Shown here: positions 1 to 32,000 of the stretch, one piece after another
Position numbering within the stretch: position 1 is the first letter of the stretch
How the letters are laid out: each line of letters opens with the position of its first letter
Origin: Microcystis aeruginosa NIES-843
GTDB taxonomy: Bacteria > Cyanobacteriota > Cyanobacteriia > Cyanobacteriales > Microcystaceae
Reading direction: 5' to 3'
DNA: 32,000 nt
Assembly: GCF_000010625.1 (NCBI RefSeq)
Contig: NC_010296.1
Coordinates: 5,550,001-5,582,000 of the forward strand
Notes under the pieces: generated by a model
Told to the model about the DNA's origin: nothing
What the model saw: the letters and a program-made list of their open reading frames with translations, nothing else
Databases searched by the model: none
Translations under genes and position numbers: made by a program

Positions 1-2193
1 TCCTACTGAAATCAGTAGCCTCAGTTGCGATGGTGTGCAATCCAATACATCTATTTTTTGCTGCCGCAGGTAGGATAACATGGCATGGCCATCAAATCGC
101 ACCTTTTCTGGCACAATGTTCAGGCTATGACCATATATCAGTTGGATAATCTGTTTCACGGAAGTGTCAAAAGCTAAAGAACCATTGATGCTGACTCGCA
201 ATGGGGAAATCTGATGGTGAGCATAAATAGCTTGATGCAGTCCGTGAGCAAGATTGACAACGGAGGAATGCTGAATCATCACTCCCTTTGGGTCTCCTGT
301 TGAACCTGAAGTGTAGATTGCATAAGCTAAGTTTTCCGGTTGAACTTCACAGCAGGGATTTGATTCCTGTGCTTGAGTGATAAACGACCAGTCAGTATCT
401 AAACAAACGAGTTCTGATTGGTGTTTTGGAAGTCCTGCGATTAAATGTTTTTGGGTTAATAGAACTCTAACTTGAGCATCTTGGAGTATATACAGTAAAC
501 GCTCAGTTGGATACTCAGGGTCAATTGGTAAATAACCTCCACCTGCTTTCAAAATACCTAGCAGTCCTACCATCATTTCTAGGGAACGCTCGACACAAAT
601 TCCCACCAACACATCTGGTCCCACCCCCAAATTTTGCAGGTAATGAGCTAACTGGTTCGCTCTGGCATTCAACTCCCGATAATTTAACTGCTGGTCTTCA
701 AACACGACCGCTATATGATCAGGAGTTCGTTCCACCTGTTCCTCAAACAATTGATGAATACACTTATCTAATGGATAGTCAGCCTGAGTATTATTCCACT
801 CAAAAAGTAACTGCTGCTGCTCAACTTCTGTGAGCATTAATAATTGGAAAATGGGCTGCTGTGGGTTCAGCACAATAGAGTTGAGCAGTCTGACAAAATG
901 CTTGACCATACGCTCAATGGTAGCGGCATCAAATAAGTCGGTGTTATATTGCCAACACGGCTCAATCTCCCCTTTCGCTTCCCTTACCATTAAACTCAAA
1001 TCCAAGTGTCCGCCTCGTTGTCCTTTCAAGTATGGCTCCATTCGCAACAGGGATTTTTGCAAATGCAAGGAATTATTTTTTGCTTCACACCAAGTTAGTG
1101 CTTGCCAAGCAAAACTGACTTGACATAAAGGCGAACGGCTAGTATCTCTTTGTGGCTGAAGTTTATCTGCTAACCAAGAAAATGGGTAATCTTGATGCTT
1201 TTGGGCTTGTCTAACTATTTTGCCAACTTGAGCCAGAAGTTCTGTAAATGTGGCATTCTCCTGAACAGAAATTCTTAAAACGGTCAGGTTGGAAAAGTAG
1301 CCAACAATCTCTTTAAATTCTTTAGCCGTCCGACCTCTCATCGGACTACCTATAAGAATATCTGTTTGATTAGTGTAGCGGTAAAGTTGGACGTAAAATG
1401 CTGTGAGCAGAATCTGATAAAGACTGGTGTTCGATGCTGAAGCTAGATACCTGAGTTTTTCAGTTAACTGTTCATCTAGCTTGGCAATGTATGAGGCTCC
1501 TTGATAAGTCTTTACTGGAGGGCGAGGTTTGTCGGGAAGCAGATGCAAAATTGGCAATTCGCCAGCTAATTGTTGTTGCCAATATTGCCACAGTTTTTCT
1601 CCCCTATTACCCGATAGCATTGCTGCTTGCCATTGGACAAAATTTGCATAAGTTTTATTTTCATTCCAAGAATCTGGGGCTGTTTCTGTCTGCTGTTGAC
1701 TAACTTGCTCCACTTCCTCGGGATATAAAGCTTGAAATTCACTCAGCAGTAAATTATAAGACCACATATCACCAGCAATGTGGTGCATTGTCAGCAAGAG
1801 AATGTGTTCTGCTGCTGAACGAGTAAATAAATTCACCCGCAAAACTGAATCTTTTTCTAAGTTAAAAGGGCGGTCAGCAATAGCATAGATTTTTTCTACT
1901 AATTGGTCTTCGCTCCAGTCGCTGGCATCTATTACCTCAACCTTAAAATTCTCTTGCTGGTTAACCTTCTGTACCGGTTTGCCTTCATAACTGGTATAGG
2001 TGGTTCTCAGAATTGGGTGCTTTTCAATAATTTTTTGCCAGACACGATTGACAACAGCAATGTTTAAATAAGCATGAATTTTTGCAGTAATAAATATATT
2101 ATAAGCAACGCTCTCCGGAGCAATTTGGCAGATTAACCACATTGCTTCTTGTCCCGGTGAAAGTGGGTAAATTGTTTTCATATTTCTACTCAT
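1..2193 (-). CDS. Non-ribosomal peptide synthetase, N-terminal part (condensation domain followed by the start of an adenylation domain); 3' end runs off the window
   Basis: The minus-strand frame is open from the ATG at 2193 (alternative ATG 2181) to position 1. It is absent from the ORF track because it has no stop in the window. My translation reads MSRNMKTIYPLSPGQEAMWL... It carries the C-domain His motif MHHIAGDMW (about 1762-1788) and A-domain core motifs LNYRELN, LKAGGGYLPIDP and AYAIYTSGSTGDPKGV (about 280-330). Confidence 0.9.
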   Translation of the reverse strand, partial: MSRNMKTIYPLSPGQEAMWLICQIAPESVAYNIFITAKIHAYLNIAVVNRVWQKIIEKHPILRTTYTSYEGKPVQKVNQQENFKVEVIDASDWSEDQLVEKIYAIADRPFNLEKDSVLRVNLFTRSAAEHILLLTMHHIAGDMWSYNLLLSEFQALYPEEVEQVSQQQTETAPDSWNENKTYANFVQWQAAMLSGNRGEKLWQYWQQQLAGELPILHLLPDKPRPPVKTYQGASYIAKLDEQLTEKLRYLASASNTSLYQILLTAFYVQLYRYTNQTDILIGSPMRGRTAKEFKEIVGYFSNLTVLRISVQENATFTELLAQVGKIVRQAQKHQDYPFSWLADKLQPQRDTSRSPLCQVSFAWQALTWCEAKNNSLHLQKSLLRMEPYLKGQRGGHLDLSLMVREAKGEIEPCWQYNTDLFDAATIERMVKHFVRLLNSIVLNPQQPIFQLLMLTEVEQQQLLFEWNNTQADYPLDKCIHQLFEEQVERTPDHIAVVFEDQQLNYRELNARANQLAHYLQNLGVGPDVLVGICVERSLEMMVGLLGILKAGGGYLPIDPEYPTERLLYILQDAQVRVLLTQKHLIAGLPKHQSELVCLDTDWSFITQAQESNPCCEVQPENLAYAIYTSGSTGDPKGVMIQHSSVVNLAHGLHQAIYAHHQISPLRVSINGSLAFDTSVKQIIQLIYGHSLNIVPEKVRFDGHAMLSYLRQQKIDVLDCTPSQLRLLISVG

Positions 2194-2794
2194 GACTCTC
2201 CCGCATTTGTGATGATCAAAAAAGGTTTCTAGGCGAGGGCGTATGTTTTATGCCGCTACAGAAACCGAATTTGCCCCACTGTAGGGGCGCAAGGAAGCCG
2301 AGGACAAAATGTAATATATATTGAACATTTTTCACCATGATGTCGCAAGGTCTGTTATCGCTTTGAGGGAACAGGAAACGGGGAAGAAAATCGGCGCACC
2401 TCATTACTTTGAACCCTGTATCCTGAAATCCTATCATAGAAAAGAAAATTTGTCATGGTCAACAAAATTCGGTAATATGTGGTAGTCTGAGAAGCGCTCA
2501 CTAGCTTTAGCTATCAAAACAATGGTTACTTGTAGTAAGATAACGAGGGTTAAAAAAGCAGTAGCAGGGGGCTGAGAAAGCGATCACTCTATGCTGACAG
2601 ATAAAGCGACGGGAGTATGTTACCACAACTCAAGCACAATAACCTTAAAATTGTCGGGGAGCTTTATATTTTCGCCAATTGCCTTCTACTCCGCCAATCC
2701 AGCCAAAATCTAAAATCATCGGAAATTTTGGGTCTGAAACCCCGCCGTTTTACGGCGGCTTTGCTGTTAAATCTTAGCGCATTTACAAAATATG

Positions 2795-2803
2795 TGTTAG
2801 AAT
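2795..2803 (+). promoter_or_regulatory. Candidate extended -10 promoter (TGtTAGAAT) for tnpB, implying a leaderless or near-leaderless mRNA
   Basis: A TGnTAGAAT motif ends 7 nt before the tnpB ATG at 2811. The same motif (TGcTAGAAT) sits at the same offset in copy 2. No Shine-Dalgarno sequence lies between it and the ATG. Confidence 0.35.
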
Positions 2804-2810
2804 GTGAGAC

Positions 2811-3998
2811 ATGGAAAAAGCCTATTCGTTTCGATTTTACCCCACACCAACACAAGAGTCGCTATTGCGGCGCACATTGGGCTGTGTAAGATTAGTTTAC
2901 AACAAAGCTCTCCACGAACGAACACAAGCTTGGTACGAAAGACAAGAAAGAGTAGGATATACTGAAACTTCTTCAATGCTAACCGATTGGAAAAAACAAG
3001 AAGAATTAGAGTTTTTAAACGAAGTTAGCTGTGTACCTTTACAACAAGGGTTAAGACATTTACAAACAGCTTTTACTAACTTCTTTGCTGGTCGTACTAA
3101 GTATCCTAACTTTAAGAAAAAACATCAGGGAGGAAGTGCCGAATTTACCAAATCTGCTTTTAAGTTCAAAGACAAACAAATCTATTTAGCCAAATGCACA
3201 AAACCTTTACCTATTCGGTGGTCAAGACAAATACCAGAAGCTTGTGACCCAAGTACAGTAACAGTCAGATTACATCCTTCAGGACGTTGGCATATCTCAA
3301 TAAGATTTGATGACCCAACAATTAAGCCATTACCAGTAACAGATAAAGCCATCGGAATTGACTTAGGAATTAGTAGCCTCGTGATTACCAGCGATGGAGA
3401 CAAGGTATCTAATCCTAAGCATTTTAAGAAACATTATCGGAGACTGCGAAAGGCCCAAAAAAGCCTTTCTAGAAAACAGAAAGGCTCAAAAAATCGGGAA
3501 AAAGCAAGAATCAAAGTAGCAAGGATTCACGCTCGAATCACCGATAACAGAAAAGACCATTTACACAAGCTAACCACTCAATTAGTTCGTGAAAACCAAA
3601 CGATTGTGGTTGAGAATTTAGCCGTCAAGAATATGGTCAAAAACCCGAAATTATCTCAGGCAATATCTGACGTTAGCTGGGGAGAAATCACCCGACAATT
3701 AGCCTATAAATGCCGTTGGTACGGCAGAAATTACATCGAAATAGATAGATGGTTTCCTAGCTCTAAAAGGTGTAGTAATTGCGGGTATATTGCTGAGAAA
3801 ATGCCGTTAAATATTCGAGAATGGGACTGTCCAGACTGTGGGACACACCATGACCGAGATATTAACGCCAGTAAAAATATTTTGGCCGCAGGGCTTGCGG
3901 TGTCAGTCTGTAGAGCGACCATAAGACCAGAACAGAGTAAATCTGTTAAGGCAGGTGCGGAACCCCGCAAGGGAAAGAAGCAGAAACCTAAATCGTGA
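2811..3998 (+). CDS. tnpB: TnpB (IS605 OrfB family RNA-guided RuvC nuclease / transposon-associated protein)
   Basis: 395-aa ORF. RuvC-like motifs are IGIDLGI, VVENL and HDRDINAS. The zinc-finger motif is CSNCGY...CPDCG. The N-terminus MEKAYSFRFYPT is typical of OrfB/TnpB. Confidence 0.95.
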   Translation: MEKAYSFRFYPTPTQESLLRRTLGCVRLVYNKALHERTQAWYERQERVGYTETSSMLTDWKKQEELEFLNEVSCVPLQQGLRHLQTAFTNFFAGRTKYPNFKKKHQGGSAEFTKSAFKFKDKQIYLAKCTKPLPIRWSRQIPEACDPSTVTVRLHPSGRWHISIRFDDPTIKPLPVTDKAIGIDLGISSLVITSDGDKVSNPKHFKKHYRRLRKAQKSLSRKQKGSKNREKARIKVARIHARITDNRKDHLHKLTTQLVRENQTIVVENLAVKNMVKNPKLSQAISDVSWGEITRQLAYKCRWYGRNYIEIDRWFPSSKRCSNCGYIAEKMPLNIREWDCPDCGTHHDRDINASKNILAAGLAVSVCRATIRPEQSKSVKAGAEPRKGKKQKPKS

Positions 3999-4056
3999 GG
4001 TTTGGGAATCACCGTCCGTTTACGGCGGTGAGGATGTCAATCCAGCAAAATGTCCA
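3890..4056 (+). ncRNA. Predicted omega RNA (reRNA) of tnpB copy 1: scaffold overlapping the tnpB 3' end and right end, plus about 16 nt of flank-derived guide
   Basis: Placement follows the known TnpB architecture. Support from the sequence: a right-end hairpin with a compensatory base-pair change between copies, and a small hairpin CCC-GCAA-GGG (3964-3973) that is replaced by a UUCG-loop hairpin in copy 2. The 5' boundary is a guess. Confidence 0.4.
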
Positions 4057-4077
4057 CAACTCAAATATAAATGCTAT

Positions 4078-6147
4078 ATGTCCGCCAAAGTCCCTCAAGA
4101 TCGATCGACGACTAATATTATCTCCGATGTCAGCAAATTTTGGCACAGTGTCAAGCTGATCGCTGCTCCCTATTGGTATCCTACTGAATCGGGGGGAAGG
4201 ACTTTTGCCGATGTGATGAAAGCTTGGGCAATGCTCATCCTACTAATCGGGGCAATCCTAGGAGTTGTGGGATTAAATGCTTTCAATAGCTTTGTTAGTA
4301 ATTACTTAGTTGATGTCATCCTTGAAAAAAATGATTTTGATAAATTTGTCAGAACTTTGGTAGTTTTTGCGGTTGGACTGCTCTTTGTCACCCTTTTAGT
4401 TGGCTTGCTTAAATTTCTCAGAAAAAGAATCGCCCTAGATTGGTATGCTTGGCTCAATGACTGGATTCTCAACAAATATTTGCATAATCGCGCCTATTAC
4501 AGAATTAATTTTAAATCCGATATCGACAACCCAGATCAGCGTTTATCCCAGGAAATTGAGCCGATTACCAGTAAAGCTCTCTCCTTTTTTGCAGTTGCCC
4601 TGGAAAATGTCCTAGATATGATTACTTTTTTAGTGATTCTCTGGTCAATTTCTTCCTCTGTCGCCATTATCTTAGTCGTTTGGACAATTCTCGGTAACGT
4701 CATTGCTATCTATTTTAACCAAGCCTTAAATAAAATCACTCAAGAAGAATTAGAACTTAAGGCTAACTATAATTATGCTCTAACCCACATTCGTAATCAT
4801 GCGGAGTCAATCGCTTTCTTTGAGGGAGAAAATCAGGAATTAAATATTATTCAGCGGCGATTTAATAAACTCTTAGACAGCGCTAAACGTAAAATTGATT
4901 GGGAGAGAGGCACAGAAATTTTTAGTCGGGGCTATCAGGCGGCAATTCAAGTATTTACTTTTGTCATTTTGGGTCCTTTGTATATCAATAGTGAGGGCAT
5001 TAGTTTCGGACAGGTCGGGCAAGCCTGTTTAGCGGCTAATTTGTTTGCTACGGCGCTGGCGGAATTAATTAGTGAATTTGGCACTTCGGCACAATTTAGC
5101 AGTTATGTTGAACGTCTATCGCAATTTTCCCAAGCCTTAGAAGAAGTCATTAAACAACCGGAAAATTTAAGCACGATTAAAACCATCGAAGAAAACCAAT
5201 TTTCCTTTGAAGATGTCACCTTGCAAACCCCCGATTATGAACAGGTAATTGTCGAAAACCTCTCCCTTTCTGTTCAGCCAGGACAAGGTTTATTAATTGT
5301 CGGTCCGAGTGGTCGGGGTAAAAGTTCCTTGCTACGCGCAATTGCCGGTTTATGGAATGCAGGCACAGGCCGATTAGTGCGTCCCCCCCTAGAAGAAGTA
5401 TTGTTTCTGCCCCAACGTCCCTATATAATATTAGGAACCTTGCGAGAACAGTTACTTTATCCCAATCGCAATCAAGAAACCAATGAGATAAAATTAAGGG
5501 AAGTTTTACAAGAAGTCAATCTCCAAAATTTACTAAATCGAGTCAATAGCTTTGATACAGAAGAGCCTTGGGAAAACATTTTGTCCCTGGGAGAACAACA
5601 ACGTTTGGCTTTTGCTAGGGTATTAATTACCCGTCCCAGTTTTACTATCCTCGATGAAGCCACAAGTGCTTTGGACTTAAACAATGAGGAAAATTTATAT
5701 CGGCAATTGCAGAAAACTCACACAACTTTTATTAGTGTTGGACATCGGGAAAGTCTCTTTAACTATCATCAATGGGTTTTAGAACTCTCTAGTAATTCCC
5801 ATTGGCAACTGCTTACAGTGGAGGAATATCGCCGACAAAAAGTGAAAGAAATTATTAATATTTCTGTCGATAATTCTCAAGATAGGCTCGAAGATTTACC
5901 GAATCAGGAAACCGAGGTCAATCCTAAAATCAATTCTGCCGGGGAACCCCCCCCCGAATCGCCAACGACAACAATCTTAACAGAAGTCGAAGAGGGACTT
6001 TCCCATGCACAAATGAAGGAATTAAGCGACTATTCCCTTAGTAGCATCAGAAGCAAAGCCAGTCAGGGAAAATCAATTACGGGGAAAGATGGACTGACCT
6101 ATCGCTATGACAAAGACCCTAAAATCTTAAAATGGCTAAGAGTTTAG
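4078..6147 (+). CDS. ABC transporter, fused permease/ATPase of the SbmA/BacA-like (ABC_membrane_2, ABCD-like) type
   Basis: Motifs: Walker A GPSGRGKSS, signature LSLGEQQR, Walker B ILDEATSALD, H-loop SVGHR. The TMD carries DNPDQRLSQEI. Start is moved to M42 of the 730-aa track ORF (ATG 4078), because the first 41 codons lie inside the IS right end. About 100 aa extend past the NBD. Confidence 0.9.
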   Translation: MSAKVPQDRSTTNIISDVSKFWHSVKLIAAPYWYPTESGGRTFADVMKAWAMLILLIGAILGVVGLNAFNSFVSNYLVDVILEKNDFDKFVRTLVVFAVGLLFVTLLVGLLKFLRKRIALDWYAWLNDWILNKYLHNRAYYRINFKSDIDNPDQRLSQEIEPITSKALSFFAVALENVLDMITFLVILWSISSSVAIILVVWTILGNVIAIYFNQALNKITQEELELKANYNYALTHIRNHAESIAFFEGENQELNIIQRRFNKLLDSAKRKIDWERGTEIFSRGYQAAIQVFTFVILGPLYINSEGISFGQVGQACLAANLFATALAELISEFGTSAQFSSYVERLSQFSQALEEVIKQPENLSTIKTIEENQFSFEDVTLQTPDYEQVIVENLSLSVQPGQGLLIVGPSGRGKSSLLRAIAGLWNAGTGRLVRPPLEEVLFLPQRPYIILGTLREQLLYPNRNQETNEIKLREVLQEVNLQNLLNRVNSFDTEEPWENILSLGEQQRLAFARVLITRPSFTILDEATSALDLNNEENLYRQLQKTHTTFISVGHRESLFNYHQWVLELSSNSHWQLLTVEEYRRQKVKEIINISVDNSQDRLEDLPNQETEVNPKINSAGEPPPESPTTTILTEVEEGLSHAQMKELSDYSLSSIRSKASQGKSITGKDGLTYRYDKDPKILKWLRV

Positions 6148-6208
6148 CCGATGAGAGACGGGTCAAAAAACAACGTTAAACTATTACACCAACTTAGCTA
6201 CCCAAAAA

Positions 6209-7378
6209 ATGAATCAAACCCTGGTTAATCAACAACAGTTGTTCCAAGAAATCGTCCAAGATATCGAGCAAAATAAAATTGCAATCGCGGCGAAAAAACT
6301 CCGTCAACAGGAAGCAGATAGCTGTGAAGTTCCGGCTCAGTGGCTCTGGAAAACAGCAGCGGCTTTAGAAACCAACGACTGGAGCATTTTATCAGAAGAT
6401 TTCATTAATCTGAATTTTATCGGCAAAAATGGTTATTTTCTGATGATTGCTCCCTATCGCATCAATCGTCAGGGAGAACGACAACTCACGTTGAGTGCAA
6501 TTTACGGAAAAATTCACCAAAATAGTCAACCTTCTATCGAACAACTAGAAAGCTTGACTCGTGAAAAATTTGGCAGTCTAAGACAACCGATTCCCAGAAA
6601 TTTATCCTTTACTGAAATTGCTAGTTGCGGCACGGTTAAAGGTGAAAAGGGGGAGGCTTTTATCGTTCCCCATAGGTGGACTTTTCCCAATAGTGTTCAG
6701 GGACCAGCTTTAAATAATGCCAGTGAGCAAAAAAGACGCTTTTCCGGTTCTAGCTATGAATGTATCCGAAAAATTTTTGAGCCAGAAACGGCCGATTTGC
6801 TATTAGGACCCCTGGAGGATCAAATTAATGGTGAACGCTATCGTCATCTCGATACCCAATTCCATGAAGCGGGTCATGCTAGTGGGTTGGGATTTGACTT
6901 AAAACTCAAAAATAAACTGTTTCAAAACTATACCTATGCCGGAGTCGAGGAGTGGCGCTCAGATAGTTTAGGCTTTGAATTTGCCGATTGTGCTTTACCT
7001 GCCGAAGAAGCGGGAAAATTAGTCGCTGTTAATTTCTGCATTCGCTTTGGTTTAGATGCTCACCGTTTAGGGGGTTTAGAAAAAGATGTGGATGTCCACG
7101 CTAGTTTGATCAGTTTGGAATATCTCTTGCAAAATGATGCCATTTATCTCACAAAAAATGGTCAATTGTCTCTGCGTAATGTCAGTTATCCAGGCTTACT
7201 AAAAGCGGTGGAAATGCACCGAACAAAAGCCTTATCTCTAACGCGAAGGGAGTTAAATCTAAATAGTCCAACAGGTCTTTTTGCTCTGTATAAAGTAGAG
7301 ATTCATCCCGCAACCCAATTAATTTTTCAGGGACTAATTGTAGAGCGCTGCCGAGGAATTTGGTTAGAGTTACAATAA
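6209..7378 (+). CDS. Hypothetical protein with HExxH...E (gluzincin-like) metallopeptidase signature
   Basis: 389-aa ORF starting 61 bp after the ABC transporter. It contains the motif FHEAGHASG followed by GVEEWRSD about 25 residues later. I recognise no family. Confidence 0.7.
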   Translation: MNQTLVNQQQLFQEIVQDIEQNKIAIAAKKLRQQEADSCEVPAQWLWKTAAALETNDWSILSEDFINLNFIGKNGYFLMIAPYRINRQGERQLTLSAIYGKIHQNSQPSIEQLESLTREKFGSLRQPIPRNLSFTEIASCGTVKGEKGEAFIVPHRWTFPNSVQGPALNNASEQKRRFSGSSYECIRKIFEPETADLLLGPLEDQINGERYRHLDTQFHEAGHASGLGFDLKLKNKLFQNYTYAGVEEWRSDSLGFEFADCALPAEEAGKLVAVNFCIRFGLDAHRLGGLEKDVDVHASLISLEYLLQNDAIYLTKNGQLSLRNVSYPGLLKAVEMHRTKALSLTRRELNLNSPTGLFALYKVEIHPATQLIFQGLIVERCRGIWLELQ

Positions 7379-7408
7379 GTACCTAGGGTTTGCTGTTAAC
7401 CGGCCCGG

Positions 7409-7441
7409 GGAGGGATGTCCATCAGCCATGAGCATCCCTCC
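7409..7441 (+). terminator. Stem-loop downstream of the 6209-7378 ORF (possible terminator, no U-tract)
   Basis: GGAGGGATG (7409-7417) and CATCCCTCC (7433-7441) form a perfect 9-bp stem with a 15-nt loop. It starts 31 nt after the stop codon. No T-run follows. Confidence 0.3.
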
Positions 7442-7576
7442 AAAGCCTATTGATGGCGATAGGGATTGGGGTCAACTCCTCTGAGTTTCTCGCCACAGCA
7501 AGTGCCGGCTCTGGAATATTAGTCGTTGACTCCTAAGTAGCTGTTTGCAATTAAATAGAAGATAGGTTTTGCACTC

Positions 7577-7626
7577 GATCCCCCCTGCCCCCCTTAATAA
7601 GGGGGGTGCCGACAGGCGGGGGGATC
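7577..7626. repeat. Nested G/C-rich palindromic element
   Basis: The inner palindrome CCCCCCTTAaTAAGGGGGG is perfect. The outer arms GATCCCCCCTGCC / GGCGGGGGGATC are nearly complementary. Confidence 0.5.
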
Positions 7627-7792
7627 TTAGAGTTTTTTACGCCCATCTACTTACACATTTATTTATATATATCGCTAGATAACTAAAATGTGTTAAGCTA
7701 GGCGGTAGCATTCTGGGAAATCACGACAGATAGATCAGTCTCTTATTCGTCAGAATCCCTGAACCCCTGATTACCTCTTTCTCCCCCGGTCG

Positions 7793-9817
7793 ATGACAAA
7801 ACCAATGGCTGAACAACGCTCTGTACTAAAATTTAATGGCATCGATGATCACATGGATCTATCCCACGGATTTCTTGACATCGATCAGAGTATTACCATT
7901 ACATTTTGGGCAAAAGGGGAAAATAATTTAGCTACAGAAACGACTCTTTTAGAAGCTGTTAATCGGGAAAATAACCGCGTTCTACATATTACCTTGCCTT
8001 GGGGCGATCCCGTGAAACCTGCGATTTTTTGGGATGCGGGTAATGAAGAAGGTTTCGATCGAATTGAAAAAAAAGTCAAGCTTAAGGATTATAGCGATTG
8101 GACTCATTGGGCCTTTGTCAAAAATGCGACCACAGGCCGAATGTTGATCTATCGTAATGGGATCATTTGGCATCGTGGCAACGGTCATAACCGTGCCTTA
8201 ACGGGGATTGAAAAAATCATCTTGGGAGCCTCTGTTAATCTCTCTCATTATTGGCAAGGTTGTCTTGCAGAACTTTCTGTTTGGAATCAAGCGCGTAGCC
8301 AAGAAGAAATCCAAAAAGCGATGTATCAATCTCCCTTAGTTGATGACCTTGGCTTAGTTACTTATTTATCACTCAATGGCAGTGCCGAGGATCAAACAAG
8401 TTATAGCAATCATGGTATTCTTTATGGGACAACCTGGCAACTAGATAGTCTTCCCTCCAAACCGACCTCGATCCCTAAATCAAAAACTCAGACTAGCAGT
8501 AAAGCTAGAAGGAGTGCGAAAAGGATAACAATGGTCAACGAAATTTTTAACTCCCTTGAAGAAGAAGAAGTGATTGAACAGGATGCTCCATCCGAAAATC
8601 AAGAACCTTCCCGGGAAGAGAATCCAGAATCAATTATAATTGCTGCAGAAGCTGCTCTTGCCAGCAATGAAATTGAGGAGATTAGTGAAACAGCAATTTC
8701 TCAACCAGATATCCTCACTTATTCAAACCAGAAAAAACGGTTAATTATTTGTTGTGATGGTTCTTGGGAAGACTCTGCCAGTGCTTACCCCACCAATGTG
8801 GTTAAATTCGCCGAATCTATTAAGTATATTGCCGAGGATCAAACCCCCCAAATCGTCTTTTTGTCAGGTTCTGGCACACCCGAAGATAACGAATTTATTA
8901 AAAGTTTAGGGAATGAAACTTTTGGCTGGGGCCTTGATCGAATGATTCAAGATGCCTATCGTTTTCTTGTCCTTAACTACAATCCCACAACCGAGGATGA
9001 AATTTATTTGTTAGGTTTTAGTCGAGGCGCATATATCGTTCGTTGTTTGGCTAGTTTTATCGATAAATGTGGAATCCTAAAACGCTCTAAGATTAAAGAA
9101 ATTCCCCTAGCTTATCAACTCTATCGAGACCACACCGTTAGTTCTGATAGTGCCAAAGCTCAACAATTCCGTGCCGCTAATGCTAAAAAAATTGAGACAG
9201 AAAAGGAAGATTTTCAAGATCGTATTCCAGTCAAGATGTTAGGTTGTTGGGATACAGTTGGCAATTTTGGTATTCCTGATTTAACTCCTTGGTTTCCCTT
9301 GGCTAAGTTTTATCATAAAAAATATGAATTTAGTAACACAAAATTAAGTCCGATTATCCAGAATGCTTTTCATGCTGTGGCCATTGATGAAAAACGTAAA
9401 AACTTCCCTTATACTCCGATCAAAGCCAATCCAGAAAATCCCGAACAAGTTGTTAAAGAAGTTTTATTTGTGGGTGAACATACCTGTCTAGGTGGTGGCA
9501 AAAAAGAATATCAAGGACTTTCCGATTACCCGTTACAATGGATGATTAATCAAGCCAAAAAATTGGGATTAGAGTTTGACTCAACCACCTCTGAATCTGA
9601 GGAATTCCAAATTAAACTAGACCCGACCATCAAGTTCGATAATACTGTTAAAGGATTGTCGGCCTTGGGAGGTGAGCAATGGCGATATTTCAATACAAAA
9701 GTTGTCACTGTTCATCACAGTGTGGTAAAACGATTAAAGGCTTTTTCCGATTATCGTCCCAAAAGTCTTGAACCTTTTCTTCAAGCTTTACTTGACGACG
9801 ATCAACAGACAGATTAA
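7793..9817 (+). CDS. LamG (concanavalin-A-like lectin, Laminin_G_3) domain fused through an acidic linker to a DUF2235 alpha/beta-hydrolase domain (T6SS Tle1 phospholipase-like fold)
   Basis: The N-terminal ~215 aa carry ITFWAK...WTHWAF...LAELSVWNQARSQEEIQ. The C-terminal domain has LIICCDGSWED...YPTNV, the nucleophile elbow GFSRGA, GCWDTVGNFGIPD, HAVAIDEKR and VGEHTCLGG. Confidence 0.9.
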   Translation: MTKPMAEQRSVLKFNGIDDHMDLSHGFLDIDQSITITFWAKGENNLATETTLLEAVNRENNRVLHITLPWGDPVKPAIFWDAGNEEGFDRIEKKVKLKDYSDWTHWAFVKNATTGRMLIYRNGIIWHRGNGHNRALTGIEKIILGASVNLSHYWQGCLAELSVWNQARSQEEIQKAMYQSPLVDDLGLVTYLSLNGSAEDQTSYSNHGILYGTTWQLDSLPSKPTSIPKSKTQTSSKARRSAKRITMVNEIFNSLEEEEVIEQDAPSENQEPSREENPESIIIAAEAALASNEIEEISETAISQPDILTYSNQKKRLIICCDGSWEDSASAYPTNVVKFAESIKYIAEDQTPQIVFLSGSGTPEDNEFIKSLGNETFGWGLDRMIQDAYRFLVLNYNPTTEDEIYLLGFSRGAYIVRCLASFIDKCGILKRSKIKEIPLAYQLYRDHTVSSDSAKAQQFRAANAKKIETEKEDFQDRIPVKMLGCWDTVGNFGIPDLTPWFPLAKFYHKKYEFSNTKLSPIIQNAFHAVAIDEKRKNFPYTPIKANPENPEQVVKEVLFVGEHTCLGGGKKEYQGLSDYPLQWMINQAKKLGLEFDSTTSESEEFQIKLDPTIKFDNTVKGLSALGGEQWRYFNTKVVTVHHSVVKRLKAFSDYRPKSLEPFLQALLDDDQQTD

Positions 9818-9868
9818 CCTTGCTTTAGAATTAAACTAATCCTTCGCTAGAAATTTGAGGTGATTTTT

Positions 9869-10354
9869 ATGGAACTCGATAACATTATCAAAAAAGTGGC
9901 AGGTACTTATTTAGCTTCGGCTATTATTGCTGTCATCGTGCTAATTCTGACCCTCGGACAACCCTTTGTAGTTTTTCTGGGTATTGGAGCGATGGGGTTG
10001 GTTACTGTGCTAGGAGATGCGATTGCTCAGTACGGAATTGAAGCGGTTCTGAATGCTTTTTACACTGAGCGAAGTAAAAAAGAATCCCTGGAAACACTTT
10101 TGGCTGAAATTGATGCTTTACCTCTGACTGATGACCTGAAATTAAAAACCAAAAAACACTTGACTGACCATCAAGAACAGACAGTAAAGCAGCAAGAAAC
10201 GGTAACTGAGCCAACTCCTGAAAGTCCTCAAACAGTTGTTATTGAAAATGAACCAGTTATTGAAAATGAACCAGTTATTGAAAATGAACCAGTTATTGAA
10301 AATGAACCAGTTATTGAAAATGAACCGGTTGTTGTTGAAGTTGAAAATGTTTAA
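9869..10354 (+). CDS. Small membrane protein (two predicted TM helices) with a charged tail ending in an (IENEPV)5 repeat
   Basis: The ATG at 9869 is preceded by GAGG at 9857-9860; the track start at 9860 is a GTG. The hydrophobic stretches are YLASAIIAVIVLILTL and FVVFLGIGAMGLVTVLG. It starts 51 bp after the DUF2235 gene. Confidence 0.7.
   Translation: MELDNIIKKVAGTYLASAIIAVIVLILTLGQPFVVFLGIGAMGLVTVLGDAIAQYGIEAVLNAFYTERSKKESLETLLAEIDALPLTDDLKLKTKKHLTDHQEQTVKQQETVTEPTPESPQTVVIENEPVIENEPVIENEPVIENEPVIENEPVVVEVENV
10241..10330 (+). repeat. Tandem repeat, 18 bp x 5 (ATTGAAAATGAACCAGTT), in frame
   Basis: Four identical units plus one unit with a single A>G change. They encode IENEPV x5. Confidence 0.95.
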
Positions 10355-10438
10355 TTAGGTATTGCTCCCTCTTGCAATAGCTGGGGGCAGCGGATGATTA
10401 TTGCTAAGTATTGAGGAATTTTTTGGTCTAAGATAGCT

Positions 10439-12127
10439 ATGCTAAATAGGAACTCTCAACATCTGATGACCTATAAAAAAATTGCCATTTATGAGCAAAG
10501 CTATCAACTTCCTGTTTTTAAAAATAGATACTTAAAAAATTTTCAGAAAATCATCAAGGAACGTCGGAAATTAATTCAAGAAGGAGTTCGCTACCATTAC
10601 TATTTTGGTAAGATTATTAAACGAAAAGAAAAAATTACTCAACAAGAAATCTTGATCGAGACTCAGTTATTAATTAAAGACTATAATTTATTAATTAATG
10701 GACTAGAAATCTATCAAGACGGATATTATCGTTTTTTACTCCAACTCAGTGACAATCTCAAAATTTTATTTTCCCAAAAATATCAAGAATTGAAAATCTT
10801 AGACTACGAGAGAATAAAGTTAGAAATTAAAAATAATAATAATCAAAATATTCTCAATCAACTCAAGCTAGAAAAACAGGAAAATTTTCGGGCAATTTTG
10901 CTACTGGGAAAAACATCTTTTTTGATGTTGAGAAAAACTAAATTACTAGGGGAAGGAGTTCAGAAATTAGCCGAGGATACTCAAAAGCAGAAAAAAATTG
11001 TGCAAGCAATTATTCAAGAACTCAAAATTTATGAGGAATTAAATCATTATCAACTCAAATCTCAACGAGTTCGCCAAGAAATTGCGGATCTTGCCCAAAA
11101 TGCGATTAATTTTGAAAACTACTTACAGGACTATTTTGCTCCTTTTCAATTATTAATAGAAGAAGTGATTAAGGTGGATGAAGAATTTTATGCAACAGTT
11201 GGAGAAATTAAGTATTTGGTAGATAATATTTTTCCGCCTCAGCCTGCTCTCTTAGAAACGTCAGATTCAGCCATAAATTCTGAGTTTTTGCTAAATTTTA
11301 TGGCGACTGGTTACGAGAAAGAAGCAAGGTTAAAAGAGGCTTTTTCCTCGGATCAATTTAATGATTACTTATTCAATGAAAGTGAATGGTCAGAACAATT
11401 TATTTCCCTAGAAAAAACCATCAATAAATTATCTCATCATTTAGCAGAACAAGAGGCTTGTCAAAAAGACACTATCCCCAAAACTCCCCTAGCAATAGTT
11501 GTCTCTCAATTCACTCAAAACAATATTCACAAATCTTCTACTTCTAAAAATCCCCAGACTTCCCCAAATATCTTAACTCAAGAATCGGCTGATATTGATT
11601 ATAATCAATTACAAGATTTGCTAAGAAAGCAACAGTGGCAAGCGGCCGATCGCCAAACAACCAAGCTACTATTGAAAATCTTGCGTAAGACCTACTGGAA
11701 TGAGGTTTATCCTCAAGATATTGCTCAATTACCTTGTTCGGATCTGAAAAAAATTGATCAACTTTGGCTTCATTATAGTCATGGTCATTTCGGTTTTAGT
11801 ATTCAGCAAGCCATTTTCTCTAGTCTCGGTGGTTTAGTGGATTATGAAACCCAAAAGAAACTTGGCGATCGCCTAGGTTGGCGGAAGGAAGGTCAATGGC
11901 TCAATTATGAGCAACTAAACTTTGAATTAGAGCCGAATTCTCCCCTCGGTCATTTACCCGTTCATTGGTTGATTTTTGAAGAAAATCTTTGTTACCCATC
12001 TGCGGAAGCTTCTGACAATCAAAACTCCCTGGCTTTCTGGAGAGTTGGCAATTGGTTATTGTGGCAACTTCACCTCGTTTTAAGCAAAATTCAAGCCTGT
12101 GGAATTATTCCTCTGTCTGACTTTTAA
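10439..12127 (+). CDS. Coiled-coil protein with C-terminal GUN4 (porphyrin-binding) domain
   Basis: The C-terminus reads QQWQAADRQTTKLLL...LPCSDLKKIDQLWLHYSHGHFGFSIQQAIFSSLGG...LGDRLGWRKEGQWLNYEQLNF...PLGHLP, which matches the GUN4 core. The N-terminal ~350 aa are K/E/Q/L-rich and likely coiled coil. Confidence 0.85.
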   Translation: MLNRNSQHLMTYKKIAIYEQSYQLPVFKNRYLKNFQKIIKERRKLIQEGVRYHYYFGKIIKRKEKITQQEILIETQLLIKDYNLLINGLEIYQDGYYRFLLQLSDNLKILFSQKYQELKILDYERIKLEIKNNNNQNILNQLKLEKQENFRAILLLGKTSFLMLRKTKLLGEGVQKLAEDTQKQKKIVQAIIQELKIYEELNHYQLKSQRVRQEIADLAQNAINFENYLQDYFAPFQLLIEEVIKVDEEFYATVGEIKYLVDNIFPPQPALLETSDSAINSEFLLNFMATGYEKEARLKEAFSSDQFNDYLFNESEWSEQFISLEKTINKLSHHLAEQEACQKDTIPKTPLAIVVSQFTQNNIHKSSTSKNPQTSPNILTQESADIDYNQLQDLLRKQQWQAADRQTTKLLLKILRKTYWNEVYPQDIAQLPCSDLKKIDQLWLHYSHGHFGFSIQQAIFSSLGGLVDYETQKKLGDRLGWRKEGQWLNYEQLNFELEPNSPLGHLPVHWLIFEENLCYPSAEASDNQNSLAFWRVGNWLLWQLHLVLSKIQACGIIPLSDF

Positions 12128-12133
12128 AGTGAT

Positions 12134-12272
12134 TATAGCGTTTCCCAATCTCATGAGGTACATCAAAATCTTAACTCCCGAATCCTGAATCCTGAATCCT
12201 GAATCCTGAATCCTGAATCCTGAATCATCAAAACCTAAGACTCTGTACCTCACAACTATGGGAATTGCTATA
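12134..12272. repeat. MITE-like element: conserved arms flanking a (GAATCCT)6 heptamer tract (12180-12227)
   Basis: The arms TATAGCGTTTCCCAATCTCATGAGGTACA... and ...TGTACCTCACAACTATGGGAATTGCTATA recur inverted at 31302-31405, where the core heptamer differs. Confidence 0.8.
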
Positions 12273-12389
12273 TCTAAGCTGTTGACTATCTAAATTACTC
12301 GTTAATTAACAGGGATCAGGGAGAGGCAGTTTGAGCATTTATACTAAAATTCCCAATACATACGCAGTTTAAATGCAGTACAGCTTATC

Positions 12390-13231
12390 ATCCTAAATCC
12401 TGTTTTAAAAAGCAGATAACAATCAATCCTAAGTTAGCCAATGATAGTTAGTCAAGTTTTTAATTTCATTAGTCATTGTTTCTTCCATTGCTTCAATCGT
12501 TTCAAAATGCTCATTAACCAGGGGTTCATCTACTAGAGACCATAATCTCTCGGCTGGCTGTAATTCTGGCGAATAAGCAAAGTAGAAAATCGAGCATGAT
12601 TCCCTCGGCAACCTAAAGTTTTTGACTTCTATCTGAGAATTGGGAAATTTATCGCTTAATTATTGGACTTTTACTGGTAAATTCTGCTTAAATTTTTCTG
12701 GTTTAACTGGGTCTCCCTTTTTATGTTTTGGTCTCGGTTTTTGACAAGAATATCTGCACTTTTTTTAAGTAATCCCATCCCCTTTGATTCCAAACTTTTT
12801 CTCGTCCCGTTTCCTTTTCTATCCATCTAGCCACCTTCGGACCTGTCCAGATTCCTCCATCGGCAGGACGTTTTTTCAGTTCTTCTTTTAATTTTTGCAA
12901 TTGTTCTTCCTTCAATAAAGGTTCTTTTCCTCTCCGATGTTCCCCACTTTTTTTCTTGAGATTTTTAACTCCTTCTTCCCCTAATTCATTATATCTTTTG
13001 AGAATTCTAAAACTATATTGATAATCTAATCCTACAGCTACTGCAGCATTTTTGATTGTCCATCCTAACGATATTTTCCACAATAAGTGCCATCTTCTTG
13101 TTTCTACTGAGTCTTGACTTCTTCTGTATCTATCTTTCAGTTCCTCTGAACTTAGATGTTCGGCTAAGTAAGCTTTCTTGGGCATTTTATCTCATTGTTT
13201 TTATTTACCCTATTATAACAGGATTTAGGCT
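12390..13231 (-). mobile_element. IS630-family element remnant with internal deletion
   Basis: Terminal inverted repeat core CCTAAATCCTGTT at 12392-12404 and, reverse-complemented, at 13217-13229. Only the N-terminal HTH part and the extreme C-terminal part of the transposase remain. Confidence 0.8.
12429..13185 (-). pseudogene. IS630-family transposase pseudogene (frameshifted, in-frame stop, most of the DDE domain deleted)
   Basis: The 154-aa ORF MPKKAYLAEHLSSEELKDRYRR... is the HTH region. After a frameshift the reading continues as ...CRYSCQKPRPKHKKGDPVKPEKFKQNLPVKVQ*. The 60-aa ORF holds ...YSPELQPAERLW...NLTNYHWLT, the C-terminal end. About 110 bp lie where roughly 170 codons would be expected. 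Confidence 0.8.
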
Positions 13232-13415
13232 CAAACGGTAAGTCTGCCAAAGGAAGCGTCAAAAGCGCAAAATCTGCGAGATTAGTTTTGGAAACGCTAA
13301 TCTCAGCGAAGCGGATTAGCTTAGTTCATATCGATCTCATCGAAAATTTTGGGTCTGAAACCCCGCCGTTTTACGGCGGCTTTGCTGTTAAATCTTAGCA
13401 CATTTACACGATATA

Positions 13416-13424
13416 TGCTAGAAT
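13416..13424 (+). promoter_or_regulatory. Candidate extended -10 promoter (TGcTAGAAT) for tnpB copy 2
   Basis: Same motif and same 7-nt spacing to the ATG (13432) as in copy 1. Confidence 0.35.
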
Positions 13425-13431
13425 GCGGGAT

Positions 13432-14613
13432 ATGGAAAAAGCCTATTCGTTTCGATTTTACCCCACACCAACACAAGAGTCGCTATTGCGGCGCACTTTG
13501 GGCTGTGTAAGATTAGTTTACAACAAAGCTCTCCACGAACGAACACAAGCTTGGTACGAAAAGCAAGAAAGAGTAGGCTACGCTCAAACTTCTTCAATGT
13601 TGACTGAGTGGAAAAAACAAGAAGAATTAGACTTTTTAAACGAAGTAAGCTGTGTACCTTTACAACAAGGGTTAAGACACCTACAAACAGCTTTTACTAA
13701 TTTCTTTGCTGGTCGTACTAAGTATCCTAACTTTAAGAAAAAACATCAAGGAGGAAGTGCCGAATTTACCAAATCTGCTTTTAAATTCAAAGACAAACAA
13801 ATCTATTTAGCTAAATGCACAGAACCCTTACCTATTCGATGGTCAAGACAAATACCAGAAAGCTGTGAACCAAGCACAGTAACAGTCAGATTACATCCTT
13901 CTGGACGTTGGCATATTTCAATAAGATTTGATGACCCAACAATCCAGCCATTACCCCCAACCGATAAAGCCATCGGAATTGACTTAGGAATTAGTAGCCT
14001 CGTGATTACCAGCGATGGAGACAAGGTATCTAATCCTAAGCATTTTAAGAAACATTATCGGAGACTGCGAAAGGCCCAAAAAAGTCTTTCTCGAAAACAG
14101 AAAGGCTCAAAAAATCGGGAAAAAGCGAGAATCAAAGTAGCAAGGATTCACGCTCAAATTACTGATAGTAGAAAAGACCATTTACATAAGCTAACCACTC
14201 AATTAGTTCGTGAAAACCAAACGATTGTGGTTGAGAATTTAGCCGTCAAGAATATGGTCAAAAACCCGAAATTATCTCAGGCAATATCTGATGTAAGCTG
14301 GGGAGAAATCACTCGACAATTAGCCTATAAATGCCGTTGGTATGGGAGAAACTACATCGAAATAGATAGATGGTTTCCTAGCTCTAAAAGGTGTAGTAAT
14401 TGCGGGTATATTGCTGAGAAAATGCCGTTAAATGTTCGAGAATGGGACTGTCCAGACTGTGGGACACACCATGACCGAGATATTAACGCGAGTAAAAATA
14501 TTTTGGCCGCAGGGCTTGCGGTGTCAGTCTGTAGAGCGACCATAAGACCAGAACAGAGTAAATCTGTTAAGGCAGGTGCGAAAAATCCTTCGGGACCCCA
14601 AGCAGAAACCTAA
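13432..14613 (+). CDS. tnpB: TnpB (IS605 OrfB family RNA-guided nuclease), copy 2
   Basis: Start chosen at the MEKAYSF ATG that is homologous to copy 1; the track ORF starts 3 codons earlier at 13423. RuvC and Zn-finger motifs are intact. By hand I count 13 substitutions versus copy 1 over the shared 383 residues, followed by a different C-terminal tail. Confidence 0.93.
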   Translation: MEKAYSFRFYPTPTQESLLRRTLGCVRLVYNKALHERTQAWYEKQERVGYAQTSSMLTEWKKQEELDFLNEVSCVPLQQGLRHLQTAFTNFFAGRTKYPNFKKKHQGGSAEFTKSAFKFKDKQIYLAKCTEPLPIRWSRQIPESCEPSTVTVRLHPSGRWHISIRFDDPTIQPLPPTDKAIGIDLGISSLVITSDGDKVSNPKHFKKHYRRLRKAQKSLSRKQKGSKNREKARIKVARIHAQITDSRKDHLHKLTTQLVRENQTIVVENLAVKNMVKNPKLSQAISDVSWGEITRQLAYKCRWYGRNYIEIDRWFPSSKRCSNCGYIAEKMPLNVREWDCPDCGTHHDRDINASKNILAAGLAVSVCRATIRPEQSKSVKAGAKNPSGPQAET

Positions 14614-14679
14614 ATCGTGAGGTTTGGGAATCGCCGTCCGTTTTACGGCGGCGAGGATGTCAACGTCAAGTCTAGCTCT
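14513..14679 (+). ncRNA. Predicted omega RNA of tnpB copy 2 (scaffold plus flank-derived guide)
   Basis: Same logic as copy 1. It has the hairpin TCC-TTCG-GGA at 14586-14595. The guide would start at 14664 (CGTCAAGTCTAGCTCT). The 5' boundary is a guess. Confidence 0.4.
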
Positions 14680-14727
14680 AGCACAGAGGCTCCCCTGTCT
14701 GGACAGCACTAAGGATTGTCTTGTAAT

Positions 14728-15483
14728 TCACTCGATCCCGAACGTCACCGAAACGACCGCAGTAATATCTTTGTCGATCGAGGAAGTGTCGTAAATTCCC
14801 GAATCGCTCACGTCGGTGGAATTGCGCGAGGTGATCTGAAAAACTCCCGTTTTCGCATCGCGCACCCTTCCCACCCGACTGCCAGTACTACTGGCGATCG
14901 CTTCGGCTCTGGCTCTCGCATCCTTGGTCGCTGCCGCCACCATTTCCACCCGCAGCTTATCGAGTTGGGTGTAAAGGTATTGGGGGGGTTCAGAGACGAG
15001 GCTAATTCCCTCCTCGATCAATTCCGTTACCTGCCTAGAAAGTTCCGTGTAACGGGCCACATCCCCCGCTCGGATCTCGAAGCGTTGGCTGAGGCGATAG
15101 GCAAGAATTTGCCCAGTTTCCTGGCCGTTAGCTGTTACTTCGGGAATCGCCATCGTCTCGATCGCGTTGGTGGTGATTGCGTCGTCGGGAACTTGTTTTT
15201 CTTTGAGATAAGCTCGTATCCGCTCGGTTTGCCGGATCAGATCGCGATAGGCTTCGCGGGCGGTGGGTTGTTGACTGGAAACCGATAAACGCCAGAGAAT
15301 ATAATCGGATGTAATCGCCCTTTTTGCCGAACCAGTCACGACAAAAACATCGCTGGCCCGTTTCACCGCTAAGAGGGAGCGCGCCGCTATCCAGGAACTC
15401 AAGACGAGAGCGATCGATAGCACCGACAAACCCGCAAATAGCTGCGGGAAACGTCGGAATATAGAACTGTCTTTCATCGTCAC
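14728..15483 (-). CDS. SIMPL-domain (DUF541) protein with N-terminal membrane anchor or signal
   Basis: 251-aa ORF. It has the N-terminal hydrophobic segment LFAGLSVLSIALVLSSWIAA. Its layout and motifs resemble YggE/SIMPL proteins (...KDARARAEAIASSTGSRVGRV...). It is GC-rich relative to the flanks. Confidence 0.75.
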   Translation of the reverse strand: MTMKDSSIFRRFPQLFAGLSVLSIALVLSSWIAARSLLAVKRASDVFVVTGSAKRAITSDYILWRLSVSSQQPTAREAYRDLIRQTERIRAYLKEKQVPDDAITTNAIETMAIPEVTANGQETGQILAYRLSQRFEIRAGDVARYTELSRQVTELIEEGISLVSEPPQYLYTQLDKLRVEMVAAATKDARARAEAIASSTGSRVGRVRDAKTGVFQITSRNSTDVSDSGIYDTSSIDKDITAVVSVTFGIE

Positions 15484-15595
15484 TCCTCCTGAAAATTCGA
15501 CGTTTCTATCCTATGCTAGTAGCGAGCGAGTTGAAATTATTATTTACAAAAATAAATTTTTCTTGCGTCAGGTTGATGCGTTTTGACAGCAAAGA

Positions 15596-16298
15596 TTATT
15601 CAGCCCTTCCCGACGTCGGGGGGCAAGAGGGGGTCAAACGGTTTAATCTTTTTTCTGCCTGGCGATAGTATTGCGGTATCTCTACCGTTTCCCCATCACT
15701 GTTAGCGTAGAAAACTTTTAAACCTACATCCAATCCCACACATCTTTTAGTCGGCTCTAACGGTTTCGCATATTCCCGAATATCAACGCTAAGACAGAAT
15801 TGGACATAGTAACCGTCTGCTCGTTTAACAATCCTAACTCGTTTAATTTGGTCTATAGGGTAAAAGTTTAGGTCTCTGGTTCCTTTCAGTTTAACCGTGC
15901 CAATATTTTTCTTATCTGTGAAAGTTATTTTCTTTCTATCCTCCGATAGTTGACCTCCACAGTTTTTATATTCCACAGAACGATTATTCTTTTGGAATTT
16001 AGGATAACCTTTTTTACCTTTAACCTTTTTCTTACAATTGTCATAGAAACGAGGAATAGCCGACCATGCTCGTTCAGCAGATGCTTGTCTAGCAGTAGAA
16101 TTTACAGTATCGACAAACTTGAACTGTTTGGCGAGAACAATATTTATTGAGAGAATATTTATCTACTTTATCCTCTTGTTTGGCATCCATCCAAAGCCTT
16201 AAAGCCTTATTTCTGATGAATTGTACTGTACGAATAGCTTCATCTATGGCAGAACACTGACTTGGTTTGACCACGGCTTTCATTTCTAAGACAATCAT
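15596..16298 (-). pseudogene. Truncated, frameshifted TnpB (IS605 OrfB family, a different lineage from the two intact copies); left-end remnant extends to about 16465
   Basis: The N-terminal piece is MIVLEMKAVVKPSQCSAIDEAIRTVQFIRNKALRLW. After a frameshift it continues ...GYPKFQKNNRSVEYKNCGG...CVGLDVGLKVFYANSDGE...RQAEKRLNRL and then ends. RuvC-II/III and the Zn finger are missing. A hairpin GTCGGGGT...ACCCCGAC at about 16413-16459 looks like a left-end structure. Confidence 0.8.
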
Positions 16299-16467
16299 TG
16301 TTTATCGACCTCAAACAACTTATTTTATGTTAAACTGTAGAGCAGAGATTGTCGAGATTTTAGTGGCCACCGAAGCTCTGTCGAAGTGTCGTGCTTCGCT
16401 GTTTTATATTGGTCGGGGTTTCATCCCGTCGCTAAGCGCTTCGGGTCTTCACCCCGACATTTGAGAT

Positions 16468-16994
16468 AACTTCAAGGCCGAAGTCGAAGTTCCAGCCGAT
16501 GGCGGGAACGGCATGATCGTCACTCAGGGGGGCGCTTCGGTGGATAAGGATTTTACCTGCTGAAGGGGAAACCGGTCTTCCTCTGGAATCTGGTAGACCT
16601 AAAACGGCCGCGCTGGGAGGGAACGACCGCGTTATCGCCTGGGAAACACCTTCTGGAGTTCGATTTTACCTACGACGGCCTCGGCATGGGAACGCTCGCT
16701 TTTAACAACCTAAGCGGTATCGGTCAGAGTGGAACTGGCGTATTGAAAGTGGACGGTCAAACGGTAGCGACTCAAAAGATGGAGCGAACTCTACCCCTGA
16801 TCCTTCAATGGGACGAAAACTTCGATGTCGGCGCGGATACGGGGACTCCCGTGGAAGACGCAGACTATCAAGTTCCCTTCCGGTTCAACGGTACGTTGGA
16901 TCAATTAACCCTTACCGTCAACCGTCCGAAACTGTCCCCGGGGGACGAACAGAAATTATGGGAGGCACAACGGAATAATCGCGTTTCCGAATGA
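16468..16994 (+). pseudogene. 3' fragment of a second arylsulfatase gene (5'-truncated at the IS remnant, frameshift plus premature stop)
   Basis: Translation NFKAEVEVPADGGNGMIVTQGG / RFGG*GFYLLKGKPVFLWN...VDGQTVATQ...FDVGADTGTPV... aligns with the C-terminal region of the 17210-19579 product (SFSVTAELNIPPEGADGVIIAQGGRFGGWSVY...). There is a 1-nt frame change in the G-run at 16527-16532 and a TAA at 16545-16547. Confidence 0.75.
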
Positions 16995-17209
16995 CCTCGT
17001 CGTGGGGGATTGATCCCCCATCTTGCCGAGCGTGTGCGAGTTTTGGCAAAGTCGAGAGATTATCGATTTTGGCAAGCGATAGGATAGTCAATGGCCCGAT
17101 CGATGCGCTTCAACACGACAAATTAGGCATTCTGTCAAGAGAAATTAACAAATTTAAATATTTCTCGACCTAATCGATTCTCGAAAAAATTTACCGGAGG
17201 AAATGAACG

Positions 17210-19579
17210 ATGTCCCAAGATAAGCCGATTCAACGCCAAATTCTACCGATTCCCGACTTAACCCCCTTCGGTCTAACCACCTACGACGCGAAGAATCCGG
17301 ACACTGACTATCCCCCGATTCGAGATATCCGACCGCCGGCCGGCGCGCCCAACGTGCTGATCGTGCTGCTCGATGACGTGGGCTTCGGAGCCTCCAGTGC
17401 CTTCGGTGGCCCGTGCAATACCCCCACTTTCGAGCGATTAGCGGCACAGGGGCTAAAATATACCCGTTTTCATACCACTGCCCTCTGCTCTCCCAGCCGC
17501 GCGGCTTTGCTCTCTGGAAGGAATCATCACTCGGTCGGCATGGGCAACATCACCGAAACCGCCACCTCCGCCCCCGGGCAGAGTTCCGTTCGTCCCAACA
17601 CCAAAGCACCCCTCGCCTTGACCCTGAAGCTGAACGGCTATTCCACGGCGCAGTTCGGTAAGTGCCACGAGGTACCGGTTTGGCAAACCAGCCCGATCGG
17701 CCCGTTTGACGCTTGGCCCTCTGGCGGGGGTGGATTCGAGTATTTCTACGGCTTTATCGGTGGCGAGAATAACCAGTGGGAGCCGGCACTGTACGAGGGA
17801 ACAACCCCGATCGAACCGCCGAAAACCCCGGAGGAAGGGTATCACCTGACCGAAGATCTGGCTGATCGAGCGATCGCTTGGGTCAGTCAACAAAAAGCCC
17901 TCGCCCCCGATAAGCCTTTCTTTATGTACTTCGCCCCCGGCGCGACCCATGCCCCCCACCACGTCCCCAAGGAATGGATCGACAAGTATCGGGGCCAATT
18001 CGCTCACGGTTGGGATCACCAGAGGGAGATTACCTTTGCCCGACAGAAAGAACTGGACGTAATTCCCCAAAATGCCGAACTCACCCCCCGTCACGCCGAA
18101 ATTCCCGCCTGGGATGACATGGATGATCGCCTGAAGCCGGTATTAGAGCGCCAGATGGAGGTGTACGCCGCCTTTCTGGAACATACCGATGAGCAGGTGG
18201 GACGGGTGATTCAAGCCTTAGAAAATCTAGAAATCCTCGACGATACGCTCGTTTACGTCATCATCGGCGATAACGGCGCATCCGCCGAGGGAACGCTTCA
18301 GGGCGCGTTTAACGAGATGGCCAACTTTAACGGGTTAGCGGGTCTAGAAACCCCGGAATTTCTCCTCTCGAAACTGGATGACTTCGGCGCGCCCGATTCC
18401 TATAATCACTACGCGGTCGGTTGGGCTTGGGCGATGAGTAGCCCCTACAAATGGACGAAGCAGGTCGCTTCTCACTGGGGCGGGACCCGCAACGGTACGA
18501 TTGTTCGTTATCCCAAAATCATCACGGAAAAAGGTGGGATTCGCCATCAGTTCTGTCATCTGATCGATGTGGCCCCGACGGTGTTGGCAGTAGCGGGAAT
18601 TCCCGAACCGACTATGGTTAACGGTGTCCTACAAAGTCCCTACGAGGGTACGAATATGGTTTATACCTTTAACGACGCGGCCGCCCCCGAACGTCACGAT
18701 GTGCAGTATTTCGAGATGTTTGGCAATCGGGGCATCTATTACAAGGGTTGGAGTGCGATTACCAAGCACCGCACCCCGTGGATTATGACTGGACAGACGA
18801 TGGTTCCTTTCGACGATGATATCTGGGAACTATACGACGGCAGTACGGATGGGACGCAAGCTCGGGATCTCTCCCGGGAAATGCCAGAGAAACTGCACGA
18901 ACTACAGCGACAATTTCTGATCGAGGCGGTTAAGTATAATGTACTGCCCCTAGACGATCGCCAAGTGGAACGGGTCGATCCCGCCACCGCTGGCCGGCCT
19001 ACCCTCGTGCGGGGAAACTCGCAATTATTCTTTGCCGGGATGGGGCGTTTGTCTGAAAATAGCGTCATCAACATCAAAAATAAATCCTTCTCGGTGACGG
19101 CGGAACTGAACATTCCCCCGGAAGGCGCGGACGGGGTGATTATCGCCCAAGGCGGCCGCTTCGGTGGTTGGAGTGTCTATACCCACGACGGAAAAGCCAA
19201 GTTCGTCTATAACGTGCTGGGGATTCAAAGTTTTGTCACCGAGGCGACGGAGACGATCCCGGCCGGTAAGCATCAGGTACGGATGGAGTTTGCCTACGAT
19301 GGCGGTGGTTTAGGACGGGGGGGAAATGTCACCCTCTACTACGACGGTCAACTGGTGGGTACGGGTCGGGTAGAACGAACTCAGGCTTTTATTTTCTCTG
19401 CGGACGAGACCACGGATATCGGCTACGAATCCGGTACCCCCGTAGCGGCGGAATATACCTCGAAAACCAGTCGTTTCACCGGCAAGATCGGTTGGGTTCA
19501 ACTGGATGTGGGTACGGACGCTCATGACCACCTGATCGACCAGGAGGAACGTCTGAAAATTATCATGGCCCGGCAGTAG
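17210..19579 (+). CDS. Arylsulfatase (type I, formylglycine-dependent sulfatase family, large AtsA-like form)
   Basis: 789-aa ORF. Motifs are LIVLLDDVGFG and the CxPxR formylglycine motif LCSPSRAALLSGRNHH (Cys codon at 17486-17488). The gene is GC-rich. Confidence 0.93.
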   Translation: MSQDKPIQRQILPIPDLTPFGLTTYDAKNPDTDYPPIRDIRPPAGAPNVLIVLLDDVGFGASSAFGGPCNTPTFERLAAQGLKYTRFHTTALCSPSRAALLSGRNHHSVGMGNITETATSAPGQSSVRPNTKAPLALTLKLNGYSTAQFGKCHEVPVWQTSPIGPFDAWPSGGGGFEYFYGFIGGENNQWEPALYEGTTPIEPPKTPEEGYHLTEDLADRAIAWVSQQKALAPDKPFFMYFAPGATHAPHHVPKEWIDKYRGQFAHGWDHQREITFARQKELDVIPQNAELTPRHAEIPAWDDMDDRLKPVLERQMEVYAAFLEHTDEQVGRVIQALENLEILDDTLVYVIIGDNGASAEGTLQGAFNEMANFNGLAGLETPEFLLSKLDDFGAPDSYNHYAVGWAWAMSSPYKWTKQVASHWGGTRNGTIVRYPKIITEKGGIRHQFCHLIDVAPTVLAVAGIPEPTMVNGVLQSPYEGTNMVYTFNDAAAPERHDVQYFEMFGNRGIYYKGWSAITKHRTPWIMTGQTMVPFDDDIWELYDGSTDGTQARDLSREMPEKLHELQRQFLIEAVKYNVLPLDDRQVERVDPATAGRPTLVRGNSQLFFAGMGRLSENSVINIKNKSFSVTAELNIPPEGADGVIIAQGGRFGGWSVYTHDGKAKFVYNVLGIQSFVTEATETIPAGKHQVRMEFAYDGGGLGRGGNVTLYYDGQLVGTGRVERTQAFIFSADETTDIGYESGTPVAAEYTSKTSRFTGKIGWVQLDVGTDAHDHLIDQEERLKIIMARQ

Positions 19580-19696
19580 AAAAGGGGACTTGCGATCGAC
19601 GGTTTCGCTTATTCGGTCTTAGGGGAGGAATCGCGATCGCTGGCGAGCCAATGTTTAATAGATCTCCTGCAAAAATCAAAAATTGTCGTAGTTAGT

Positions 19697-19738
19697 GAGG
19701 AGTCAGGAGACAGGAGATAGGAGACAGGAGACAGGAGG
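19697..19738. repeat. Heptamer tandem repeat, (CAGGAGA)-like x6
   Basis: GAGGAGT CAGGAGA CAGGAGA TAGGAGA CAGGAGA CAGGAGG read directly. Confidence 0.9.
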
Positions 19739-19932
19739 ATAAAAAAGACAAGAGACAACTATCCTACCGATAAAATCTAAGATTATGTCAAATTTATCGG
19801 AATTTTTAGATATTTTGACCAGATAGTGCCTCGATAACTTACTTTTCCAGGAGGTTTGATTTTCTATAGCAAAAACTAACCGCAATGATAGTTTTATCTA
19901 GGGTTTGCGGCAAAAAGTTTTTCGTGGGGACA

Positions 19933-19953
19933 GGGTGTAGGGTGTGGGGTGTG
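19933..19953. repeat. Heptamer tandem repeat, (GGGTGTG)-like x3
   Basis: GGGTGTA GGGTGTG GGGTGTG read directly. Confidence 0.85.
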
Positions 19954-20046
19954 GTGCGATTCGTTGGCTAGAAACTAGACAGTAAGACGTTTAGAGGATT
20001 AGCCGCTTGGTAAATGTAGTACCTTGATAACTTTATAACCCTACAG

Positions 20047-20738
20047 GTGCGGGTTAGTAATAACCTTAGTCCTGTCCTCTAGATGCCTAGAGTGACGGCA
20101 TTTCCTGCTGCTTTAGACTTGGTACATCTGAGGTAGTGAGCGAGGAAAAAAAAGCGGTATCTGATAGCCTAAATCAGAAACCCGTTGAGCCAGAACCTAT
20201 GGATAGCCCTGGGGCGAAGATACGAATTAACCATCGTCAACACCCACGAGCCAAAAGGCTGACAGGCTCGAAACAAAAGTTAACAGAGTTGGGGCTGATA
20301 GCTCATACCACTATCAGTAAGGCATTCCCGTTACTCTGTTGTGGACAGTATCATCCTAAGGGTTCAACCAATGGTTATAGGGAACGAAGTAACCCTGATT
20401 GACTCTGCCCGTTCGGGGCAGTAGGAAACCATCCGCAAGTCAATAGAGGGAGAGGATGTCCTTAAAAGCCAAGGCTTTGAGTAATATCAAAGATATGCTG
20501 ACAAAGGACGGGTAACTAGGAAGTCTAAGCAACAATCAACGGTCATATACGCCCTAAAACCAACAATCTTGTCTGGTGGGGATACAGCCAAGAGGGTTGA
20601 ATAGACAAGGAAATAATAATTCCCATTATTATTCTACTAATGACAGTAGCCTAGTTACTCAGGAGCCGGATACGGCGAAAGTCGTAAGTCCGGTTTTGAA
20701 GCAGGGGGTGGGAAGGCGACTTCCTGCTCTACTGTAAC
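20047..20738 (+). mobile_element. ORF-less group II intron (ribozyme only, no reverse-transcriptase/maturase ORF)
   Basis: The 5' end GTGCG at 20047 fits the GUGYG consensus. A canonical 34-nt domain V lies at 20663-20696, GAGCCGGAUACGGCGAAAGUCGUAAGUCCGGUUU, with the AGC triad, a GAAA tetraloop and a 2-nt bulge. It aligns position for position with the ai5gamma and Ll.LtrB domain V. A short domain-VI-like hairpin follows. The 3' end is uncertain, at 20732 (..CTAC) or 20738 (..TAAC). The domain IV region is too short for an IEP. Confidence 0.75.
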
Positions 20739-21115
20739 GGGTTTTACCGATTTTCAGGTGGTCAATTACCTAATTTTCAGAGAAAAAGTACCTGAATTTT
20801 CCCCCCGATCACTCCCATGCCCGGAACTTTTTGAGGGCAAAAAAGTCTAAAAGTCTTATCCAACAAGGTTTTTAGATTTATTCAGCCAGCCCTAATTAGT
20901 CTAAATATTGGCTAAGAAAATTACTGGAAATATCAAATATAGCGTTATCTTAATGGTGAGGTAGGAAGTCTCTGGTTTTAGGAAAGGACGGAACTGCGGA
21001 ACGCCGGAACAGTAGCTGGTCGTCCGGAGATGACGCCAAATCCCGTCATACTTCATCTTGATGAGAAACGCTATCAGCTGTTGTCTATTTAAACTGGGTA
21101 TTAAGGAGAGCAATC

Positions 21116-21721
21116 ATGAAAAATTCTCATCAATTGACCAAATCCCTGAAGCGTTTTCGTTATACACTTTTTCTGGGAGTAGCGGCCATGGCAATCACTA
21201 GCTGGGGGATGCCCAATATTTCTGTAGCCCAGACTACTCCTGCTCAAGAAAAAGTGCAGTTAATGTTCGTGCAAACGGCAGAAGATATTCAGGTAGATCC
21301 CGTCACAAAAACAATTCGCTTGGTGAACGTCAACAAACAGACATTATACTTTTCCGATCGCCCGAACCGGATTGCTGGTAATCTGACCATGGCCGCCTAT
21401 ATGGATGAGTGGACAGCCAGGGCAGGAAAAGATAATTTTGCTAACGATCCCCCCAATGCGACCCTCTCAGTCTACGAACCTGGTCGTCAAGACAATACTA
21501 TAGTTGTCGTCGAGATTAGCAATCCCGTCATCGATGGCAAGGACTTGATTTATAGCTACAAGCTAATCGAAGGGACTCTACCCAAGGCCGGCGGGGCAAC
21601 TTCCCTATTTATCGATTGGATTGGTGTTGGTGGTGGTGTCGGTCCTGGCTTTTACGGGGTGGGGGCCGGTACCCGCGGAGTCGGTTTATACGGTGGTTAC
21701 GGTGGATCCCTACGTTATTAA
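21116..21721 (+). CDS. Secreted hypothetical protein with Gly-rich C-terminal tail
   Basis: AAGGAG lies 8 nt upstream of the ATG. The signal-peptide-like N-terminus is FLGVAAMAITSWGMPNISVAQT. The C-terminus is GVGGGVGPGFYGVGAGTRGVGLYGGYGG. Confidence 0.75.
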   Translation: MKNSHQLTKSLKRFRYTLFLGVAAMAITSWGMPNISVAQTTPAQEKVQLMFVQTAEDIQVDPVTKTIRLVNVNKQTLYFSDRPNRIAGNLTMAAYMDEWTARAGKDNFANDPPNATLSVYEPGRQDNTIVVVEISNPVIDGKDLIYSYKLIEGTLPKAGGATSLFIDWIGVGGGVGPGFYGVGAGTRGVGLYGGYGGSLRY

Positions 21722-22396
21722 TACTAATGTTCTATTATTTCTGTAAATTTATCTAGCGATTAGGAGAATCCCATGAGTTACCTAAATTCTTGCCGTTGAA
21801 AGCCTTGTGGCTTCAGCCCAAGTATGAAAACAAGGAGCGAGATTTTAATCTCATGTATCCTAAAATATGATGTGACACCAGCAATGCGAACAAGAACAAG
21901 GTTGGTCGCGTCGATCTCATGCTAGTAGAGGTGAAACTCCCGTCGGGAAGAAACTGGTAGCAGCGTCGCTACAAAGACTAAGGCACAGACAAGCAGGCAG
22001 CAAGAGTTAGCGATTTGAATCTGCCAGACTGGTATAGGCAACCACTCGGAAAGCGAAAGTAAAAAATGAATGTAAGCGCAACGTATATGGTGAGTTAACC
22101 AGTATGTCAGAGCGTGTAGGTGGCTTTTGACTGCCACCACTGGTTTTTGGTTCTTCGGTTTGTGTTATGCAATGGACGGGGGTTATAAGGGATGGAACCC
22201 TTATCTAGAAAGGCATTTAGCGATTTTTGTCAATTGTTTTTGATCTAGAGCGAACTAATCAATTAAGTCTCTTACCAGATAAGGATTTAGTCGATTTATG
22301 CCCCCCTATCGAACCATACTAAGTAACGAAAAACCCTATTACCGAAGTCCCACTTACTTTAAACGGTCGGTCCATGGGCATTGTTAGAATACGGAA

Positions 22397-23413
22397 CTAA
22401 AGATTCGACAGATTGAAACCACGTTTTAAAGGATAAATGCCCGGTGGCAACCAAAATCCTTCTGTGTAGCCTTCTTTCTCCTGCATATAAACATGATCAA
22501 AGAAATGGAGGTTTTCAGCATGAAGGTCTTTGATTTGCCATTTAGGCCCGTTTATTCCAGTTTCGTGTTTACCCTGTTGATCGTCCCAAAGATTCTCTGG
22601 GTTAGGAAACTGAGTCCTTTTTGCTCCATCTTTGGTAATGAAATAAATGTGACCTGATTCATTCGATTTATCCTTATTTTTTCGAGGCCATCTTGCTCCT
22701 ATTGCCCCACGAGGTGCTAGGTAATCTTCTTTCAAAAAGTAGAGAAATCCCAGACGACGCAGTTTTTTCTCAACGCCTGTAACTCGAACATTATCCATTA
22801 AACAAGGGTCTTGGAAAAGTGCTTTGACGGTGGCTAATCCTAACTTTTCAGCCAGATATTTCATCACACAGGAGACAGAATAAGCGCAGGGTGCGTCATC
22901 AATATGGTATTGATCTTTGTTTTGTTCAACTAATTCGTTTAGTTTGTTTCGACCTTCCTCCGTTGCTTCCATAAAGGTTTCTTTGGACTGAAGAATGGGC
23001 AGGATTCCTTGTTCAAATAACCGGCACCCTTCGGCATCAGTTAACCTGTGATCTGTCGGCAGAGACTTGGTGTGTTTAAGCTTTTTGTAATCATCTAAAA
23101 CCAGACCCCCATAAATAGTTTTAGTATAATCTGAGGAATCTGCCACATAAATTATAATGCTGGTTTCTTCTTCATGATTAGCTTGATCATAGCCAAAGGC
23201 AGTAATTTTGCGCTTCCCAGGATTCGTGAATCCTGAATAAGTAATCGACCAAGAACCGTCTGCTTTAACCTGATTATTGCCTAGGGAATATTTGTCATCT
23301 GCTGTGAGTTCTACAGTGACTATTCCAGAATTTACTTTGCCTGTAAAAGTAACAGGTTTTAGACGTTCAAAGCGAGCATCATTGATGGGACTAATAATTT
23401 GTAGGGAAGTCAT
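22397..23413 (-). CDS. Ig-like N-terminal domain fused to a papain-fold Cys-His domain (Tae4/NlpC-P60/CHAP-like putative peptidoglycan amidase)
   Basis: 338-aa ORF with AGGAGA upstream of the ATG. The N-terminal ~90 aa form a beta-sandwich-like region (ISPINDARF...VTFTGKV...ITAFGYD). A candidate catalytic Cys lies in DAPCAYSVSCVMKYL and a candidate His in ESGHIYFITKDG. The family assignment rests on motif resemblance only. Confidence 0.6.
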   Translation of the reverse strand: MTSLQIISPINDARFERLKPVTFTGKVNSGIVTVELTADDKYSLGNNQVKADGSWSITYSGFTNPGKRKITAFGYDQANHEEETSIIIYVADSSDYTKTIYGGLVLDDYKKLKHTKSLPTDHRLTDAEGCRLFEQGILPILQSKETFMEATEEGRNKLNELVEQNKDQYHIDDAPCAYSVSCVMKYLAEKLGLATVKALFQDPCLMDNVRVTGVEKKLRRLGFLYFLKEDYLAPRGAIGARWPRKNKDKSNESGHIYFITKDGAKRTQFPNPENLWDDQQGKHETGINGPKWQIKDLHAENLHFFDHVYMQEKEGYTEGFWLPPGIYPLKRGFNLSNL

Positions 23414-23449
23414 GGCATTTCTCCTATGGGATTGTTGAAAAATTTACTG

Positions 23450-25126
23450 TTAGACGAATTGATCGCCCAATGAAGGATTAAAAGCGATCGCTTCAAGATC
23501 AGTACGATAGATACCAACTTTATGAATTTCCTCTGGTAATCTTGGCCAGATGTGGACTTCACTCTCAAAAGTGCGCCAAAGTTGGGGAGTAATTCGGAAG
23601 ACTCGGTTATTAACACTGGAAAGTCCTGCAAAATGTTCTTGCATTCTGACATTAACGTGCCGATTTAAGACCTCAAAGACTTTTTTGACCGTAGCAGGAT
23701 TATCATATCCGTCGTAATGATTGAAAGTGATTCCTGTTTGATTTTTTAGCTGATTACAGAAGCTTTTAGGTTCTTCGAGTCGTTGAACTTCTTTATAGCC
23801 ATTAGCAAAAACATCATGAGCAATGGCTTCTAAATAAAGTTGTCTTTGAGCGGCGGGATTTTTAGCGTAGAAAAGAATTTTTGCCACCGCCAAAGTTGAG
23901 CCAACACAATTGCCAAATGTTCCCCAACTACCGAAGGCCAATAAATCATCATAAGGTAACACAGAAGTGACATTCCAAGCCCCATTAAAAAGTCGGCCAT
24001 CAATGATGACTAATTTAGCGCGTTGCTCAGAAGAATAGTTCTTGTATTTAGCCAGAAAATGCTCATCTAACTTCGCTTGTTCCCTGTCGTCTTTCTGATA
24101 ATCATTAATACTACCATTTTGACGACGAGTTAAAATAGCTACCTCGAAATCCCAGTCAGTTTCTGATTCTTCTAACCCAACTGCTGGTAATTTTTCAGTC
24201 ACAAGTTCTCTGGGTGGTCGTCGCCCGTCGTACCACATTTCAGTCTCCTTATTAGAGATGCGGACACGCACTTTAGTTTTAGGAAGAGTTTGAGCGATTC
24301 CCATTGCTACTAATTCATCTGCTCCCCAAGTAATTGGCTGTTTGAGAGCCGAGAGATTATACTTATCCAGAAGATTGTATAATCTTGTTTGCATTGTTTC
24401 TCGCACATCTTTGGATGAATGTTTTTGAGAATCTCCCATCGCACAAACCACCGCTGAGATTTTTCGATTCATCGACTGTAATAGACGGATAGATTGTTCG
24501 AGTCTCCACAACTCTTTGTCGTGTCTTTTTTTTGCCCAATCTGGATAAGGAGTTGGATCCGGTTGAGGAGGACCGACACCAACAAAAGATTGGACGATGA
24601 CCGCTTTTTCAAATTGAGAAATAGTGGGGAGATAATCTTCGGGATATTGTAGCAATCGTTCTGCAATAATGAACGCTGTATCCTTGACCCGAAGCAGTGT
24701 AATCATTTGTCTGACTAAAGAATCTGTTTGTCTTCTCGGACTAAGAACGTACACAGGACAAATTCTTTCTGAACGGTTGTCTTGTCCATTAGGGGGAATC
24801 CCCACTCCATCTCCATCTTGTTCTGTTGGTCGATGATACACCTTAAATTGAGACTGCTTAATGTCTTGTAATATCTTGGCCACAGGGTCATTACTTTTAA
24901 TTTCGACATGGGGAATATAAGCGAACCATTTCGCTATCTCATTAACAGGGGTTGTTAATTCTAATTCCCAGTGATTATTGTCCGCAGATTTGTAATCATT
25001 AATCTCAATTTTATCTCCTGCTGTCAAGGAAAATTTTTGAGTAAGATCAGTAATTTGACTGCTATCTAGGGTAGATTGTTTGATAACAGTATTGACTAGA
25101 GCTTTCAGTTTTTGGGTAGTCATCAT
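23450..25126 (-). CDS. Large hypothetical protein (about 558 aa), unknown function
   Basis: Start is moved to the ATG at 25126, which is preceded by AAAGGAG. The track start at 25210 is a TTG that overlaps the upstream stop. The C-terminal third has ...IIDGRLFNGAWNV...LAFGSWGTFGNCVGSTLA..., which is reminiscent of DUF4127-type proteins, but I cannot verify that. Confidence 0.7.
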   Translation of the reverse strand: MMTTQKLKALVNTVIKQSTLDSSQITDLTQKFSLTAGDKIEINDYKSADNNHWELELTTPVNEIAKWFAYIPHVEIKSNDPVAKILQDIKQSQFKVYHRPTEQDGDGVGIPPNGQDNRSERICPVYVLSPRRQTDSLVRQMITLLRVKDTAFIIAERLLQYPEDYLPTISQFEKAVIVQSFVGVGPPQPDPTPYPDWAKKRHDKELWRLEQSIRLLQSMNRKISAVVCAMGDSQKHSSKDVRETMQTRLYNLLDKYNLSALKQPITWGADELVAMGIAQTLPKTKVRVRISNKETEMWYDGRRPPRELVTEKLPAVGLEESETDWDFEVAILTRRQNGSINDYQKDDREQAKLDEHFLAKYKNYSSEQRAKLVIIDGRLFNGAWNVTSVLPYDDLLAFGSWGTFGNCVGSTLAVAKILFYAKNPAAQRQLYLEAIAHDVFANGYKEVQRLEEPKSFCNQLKNQTGITFNHYDGYDNPATVKKVFEVLNRHVNVRMQEHFAGLSSVNNRVFRITPQLWRTFESEVHIWPRLPEEIHKVGIYRTDLEAIAFNPSLGDQFV

Positions 25127-25206
25127 TTTTTCTCCTTTTTTGCCTGATTCTGGACAGGTTACGTTAACAACAGCAGACGGTTCACAAATAGGATATTTTC
25201 CCTTTG

Positions 25207-25674
25207 TCAAGTTAAGGAAGTTACAGTGAGTTGGATGCTATCTCGATTATTAGCATAGGCGATGATCACATCGTTAGCAAAGCAGTAAAGCCGTCCTGTT
25301 TTTGGTGCTGTAAACTGTTTATTTGTGCCAATGAGGAACAAACTATCTTGATCTTTATCAATTGAACCAATCAGTGAAAACCAAGGTGAATTAGGCATTC
25401 GTCGTAGTCTTTCACATAGTTTCAGAAAGAAATTAGTACTTTCATAACCATCAGCATTAGAGGTAATTGTCCAGTCTGTCCATTGACCTGTTGCTTGAAA
25501 ATGATATTCTTGTCCAGCGACAAGATTAATTCCTGTATCGTTCCAGATTAGTTTTGAGTCTATGGTTATAGGGAGATTTGTGTTTTGCATTACCTGTTGT
25601 AAGGCTGATGCCAGTAAAAGTTTGTACATTGTTCGTGAGTAAATCACCGAATCAAAAAAGAGTAGGGTGATCAC
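25207..25674 (-). CDS. PA-IL/LecA-like beta-sandwich lectin-domain protein
   Basis: The pattern WNDTGINLVAGQEYHFQATGQW...FSLIGSI...FLIGTN...TGRLYCFANDVIIAYANNRDSIQLTV parallels the P. aeruginosa LecA layout (AAGW...GALVMKIG...ITLIYND...YGNNSGSFSV). The start is uncertain: GTG at 25674, or ATG at 25629 (MYKLLLASAL). Confidence 0.6.
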   Translation of the reverse strand: MITLLFFDSVIYSRTMYKLLLASALQQVMQNTNLPITIDSKLIWNDTGINLVAGQEYHFQATGQWTDWTITSNADGYESTNFFLKLCERLRRMPNSPWFSLIGSIDKDQDSLFLIGTNKQFTAPKTGRLYCFANDVIIAYANNRDSIQLTVTSLT

Positions 25675-25710
25675 TATGAAAGATCATTATGATCACCCTT
25701 GAGTGAGTTA

Positions 25711-27225
25711 TTATTGAGGTTGAGGACAAGTTCCTAGGCCCCAATCTACATATAGATCATGGGGATTAGTATCTCGTAGCCAACTAACTAATTTTTTGTA
25801 GTCAGCAATATCGTAGATACCAAGGCAACCTGCCGTTCCTGGACAGGGACCATCACAATATTTTCCATTCCAATCAATATGGATTTCAATAGCACTTCGC
25901 CGTGTGGAATTCGGTCCGACATATTTGATAGGGGTAGTCACTGGACCCAGACCATTACTAAAAACAGTCGGTCCATATTTATCTTTGCCACCTGCCCAGA
26001 GAATGTCATTAATGTACCATTTGCCTTCAGGCAGCGGTTCCATGGAACCCGATACACTTTGAGGACCTGTACGGAATAGTTGTTTACTCCGTTGTCCAGA
26101 GCAAACTTTAAGATGATCTTTTACCTGTCCATTCTTGATATATTCCAAAATGAGAATATATAAACCATCACCGTCTTTCTGGTTAGTTTTAGTCAGTCGG
26201 AGATAAGTTCCTTCAGCAGGTTGAGGAGTAGGTGTGGGTGTTGTTTCTTCTCCCCACAATTTAGCCCAAGTTTTTGGTCCGACTTTCCCATCTGCTTCGG
26301 AGTGACCAAAAACGTCAGCTTGGAATTTTCTGACCGCCTCATCCGTGCCACTGCCAAAGATACCATCCAATTCTTTCTGGTAATAGCCTAAATCTTTTAA
26401 GCGTTCCTGCATTTCTCGGATGTCATAACCGGGGGCATCTTCATCACTCATGCCTTTCAGTAACAGTCCTCGATTTAATTGAGGTGGATTTTCCACTAGA
26501 GAAAGTGTCTGATTACGACCTGCGAATACAATTTGTGTAGCTTGCGGAATAGGACTCCCAGGTTCGGCAAGATGAAAATTCCGAGCATTGGGATATTGTT
26601 GCAACAGATCGATCAAATCATCTTTAAGATGGGTTTCTAGTTTAACAACCTCTACCACTTGTTGATCATTGTAGGCAACAACTACTGTATTTCCCCCATC
26701 TAAATATCCTTTCAACCAAGTTACAGAATGTTCAGGAGAGACTTCAAGCTCAATAGGAGTTCCAAAACTATCATTTTTACGGAATAAAGCTTCCTCATCT
26801 TTACGGCGATTGGTTAACCCCTCAAGCACAACTTGTACTCCGTTAACTGTTGCTTTATTCCAACGTTTAAATTCATTGGCAGCCCCCTCATAATCCTTCT
26901 CATTCAGTTTACGTCGTAAGGTACTTTCTTTAAAAGCTCCGATGCCTACGTTATAAGCAAAGGAAACTAAAGCGTCAAACTGATTTTGATGAAGATCAAC
27001 ATTTACTAATTCATCTACAGCTTTGGCTTTTTCCTCACATTCATTGACAAGGAAGCCTTCCGCCTGTTGATCAGTAATCTTATCCCCTTCCCGAACACGT
27101 CGTCCATCAGGATAACAAGTTGTTCCAATCCCAATTGTCCAAACGCCAGCAGGACATTTATAAGCGGTAAGCTTACAACCTTCCCACTTTTTGATCAGAT
27201 CAATACAGTTCTGTGATACTTTCAT
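25711..27225 (-). CDS. GH24 phage-type lysozyme + PG_binding_1 + C-terminal YkuD/Tlde1-like (L,D-transpeptidase-fold) domain fusion
   Basis: AGGAGG lies upstream of the ATG. The GH24 region is KKWEGCKLTAYKCPAGVWTIGIG (E-x8-C-x5-T variant of the catalytic triad) ...QFDALVSFAYNVG...NRRKDEEALF. PG_binding_1 is MQERLKDLGYYQKELDGIFGSGTDEAVRKFQ...DGKVGPKTWAKLW. The C-terminal region is EGKWYI...RSAIEIHIDWNGKYCDGPCPGTAGCLGI (H-x17-TxGC). Confidence 0.85.
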   Translation of the reverse strand: MKVSQNCIDLIKKWEGCKLTAYKCPAGVWTIGIGTTCYPDGRRVREGDKITDQQAEGFLVNECEEKAKAVDELVNVDLHQNQFDALVSFAYNVGIGAFKESTLRRKLNEKDYEGAANEFKRWNKATVNGVQVVLEGLTNRRKDEEALFRKNDSFGTPIELEVSPEHSVTWLKGYLDGGNTVVVAYNDQQVVEVVKLETHLKDDLIDLLQQYPNARNFHLAEPGSPIPQATQIVFAGRNQTLSLVENPPQLNRGLLLKGMSDEDAPGYDIREMQERLKDLGYYQKELDGIFGSGTDEAVRKFQADVFGHSEADGKVGPKTWAKLWGEETTPTPTPQPAEGTYLRLTKTNQKDGDGLYILILEYIKNGQVKDHLKVCSGQRSKQLFRTGPQSVSGSMEPLPEGKWYINDILWAGGKDKYGPTVFSNGLGPVTTPIKYVGPNSTRRSAIEIHIDWNGKYCDGPCPGTAGCLGIYDIADYKKLVSWLRDTNPHDLYVDWGLGTCPQPQ

Positions 27226-27304
27226 GGCAAATCCTCCTAATTATGTCAGATTATGAGTGTTTATGTAAGTAAAGTGAAGGCGACATTTTTGAGGCAGCGA
27301 AGTG

Positions 27305-28414
27305 CTAAACAGAGACTATTTCTTTCTTTCTCAAAGCACCAAGCTCTTGCTCAAGCATCATTTGAATTTCGGGAATAGCGGGTTTATAAGGGGGATTAAC
27401 ATTCAGGTCTGTCCAGCGATTTTTAACACTTTCATGCAAATTGCTAACATCCCCTTCAAATTGGCGAGGTGCTGTTCCCGCTACATTAAATGGCCATTTT
27501 GACGTATTATCAAAATACGCACTACAATTGGGATGAACTCCATGTTGAATATAACTTTTATCTAAGGCCAAACCCAAGGCTTCGACTTGTTCCATCATCC
27601 ACAATAAAGCCCCATCGGATAGGCCAGATTCTTCCTGAGAACCTCCACCAACACAACCATGACCCCCCGGAAACCAAACTTGAACCACCTGTTCTTTTTG
27701 TTGTCTGATCTGGGTAGAATGGGGACGCATTAGCGTTACATCAAAGACCTTACGAATTTCATCAATAGCAACTGCATGAAACGCCTTTTCAATTGTGGGA
27801 TTGATGGTCGAATCATAAAAGCGATAACGTTCGTTGAACTTTTCATCTAAATGCAGAGAATGAACGATATCGGGGATACCTAAAGAAGCAACCGTATCCC
27901 AACAGCATAAGGCTTTAATGGGAACCCGTCGTCCATACTTATTACGGAAATCAATGGCATTTTTACCGTTAGGTGCGTTATTTGGGTCTTGTTTGTCTCG
28001 GTAAATTTCGTAGGCTTTGGGAATTTGTCGGATAAATTCTCGATACAACAAACCACAATTATAAATTAACCCAGCTAAACAGCGTACAGTGTAAGCTCCC
28101 CGACTAAACCCAAAGAGATAAATTTCATCTTCAGGTTGATAGTTTAAGCACAGAAAACGATAGGCATCCTCAATCTTATGATCCATGCCAATGCCTAAAG
28201 CACCTCCAGCAATTTTAATTAAAGTATCAGTTACCTCGGCATTAGATTGTTTTGTCCCAATCCCTTCGTCATAGTAGATGATTTGACGGATGGGGTTGCC
28301 CTTACTATCATCAAGTGGTGTGATAGCTTGCACCATTTTGACAACATTGGTAGGATAACCTTGTCCTAAATCTTGCCAAGTTCCATCACAACAAACAATA
28401 AGACGGCTTTTCAT
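27305..28414 (-). CDS. DUF2235 alpha/beta hydrolase (T6SS Tle1 phospholipase-like fold), stand-alone
   Basis: AGGAGG lies 9 nt upstream of the ATG. Motifs are LIVCCDGTWQD...YPTNV, YYDEGIGT, GFSRGA, CCWDTVASLGIPD, HAVAIDEIR and PGGHGCVGG. It is a paralog of the C-terminal domain of the 7793-9817 product. Confidence 0.9.
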   Translation of the reverse strand: MKSRLIVCCDGTWQDLGQGYPTNVVKMVQAITPLDDSKGNPIRQIIYYDEGIGTKQSNAEVTDTLIKIAGGALGIGMDHKIEDAYRFLCLNYQPEDEIYLFGFSRGAYTVRCLAGLIYNCGLLYREFIRQIPKAYEIYRDKQDPNNAPNGKNAIDFRNKYGRRVPIKALCCWDTVASLGIPDIVHSLHLDEKFNERYRFYDSTINPTIEKAFHAVAIDEIRKVFDVTLMRPHSTQIRQQKEQVVQVWFPGGHGCVGGGSQEESGLSDGALLWMMEQVEALGLALDKSYIQHGVHPNCSAYFDNTSKWPFNVAGTAPRQFEGDVSNLHESVKNRWTDLNVNPPYKPAIPEIQMMLEQELGALRKKEIVSV

Positions 28415-28934
28415 AGCGATGAACCTCCTAGGTTTCTTAAAACTCGCCAGTTTACGGAATCTTTGAGAATTCTAGTGAATCATGACTCAAAATTATTGAG
28501 ATTTTCCTTGAGGTAAAAGTACTGCAAGACTCAACCGAGACAAAGGAAGTTCTAACTCTGTTCGGAAGTGATATAGATGAGTTAGATAGCCAGCTTGACT
28601 AGGTAAAATTAGGTGCGGTACTTATACTCACTACTCTAGATCGTCTATCAGAATTTACTGCCCTAAGGATTGCAAATTAACATATTTCTTTAGATTTATG
28701 TATATAAGTTTACAGAATATTGTTGAGCTATTTATTAATAAAAAAAGTTGAGTTTGATTGAAAACCATCTTAACACCTAAGCCCGCCAACCTGAACTTTA
28801 GCTGATTCTCGATCGCAATTTTAGCCCACCCTAGCACTGCGCTCTTTTCCTACAAGGATTTTTACTAAGAAAAATGATCTGTCTGCCTGAGAACAGGCTA
28901 TAGTGATCATCAAACCCTCAGTGAAAAACTTCCC

Positions 28935-29651
28935 GTGTCTTCAGTATTCCGCCTTCCTCCCTATTTTTCCCCCGCTCTGCAGCGTCGAGTCATGAAAACT
29001 CTCGCCGCAAAAAAAACCCGTCAATTCTTGACATGGGCGGCAGCTTGTGCTAGTTTTTTGATCCTCTGGGCGTGGAATTGGCAGTTAGTTTTGGCCACTT
29101 TAACCGGAGTGGGGGCGATGATTGGAGTTTACCATCTCCAGGGTCAAAACTGGCCATCGCTGTGGCTGTGGGGGCGTGCTTTTTTCAGCGCCGATAGCGG
29201 TAAGTTAACTTTAGCGGTAGTCTGTGGCGGTTTGGGCAGTTTAGCCACCTATCTCGCTGTCGCCATTTGGACCTATGCCGAAAATCGCTGGTTGGCCCTG
29301 GCCTCAATTTTGCAAGGATTTGGCACGGTTTTGACTTTAATCCTGCTAGGATGGCATTTTCTCGACCATCGCGGTCAAAATGAGTCAAAAAACTTCGATC
29401 GCTGGTTAGAAAAATTAACAGTCAATGATCCCTTAATGCGCTTAATGGCAGTCCGACGTTTAAGTGAAATGCAACTTTCCCCCAGTCGTCGAGAACAATG
29501 CCAAGAATACTTCCGTTATCTTCTCTCGCGAGAAACCGATGCACAAGTGCGATCGGCTTTACTCGATAATTTTGCCAGCAAAGAAGCAATCAAACCGCAA
29601 CCTTTACAAATACCTCTACAGGTGAGAAAATCCCTCCTAAAATACGATTAA
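28935..29651 (+). CDS. Hypothetical integral membrane protein with a soluble helical C-terminal region
   Basis: 238-aa ORF with a GTG start at 28935; an alternative ATG lies at 28992. It has about 4 hydrophobic segments, followed by ...LMRLMAVRRLSEMQL...YFRYLLSRETDAQVRSALLDNF (HEAT-like). Confidence 0.65.
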   Translation: MSSVFRLPPYFSPALQRRVMKTLAAKKTRQFLTWAAACASFLILWAWNWQLVLATLTGVGAMIGVYHLQGQNWPSLWLWGRAFFSADSGKLTLAVVCGGLGSLATYLAVAIWTYAENRWLALASILQGFGTVLTLILLGWHFLDHRGQNESKNFDRWLEKLTVNDPLMRLMAVRRLSEMQLSPSRREQCQEYFRYLLSRETDAQVRSALLDNFASKEAIKPQPLQIPLQVRKSLLKYD

Positions 29652-29654
29652 TAC

Positions 29655-29673
29655 TAAATCCTGTTTAAAAAGT
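29655..29673. repeat. Solo IS630-type terminal inverted repeat
   Basis: CTAAATCCTGTTTAAAAAG matches the left terminus of the IS630 remnant (12393-12412, CTAAATCCTGTTTTAAAAAG) apart from one T. Confidence 0.6.
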
Positions 29674-29676
29674 ATA

Positions 29677-29735
29677 GGGAAGTGGGGAAGTGGGGAAATT
29701 GAACTAAAACCCCAAAACCCCAAAACCTAAAACCT
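29677..29735. repeat. Short tandem repeats (GGGAAGTG x2-3, then AAAACCCC x2 and AAAACCT x2)
   Basis: Read directly from the sequence. They lie in the intergenic region between convergent genes. Confidence 0.85.
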
Positions 29736-29870
29736 GTCTCCTAACGACCGGCTCCTGACTCGGAGAATACTGACGACCGACGACCTGCACCTGAATCCTA
29801 GGCCACCATTTAAGATAACTGCTATAGTTAAAGCTAAAGGCTCACTGTAGAGGCTGAAGACGATATTTTT

Positions 29871-30830
29871 TTACACCAAAGTTAACTCGCGCTCCTCGAT
29901 ATTTTGGAACATAAGTGTACTCAGATAACGTTCCCCGAAACTAGGCTGAATCACCACAATTAATTTACCCTCATTTTCCGGTCGTTGGGCTAGTTGAATC
30001 GCCGCGCAAAGATTGGCACCGGAAGAAATCCCCGAAAGCAACCCTTCCTCTTTTGCCAGACGACGACCAAATTGAAAAGCTTCCTCATCACTGACAGTAA
30101 TTACCTCATCAATCAGATCTGTGCGTAAAACTTCTGGAATAAAACCTGCACCGATACCTTGAATTTTATGGGGACCGGGATTACCACCAGAAATCACTGG
30201 ACTATTGAAAGGTTCCACCGCGACTACTTGAAAACTAGGTTTACGGGATTTAATTACTTCAGCGACTCCCGTAATCGTGCCGCCAGTACCCACACCCGCA
30301 ACAATAAAATCTACCTGTCCCTCCGTATCTTGCCAAATTTCCTCAGCAGTGGTGAGACGGTGAATTTCCGGGTTAGAAGGGTTGCGAAATTGTTGCAACA
30401 TATAAGCGTCGGGGATACTATCGACGATTTGTTGAGCGCGTAAAATTGCCCCTTTCATACCTTGGGAACCGGGGGTAAGTTCTAGGGTAGCACCGTAGGC
30501 TTTTAACATCGCCCGGCGCTCTAAACTCATCGTTTCCGGCATAGTTAAAATTAAGCGATAACCCTTAGCTGCCGCAGTCATCGCTAGAGCAATTCCCGTA
30601 TTGCCAGAAGTGGGTTCCACTAAAACCGTGGTTTCTGGATTGATTAAACCCGCTTTTTCGGCGCTATTAATCATGTGAGTGCCAATGCGGTCTTTGACGG
30701 AAGCAGCGGGATTCATCCCTTCTAATTTCATCACAATTCGGCCAAGACAGCCCTCCGCTTGGGGAATCCGATTCAATTGTACTAAAGGTGTGCGGCCAAC
30801 CAATTCGGTGACATCGTGAGCGATACGCAT
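29871..30830 (-). CDS. cysK: Cysteine synthase A (O-acetylserine sulfhydrylase)
   Basis: 319-aa ORF. It has the PLP-lysine region [11 protein letters not shown], plus [10 protein letters not shown] and [10 protein letters not shown], all typical of CysK/CysM. Confidence 0.93.
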
Positions 30831-31301
30831 GATATTTTCTCAGTCTGGGTGATTCGTGTGCTTAGTTATAGCGGTGAGCTCTCAGCTTTAGCGTTTGAGA
30901 ATTTCCTCACTAGCCAAGGAGGCGCTATATAGCTCACTTATAGCAAAGGCCAGCCCTAGATCGGCAAAATTTCCATTTTCCTTTGTTTCTTCAGTCGGTC
31001 CGAGTTGATTCCCAGAGACAGGCAAAACTACCATGACCGATAAGATTGCTTTTTTCCAAAAGCTTATACTTGTACTAAAATAATTATGGATAGTTTACTA
31101 AAGTCAGAATTACGGTCATGACTATTAAATCTAATCTAGCCCTATTGAAAGAACAACACATAGAAATTAAGGGCGGATATTCTAGAGTAGTTATGATAAT
31201 GTATAAAGATCAATATAAAGAAAAGGAATCCAAAGATAAAACCATCGCTCAGAAATTTAATACCTATCATTTTGTAAAGTATAAAGAGCAAGTGGTTGAC
31301 T

Positions 31302-31405
31302 TATAGCAATTCCCATAGTTGTGAGGTACAGAGTCTTAGGTTTTGAGGAGTCAGGAGTCAGGAGTTAAGATTTTGGTGTACCTCATGAGATTGGGAAACG
31401 CTATA
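31302..31405. repeat. MITE-like element, same family as 12134-12272 in inverted orientation, with a (GGAGTCA) heptamer core
   Basis: Its reverse complement reads TATAGCGTTTCCCAATCTCATGAGGTACACCAAAATCTTAACTCCTGACTCCTGACTCCTCAAAACCTAAGACTCTGTACCTCACAACTATGGGAATTGCTATA. The arms are nearly identical to those of the first copy. Confidence 0.85.
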
Positions 31406-31492
31406 TTAACCCGTGGGTGTACCGTTAGCGTCGAGACAAGGACAATTATCGAGGAGATGAAAAAATTATCATAAAATATCCTGTGAGATGCG

Positions 31493-32000
31493 TTACTTAG
31501 CTGCGTTAGCGTTAGTAATACACCCTAATTCTGATAAATTCAAACTATTTAAAATACGGGTTTTTATTGGTCTTTTTTCATCCCAGAATATCAGAGATGA
31601 ATAAAATTCCATCGCTAGGGAAGAATTGAGAAGCTGTAGTGTTTTCTGAGCAGTATCTAAATCATCAAAGCTTAAGAAGTAAACAGTATCATCGAAAATA
31701 ACTGGTTGATTTTGATAGGGTGATATAAGTTGAAAATTCAGTTTCTTATAAAGTCCAGAAATGGCAATTTTAAAAGGAGAGAAGGTGTAAGAACCAACGC
31801 CGAATATAGAAAAATCTGGTTGATTTTGATAGATTTTGCTTTTTCTATTCCCAAAGTAATCTACATGATTAACTAGATACTGCCAAGTTTTTGGCGCTAT
31901 ATCTCGCATATTTTCTGTAGATTCACCAATAAACTTCTGAGTTACTAAAACGTATTTATTGATAATTTCTAGGCGATTTTGTGCCACATCTGAACCTTTA
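31493..32000 (-). CDS. C-terminal part of a probable DNA methyltransferase or restriction-modification protein (5' end outside the window)
   Basis: The frame stays open upstream of the track's GTG start to the window edge. Motifs such as PDFSIFGVGSYTFSPFKIAISGLYKKLNF...FDDTVYFLSF...LLNSSLAMEFY...WDEKRPI resemble the target-recognition and C-terminal region of SAM-dependent DNA methyltransferases. This call is from memory only. Confidence 0.5.
   Translation of the reverse strand, partial: KGSDVAQNRLEIINKYVLVTQKFIGESTENMRDIAPKTWQYLVNHVDYFGNRKSKIYQNQPDFSIFGVGSYTFSPFKIAISGLYKKLNFQLISPYQNQPVIFDDTVYFLSFDDLDTAQKTLQLLNSSLAMEFYSSLIFWDEKRPIKTRILNSLNLSELGCITNANAAK

What the first reader, a model, noticed from the sequence alone, without database searches (positions are those of the whole stretch)
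7793..12127. Second DUF2235 locus: LamG-DUF2235, a 2-TM repeat-tailed protein and a coiled-coil GUN4 sensor-like protein
Three co-oriented genes have gaps of 51 and 84 bp. The first product is a lectin-fold (LamG) targeting domain fused through an acidic linker to a Tle1-like lipase domain with an intact GFSRGA / CWDTV / GEH triad context. The second is a small protein with two TM helices and a highly charged tail, a topology seen in holin-like or immunity-like proteins. The third is a 562-aa coiled-coil protein ending in a bona fide GUN4 porphyrin-binding domain. GUN4 domains outside chlorophyll biosynthesis have been proposed as sensor modules in cyanobacterial conflict systems. A tetrapyrrole-sensing regulator next to a membrane-active effector pair would be a new arrangement.
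Basis: partly seen in the sequence, partly recalled or inferred. Interest (0 to 1): 0.7.

Follow-up and report, generated by a model that had tools for sequence, protein, structure and literature searches.

The report
Lipase/membrane/GUN4 cassette beside cyanopeptide clusters
Three neighbouring Microcystis genes (a lectin-tethered phospholipase, a tiny two-helix membrane protein and a coiled-coil pigment-binding GUN4 protein) belong to a conserved and apparently undescribed accessory gene set that travels with the ABC exporter of cyanobacterial peptide-toxin gene clusters; they are not a stand-alone toxin/immunity pair.

Summary
There are three co-oriented ORFs with gaps of 51 and 84 bp: LamG + Tle1-like DUF2235 (motifs intact), a two-TM hairpin protein with an 18-bp repeat tail, and a 562-aa coiled-coil protein ending in GUN4. 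The window matches Microcystis aeruginosa NIES-843, and the trio lies directly 3' of mcnF (ABC exporter) and mcnG of the cyanopeptolin cluster.

The linkage is conserved. The trio is invariant in Microcystis and Snowella. Elsewhere the same families recur in and around anabaenopeptin, microviridin and other NRPS clusters, and two loci carry one array LamG-lipase > TM2 > ABC > CC-GUN4 > small protein. In Nostocales the DUF2235 domain is replaced by an unrelated patatin phospholipase behind a homologous LamG. The two-TM family also occurs without any lipase and fused to a GTPase, a nuclease or a nitrilase. This argues against a fold-specific immunity protein or a T6SS-type Tle/Tli pair.

Best reading (inferred): a cytosolic phospholipase is docked or gated at the membrane by the two-TM protein, the GUN4 protein acts as a ligand sensor, and the whole works together with the cluster's ABC exporter to give regulated membrane disruption or peptide release.

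Function is untested. The arrangement appears undescribed, apart from a passing note of GUN4 genes in microviridin clusters.

The parts
1..2193 (-). N-terminal part of an NRPS gene that runs off the window. By context it is the start of the cyanopeptolin synthetase genes (mcnA side), divergent from mcnF.
   Evidence: phmmer match to an NRPS seed, E<1e-8. The NIES-843 mcn cluster is described in PMC2779907.
2811..3998 (+). IS605-family TnpB (OrfB) insertion between the NRPS and the ABC gene. A second copy lies at 13423-14613.
   Evidence: Pfam OrfB_IS605 + Cas12f1-like_TNB + HTH_OrfB_IS605. A 'transposase' is listed at this place in the NIES-843 mcn cluster.
3955..6147 (+). McnF-type ABC exporter (ABC_membrane_2 + ABC_tran half-transporter). 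The true start is probably downstream of the GTG at 3955.
   Evidence: Pfam; NCBIfam. An ABC gene of this type lies directly upstream of CC-GUN4 or of the trio in most related loci.
6209..7378 (+). McnG (DUF6014), function unknown.
   Evidence: Pfam DUF6014 E 3e-92. The sequence is identical to BAG05829.1, 'McnG protein', of M. aeruginosa NIES-843.
7577..7626 (+). GC-rich nested hairpin followed by a T-run. It is a strain-specific insertion in the mcnG-trio spacer, not a conserved terminator.
   Evidence: Fold -40.2 kcal/mol, z -4.3. Among the 14 Microcystis/Snowella genome loci aligned with the window (L016-L029) it is present only in L019 and L025, whereas the ~200 bp before the LamG start are conserved in both Microcystis contexts.
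7793..9817 (+). LamG-DUF2235 phospholipase. LamG is aa 16-174 (7838-8314), a basic-then-acidic linker is aa 216-310, and the Tle1-like catalytic domain is aa 315-587 (8735-9553). Ser410 lies in GFSRGA (9014-9031), Asp487 in CWDTV (9245-9259) and His563 in GEH (9473-9481). There is no signal peptide or TM segment.
   Evidence: There are 47+ full-length LamG-DUF2235 homologues, all in cyanobacteria.
9869..10354 (+). TM2: a small two-TM hairpin protein. It has an N-terminal amphipathic helix, TM1 and TM2 at aa ~13-50 with a GxGxxG stretch, a conserved juxtamembrane motif GDAIAxYGIEAVLNAxYxERSK, a helical K/E-rich segment and an acidic repeat tail. It belongs to a new family with no database model.
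   Evidence: The family has 218 representative clusters. There is no hit in Pfam, NCBIfam, PADLOC or PHROGs.
10238..10334 (+). 18-bp tandem repeat (GTTATTGAAAATGAACCA x 5.4) that encodes the VIENEP repeats of the TM2 tail. Copy number varies between strains.
   Evidence: There are 0-8 copies, giving TM2 proteins of 136-179 aa across Microcystis loci.
10439..12127 (+). CC-GUN4 protein. It has an N-terminal short helix and beta-hairpin (aa ~12-65), a long helical hairpin (aa 68-262; 10640-11224), a poorly modelled middle region, and a GUN4 domain at aa 382-508 (11582-11962) with a conserved C-terminal WRVGxWLxWQ helix. It is a member of a ~560-aa family conserved over its full length across cyanobacteria.
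   Evidence: The sequence is identical to BAG05832.1.
12429..13185 (-). IS630-like transposase remnants (HTH domains) that end the cassette in this strain. Many other strains have gnd (6-phosphogluconate dehydrogenase) at this position.
   Evidence: Pfam HTH_29/HTH_32. Flank comparison.

Best explanation
The three genes are one conserved accessory cassette of cyanobacterial peptide natural-product loci. Here it forms the 3' end of the cyanopeptolin (mcn) cluster, after the ABC exporter McnF and McnG.

Shown by the evidence:
(i) The families LamG-lipase, TM2 and CC-GUN4 recur together, or pairwise, and with an ABC_membrane_2-type exporter, in at least six different cluster types across three cyanobacterial orders.
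(ii) The lipase is cytosolic as encoded, has intact catalytic motifs, and its catalytic fold is interchangeable (Tle1-like or patatin) behind a homologous LamG.
(iii) TM2 is a membrane hairpin whose soluble parts most likely face the cytoplasm.

Inferred mechanism:
- TM2 is a membrane docking or gating subunit, not a fold-specific immunity protein. It brings the LamG-lipase, through the constant LamG or linker part, and the coiled-coil GUN4 protein to the membrane next to the exporter.
- The GUN4 domain binds a tetrapyrrole or bilin, or possibly another macrocycle, and reports pigment or membrane damage or light status.
- The output is regulated hydrolysis of membrane lipids. That could mean local remodelling or vesiculation, or outright lysis, which releases the stored protease-inhibitor peptides and/or sacrifices a damaged or infected cell.
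For: Identity and location: McnG and the GUN4 protein are identical to NIES-843 proteins BAG05829.1 and BAG05832.1. The mcn cluster is described in PMC2779907.

Linkage, anchored on TM2 (79 genome loci out of 167 relatives):
- A LamG-lipase lies within 10 kb in 47 loci, CC-GUN4 in 22 (21 of them with an ABC gene), and NRPS or microviridin genes in 59.
- TM2 is immediately flanked by a LamG-lipase in 26 cases, by CC-GUN4 in 15, and by an NRPS start in 30.

Linkage, anchored on CC-GUN4:
- Of 27 informative non-Microcystis loci, the ABC exporter is directly upstream in 18 and TM2 is adjacent in 7.
- L126 and L148 carry LamG-patatin > TM2 > ABC > CC-GUN4 > small protein as one co-directional array. 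L148 lies inside a microviridin cluster.
- N. punctiforme and Calothrix show TM2 (and LamG-patatin) at the 5' end and ABC-CC-GUN4 at the 3' end of the same anabaenopeptin-type cluster.

Fold swap: all 25 full-length LamG-only neighbours are LamG-patatin. The LamG parts are homologous from residue 1 (28% identity, E 2e-12). The patatin part resembles the phospholipase 'Effector' models in PADLOC (E 1e-60; that these are CBASS effector models is my reading, as the output names no system).

Topology: neither the lipase nor CC-GUN4 has a signal or TM segment, and TM2 has a single hairpin.

TM2 as a portable membrane module: it is fused to an AIG1 GTPase, an Mrr nuclease, a nitrilase, and XRE or MerR HTH domains.

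The spacing of 51 and 84 bp is identical in all Microcystis loci, and no terminator is predicted inside the trio.

GUN4 as a sensor module: Kaur et al. 2020. The GUN4 domain also matches the PADLOC PD-T4-6 model (E 8e-36).
Against: - No experiment or expression data were available. The physical interactions (TM2-LamG, TM2-CC-GUN4, CC-GUN4-ABC) are inferred from gene order alone.
- Profile-profile comparison found no shared adaptor domain between TM2 and its partners.
- The families are not obligately together or inside clusters. P. agardhii has LamG-DUF2235 alone and TM2/CC-GUN4 without a cluster. Eleven TM2 loci have none of the partners within 10 kb.
- Many Nostoc loci are orthologous, so the counts overstate the number of independent events.
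- In Microcystis the trio lies at one chromosomal site next to gnd with alternative clusters upstream. Part of the 'different clusters' signal there may therefore reflect a recombination hotspot.
- The ligand of this GUN4 domain is unknown.
- LamG_3 domains are usually extracellular, which fits poorly with a cytosolic protein.
Confidence: 0.4

Rival explanations
1. First reader's model. A Tle1-like lipase toxin is aimed at competitors, with the two-TM protein as its cognate immunity protein or holin-like export partner and the GUN4 protein as a regulator. This would be a T6SS-style or polymorphic-toxin-style effector/immunity locus.
For: The DUF2235 domain aligns with the T6SS Tle1 structures. 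A small membrane protein is encoded directly downstream. A constant N-terminal module with swapped C-terminal lipase folds resembles polymorphic toxins. The TM2 tail is hypervariable.
Against: - No VgrG, Hcp, PAAR or other secretion gene was found among the window ORFs scanned.
- The lipase has no signal peptide or known trafficking domain.
- TM2 lacks the signal peptide or lipobox of Tli-type periplasmic immunity proteins and matches no immunity or holin family.
- The same TM2 family accompanies both lipase folds. It also occurs without any lipase in 32 of 79 loci, and before NRPS genes or inside microviridin clusters.
- TM2 is fused to unrelated enzymes.
Confidence: 0.1
2. An intracellular anti-phage or anti-parasite suicide (abortive-infection type) system that merely hitch-hikes in the same variable islands as the peptide clusters. 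The LamG or GUN4 part senses the invader or the cell's state, and the lipase, with or without a TM2 pore, kills the cell.
For: The patatin version is close to the PADLOC phospholipase 'Effector' models (E 1e-60), and the GUN4 domain matches the PD-T4-6 defence model. TM2 is fused to an AIG1 GTPase and an Mrr/NA-iREase1 domain, which are typical conflict-system domains (Kaur 2020). LamG-patatin shows presence/absence polymorphism between close Nostoc strains. IS elements flank the window copy.
Against: There is no NTPase, cyclase or other known signalling core next to the genes. DUF2235, TM2 and the CC domain have no PADLOC model. Hitch-hiking does not explain co-directional insertion between the biosynthetic genes and their ABC exporter in several cluster types (L148, L126, L051, L033), nor CC-GUN4 starting 30 bp after the exporter gene.
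Confidence: 0.2
3. Exporter accessory without lysis. CC-GUN4 is a cytosolic cargo- or ligand-binding partner of the ABC_membrane_2 exporter; its macrocycle-binding GUN4 pocket holds a tetrapyrrole or the cyclic peptide itself. TM2 is a small exporter subunit or scaffold that holds the biosynthetic machinery at the membrane. The lipase only remodels local lipids or acts on another ester substrate.
For: ABC-CC-GUN4 adjacency in 18 of 27 loci, with a gap as short as 30 bp. TM2 lies between the ATP-grasp ligases and the ABC gene in microviridin clusters and directly before the first NRPS gene in 30 loci. Many loci have TM2 and/or CC-GUN4 but no lipase. From my own knowledge (Weiz et al. 2011, not retrieved here), the microviridin ABC transporter acts as a membrane scaffold for biosynthesis.
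Against: One CC-GUN4 family at ~50% identity serves chemically unrelated peptides, so product-specific binding is unlikely. P. agardhii keeps TM2 and CC-GUN4 away from any cluster or ABC gene. This model gives no role to a conserved, catalytically intact phospholipase with two alternative folds.
Confidence: 0.2
4. Chance neighbours: three unrelated accessory genes that happen to be adjacent in a plastic, IS-rich Microcystis genome.
For: TnpB and IS630 remnants flank the block. Each family can be found alone somewhere.
Against: Order and spacing are identical in all Microcystis and Snowella loci. The same families recur in permuted orders in Oscillatoriales and Nostocales at 45-60% protein identity.
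Confidence: 0.03

Closest known systems
T6SS Tle1 phospholipase effectors with Tli1 immunity proteins (Pfam PF09994; structures 4o5p, 6sjl, 9j3f)
   Same: The catalytic domain is homologous, with the conserved DGxW, GFSRG, WDTV and GxH..GG motifs.
   Different: There are no T6SS genes and no VgrG- or PAAR-related module. The enzyme is cytosolic as encoded and carries an N-terminal LamG. The neighbouring small protein is a cytoplasm-facing TM hairpin of a new family rather than a periplasmic Tli. The locus is part of a biosynthetic cluster.
CBASS CapV-type patatin phospholipase effectors, and regulated suicide lipases in general
   Same: The Nostocales counterparts carry a patatin domain that scores E 1e-60 against the PADLOC phospholipase 'Effector' models. 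The logic of an intracellular lipase held in check until a signal arrives is the model favoured here.
   Different: No cyclase or nucleotide sensor is present. The activating input is unknown. The window gene uses a DUF2235 fold, not patatin. LamG, TM2 and CC-GUN4 are not CBASS components.
GUN4-containing modules of cyanobacterial NTP-dependent conflict systems (Kaur, Burroughs, Iyer, Aravind 2020, PMC7159879)
   Same: A cyanobacteria-specific GUN4 domain used outside chlorophyll synthesis, next to effector-type enzymes, and proposed to act as a tetrapyrrole sensor.
   Different: In those systems GUN4 is fused to, or linked with, MoxR-vWA, STAND or GTPase cores. Here it is fused to a coiled-coil domain with no NTPase nearby and is linked to an ABC exporter.
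GUN4-superfamily genes noted in microviridin clusters of Fischerella PCC 9339 and Nodularia CCY9414 (Micallef et al. 2015, PMC4558948)
   Same: By its position this is most probably the same CC-GUN4 family, which follows the exporter in microviridin clusters. The sequences of those published genes were not compared here.
   Different: That paper only records the gene and says its function is unknown. It does not describe the link to TM2, to LamG-lipases, or to the anabaenopeptin and cyanopeptolin clusters.
Canonical GUN4 / Ycf53 Mg-chelatase cofactor (1y6i, 1z3x)
   Same: Homologous porphyrin-binding core, including the FGFSxQ, LGWR and GHLP motifs.
   Different: The canonical protein is ~230 aa with a small helical N-domain. 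This one has a 370-aa coiled-coil N-terminal region and a different genomic context.
SLATT and other two-TM pore-forming effector modules, and glycine-zipper hairpins
   Same: A small two-TM hairpin that stands alone or is fused to conflict-type enzymes.
   Different: There is no sequence match to the SLATT families or to any Pfam model. Pore formation has not been tested.

Membership tests
Pfam PF09994 T6SS_Tle1-like_cat (DUF2235) hydrolase | Significant match over the whole domain, with the GxSxG nucleophile and conserved Asp and His | tested here: met
   E 4e-75 over profile positions 1-287 of 287. Ser410, Asp487 and His563 lie in invariant columns. The profile hits Tle1 structures.
T6SS Tle1/Tli1 effector-immunity system | Genetic linkage to T6SS components (VgrG, Hcp, PAAR) or an effector-loading module | tested here: not met
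   None was found among the window ORFs scanned with Pfam or in the related loci mapped (these were mapped only with custom profiles and seeds).
T6SS Tle1/Tli1 effector-immunity system | Adjacent periplasmic (signal peptide or lipoprotein) immunity protein specific to the lipase family | tested here: not met
   TM2 is a two-TM hairpin without a cleavable signal. The same family partners DUF2235 and patatin lipases and also occurs with no lipase.
Pfam PF13385 Laminin_G_3 (LamG / ConA-like lectin fold) | Significant domain match | tested here: met
   E 2e-16, profile positions 2-151 of 151. It is homologous to the LamG of the Nostoc LamG-patatin proteins.
GUN4 domain (PF05419) | Sequence and fold match to the porphyrin-binding core | tested here: met
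   Pfam E 1e-36, PDB GUN4 E 3e-17, Foldseek E 1.5e-5.
Canonical GUN4/Ycf53 Mg-chelatase cofactor | ~230-aa two-domain architecture; binds Proto IX / Mg-Proto and stimulates Mg-chelatase | tested here: not met
   The architecture differs: 562 aa with a coiled-coil N-terminal region. Binding and chelatase stimulation cannot be tested with these tools.
Phage-type holin | Small TM protein with a charged C-terminus, encoded next to an endolysin, and belonging to a known holin family | tested here: not met
   The small two-TM protein with a charged tail is superficially similar. However, there is no endolysin in the trio and no holin family hit in Pfam or PHROGs.
NTP-dependent conflict systems of Kaur et al. 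2020 (VMAP, iSTAND, GTPase-centric) | A MoxR-vWA, STAND or GTPase core gene in the same neighbourhood | tested here: not met
   No such domains flank the trio in the window. The related loci were mapped only with custom profiles and seeds, and those maps show none either. Only distant TM2 paralogues are fused to an AIG1 GTPase.
Known anti-phage defence systems (PADLOC-DB v2) | Match of the component proteins to defence-system models | tested here: inconclusive
   Only the GUN4 domain hits a model (PD-T4-6, E 8e-36). DUF2235, TM2 and the CC domain have no hit. The Nostoc patatin counterpart hits the PADLOC phospholipase 'Effector' models.
Cyanopeptolin (mcn) biosynthetic gene cluster, extended | Immediate co-directional adjacency to mcnF (ABC) and mcnG | tested here: met
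   McnG is identical to BAG05829.1. The cluster layout is given in PMC2779907. The same order is seen in 8 Microcystis genome loci (6 others follow a different upstream context or lack upstream sequence) and in ~20 metagenome loci. A role in cyanopeptolin biosynthesis or export is not tested.
Polymorphic toxin systems | N-terminal trafficking domain, variable C-terminal toxin, and a cognate immunity gene that changes with the toxin | tested here: inconclusive
   A constant LamG with a variable lipase fold fits. However, no trafficking domain is present and the downstream small protein does not change family with the toxin.

The most novel reading that the evidence does not exclude
The cassette is a cluster-encoded 'release switch'. 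CC-GUN4 senses free tetrapyrrole or bilin, that is, pigment or thylakoid damage caused by high light, grazing or infection. Acting at the ABC exporter and the TM2 membrane platform, it unleashes the LamG-phospholipase, which ruptures or vesiculates the cell and discharges its stored protease-inhibitor peptides (cyanopeptolin, anabaenopeptin, microviridin). This would be an altruistic chemical-defence detonator, a system with no described counterpart, and it would link cyanopeptide ecology to regulated cell death.
Probability: 0.12. Interest if true: 0.85.

Novelty: new variant of a known kind. Interest (0 to 1): 0.6.

Why it matters
Anabaenopeptins, cyanopeptolins and microviridins are among the most abundant bloom metabolites. 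How they are regulated, stored and released, and what they are for, are long-standing open questions.

A conserved set of non-biosynthetic genes sits at the exporter end of several unrelated clusters: an interchangeable phospholipase, a new membrane-hairpin family and a GUN4 sensor-like protein. This gives concrete knock-out targets in tractable strains (N. punctiforme, M. aeruginosa PCC 7806) for testing how pigment or light status, membrane integrity and peptide release are connected.

The work also defines two unannotated protein families, TM2 and the ~140-aa protein that follows CC-GUN4. It further shows that 'Tle1 effector' annotations in cyanobacteria should not be read as evidence of T6SS toxins.

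Tried and rejected
- Fold of the CC-GUN4 N-terminal region. The AlphaFold model has low confidence (pLDDT 58). Foldseek against the PDB gave significant hits only for GUN4, and the coiled-coil matches (PspA/Vipp1, HlyD, SMC) all had E>0.4, so no assignment was made.
- TM2 family assignment. Pfam (also at E up to 1), NCBIfam, PADLOC and PHROGs gave nothing usable. The AF2 model has low confidence.
- A shared adaptor domain between TM2 and its partners, in the manner of EADs. hhalign was negative.
- Weak 'Colicin-K immunity' hits. They appeared only on a repetitive Spironucleus protein (P0365) that the TM2 profile picked up, and were judged spurious.
- The GC-rich hairpin at 7577-7626 as the terminator separating mcnG from the trio. 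Rejected as a conserved feature because it is a strain-specific insertion.
- Terminator and promoter scans between the three genes were no better than shuffles.
- Microviridin remnants upstream in the window. None were found; that region is the 5' end of an NRPS gene on the minus strand.
- Literature searches for locus tags (Npun_F245x/246x, MAE_600xx), patatin with anabaenopeptin, PD-T4-6 with GUN4, and GUN4 with anabaenopeptin or cyanopeptolin found no description of these genes.
- The second DUF2235 gene in the window (27305-28414) has neither a TM2 nor a GUN4 partner, so it is a different arrangement.

Full report
**1. Observation**

All are on the + strand, with gaps of 51 and 84 bp.

- Pfam finds Laminin_G_3 (aa 16-174, E 2e-16) and T6SS_Tle1-like_cat/DUF2235 (aa 315-587, E 4e-75) in the first protein. 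It finds nothing in the second, and GUN4 (aa 382-508, E 1e-36) in the third.
- Their Ser, Asp and His fall in invariant columns of a 27-sequence alignment that reaches 33% identity.
- The profile of that alignment aligns these motifs to the Tle1 structures 9j3f, 4o5p and 6sjl.
- The GUN4 domain matches solved GUN4 proteins by sequence (E 3e-17) and by fold.
- The middle protein has one hydrophobic hairpin (aa ~13-50). The two large proteins have no TM or signal-like segment.
- The tail of the middle protein is an 18-bp x 5.4 tandem repeat.

**2. Where the window comes from**

The DUF6014 protein encoded just upstream (6209-7378) is identical to McnG (BAG05829.1) of Microcystis aeruginosa NIES-843. 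The GUN4 protein is identical to BAG05832.1.

The NIES-843 genome paper lists the cyanopeptolin cluster as McnE, McnC, McnB, McnA, an unknown protein, a transposase, McnF (ABC transporter) and McnG (unknown) (PMC2779907). The window shows the same layout:
- an NRPS 5' end running off the left edge on the minus strand;
- a TnpB gene (2811-3998);
- an ABC_membrane_2 exporter (3955-6147);
- McnG;
- then the trio.

The trio is therefore the immediate 3' neighbour of mcnF-mcnG.

**3. Is the linkage conserved?**

Homologue searches showed that each protein belongs to a cyanobacterial family.
- There are about 47 full-length LamG-DUF2235 proteins.
- The coiled-coil-GUN4 family (CC-GUN4) is about 560 aa and conserved over its full length at ~50% identity in Nostoc, Planktothrix, Scytonema and Calothrix.
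- The small two-TM family (TM2) has an invariant juxtamembrane motif GDxxAxYG(I/V)(E/D)AV...Y.ER.K.E.

I scanned one genome per GTDB species with the TM2 alignment. This gave 167 relatives, all in cyanobacteria, and 79 loci were fetched with 10-kb flanks. I mapped these loci with profiles built from the hits.

*Microcystis and Snowella.* All 12 Microcystis and both Snowella loci have LamG-DUF2235 > TM2 > CC-GUN4. Within Microcystis the spacing is identical in every locus.

*Other DUF2235 arrangements.*
- Two uncultured Oscillatoriales loci have TM2 > LamG-DUF2235 > TM2 next to a microviridin cluster.
- Planktothrix sp. PCC 11201 has LamG-DUF2235 > TM2.
- Aphanothece has TM2 > TM2 > LamG-DUF2235 > NRPS/PKS.

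*Nostocales.* About 25 loci have a ~710-aa LamG protein near TM2. All 25 carry a patatin phospholipase domain instead of DUF2235.

*Totals over the 79 loci.*
- 47 have a LamG-lipase within 10 kb.
- 22 have CC-GUN4, and 21 of those also have an ABC gene.
- 59 have NRPS or microviridin ATP-grasp genes.
- 11 have none of these.

**4. An independent anchor on CC-GUN4**

Four context look-ups and a metagenome scan gave the same picture.

*Microcystis contigs.* Those that retain upstream sequence all show ABC > (McnG) > LamG-DUF2235 > TM2 > CC-GUN4.

*Non-Microcystis loci.* Of 27 informative loci, the ABC exporter is directly upstream of CC-GUN4 in 18 (in two of these a GNAT gene lies between them). 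TM2 is adjacent in 7.

*Nostoc punctiforme PCC 73102.* The anabaenopeptin-type cluster reads TM2, hphB, hphCD, TM2, NRPS genes, hphA, ABC, CC-GUN4 (30-bp gap), then a 142-aa gene.

*Calothrix NIES-4105.* The order is LamG-patatin > TM2 > NRPSs > ABC > CC-GUN4 on one strand.

*Single arrays.* Two loci (L126, L148) have LamG-patatin > TM2 > ABC > CC-GUN4 > small protein as one array. L148 lies inside a microviridin cluster.

*Nostoc microviridin clusters.* These read precursor, two ATP-grasp ligases, TM2, ABC, (GNAT), CC-GUN4.

*Recurring gene set.* The set is {ABC exporter, LamG-lipase, TM2, CC-GUN4}, plus a ~140-aa protein in filamentous genera. It is attached to at least six different cluster types.

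*Non-obligate association.* The association is not obligatory. P. agardhii has LamG-DUF2235 alone and a divergent TM2/CC-GUN4 pair without any cluster.

**5. What the parts say about mechanism**

(a) The two lipase folds are unrelated, but they sit behind LamG modules that are homologous from residue 1 (28% identity, E 2e-12). These modules are not similar to the LamG of the sulfatase in the same window. The constant elements are therefore LamG and TM2, and the catalytic fold is interchangeable. An immunity protein that blocks an active site would be expected to change with the fold. TM2 does not: it forms two subfamilies that follow taxonomy rather than lipase type.

(b) TM2 often occurs with no lipase. 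It is found before the first NRPS gene in 30 cases and between the ATP-grasp ligases and the ABC gene in 8-9 cases.

(c) A profile search of 1.84 billion representatives found 218 TM2 clusters. Some are fusions:
- TM2 + AIG1-type GTPase (Tolypothrix);
- TM2 + Mrr/NA-iREase1 nuclease;
- TM2 + nitrilase;
- XRE or MerR HTH + TM2.

TM2 therefore behaves as a portable membrane-anchoring, and possibly pore-forming, module.

(d) Neither large protein has an export signal. The short loop between the two TM helices would leave both TM2 termini on the same side of the membrane, which I take to be the cytoplasm (inference). All three proteins could then meet on the cytoplasmic face of a membrane.

(e) The patatin counterpart scores E 1e-60 against PADLOC's phospholipase 'Effector' models, which I take to be the CBASS effector models. 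The GUN4 domain scores E 8e-36 against the PD-T4-6 defence model. Kaur et al. proposed GUN4 as a tetrapyrrole sensor in cyanobacterial conflict systems.

(f) The N-terminal 370 aa of CC-GUN4 is a beta-hairpin plus a long helical hairpin with no significant structural relative.

**6. Best explanation and rivals**

I favour a regulated, membrane-directed phospholipase module that works with the cluster's ABC exporter. TM2 docks or gates. CC-GUN4 senses a tetrapyrrole or bilin, or another macrocycle. The lipase remodels or ruptures the membrane, releasing stored protease-inhibitor peptides and/or killing a damaged cell.

- What is shown: the conserved gene association, the fold swap, the intact catalytic motifs, and the absence of TM or signal segments in the two large proteins. 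TM2's orientation is inferred.
- What is inferred: every interaction, the ligand, and the physiological output.

Rivals:
- A secreted Tle/Tli-like toxin-immunity pair is disfavoured. There is no secretion apparatus, no signal and no fold-specific partner.
- An abortive-infection system hitch-hiking in cluster islands is plausible. It does not explain insertion between the biosynthetic genes and their exporter.
- A non-lytic exporter-accessory role is plausible. It gives no job to the lipase.
- Chance adjacency is excluded by conservation.

**7. Transcription signals**

No terminator-like site lies between the three genes on the + strand. The only + strand candidate is a weak one inside the TM2 ORF, and neither the terminator nor the promoter count is clearly above that of shuffled sequence.

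A strong GC hairpin at 7577-7626 (-40 kcal/mol) looked like a terminator after mcnG. It is a strain-specific insertion, present only in this window and in two of the 14 related loci aligned (L016-L029). The ~200 bp before the LamG start are conserved in both Microcystis contexts: the mcnG context, and an aminotransferase/O-methyltransferase/reductase/ABC context. This suggests the trio carries its own upstream region.

In many strains the downstream flank is gnd (6PGD). The trio therefore occupies one chromosomal site, with alternative clusters upstream.

**8. Novelty**

The domain annotations are routine. The only published trace I could find is a remark that a GUN4-superfamily gene and a hypothetical gene lie in the microviridin clusters of Fischerella PCC 9339 and Nodularia CCY9414, function unknown (PMC4558948). 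Two papers on anabaenopeptin clusters mention only aptA-D, hphA-D and the ABC transporter. No searchable paper combines GUN4 with anabaenopeptin or cyanopeptolin, or patatin with anabaenopeptin.

The following appear to be new descriptions:
- the multi-family module;
- the DUF2235/patatin swap behind a shared LamG;
- the TM2 family and its fusions;
- the exporter-CC-GUN4 pairing.

Function remains untested, so I rate this as a new variant of known kinds (regulated lipase effectors; cluster accessory genes) rather than categorically new.

**9. Caveats**

- Gene maps of the related loci come from a simple ORF caller with custom profiles.
- Many Nostoc loci are orthologous, so the counts are not independent events.
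- I could not measure the base rate of cluster proximity. My estimate that it is far below the observed 75% rests on general knowledge of cyanobacterial genomes.
- Both structure models have low confidence.

Noticed in passing
window 22397-28414 (- strand): The other DUF2235 gene (27305-28414, 369 aa, no LamG) heads a co-directional row: phage-lysozyme + PG_binding_1 protein (25711-27225), a 155-aa ORF, a DUF4127 protein (23450-25210) and a 338-aa Ig-like protein. No TM2 or GUN4 gene is present, so this is a different, envelope-directed arrangement.
   Followed up: partly
window 2617-3998 and 13349-14613: Two closely similar TnpB (IS605 OrfB) elements in direct orientation, including similar upstream sequence (the ORF translations at 2617-2889 and 13349-13510 nearly match). 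They bracket the whole mcnF-mcnG-trio block (~10.6 kb). IS630-like remnants lie at 12429-13185.
   Followed up: partly
L001 9746-10171; L097 8745-9173; L095 8737-9144; L098 11292-11693 (-): A conserved ~135-145-aa protein (motif DIEIEILLxGKWRF) follows CC-GUN4 in Nostoc, Planktothrix and Calothrix and in ~19 metagenome loci. It has no Pfam, PHROG or NCBIfam match and is absent from the Microcystis cassette. It is probably a fifth member of the module.
   Followed up: partly
P0357, P0440, P0352, P0380, P0401, P0391: The TM2 hairpin module is fused to an AIG1-like GTPase (plus a C-terminal glycine-zipper TM), an Mrr/NA-iREase1 nuclease, a carbon-nitrogen hydrolase, and XRE or MerR HTH domains. 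The GTPase fusion (P0357) is from the cyanobacterium Tolypothrix; the source organisms of the other fusions are unnamed.
   Followed up: partly
window 11555-11977 (GUN4 domain): The GUN4 domain matches the C-terminal part (profile positions 295-429 of 450) of the PADLOC model for the anti-phage protein PD-T4-6 (E 8e-36). This suggests that a validated defence protein family carries a GUN4-like domain. No paper was found that links the two.
   Followed up: no
window 10238-10334 and related Microcystis loci: The copy number of the 18-bp repeat in the TM2 tail varies from 0 to 8 between strains (proteins of 136-179 aa). This is a hypervariable acidic tail.
   Followed up: partly
window 12176-12226: A 7-bp tandem repeat (TCCTGAA x 7.3) lies just downstream of the CC-GUN4 stop codon.
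   Followed up: no
window 20661-20738 (+): Rfam group II intron match (RF00029, 55 bits, E 2e-8) with no obvious intron-encoded ORF nearby.
   Followed up: no
window 17001-19600: A sulfatase + SGSH_C + weak LamG_3 protein (17210-19579, 789 aa) lies in a stretch of 55-56% GC against a background of ~40%. It is possibly horizontally acquired. Its LamG is unrelated to that of the lipase.
   Followed up: partly
L025 and L026 (Microcystis sp. BLCC-F210 chromosome): This genome carries two copies of the LamG-DUF2235 > TM2 > CC-GUN4 trio at different chromosomal positions.
   Followed up: no
L085, L043: DUF6014 (McnG-like) genes also occur next to ABC, TM2 and NRPS genes in Chamaesiphon and Stigonema. 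McnG is therefore another widely shared cluster accessory family of unknown function.
   Followed up: no

Follow-up and report, generated by a model that had tools for sequence, protein, structure and literature searches.

Group II introns without an ORF are a type already known in bacteria, and trans-mobilisation is regarded as the rule for them (PMC4424553). The TeI3 ORF-less introns of Thermosynechococcus elongatus are spliced and mobilised by the 'driver' IEP of a related intron (PMC2882425), and in Arthrospira platensis NIES-39, 79 of about 150 group II introns are ORF-less (PMC2853384). The element described here adds one more intron to this type. It was found in a 32,000-nt stretch of Microcystis aeruginosa NIES-843 (contig NC_010296.1, positions 5,550,001 to 5,582,000), referred to below as the window; coordinates are those of the window unless a locus is named.

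Like TeI3 (PMC2882425), the Microcystis intron is cyanobacterial, apparently of the IIB type and devoid of a domain IV ORF. The genome of T. elongatus, however, includes parent introns that encode an IEP, and remnants of the ORF border the deletion; neither parent nor remnant was found for Microcystis in the sequences searched. The TeI3 families have also diverged to different targets, whereas the Microcystis family uses a single one, a heptamer tandem repeat. Arthrospira resembles Microcystis in the large-scale proliferation of IEP-less introns in a cyanobacterial genome amid other repeats, but it also holds 71 IEP-encoding copies, and targeting of heptamer arrays is unreported in the description of that genome (PMC2853384).

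The strategy of using a repeated intergenic target is not confined to the Microcystis intron. Class C and attC-associated introns home into abundant, harmless and repeated intergenic features; the class C introns are IIC RNAs, which read a DNA stem-loop together with a short IBS1/IBS3 and have no EBS2. The Microcystis intron instead pairs both EBS1 and EBS2 with a linear repeat. Heptamer targeting is a noteworthy detail and not a new principle, because repeated intergenic sites are preferred by class C introns too. Targeting of heptanucleotide (STRR) repeats by group II introns was not reported in the literature searched, and a consistent heptanucleotide tandem-repeat homing site of a group II intron appears to be undescribed.

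Extent and genomic setting of the intron

Comparison of copies, empty sites and relatives defined a repeated unit of 785 nt (19954-20738, forward strand), running from GTGCGATTCG to CTACTGTAAC. The original prediction had started the element at 20047, giving a length of 692 nt. That start is wrong: the true one lies 93 nt upstream at 19954, which also begins with GTGCG, because the ends of about 20 copies, position 1 of the relatives and the intron-free form of the locus agree on it. Identity among copies begins at this base and ends with CTGTAAC at 20738, and the flanks of the copies diverge exactly at 19954. A GUGYG-type 5' end is therefore present at a boundary set by the empty sites and the copies. 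The GTGCG at 20047-20051 is present in the letters as described, but is internal. A twintron, considered as a candidate from the two GUGCG motifs, was rejected; domains V and VI occur only once, and the motif at 20047 belongs to domain I, where it is conserved. The features of the locus are as follows.

19933-19953, + strand: three GGGTGTR heptamers that form the 5' exon and the target (TRF; pattern search, two matches against 0.03 expected)
19940-19945, + strand: IBS2, GGGTGT, exon positions -14 to -9
19948-19953, + strand: IBS1, GGTGTG, exon positions -6 to -1
19954-19958, + strand: 5' splice-site consensus GUGCG, starting at the first base of the repeated and inserted unit
19965-20005 and 20006-20026, + strand: two 5' hairpins of domain I, placed in the exon by the original prediction
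20047-20051, + strand: internal GUGCG, aligning with the conserved internal GGUGAG/GGUGUG of full-length relatives
20052-20065, + strand: hairpin GGUUA-GUAA-UAACC with a GNRA tetraloop (MFE and centroid folds)
20136-20402, + strand: spurious 88-aa ORF inside domain I, no Pfam match
20240-20245, + strand: EBS2, ACACCC, perfect 6-bp complement of IBS2 GGGUGU
20295-20317, + strand: EBS1 hairpin, 7-bp stem CUGAUAG/CUAUCAG, 9-nt loop CUCAUACCA
20304-20309, + strand: EBS1, CAUACC, pairing with IBS1 GGUGUG over 6 bp including one G.U
20595-20660 (approximate limits), + strand: domain IV, reduced to about 65 nt that fold into two small hairpins; no ORF
20663-20696, + strand: domain V, 34 nt, with AGC triad, 2-nt AA bulge, 5-bp upper stem and GAAA loop
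20701-20735, + strand: domain VI, 15-bp helix with GCGA loop (RF00029 alignment and MFE fold)
20739, + strand: putative IBS3, the G with which the 3' exon begins, as it does at all insertion sites

Upstream of the intron is an arylsulfatase gene (17210-19579) and downstream of it a 201-aa ORF (21116-21721); neither is interrupted, in agreement with the intergenic position and lack of a host ORF first described for the intron. The surroundings had also been called repeat-rich, and TRF detected an AGGAGAC array (5.7 units, 19698-19737) besides the three GGGTGTR units at the insertion site. Other intergenic arrays in the window comprise TCCTGAA (seven units, 12176-12226), GGGAAGTG/AAAACCCC octamers (29677-29734) and AGGAGTC (three units, 31346-31365). 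At 10238-10334, inside a 164-aa ORF (9860-10354), the array consists of 5.4 units of 18 nt, GTTATTGAAAATGAACCA, with 97 % identity, and encodes a perfect hexapeptide repeat. A scan of the region for promoters and terminators gave nothing above shuffled expectation.

Domain structure and classification

The Rfam model Intron_gpII (RF00029) matched 20661-20738 over its full length with 55 bits (E = 2e-8; gathering cut-off, 40 bits), far beyond chance, and was the sole Rfam family above threshold in the window. The original prediction had made its case depend on a covariance-model match of this kind, and both the domain V architecture and the domain VI hairpin that it had read from the letters were upheld. 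Domain V reads GAGCCGGAU-ACGGC-GAAA-GUCGU-AA-GUCCGGUUU. Domain VI contains a branch-point-type bulged A at 20731, 8 nt from the 3' end, and the intron ends in AAC at 20738, which fits the AY rule. The plastid ndhA/ndhB domain V model also matched domain V, below its threshold (41.7 bits, cut-off 61).

For domains I to IV, the best score among the Rfam D1D4 models in a permissive scan was 26.7 bits against a cut-off of 36 (group-II-D1D4-2, 20100-20167). Bona fide full-length relatives likewise fell below the cut-off in every D1D4 model; these models thus do not cover the present intron lineage, and homology to the full-length relatives stands in for them. The two 5' hairpins of domain I are conserved, with RNAalifold predicting 20 pairs in the first 75 nt of 16 relatives, six of them with compensatory changes (columns 23/47, for example, are CG in eight and UA in six). 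The Microcystis copies are too alike to show covariation among themselves. The hairpin at 20052-20065 may, from its predicted fold, be the IC1/theta loop.

Domain IV had been expected to measure only tens of nucleotides, and the stub of about 65 nt bears this out: it encodes no reverse transcriptase and shows no trace of a former IEP ORF. RT ORFs are absent from the intron as a whole, from the window and from all Microcystis loci collected. It follows, as already argued in the original prediction, that splicing or mobility, if protein-assisted, would need a trans-acting IEP. The 88-aa ORF, which had been suspected to be spurious, has no family match, and homologous sequences are confined to its counterparts in other intron copies. 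The frame is not kept in sister copies, where one nucleotide is deleted at 20146 and an indel lies at 20338-40; this accounts for the variants of 60-95 aa produced by gene callers.

The segment 19954-20738 is a genuine group II intron, identified as such by the covariance match of domains V and VI and by the homology of domain I to IEP-encoding introns, and its boundaries and ORF-less state are established here. It probably belongs to the IIB, or chloroplast-like (CL), class; the presence of an EBS2, the sub-threshold ndhA/ndhB match and the RVT_N, GIIM and HNH domains of the relatives' IEPs are indirect hints of this.

Full-length relatives encoding an IEP

The 22-nt 5' end was found without mismatch in 54 metagenome loci, mostly full-length introns of other cyanobacteria. 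In the full-length relatives, domain V lies about 2340-2650 nt downstream and an IEP ORF of 580-630 aa begins at intron position 550-650; their positions 1-92 align with 1-96 of the Microcystis intron, and their block 392-448 aligns with 388-443. The cyanobacterial relatives (L150-L200, L212) share with it the 5' end GUGCGAUUCGUUGGCUAGAAAC, a domain III block and domains V and VI, and have the EBS1 hairpin and the EBS2 stretch at equivalent positions. They differ in carrying the IEP ORF of about 1.8 kb (RVT_N, RVT_1, GIIM and HNH) and in their targets, which are protein genes, other introns and a 20-nt repeat, in contrast to the heptamer arrays of Microcystis. Similarity amounts to 70-85 % within the conserved blocks, which indicates that none of these relatives is the parent.

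The insertion sites of several relatives were recorded. The relatives at L154 and L167 make a twintron, each having entered a different group II intron at its domain V (...GAGCCGUAUGAUGGGAAACU/); that at L156 lies directly downstream of, or within, the IEP ORF of another intron, and that at L160 lies inside a 20-nt tandem repeat. At L158, L170, L172, L180 and L195 the insertion site recurs, with 5' flanks that are nearly identical (...GATGATGGATYTGGCRATGATGGGYTGY/), and several organisms thus appear to share this homing site.

Wider searches extended to other collections. A degenerate domain V pattern retrieved at least 120 loci from many phyla in the genome collection, with no close relative among the matches listed; one Nostoc locus from the domain V scan (L064, 3836-4849) contains six tandem NsiR1 sRNA genes (RF02399), unrelated to the intron. 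In the plasmid collection, blastn gave matches limited to 50-nt fragments, and viral contigs scanned with domain V and the 5' 22-mer gave none.

Copies of the intron in Microcystis

Related copies, which the original prediction had proposed to look for, were collected by an exact look-up of the 88-aa ORF product, by searching for variants of this ORF and by the metagenome scan. About 20 were obtained, all with the same two ends and with identities of 98.6-100 %; the number of separate loci is roughly a dozen or more. The exact ORF product occurs on seven further contigs with unrelated neighbouring genes, and at six loci the copy is identical to that of the window over 785 of 785 positions. All named hosts are Microcystis (M. 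viridis NIES-102 and a M. aeruginosa MAG).

Copies also occur close together. Pairs separated by 21 nt are present in one array at L140 and at L145. At L142 (106-1673) two copies are arranged head to tail without a spacer (...CTGTAAC/GTGCGATTCG...), and L144, the same locus in another sample, has a single copy. The head-to-tail pair may be an artefact of assembly or may have arisen when a resident copy was invaded again at its 5' junction; a second insertion there would give just this arrangement, since it meets an unaltered 5' exon and once more a G at +1.

Several copies have been damaged. In M. viridis NIES-102 (L140, 5730-8032), a DDE_Tnp_1 IS lies inside an intron copy at about intron position 171-262. 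The copy at L148 has an ISL3-like transposase ORF of 400 aa after position 140, that at L157 has an insertion of about 1.15 kb with a DDE-like ORF at position 115, and that at L139 is decayed and has lost domain V.

Filled and empty alleles at the window locus

The arylsulfatase protein of the window is present in many assemblies and was used to locate the same locus elsewhere, and seven assemblies were found without the intron (L202, from M. viridis NIES-102, and L203-L208). In four of these (L202, L204, L205 and L208), the gap from the arylsulfatase gene to the 201-aa ORF measures 751 nt compared with 1536 nt in the window, a difference of exactly 785 nt. The empty junction reads ...CAGGGTGTAGGGTGTGGGGTGTG^GGGTTTTACCG (...GGGTGTG^GGGTTTTACCG), with the heptamer array unbroken and flanks that are 99.5-100 % identical. 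Insertion at this locus would thus be very recent, as it is polymorphic among near-identical strains.

The other three assemblies (L203, 6680-7030; L206; L207) carry an insertion of about 350 nt just upstream of the array, corresponding to window position 19885-19888 or thereabouts. Its ends match the flanks of the IS605-family TnpB gene of the window (14600-14659 and 13341-13383; also 3977-4036 and 2720-2762), and from these ends it looks like a small non-autonomous element of the IS200/IS605 type (MITE/PATE). With the intron, this makes two mobile elements that are polymorphic at the locus. In the window itself the TnpB/OrfB_IS605 gene (13423-14613, + strand) is full-length and includes a Cas12f-like TNB domain; a truncated OrfB fragment lies nearby (15596-15976, - strand). 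At the orthologous position a full TnpB copy is present in L202, L203, L206 and L209, and an HTH gene is found instead in L204, L205, L208 and L210.

Heptamer target and exon pairing

Every copy of the intron lies inside a (GGGTGTR)n array, with GGGTGT(G/A) directly 5' and usually more heptamers 3'. The insertion is always on one strand relative to the array, at a site matching EBS1 and EBS2, and the number of heptamers on either side varies freely. In the window, a check of EBS/IBS pairing suggested in the original prediction identified both EBS1 and EBS2, which can pair with the two heptamers immediately upstream of the intron. EBS2 sits in a variable stretch that follows a conserved CAUCGU and changes with the exon in relatives, for example by a compensatory difference between AACCU/AGGUU in L150 and AGCC/GGCU in L163. 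Two copies (L128 and L129) have A at exon position -1, resulting in a C.A mismatch with EBS1. The 3' exons begin with GGG (GGGTGT, GGGAGA or GGGTTT), the exception being GTGCGA at the head-to-tail junction of L142; by analogy with IIB introns, the G at 20739 is the putative IBS3.

Across the intron family, EBS1 co-varies with the 5' exon. Pairing of EBS1 with the intron's own exon reached at least 6 anchored bp in 18 of 29 introns, compared with 19.6 % of 808 mismatched intron-exon pairs. At the EBS1 position, the loop of L171 reads UUGUCCC against the exon GGGACAA, and that of L163 reads UUUACC against GGUAAA.

Unoccupied arrays were also observed beside occupied ones, one in a duplicated unit in L140 and others within a larger dispersed repeat in L147, L148 and L179. 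This larger repeat surrounds the array in the window (19860-19932 and 20739-20880) and recurs at L147 (3146-3350), L148 (4744-4947) and L179 (7395-7616). It consists of a left arm (TAGGGTTTGCGGCAAAAAGTTTTTCGTGGGG.CA) and a right arm of about 140 nt (GGGTTTTACCGATTTTGAGG...CAGGGAAAAAGTACCTGAATTT), and elsewhere in Microcystis it contains uninterrupted arrays. At other loci, short arrays of different units (CTGATAA, CTCCTGT and TGATCAC, downstream of intron copies) often adjoin the GGGTGTR arrays.

Search for a helper protein

The IEPs of L171 and L160 were used as queries for a helper; the best 120 matches came from Nostoc, Microcoleus, Lyngbya and similar genera, with no Microcystis among them. 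From Microcystis, the metagenome scan with the 5' 22-mer yielded ORF-less copies only and no IEP-encoding parent, and tblastn of an IEP against all Microcystis DNA collected, which comprises individual loci, gave no RT. Loci of the L160-like subfamily (L211-L218) were no closer to the Microcystis intron than the other relatives. M. aeruginosa NIES-843 has been reported to have seven group II RTs (PMC8934634), and a helper IEP may be encoded in the genome of this strain.

Proposed mechanism of spread

The Microcystis element is probably a young ORF-less IIB-type intron for which (GGGTGTR)n arrays serve as retrohoming sites, a helper protein being supplied in trans. It belongs to a lineage of cyanobacterial introns in which the full-length members code for a protein of the RVT_N/RT/maturase/HNH type. 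The excised intron RNA, in an RNP with the reverse transcriptase/maturase supplied in trans, would use EBS1 (CAUACC) and EBS2 (ACACCC) to pair with the two final heptamers on the target strand. It would then reverse-splice exactly between two heptamers, before a G, and the inserted RNA would finally be copied to DNA. The near-identical copies, the intact catalytic motifs, the exact filled and empty alleles and the agreement of the sites with EBS1 and EBS2 argue for recent RNA-guided mobility, in which splicing of the intron is presumed and retrohoming is the likely route in preference to others. Signs of TeI3-like mobilisation were found here: several sites are occupied by near-identical copies, EBS and IBS pair well, and the insertion is polymorphic for presence and absence. 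The hallmark of a standard mobile intron, an RT/maturase ORF in domain IV, is lacking, and the element is therefore a non-autonomous derivative.

The failure of the IEP, metagenome and Microcystis-locus searches to identify a helper would also suit an inert relic, in which the window copy belongs to a family that no longer splices or moves, for instance through loss of the helper IEP. The decaying copies (L139 without domain V; L140a, L148 and L157 broken by IS) fit such a history, as does the statement in a review that mobility has usually been lost in IEP-less introns (PMC4424553). A relic is nevertheless unlikely: the identity over 785 of 785 nt extends to six loci, the window copy retains all catalytic motifs, and an insertion that is polymorphic between near-identical strains, and hence very recent, is hard to reconcile with it. 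Several group II RTs are, moreover, reported in Microcystis genomes (PMC8934634).

Spread at the DNA level, through recombination or gene conversion between arrays or through hitch-hiking in the larger repeat, is very improbable. It would account for the many arrays that lie within a repeated element (TAGGGTTTGC..-(GGGTGTR)n-GGGTTTTACCGATTTTGAGG..), and the homologous heptamers on either side of the intron would permit recombination, but the unit that has moved corresponds to the intron termini to the base, and the flanking repeat also occurs intron-free. Copies are found in arrays outside the larger repeat (L128, L130, L132 and L140), always at a site fitting EBS1 and EBS2 and on one strand only. 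The free variation in flanking heptamer number is that expected for insertion in any register.

Practically no weight remains for an intron confined to 20047-20738 (692 nt) with the upstream 93 nt as a conserved part of the 5' exon or target: despite the GTGCG at 20047, a sub-threshold D1D4-2 match that would put position 1 near 20050 (model position 47 at 20100) and a 7-nt complement at 20373 to UAUAACC (exon positions -12 to -6), it is refuted by empty sites that are shorter by 785 and not 692 nt, by the occurrence of the extra 93 nt in all copies up to the point where flanks diverge, by the homology of positions 1-96 to positions 1-92 of full-length introns, in which the internal GUGCG aligns with GGUGAG, and by a search of the intron that found no EBS1 for CUACAG, the 6 nt before 20047.

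Retrohoming into heptamer arrays with help in trans thus being the preferred explanation, the intron may even be spreading in Microcystis populations today, with (GGGTGTR)n as a safe haven and an IEP that is not that of its parent, either a diverged resident or one delivered horizontally or by phage. This extension is put forward tentatively and is somewhat less probable than its opposite. If it is correct, EBS1 and EBS2 would read one and the same repeat unit, making any register of an array a site, and re-invasion at the 5' junction would give rise to the spaced tandems of L140 and L145 and the head-to-tail pair of L142.

Implications

The locus illustrates two risks for annotation. The first GUGCG upstream of a domain V need not be the splice site, and gene callers place a spurious ORF in every copy of the intron. 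For Microcystis, a 7-nt repeat read by both EBS1 and EBS2 would provide a retroelement with the means to multiply without hitting genes. The exact filled and empty alleles in near-identical bloom-forming strains offer a strain marker and a natural system in which trans-mobilisation can be studied.

Follow-up and report, generated by a model that had tools for sequence, protein, structure and literature searches.

A deletion-reduced allele of a hypervariable Microcystis locus encoding wall- and membrane-cutting enzymes that lack export signals

Five genes (A to E) of the bloom-forming cyanobacterium Microcystis aeruginosa NIES-843 constitute one deletion-reduced allele of a hypervariable Microcystis locus. 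They lie within the 32,000-nt stretch analyzed here, referred to as the window (contig NC_010296.1, positions 5,550,001 to 5,582,000). The array at this locus is probably an antibacterial or lysis kit of cell wall- and membrane-cutting enzymes without export signals, and we tentatively favor reading it as a polymorphic lytic arsenal that would be directed against other bacteria. An earlier note on the window had described five closely spaced same-strand genes, most with strong Shine-Dalgarno sites and none with a signal peptide, and this description held. All five are real, intact ORFs (Table 1), the gaps from A to E measure 79, 81, 80, and 36 bp (about 36 to 81 bp had been given), GGAG-type sites are found upstream of A, B, D, and E, and none of the five proteins has a hydrophobic N-terminal segment. 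No Shine-Dalgarno site is present upstream of the gene C ORF. The pN/pS values of the window genes are 0.15–0.5, indicating purifying selection, with gene C at 0.57–0.83 against alleles with a shorter or truncated C.

Table 1. Coordinates of the array and its features within the window
Feature	Position	Strand	Remarks
Leader/promoter region	28415..28934	minus	between divergent 238-aa membrane-protein gene and first array gene
Gene A	27305-28414	minus	intact ORF
Gene B	25711-27225	minus	intact ORF
GH24 muramidase domain of B	~26794-27192	minus	Phage_lysozyme, 5.5e-47 (Pfam)
PG_binding_1 domain of B	~26257-26430	minus	1.4e-15 (Pfam)
YkuD-like C-terminal domain of B	~25771-26148	minus	weak YkuD match, 1.2e-3 (Pfam), under the Pfam cut-off
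Putative stem-loop (25664-25699) and U-tract (25653-25660)	25653..25699	minus	between B and C
Gene C	25207-25629	minus	intact ORF
59-bp remnant of 351-aa signal-peptide gene (cluster 6)	25144..25202	minus	blastn
Gene D	23450-25126	minus	intact ORF, ATG start
77-aa N-terminal module of D	~24896-25126	minus	common to other catalytic domains
DUF4127 domain of D	~23624-24541	minus	PF13552, 3e-13 (Pfam)
Gene E	22397-23413	minus	intact ORF
Ig-like N-terminal domain of E	~23138-23413	minus	Ig/fn3-like by Foldseek (AlphaFold model)
C-terminal domain of E	~22409-23131	minus	conserved Cys176, His255, Asp262 (alignments)

In Microcystis, the array site is preceded by cysK, by the 238-aa membrane-protein gene, and by a highly conserved leader of ~420 nt. 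When ~39 Microcystis loci were compared, at least 14 different same-strand arrays or gene orders were found at this one site, and the A-B-C-D-E order occurred in the window only. The block as originally defined is thus not syntenic in relatives, and the idea of a conserved five-gene operon gives way to that of a hypervariable array behind a single conserved leader. The leader has 90–100% majority identity across 38 Microcystis loci; in the alignment with NIES-298 and MC19 it is conserved over ~28540-28934, and blastn breakpoints at 28540 mark the edge at which the variable array starts. Neither an Rfam match nor a LexA-box match was found in the leader. Core genes flank the array, cysK on one side and, in two loci (L010 and L025), glpX/hemA on the other, while its content varies across strains of one genus, pseudogenes and deletions included.

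The arrays share a ground plan: a semi-constant head is followed by a middle that varies and, frequently, by D and E as a tail. The head is gene A in 25 of the 39 loci or a 227-aa alternative with a weak match to the permuted papain YaeF (E = 0.024); in L007 it is a patatin. The middle is assembled from a pool of ~20 kinds of peptidoglycan hydrolases and lipases, which are modular and leaderless, and genes for signal-peptide, lipoprotein, or transmembrane (TM) partners lie between them. This pool comprises GH24, GH25, GH19, GH75, glucosaminidase, SLT, Amidase_2, Amidase_3, CHAP, M23, M15, Hydrolase_2, patatin, and DUF2235, so that its targets are every major peptidoglycan bond as well as lipids. 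Fusions of these domains to PG_binding_1, SH3_3, LysM, or Ig modules are frequent, and many cassettes are large multi-domain wall-binding enzymes, the longest having 767 aa and three SH3 domains.

Gene A encodes a 369-aa leaderless alpha/beta-hydrolase. Its assignment as a DUF2235/Tle1-like lipase was borne out by a GFSRG motif and a match to T6SS_Tle1-like_cat (PF09994, 2.6e-84, Pfam). It is 96–98% identical across strains, with a pN/pS of ~0.17, and has no consistent downstream partner in the 39 loci. Gene B (504 aa) is a cyanophage-endolysin-like enzyme, and the only one of the five to match PHROGs, where it falls into endolysin families. Its closest relatives among phage enzymes include the endolysins of cyanophage S-2L and of Nodularia phage vB_NspS-kac65v151 (YP_009844680); B is 41% identical to the latter from end to end, sharing the GH24 N-terminus, the linker, the YkuD-like C-terminus, and the lack of a leader. 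It differs in having a PG_binding_1 insert, in its chromosomal position between core genes with no holin or virion genes nearby, and in being embedded in a multi-enzyme array. The GH24, PG-binding, and YkuD-like domains claimed for B are therefore there (among 70 proteins related to B's C-terminal domain, ~20 match PF03734), but a Tlde1-type effector reading is not required for an end-to-end endolysin homologue, and the Tlde1 family model does not match. Between B and C, RNA folding predicts a hairpin of -24.2 kcal/mol (z = -4.7, with none of 200 shuffles equally stable) which, with its U-tract, may terminate or attenuate transcription within the presumed operon; a consensus terminator scan missed it because of its 3–8 nt loop limit.

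The proposed LecA-like lectin, gene C, stands as a distant PA-IL relative only: it encodes a PA-IL/LecA-like beta-sandwich protein, PF07828 is matched by four of 24 homologues, and a profile search of PDB entries reached PllA (E = 0.023) and LecA (E = 0.3). Gene D (558 aa), previously listed as a ~560-aa unknown, could be assigned a DUF4127 domain behind a 77-aa N-terminal module. It is a common tail gene of the array, and its module also fronts C39_2, M8-like, and E-type domains. Relatives of the DUF4127 domain are fused to PG_binding_1, SH3_3, or Cu_amine_oxidN1, and the D alignment has 35 invariant columns, polar for the most part; no match to D was found in the PDB or among phages. Gene E (338 aa) was said to combine an Ig-like domain with a Tae4/NlpC-like amidase. 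The Ig-like part was upheld, and across homologues this module carries at least five different catalytic domains, while other homologues have alternative N-termini. The Tae4/NlpC part was not confirmed, having no support in Pfam, the PDB, Foldseek, or hhalign: the Cys/His domain matched no Pfam family and no PDB sequence, its best Foldseek match was a C39 peptidase at E = 0.61, hhalign comparisons with CHAP, C39_2, and DUF2272 proteins were insignificant, and the Tae4 family model did not match. Allele variability in E is concentrated beside the putative catalytic Cys176 and His255. Of the three type VI secretion (T6SS) effector families originally named (Tle1, Tlde1, and Tae4), only the Tle1-like one stands.

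Sequence comparison shows that the window allele derives from a seven-gene array by deletion. Relative to L038, L039, and L044, the window and L017 (strain LEGE 91341) share a 1,606-bp deletion through which two partner genes were lost and gene C acquired a chimeric start. The junction lies at 25598/25599, inside the 140-aa ORF of C; codons 1–10 of this ORF are derived from the signal-peptide segment of a 208-aa gene lost in the deletion, whereas C natively begins with the ATG at 25590 and has 127 aa. The 59-bp remnant is 90% identical (blastn) to internal sequence of the 351-aa gene carried by L001 and L007. Wherever this gene (cluster 6) is present, the DUF4127 gene comes immediately after it (order 6 then 4). 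Behind B, fuller alleles encode either a 208-aa signal-peptide protein and a 302-aa TM protein, the latter with a single TM segment and a large C-terminal domain, or a 383-aa lipoprotein; the 351-aa signal-peptide gene precedes D, and CHAP precedes a DUF6636 signal-peptide gene. The claim that no small immunity ORF lies adjacent thus applies to the window allele but not to the fuller ones, which carry signal-peptide, lipoprotein, or TM genes at the sites of the window's deletion and remnant.

The surroundings of the array were scanned using window ORFs that do not overlap longer ones, namely most of those of at least 90 aa and one of 88 aa. As had been stated, no Hcp, VgrG, PAAR, holin, or phage structural gene was found among these ORFs, nor were sheath families, capsid, tail, terminase, or integrase genes; T6SS, contractile injection system (CIS), holin, and phage structural genes were likewise not found in related loci with annotated neighbors. 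We conclude that a same-strand, leaderless set of envelope-attacking or -binding proteins without a nearby secretion apparatus was correctly recognized. The three roles proposed in the note, an interbacterial weapon, CIS cargo, and self-lysis, are all retained as hypotheses.

One alternative, which we consider unlikely, is self-lysis: altruistic autolysis, programmed cell death, or abortive infection. An induced head lipase would breach the cytoplasmic membrane from inside, in the place of a holin, and leaderless endolysin-type enzymes would then digest the cell's own wall, killing an infected or stressed cell or releasing its contents. The full-length homology of B to a cyanophage endolysin, the lack of signal peptides on all the enzymes, as in phage endolysins, and the lipase-like or candidate lipid-acting gene at the head of nearly every array all fit this explanation. 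Alleles without partners persist with their genes intact, which would mean that immunity is not needed, and the succession of B, a secreted protein, and a single-TM protein may recall an antiholin/holin pair. However, the TM and signal-peptide partners have no phage homologues, and the window allele keeps an intact B although the putative holin-like genes are lost. Self-lysis also has no obvious need for ~20 interchangeable hydrolase types, for wall-, lectin-, or Ig-binding modules, or for hypervariability beside active sites; PADLOC defense models gave zero matches at the locus, and the leader has no LexA box.

We regard as improbable that the enzymes are cargo for a CIS or a different contact-dependent secretion machine whose genes lie elsewhere in the genome, a cyanobacterial equivalent of T6SS auxiliary effector-immunity clusters (Tle1/Tli1, Tae/Tai, Tge/Tgi, and Tlde1/Tldi1). 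A T6SS is not known from cyanobacteria. Like those clusters, the array combines leaderless lipases and peptidoglycan hydrolases, which would act in the periplasm, with signal-peptide or lipoprotein genes beside some enzymes in fuller alleles; its content is strain-variable at a fixed chromosomal site, and A shares their DUF2235/Tle1-like catalytic domain. CISs, moreover, exist in cyanobacteria (PMC8894136). In contrast to T6SS clusters, no T6SS genes accompany the array, Hcp, VgrG, PAAR, DUF4157, MIX, and adaptor domains are absent from the array proteins scanned, A lacks a consistent partner, and alleles with effectors but no immunity candidates persist. Many cassettes are large multi-domain enzymes with endolysin-like wall-binding modules, which are atypical as tube-loaded cargo. 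Least probable are housekeeping wall remodeling or recycling, for which PG-binding hydrolases also serve in growth and division, and an ordinary prophage lysis cassette, suggested by the endolysin match of B: the former is at odds with strain-dependent content and with enzymes that lack the signal peptides needed for access to the wall, and the latter we regard as refuted by the lack of flanking viral structural genes among the scanned window ORFs and in the annotated related loci. The core-gene flanks and the absence of relatives of A, D, and E from phage and viral-contig collections also speak against a prophage.

The array also resembles systems of bacterial conflict. Wall-attacking bacteriocins (pesticin and the colicin M family) are leaderless, combine binding or translocation domains with swappable killing domains, and are paired with periplasmic immunity proteins and released by producer lysis, and pneumococcal blp and similar bacteriocin-immunity regions show cassette-type strain variability at a conserved locus (PMC5821083). 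The array differs in having no recognizable lysis (BRP) gene, TonB box, or LexA box, in encoding many enzymes in each operon instead of a single toxin-immunity pair, and in frequently missing immunity candidates. Polymorphic toxin systems, whose listing includes DUF2235 as Tox-AB hydrolase1, likewise join conserved N-terminal modules to interchangeable enzymatic domains at the C-terminus and show recombination scars (Zhang et al. 2012, PMC3482391); however, the array has no known trafficking domain (RHS, PAAR, WXG, LXG, filamentous hemagglutinin, or similar), its toxins would target the envelope and not nucleic acids, and its immunity genes are not reliably downstream.

Several observations weigh against an antibacterial arsenal. 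Neither the window nor the annotated related loci revealed an export route, a holin, or injection machinery, none was apparent in the remaining loci, and a peptidoglycan hydrolase released from the cell would have to cross the Gram-negative outer membrane. Enzymes without a signal-peptide partner are common (as in the window, in L017, and at many D genes that lack cluster 6), and in none of the ~39 loci does a partner occur without its enzyme, the opposite of classical effector-immunity pairs. Gene B is ~95–97% identical whichever partner comes next, and at least one signal-peptide partner, DUF2272, has itself been placed among papain-like enzymes (PMC10318531). In favor of the arsenal are the hypervariability at a fixed site behind so conserved a leader, the breadth of the cassette pool, swapping of the E Ig module and the D 77-aa module, which is typical of conflict systems, the specific enzyme-partner adjacencies of fuller alleles, the five intact genes under constraint with E varying near its putative catalytic residues, and a locus that is neither phage nor a known defense system.

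As an arsenal, the array enzymes would destroy the envelopes of rival Microcystis strains, associated heterotrophs, or both, with membrane attack and binding supplied by the lipase, lectin, Ig, 77-aa, PG_binding, SH3, and LysM modules. The signal-peptide and lipoprotein partners of fuller alleles may provide periplasmic protection or serve as accessory factors. Release would most simply occur through colicin-like lysis of a producing subpopulation, which the head lipase and the phage-type endolysin B could themselves bring about, or alternatively through an unrecognized export route.

The block consists of five intact ORFs (A to E, with A at the head and E on the 3' side), and its description in an earlier note on this DNA was largely accurate. 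That note had claimed five same-strand genes with intergenic gaps of about 36-81 bp, most of them with strong Shine-Dalgarno sites; the measured gaps were 79, 81, 80, and 36 bp, and GGAG-type ribosome binding sites precede A, B, D, and E, with none at C. In agreement with its statement that signal peptides are lacking, none of the five proteins begins with a hydrophobic segment according to a simple hydropathy scan. ORFs were called and clustered with simple custom scripts, and most window ORFs of ≥90 aa were scanned. Besides the array genes, these encode TnpB transposases, an ABC transporter, a DUF6014 protein, a second LamG-Tle1-like protein, a GUN4 protein, SIMPL, sulfatase, and cysK products, and some proteins with no family assignment. 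The scanned ORFs include no gene for Hcp, VgrG, PAAR, a sheath, a holin, or a virion protein, as had also been reported for all but the sheath. RNA folding predicted that the sequence separating B from C forms a stable hairpin followed by a U-tract (-24.2 kcal/mol, z = -4.7). Since this hairpin may attenuate transcription, co-transcription of all five genes is plausible rather than proven.

Positions of the array genes and of other features in the window
Feature	Positions	Strand	Description
Gene A	27305-28414	minus	intact ORF
Gene B	25711-27225	minus	intact ORF
Gene C	25207-25629	minus	intact ORF
Native start of C	25590		ATG; 127 aa
Relic of the SP-351 gene	25144-25202		59 bp, upstream of D
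Gene D	23450-25126	minus	intact ORF (ATG start)
Gene E	22397-23413	minus	intact ORF
Leader	28415-28934		synteny breaks at ~28540
TnpB/IS605 OrfB genes	2811-3998, 13423-14613, 15596-15976		two full-length, one fragment
Second Tle1-like gene	7793-9817	plus	DUF2235, leaderless
Coordinates listed with the second Tle1-like gene	9860-10354, 6209-7378, 3955-6147		
GUN4-domain gene	10439-12127	plus	562 aa
G+C-rich segment	17000-19600		55-56% G+C vs. ~40% background
Sulfatase + LamG protein gene	17210-19579		789 aa
Group II intron catalytic domain (RF00029)	20661-20738	plus	55 bits vs. gathering score 40 (Rfam)

The five genes are one version of an array that is polymorphic and recombining, that encodes leaderless envelope hydrolases together with binding modules, and that occupies a fixed site downstream of a conserved control region. 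Neighborhoods of D and E homologues indicated that in other strains the site beside cysK and the gene for a 238-aa membrane protein holds different genes. We then fetched the site, anchored on the 238-aa protein, from GTDB species representatives and metagenomes, clustered the ORFs across ~39 loci (a few of which represent the same MAG in two collections, and some of which lie on contigs that truncate the array), and annotated the cluster representatives with Pfam. At least 14 distinct same-strand gene orders follow the leader, the non-coding stretch between the 238-aa protein gene and the first array gene. The earlier note had raised the conservation of the five-gene block, and the exact order A-B-C-D-E was found nowhere but in the window. 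The first array gene is A in 25 of the ~39 loci and encodes a 227-aa protein with a weak YaeF permuted-papain match in 13, while the frequent tail is D, usually followed by E. The genes between them come from a pool that includes enzymes built from GH24 + PG_binding, Ig + GH25, PG_binding + GH19, Ig + GH75, glucosaminidase + Amidase_3 + SH3, Amidase_3, Amidase_2 + metalloprotease, Ig + Amidase_2, CHAP + PG_binding, SH3 + CHAP, M23 + three SH3 + SLT, M15, LysM + Hydrolase_2, M8-like protease, and patatin domains. No middle-pool enzyme has a signal peptide. Interspersed among them are partner genes whose products carry a signal peptide or lipobox (e.g., clusters 6, 28, 31, 33, 107, 111, 154, and 168 of our ORF groups) or a single transmembrane segment (e.g., clusters 81 and 52).

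Recombination extends to the modules within genes. The Ig module at the N-terminus of E is joined to at least five catalytic domains, including GH25, GH75, Amidase_2, and SLT-like domains, and one set of E homologues (P0107-P0120) resembles E in this module only, at 70-76% identity. The 77-aa module at the N-terminus of D is joined to DUF4127, Peptidase_C39_2, M8-like, and E-type domains, the last being the C-terminal domain of E. The leader, in contrast to these gene orders, is highly conserved: ~420 nt are 90-100% conserved among 38 loci, a level equal to that of the coding flanks or higher. Insertions occur within it in some loci. A riboswitch or other known RNA in the leader was rejected after an Rfam search returned no match even at E ≤ 5.

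Arrays of related composition were also seen in other settings and in various states of decay. Outside Microcystis, Gloeothece verrucosa (CP002198, locus L004, 7285-10924) has a mini-array with three enzymes, in which a WD40-like 192-aa gene is followed by the Ig module with an alternative C-terminal domain (334 aa), the 77-aa module with Peptidase_C39_2 (271 aa), and the 77-aa module with an E-type domain (307 aa); the WD40-like gene also stands before E in one Microcystis locus (L007). Three metagenomic contigs (L012-L014) hold an 81%-identical D homologue in a different array, ordered in L012 as patatin, a 34-aa ORF, DUF4127, Peptidase_M15_4, and a truncated Big_7 gene. In L013 an unannotated 617-aa gene replaces patatin, L014 is cut off upstream, and in all three a Tn3 transposase breaks the array beside a 2,642-aa SpvB/TcdB/RHS toxin gene. 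Elsewhere, the D gene of NIES-298 (L001, 8291-9964) is split and those of L018 and L026 are in fragments, L039 and L044 have a truncated or split C, and the DUF2272 gene is disrupted in MC19.

The window allele is a reduced one. Three metagenomic loci (L038, L039, and L044) carry A, B, SP-208, TM-302, C, D, and E, where SP-208 and TM-302 are partner genes for a 208-aa signal-peptide protein and a 302-aa transmembrane protein. One and the same 1,606-bp deletion is present in the window and in M. aeruginosa LEGE 91341 (L017); it removed SP-208 from codon 11 on, the entire TM-302 gene, and the strong ribosome binding site of C, and it fused ten SP-208 signal-peptide codons in frame to C. Upstream of D there is, in addition, a relic of the gene for a 351-aa signal-peptide protein (SP-351), which, where present in other strains, always lies immediately before D. 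The shared deletion and the relic indicate that the lack of immunity-like ORFs is a secondary feature of this allele. The absence of a small adjacent immunity ORF, which the earlier note had stressed, thus holds for the window but not as a trait of the locus, the partners having been lost by deletion and being present in fuller alleles. The array is under selection, and all five window genes are still intact. Compared with other alleles, pN/pS lay between 0.15 and 0.25 in A, B, and D and between 0.3 and 0.5 in E; in C it ranged from 0.34 to 0.83, with the upper values coming from comparisons with shorter or truncated C alleles.

The 3' flank beyond E, toward lower coordinates, is a plasticity zone unlike the glpX/hemA flank of other strains. 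It contains TnpB genes, of which the full-length ones encode HTH, OrfB_IS605, and Cas12f1-like TNB domains. The group II intron catalytic domain in the window has no obvious intron-encoded protein ORF adjacent. The raised G+C content around the sulfatase gene suggests recent horizontal acquisition of that segment. The GUN4 domain lies at the C-terminus of its protein, and a PADLOC PD-T4-6 match (8e-36) covers the same region.

Gene A matched Pfam PF09994 (T6SS_Tle1-like_cat) at 2.6e-84 over profile positions 2-287 of 287, and a GFSRG motif of the GxSxG nucleophile type can be read straight from its sequence, so that A has the DUF2235 alpha/beta-hydrolase domain with GxSxG that characterizes Tle1. 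Membership in the Tle1 effector class fails on two other points. No vgrG, hcp, PAAR, or adaptor gene links A to a T6SS among the scanned window ORFs or the annotated related loci, and no Tli1-type cognate immunity gene beside A is constant across the arrays; the downstream neighbor varies (B, GH75, GH25, CHAP, SP-198, or none), which leaves A with no constant partner. We describe A as a Tle1-like lipase with predicted phospholipase activity. A second leaderless DUF2235/Tle1-like protein in the window (Pfam 3.9e-75, 40% identical to A) carries a fused N-terminal Laminin_G_3 domain. Its gene is followed by one for a 164-aa protein with two transmembrane segments and preceded by genes for a DUF6014 protein and an ABC_membrane_2-type ABC transporter, and the region may be a second lipase locus.

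Gene B is a domesticated cyanophage-type endolysin. Pfam found Phage_lysozyme (5.5e-47), PG_binding_1 (1.4e-15), and, below the cut-off, YkuD (1.2e-3). Residues 1-502 aligned with annotated endolysins of Nodularia siphoviruses and of cyanophage S-2L in the phage collection, and a pairwise alignment with the vB_NspS-kac65v151 endolysin ran from first to last residue at 41% identity, including the C-terminal domain with its putative YkuD-type His...Cys motif (IEIHID...GTAGCLG); relative to that endolysin, the PG_binding_1 domain in the middle of B is an insert. This full-length alignment identifies the muramidase and YkuD-like combination as a cyanophage endolysin architecture. Of the fusion proposed earlier, GH24 and PG_binding_1 stood, whereas the YkuD part has a sub-threshold score and draws its support from ~20 of 70 relatives of the C-terminal domain, which carry PF03734 and are named L,D-transpeptidase family proteins in the sources. 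The suggestion of a Tlde1-like effector had to be dropped: the Tlde1 model PF10908 did not match B at E ≤ 0.1, its surroundings offer neither a T6SS context nor a Tldi1 immunity gene, and the whole protein is an endolysin homologue. B also matched PHROG endolysin families, and as judged from these comparisons, homology to phage endolysins across the catalytic domains applies to B only.

The window C protein had no Pfam match. Its family comprises ~125-aa domains in 1,528 representative clusters; 4 of 24 homologues matched PF07828 (PA-IL; best, 2.9e-5), and a PDB search with the family profile returned only the PA-IL-type lectins PllA (0.023) and LecA (0.3). The LecA-like identity claimed for C is accordingly plausible but distant, and the name is a prediction.

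The earlier note had listed D as an unknown of ~560 aa; the size is correct, but the protein contains a DUF4127 domain (Pfam, 3e-13). Among DUF4127 relatives of D, fusions to the wall-binding modules PG_binding_1, SH3_3, or Cu_amine_oxidN1 recur, and the domain has ~35 invariant, mostly polar columns. Such traits would be expected of an uncharacterized wall-acting enzyme. PDB phmmer and profile searches for its fold or activity were empty, and neighborhoods of stand-alone DUF4127 genes in other taxa were uninformative. An impression from the sequence that the 77-aa module is an SH3b domain found no support in Pfam or in a PDB profile search, which gave no match.

E had been described as an Ig-like protein with a Tae4/NlpC-like Cys-His amidase domain. 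Its first 92 residues are indeed Ig/fn3-like (AlphaFold model, Foldseek), with weak Pfam Ig-domain matches. The 240-residue C-terminal domain has conserved Cys176, His255, and Asp262; Cys176 is nearly invariant in 22 homologues and invariant in a 14-sequence C-terminal alignment, and the other two are invariant in both. In the model, Cys176 begins a helix (176-191) and His255 lies just before a strand (256-258), with low pLDDT at residues 262-314. The amidase assignment was not supported. There was no Pfam match at E ≤ 10 for 14 family members and no PDB sequence match by phmmer or profile search; hhalign against CHAP, C39_2, and DUF2272 proteins gave probabilities of <1%; the best Foldseek match of E was a C39 peptidase (E = 0.61, probability 0.11); and two AlphaFold models of the E-type domain had no significant match in PDB or BFVD. 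No search thus places the domain in Tae4, NlpC/P60, CHAP, or C39, and the Tae4 and Tlde1 memberships alike fail at the level of models. E is the most divergent of the five genes between alleles, and its variability is concentrated in residues 151-175, 201-210, 241-250, and 271-280, next to the Cys and His that are its candidate catalytic residues.

Functionally, the array most resembles T6SS auxiliary effector-immunity clusters and loci for cell-wall-targeting protein bacteriocins, an analogy from which it departs in several ways. Like polymorphic toxin systems, it swaps modules among catalytic domains. Those systems, however, have a downstream immunity gene for each toxin, whereas the window has none and the signal-peptide partners in relatives are inconsistent, sometimes upstream, and often deleted; they also have a trafficking domain that specifies secretion, and no such Pfam domain was found in the array proteins scanned. 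A colicin-type operon has an SOS (LexA) box and a lysis/BRP gene. The cyanobacterial LexA-box pattern is absent from the leader and shows no excess over chance in the whole window, on which grounds SOS regulation was rejected, and the window array contains no small lipoprotein gene.

We infer from sequence that the most likely use of the array is antagonism against other bacteria, because its hypervariability, domain swapping, variability beside putative active-site residues, coverage of every peptidoglycan bond and of lipids, and enzyme-partner adjacencies are hallmarks of conflict systems, among them T6SS effector islands, protein bacteriocins, and polymorphic toxins. The labels immunity, release, and antibacterial, as applied to its parts, are likewise ones that we infer. 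Several observations count against strict effector-immunity pairing and favor instead the main rival, a self-lysis module that would serve to release cell contents, to abort infections, or to bring about programmed death. Enzymes often occur, and persist, in the absence of their partners, while a partner without its enzyme was never seen among the ~39 loci; B is ~95-97% identical regardless of which partner follows, so that allele-specific pairing of B was rejected; and DUF2272, the domain of one signal-peptide partner, has been classed as a papain-like enzyme (PMC10318531). Self-lysis leaves the diversity of enzymes and binding modules unexplained, and we consider it doubtful. We regard it as improbable that a contractile injection system encoded at a distance carries the proteins as cargo: neither a marker domain nor linkage speaks for it, and many cassettes encode large wall-binding enzymes.

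The array belongs neither to a phage or plasmid nor to a known defense system. An ordinary prophage lysis cassette, a prospect that the earlier note had named, is rejected: core genes flank the array (cysK and, in other strains, glpX/hemA at the far end), no phage genes occur among the scanned window ORFs, only B matched PHROGs, D was unmatched in the phage collection, and IMG/VR contigs contain no relatives of A, D, or E. The signal-peptide and transmembrane genes after B in fuller alleles have no homologues in the phage collection either and were rejected as an antiholin/holin pair. The 6-kb block had no megablast match in PLSDB, PADLOC matched none of A-E, and a housekeeping reading was also discarded.

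The weak point of antagonism is the release route. The simplest proposal would be lysis-dependent release as with colicins, in which the head lipase and endolysin-type enzymes might carry out producer lysis themselves. It seems unlikely, though worth stating, that Microcystis and relatives such as Gloeothece have an unrecognized interbacterial killing system needing no known secretion machine. In one version, a kamikaze release, the head lipase and the phage-type endolysin would open the producer from inside and free a strain-specific cocktail of wall-binding hydrolases; in another, a new trafficking route would use the conserved Ig-like and 77-aa modules at the N-termini as address tags. If either were true, DUF4127 would be a new family of envelope-degrading enzymes, as would the E-type Cys/His domain, and the succession of strains and the composition of the microbiome in toxic blooms would be shaped by array type.

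Full-text literature searches found no description of this locus, nothing on Microcystis with Tle1, DUF2235, eCIS, or polymorphic toxins, and no papers on DUF4127. We classify the locus as a polymorphic lytic-enzyme arsenal in an organism and a genetic format where none has been described, with T6SS-type and endolysin-type enzymes deployed by an organism that is not known to have a T6SS, a point of interest for secretion biology. It gives a concrete functional context to two uncharacterized families, DUF4127 and the C-terminal domain of E, and its enzymes are candidate cyanobacteria-active lysins. Microcystis forms toxic freshwater blooms, and to our knowledge its strain dynamics and tightly associated bacterial community are poorly explained. 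Although the control region is a single, highly conserved one, nearly every sampled strain has a different combination behind it, drawn from ~20 kinds of hydrolases that act on wall and membrane, which makes the locus a strong candidate determinant of antagonism between strains or between the cyanobacterium and heterotrophs, or of regulated lysis in bloom collapse.
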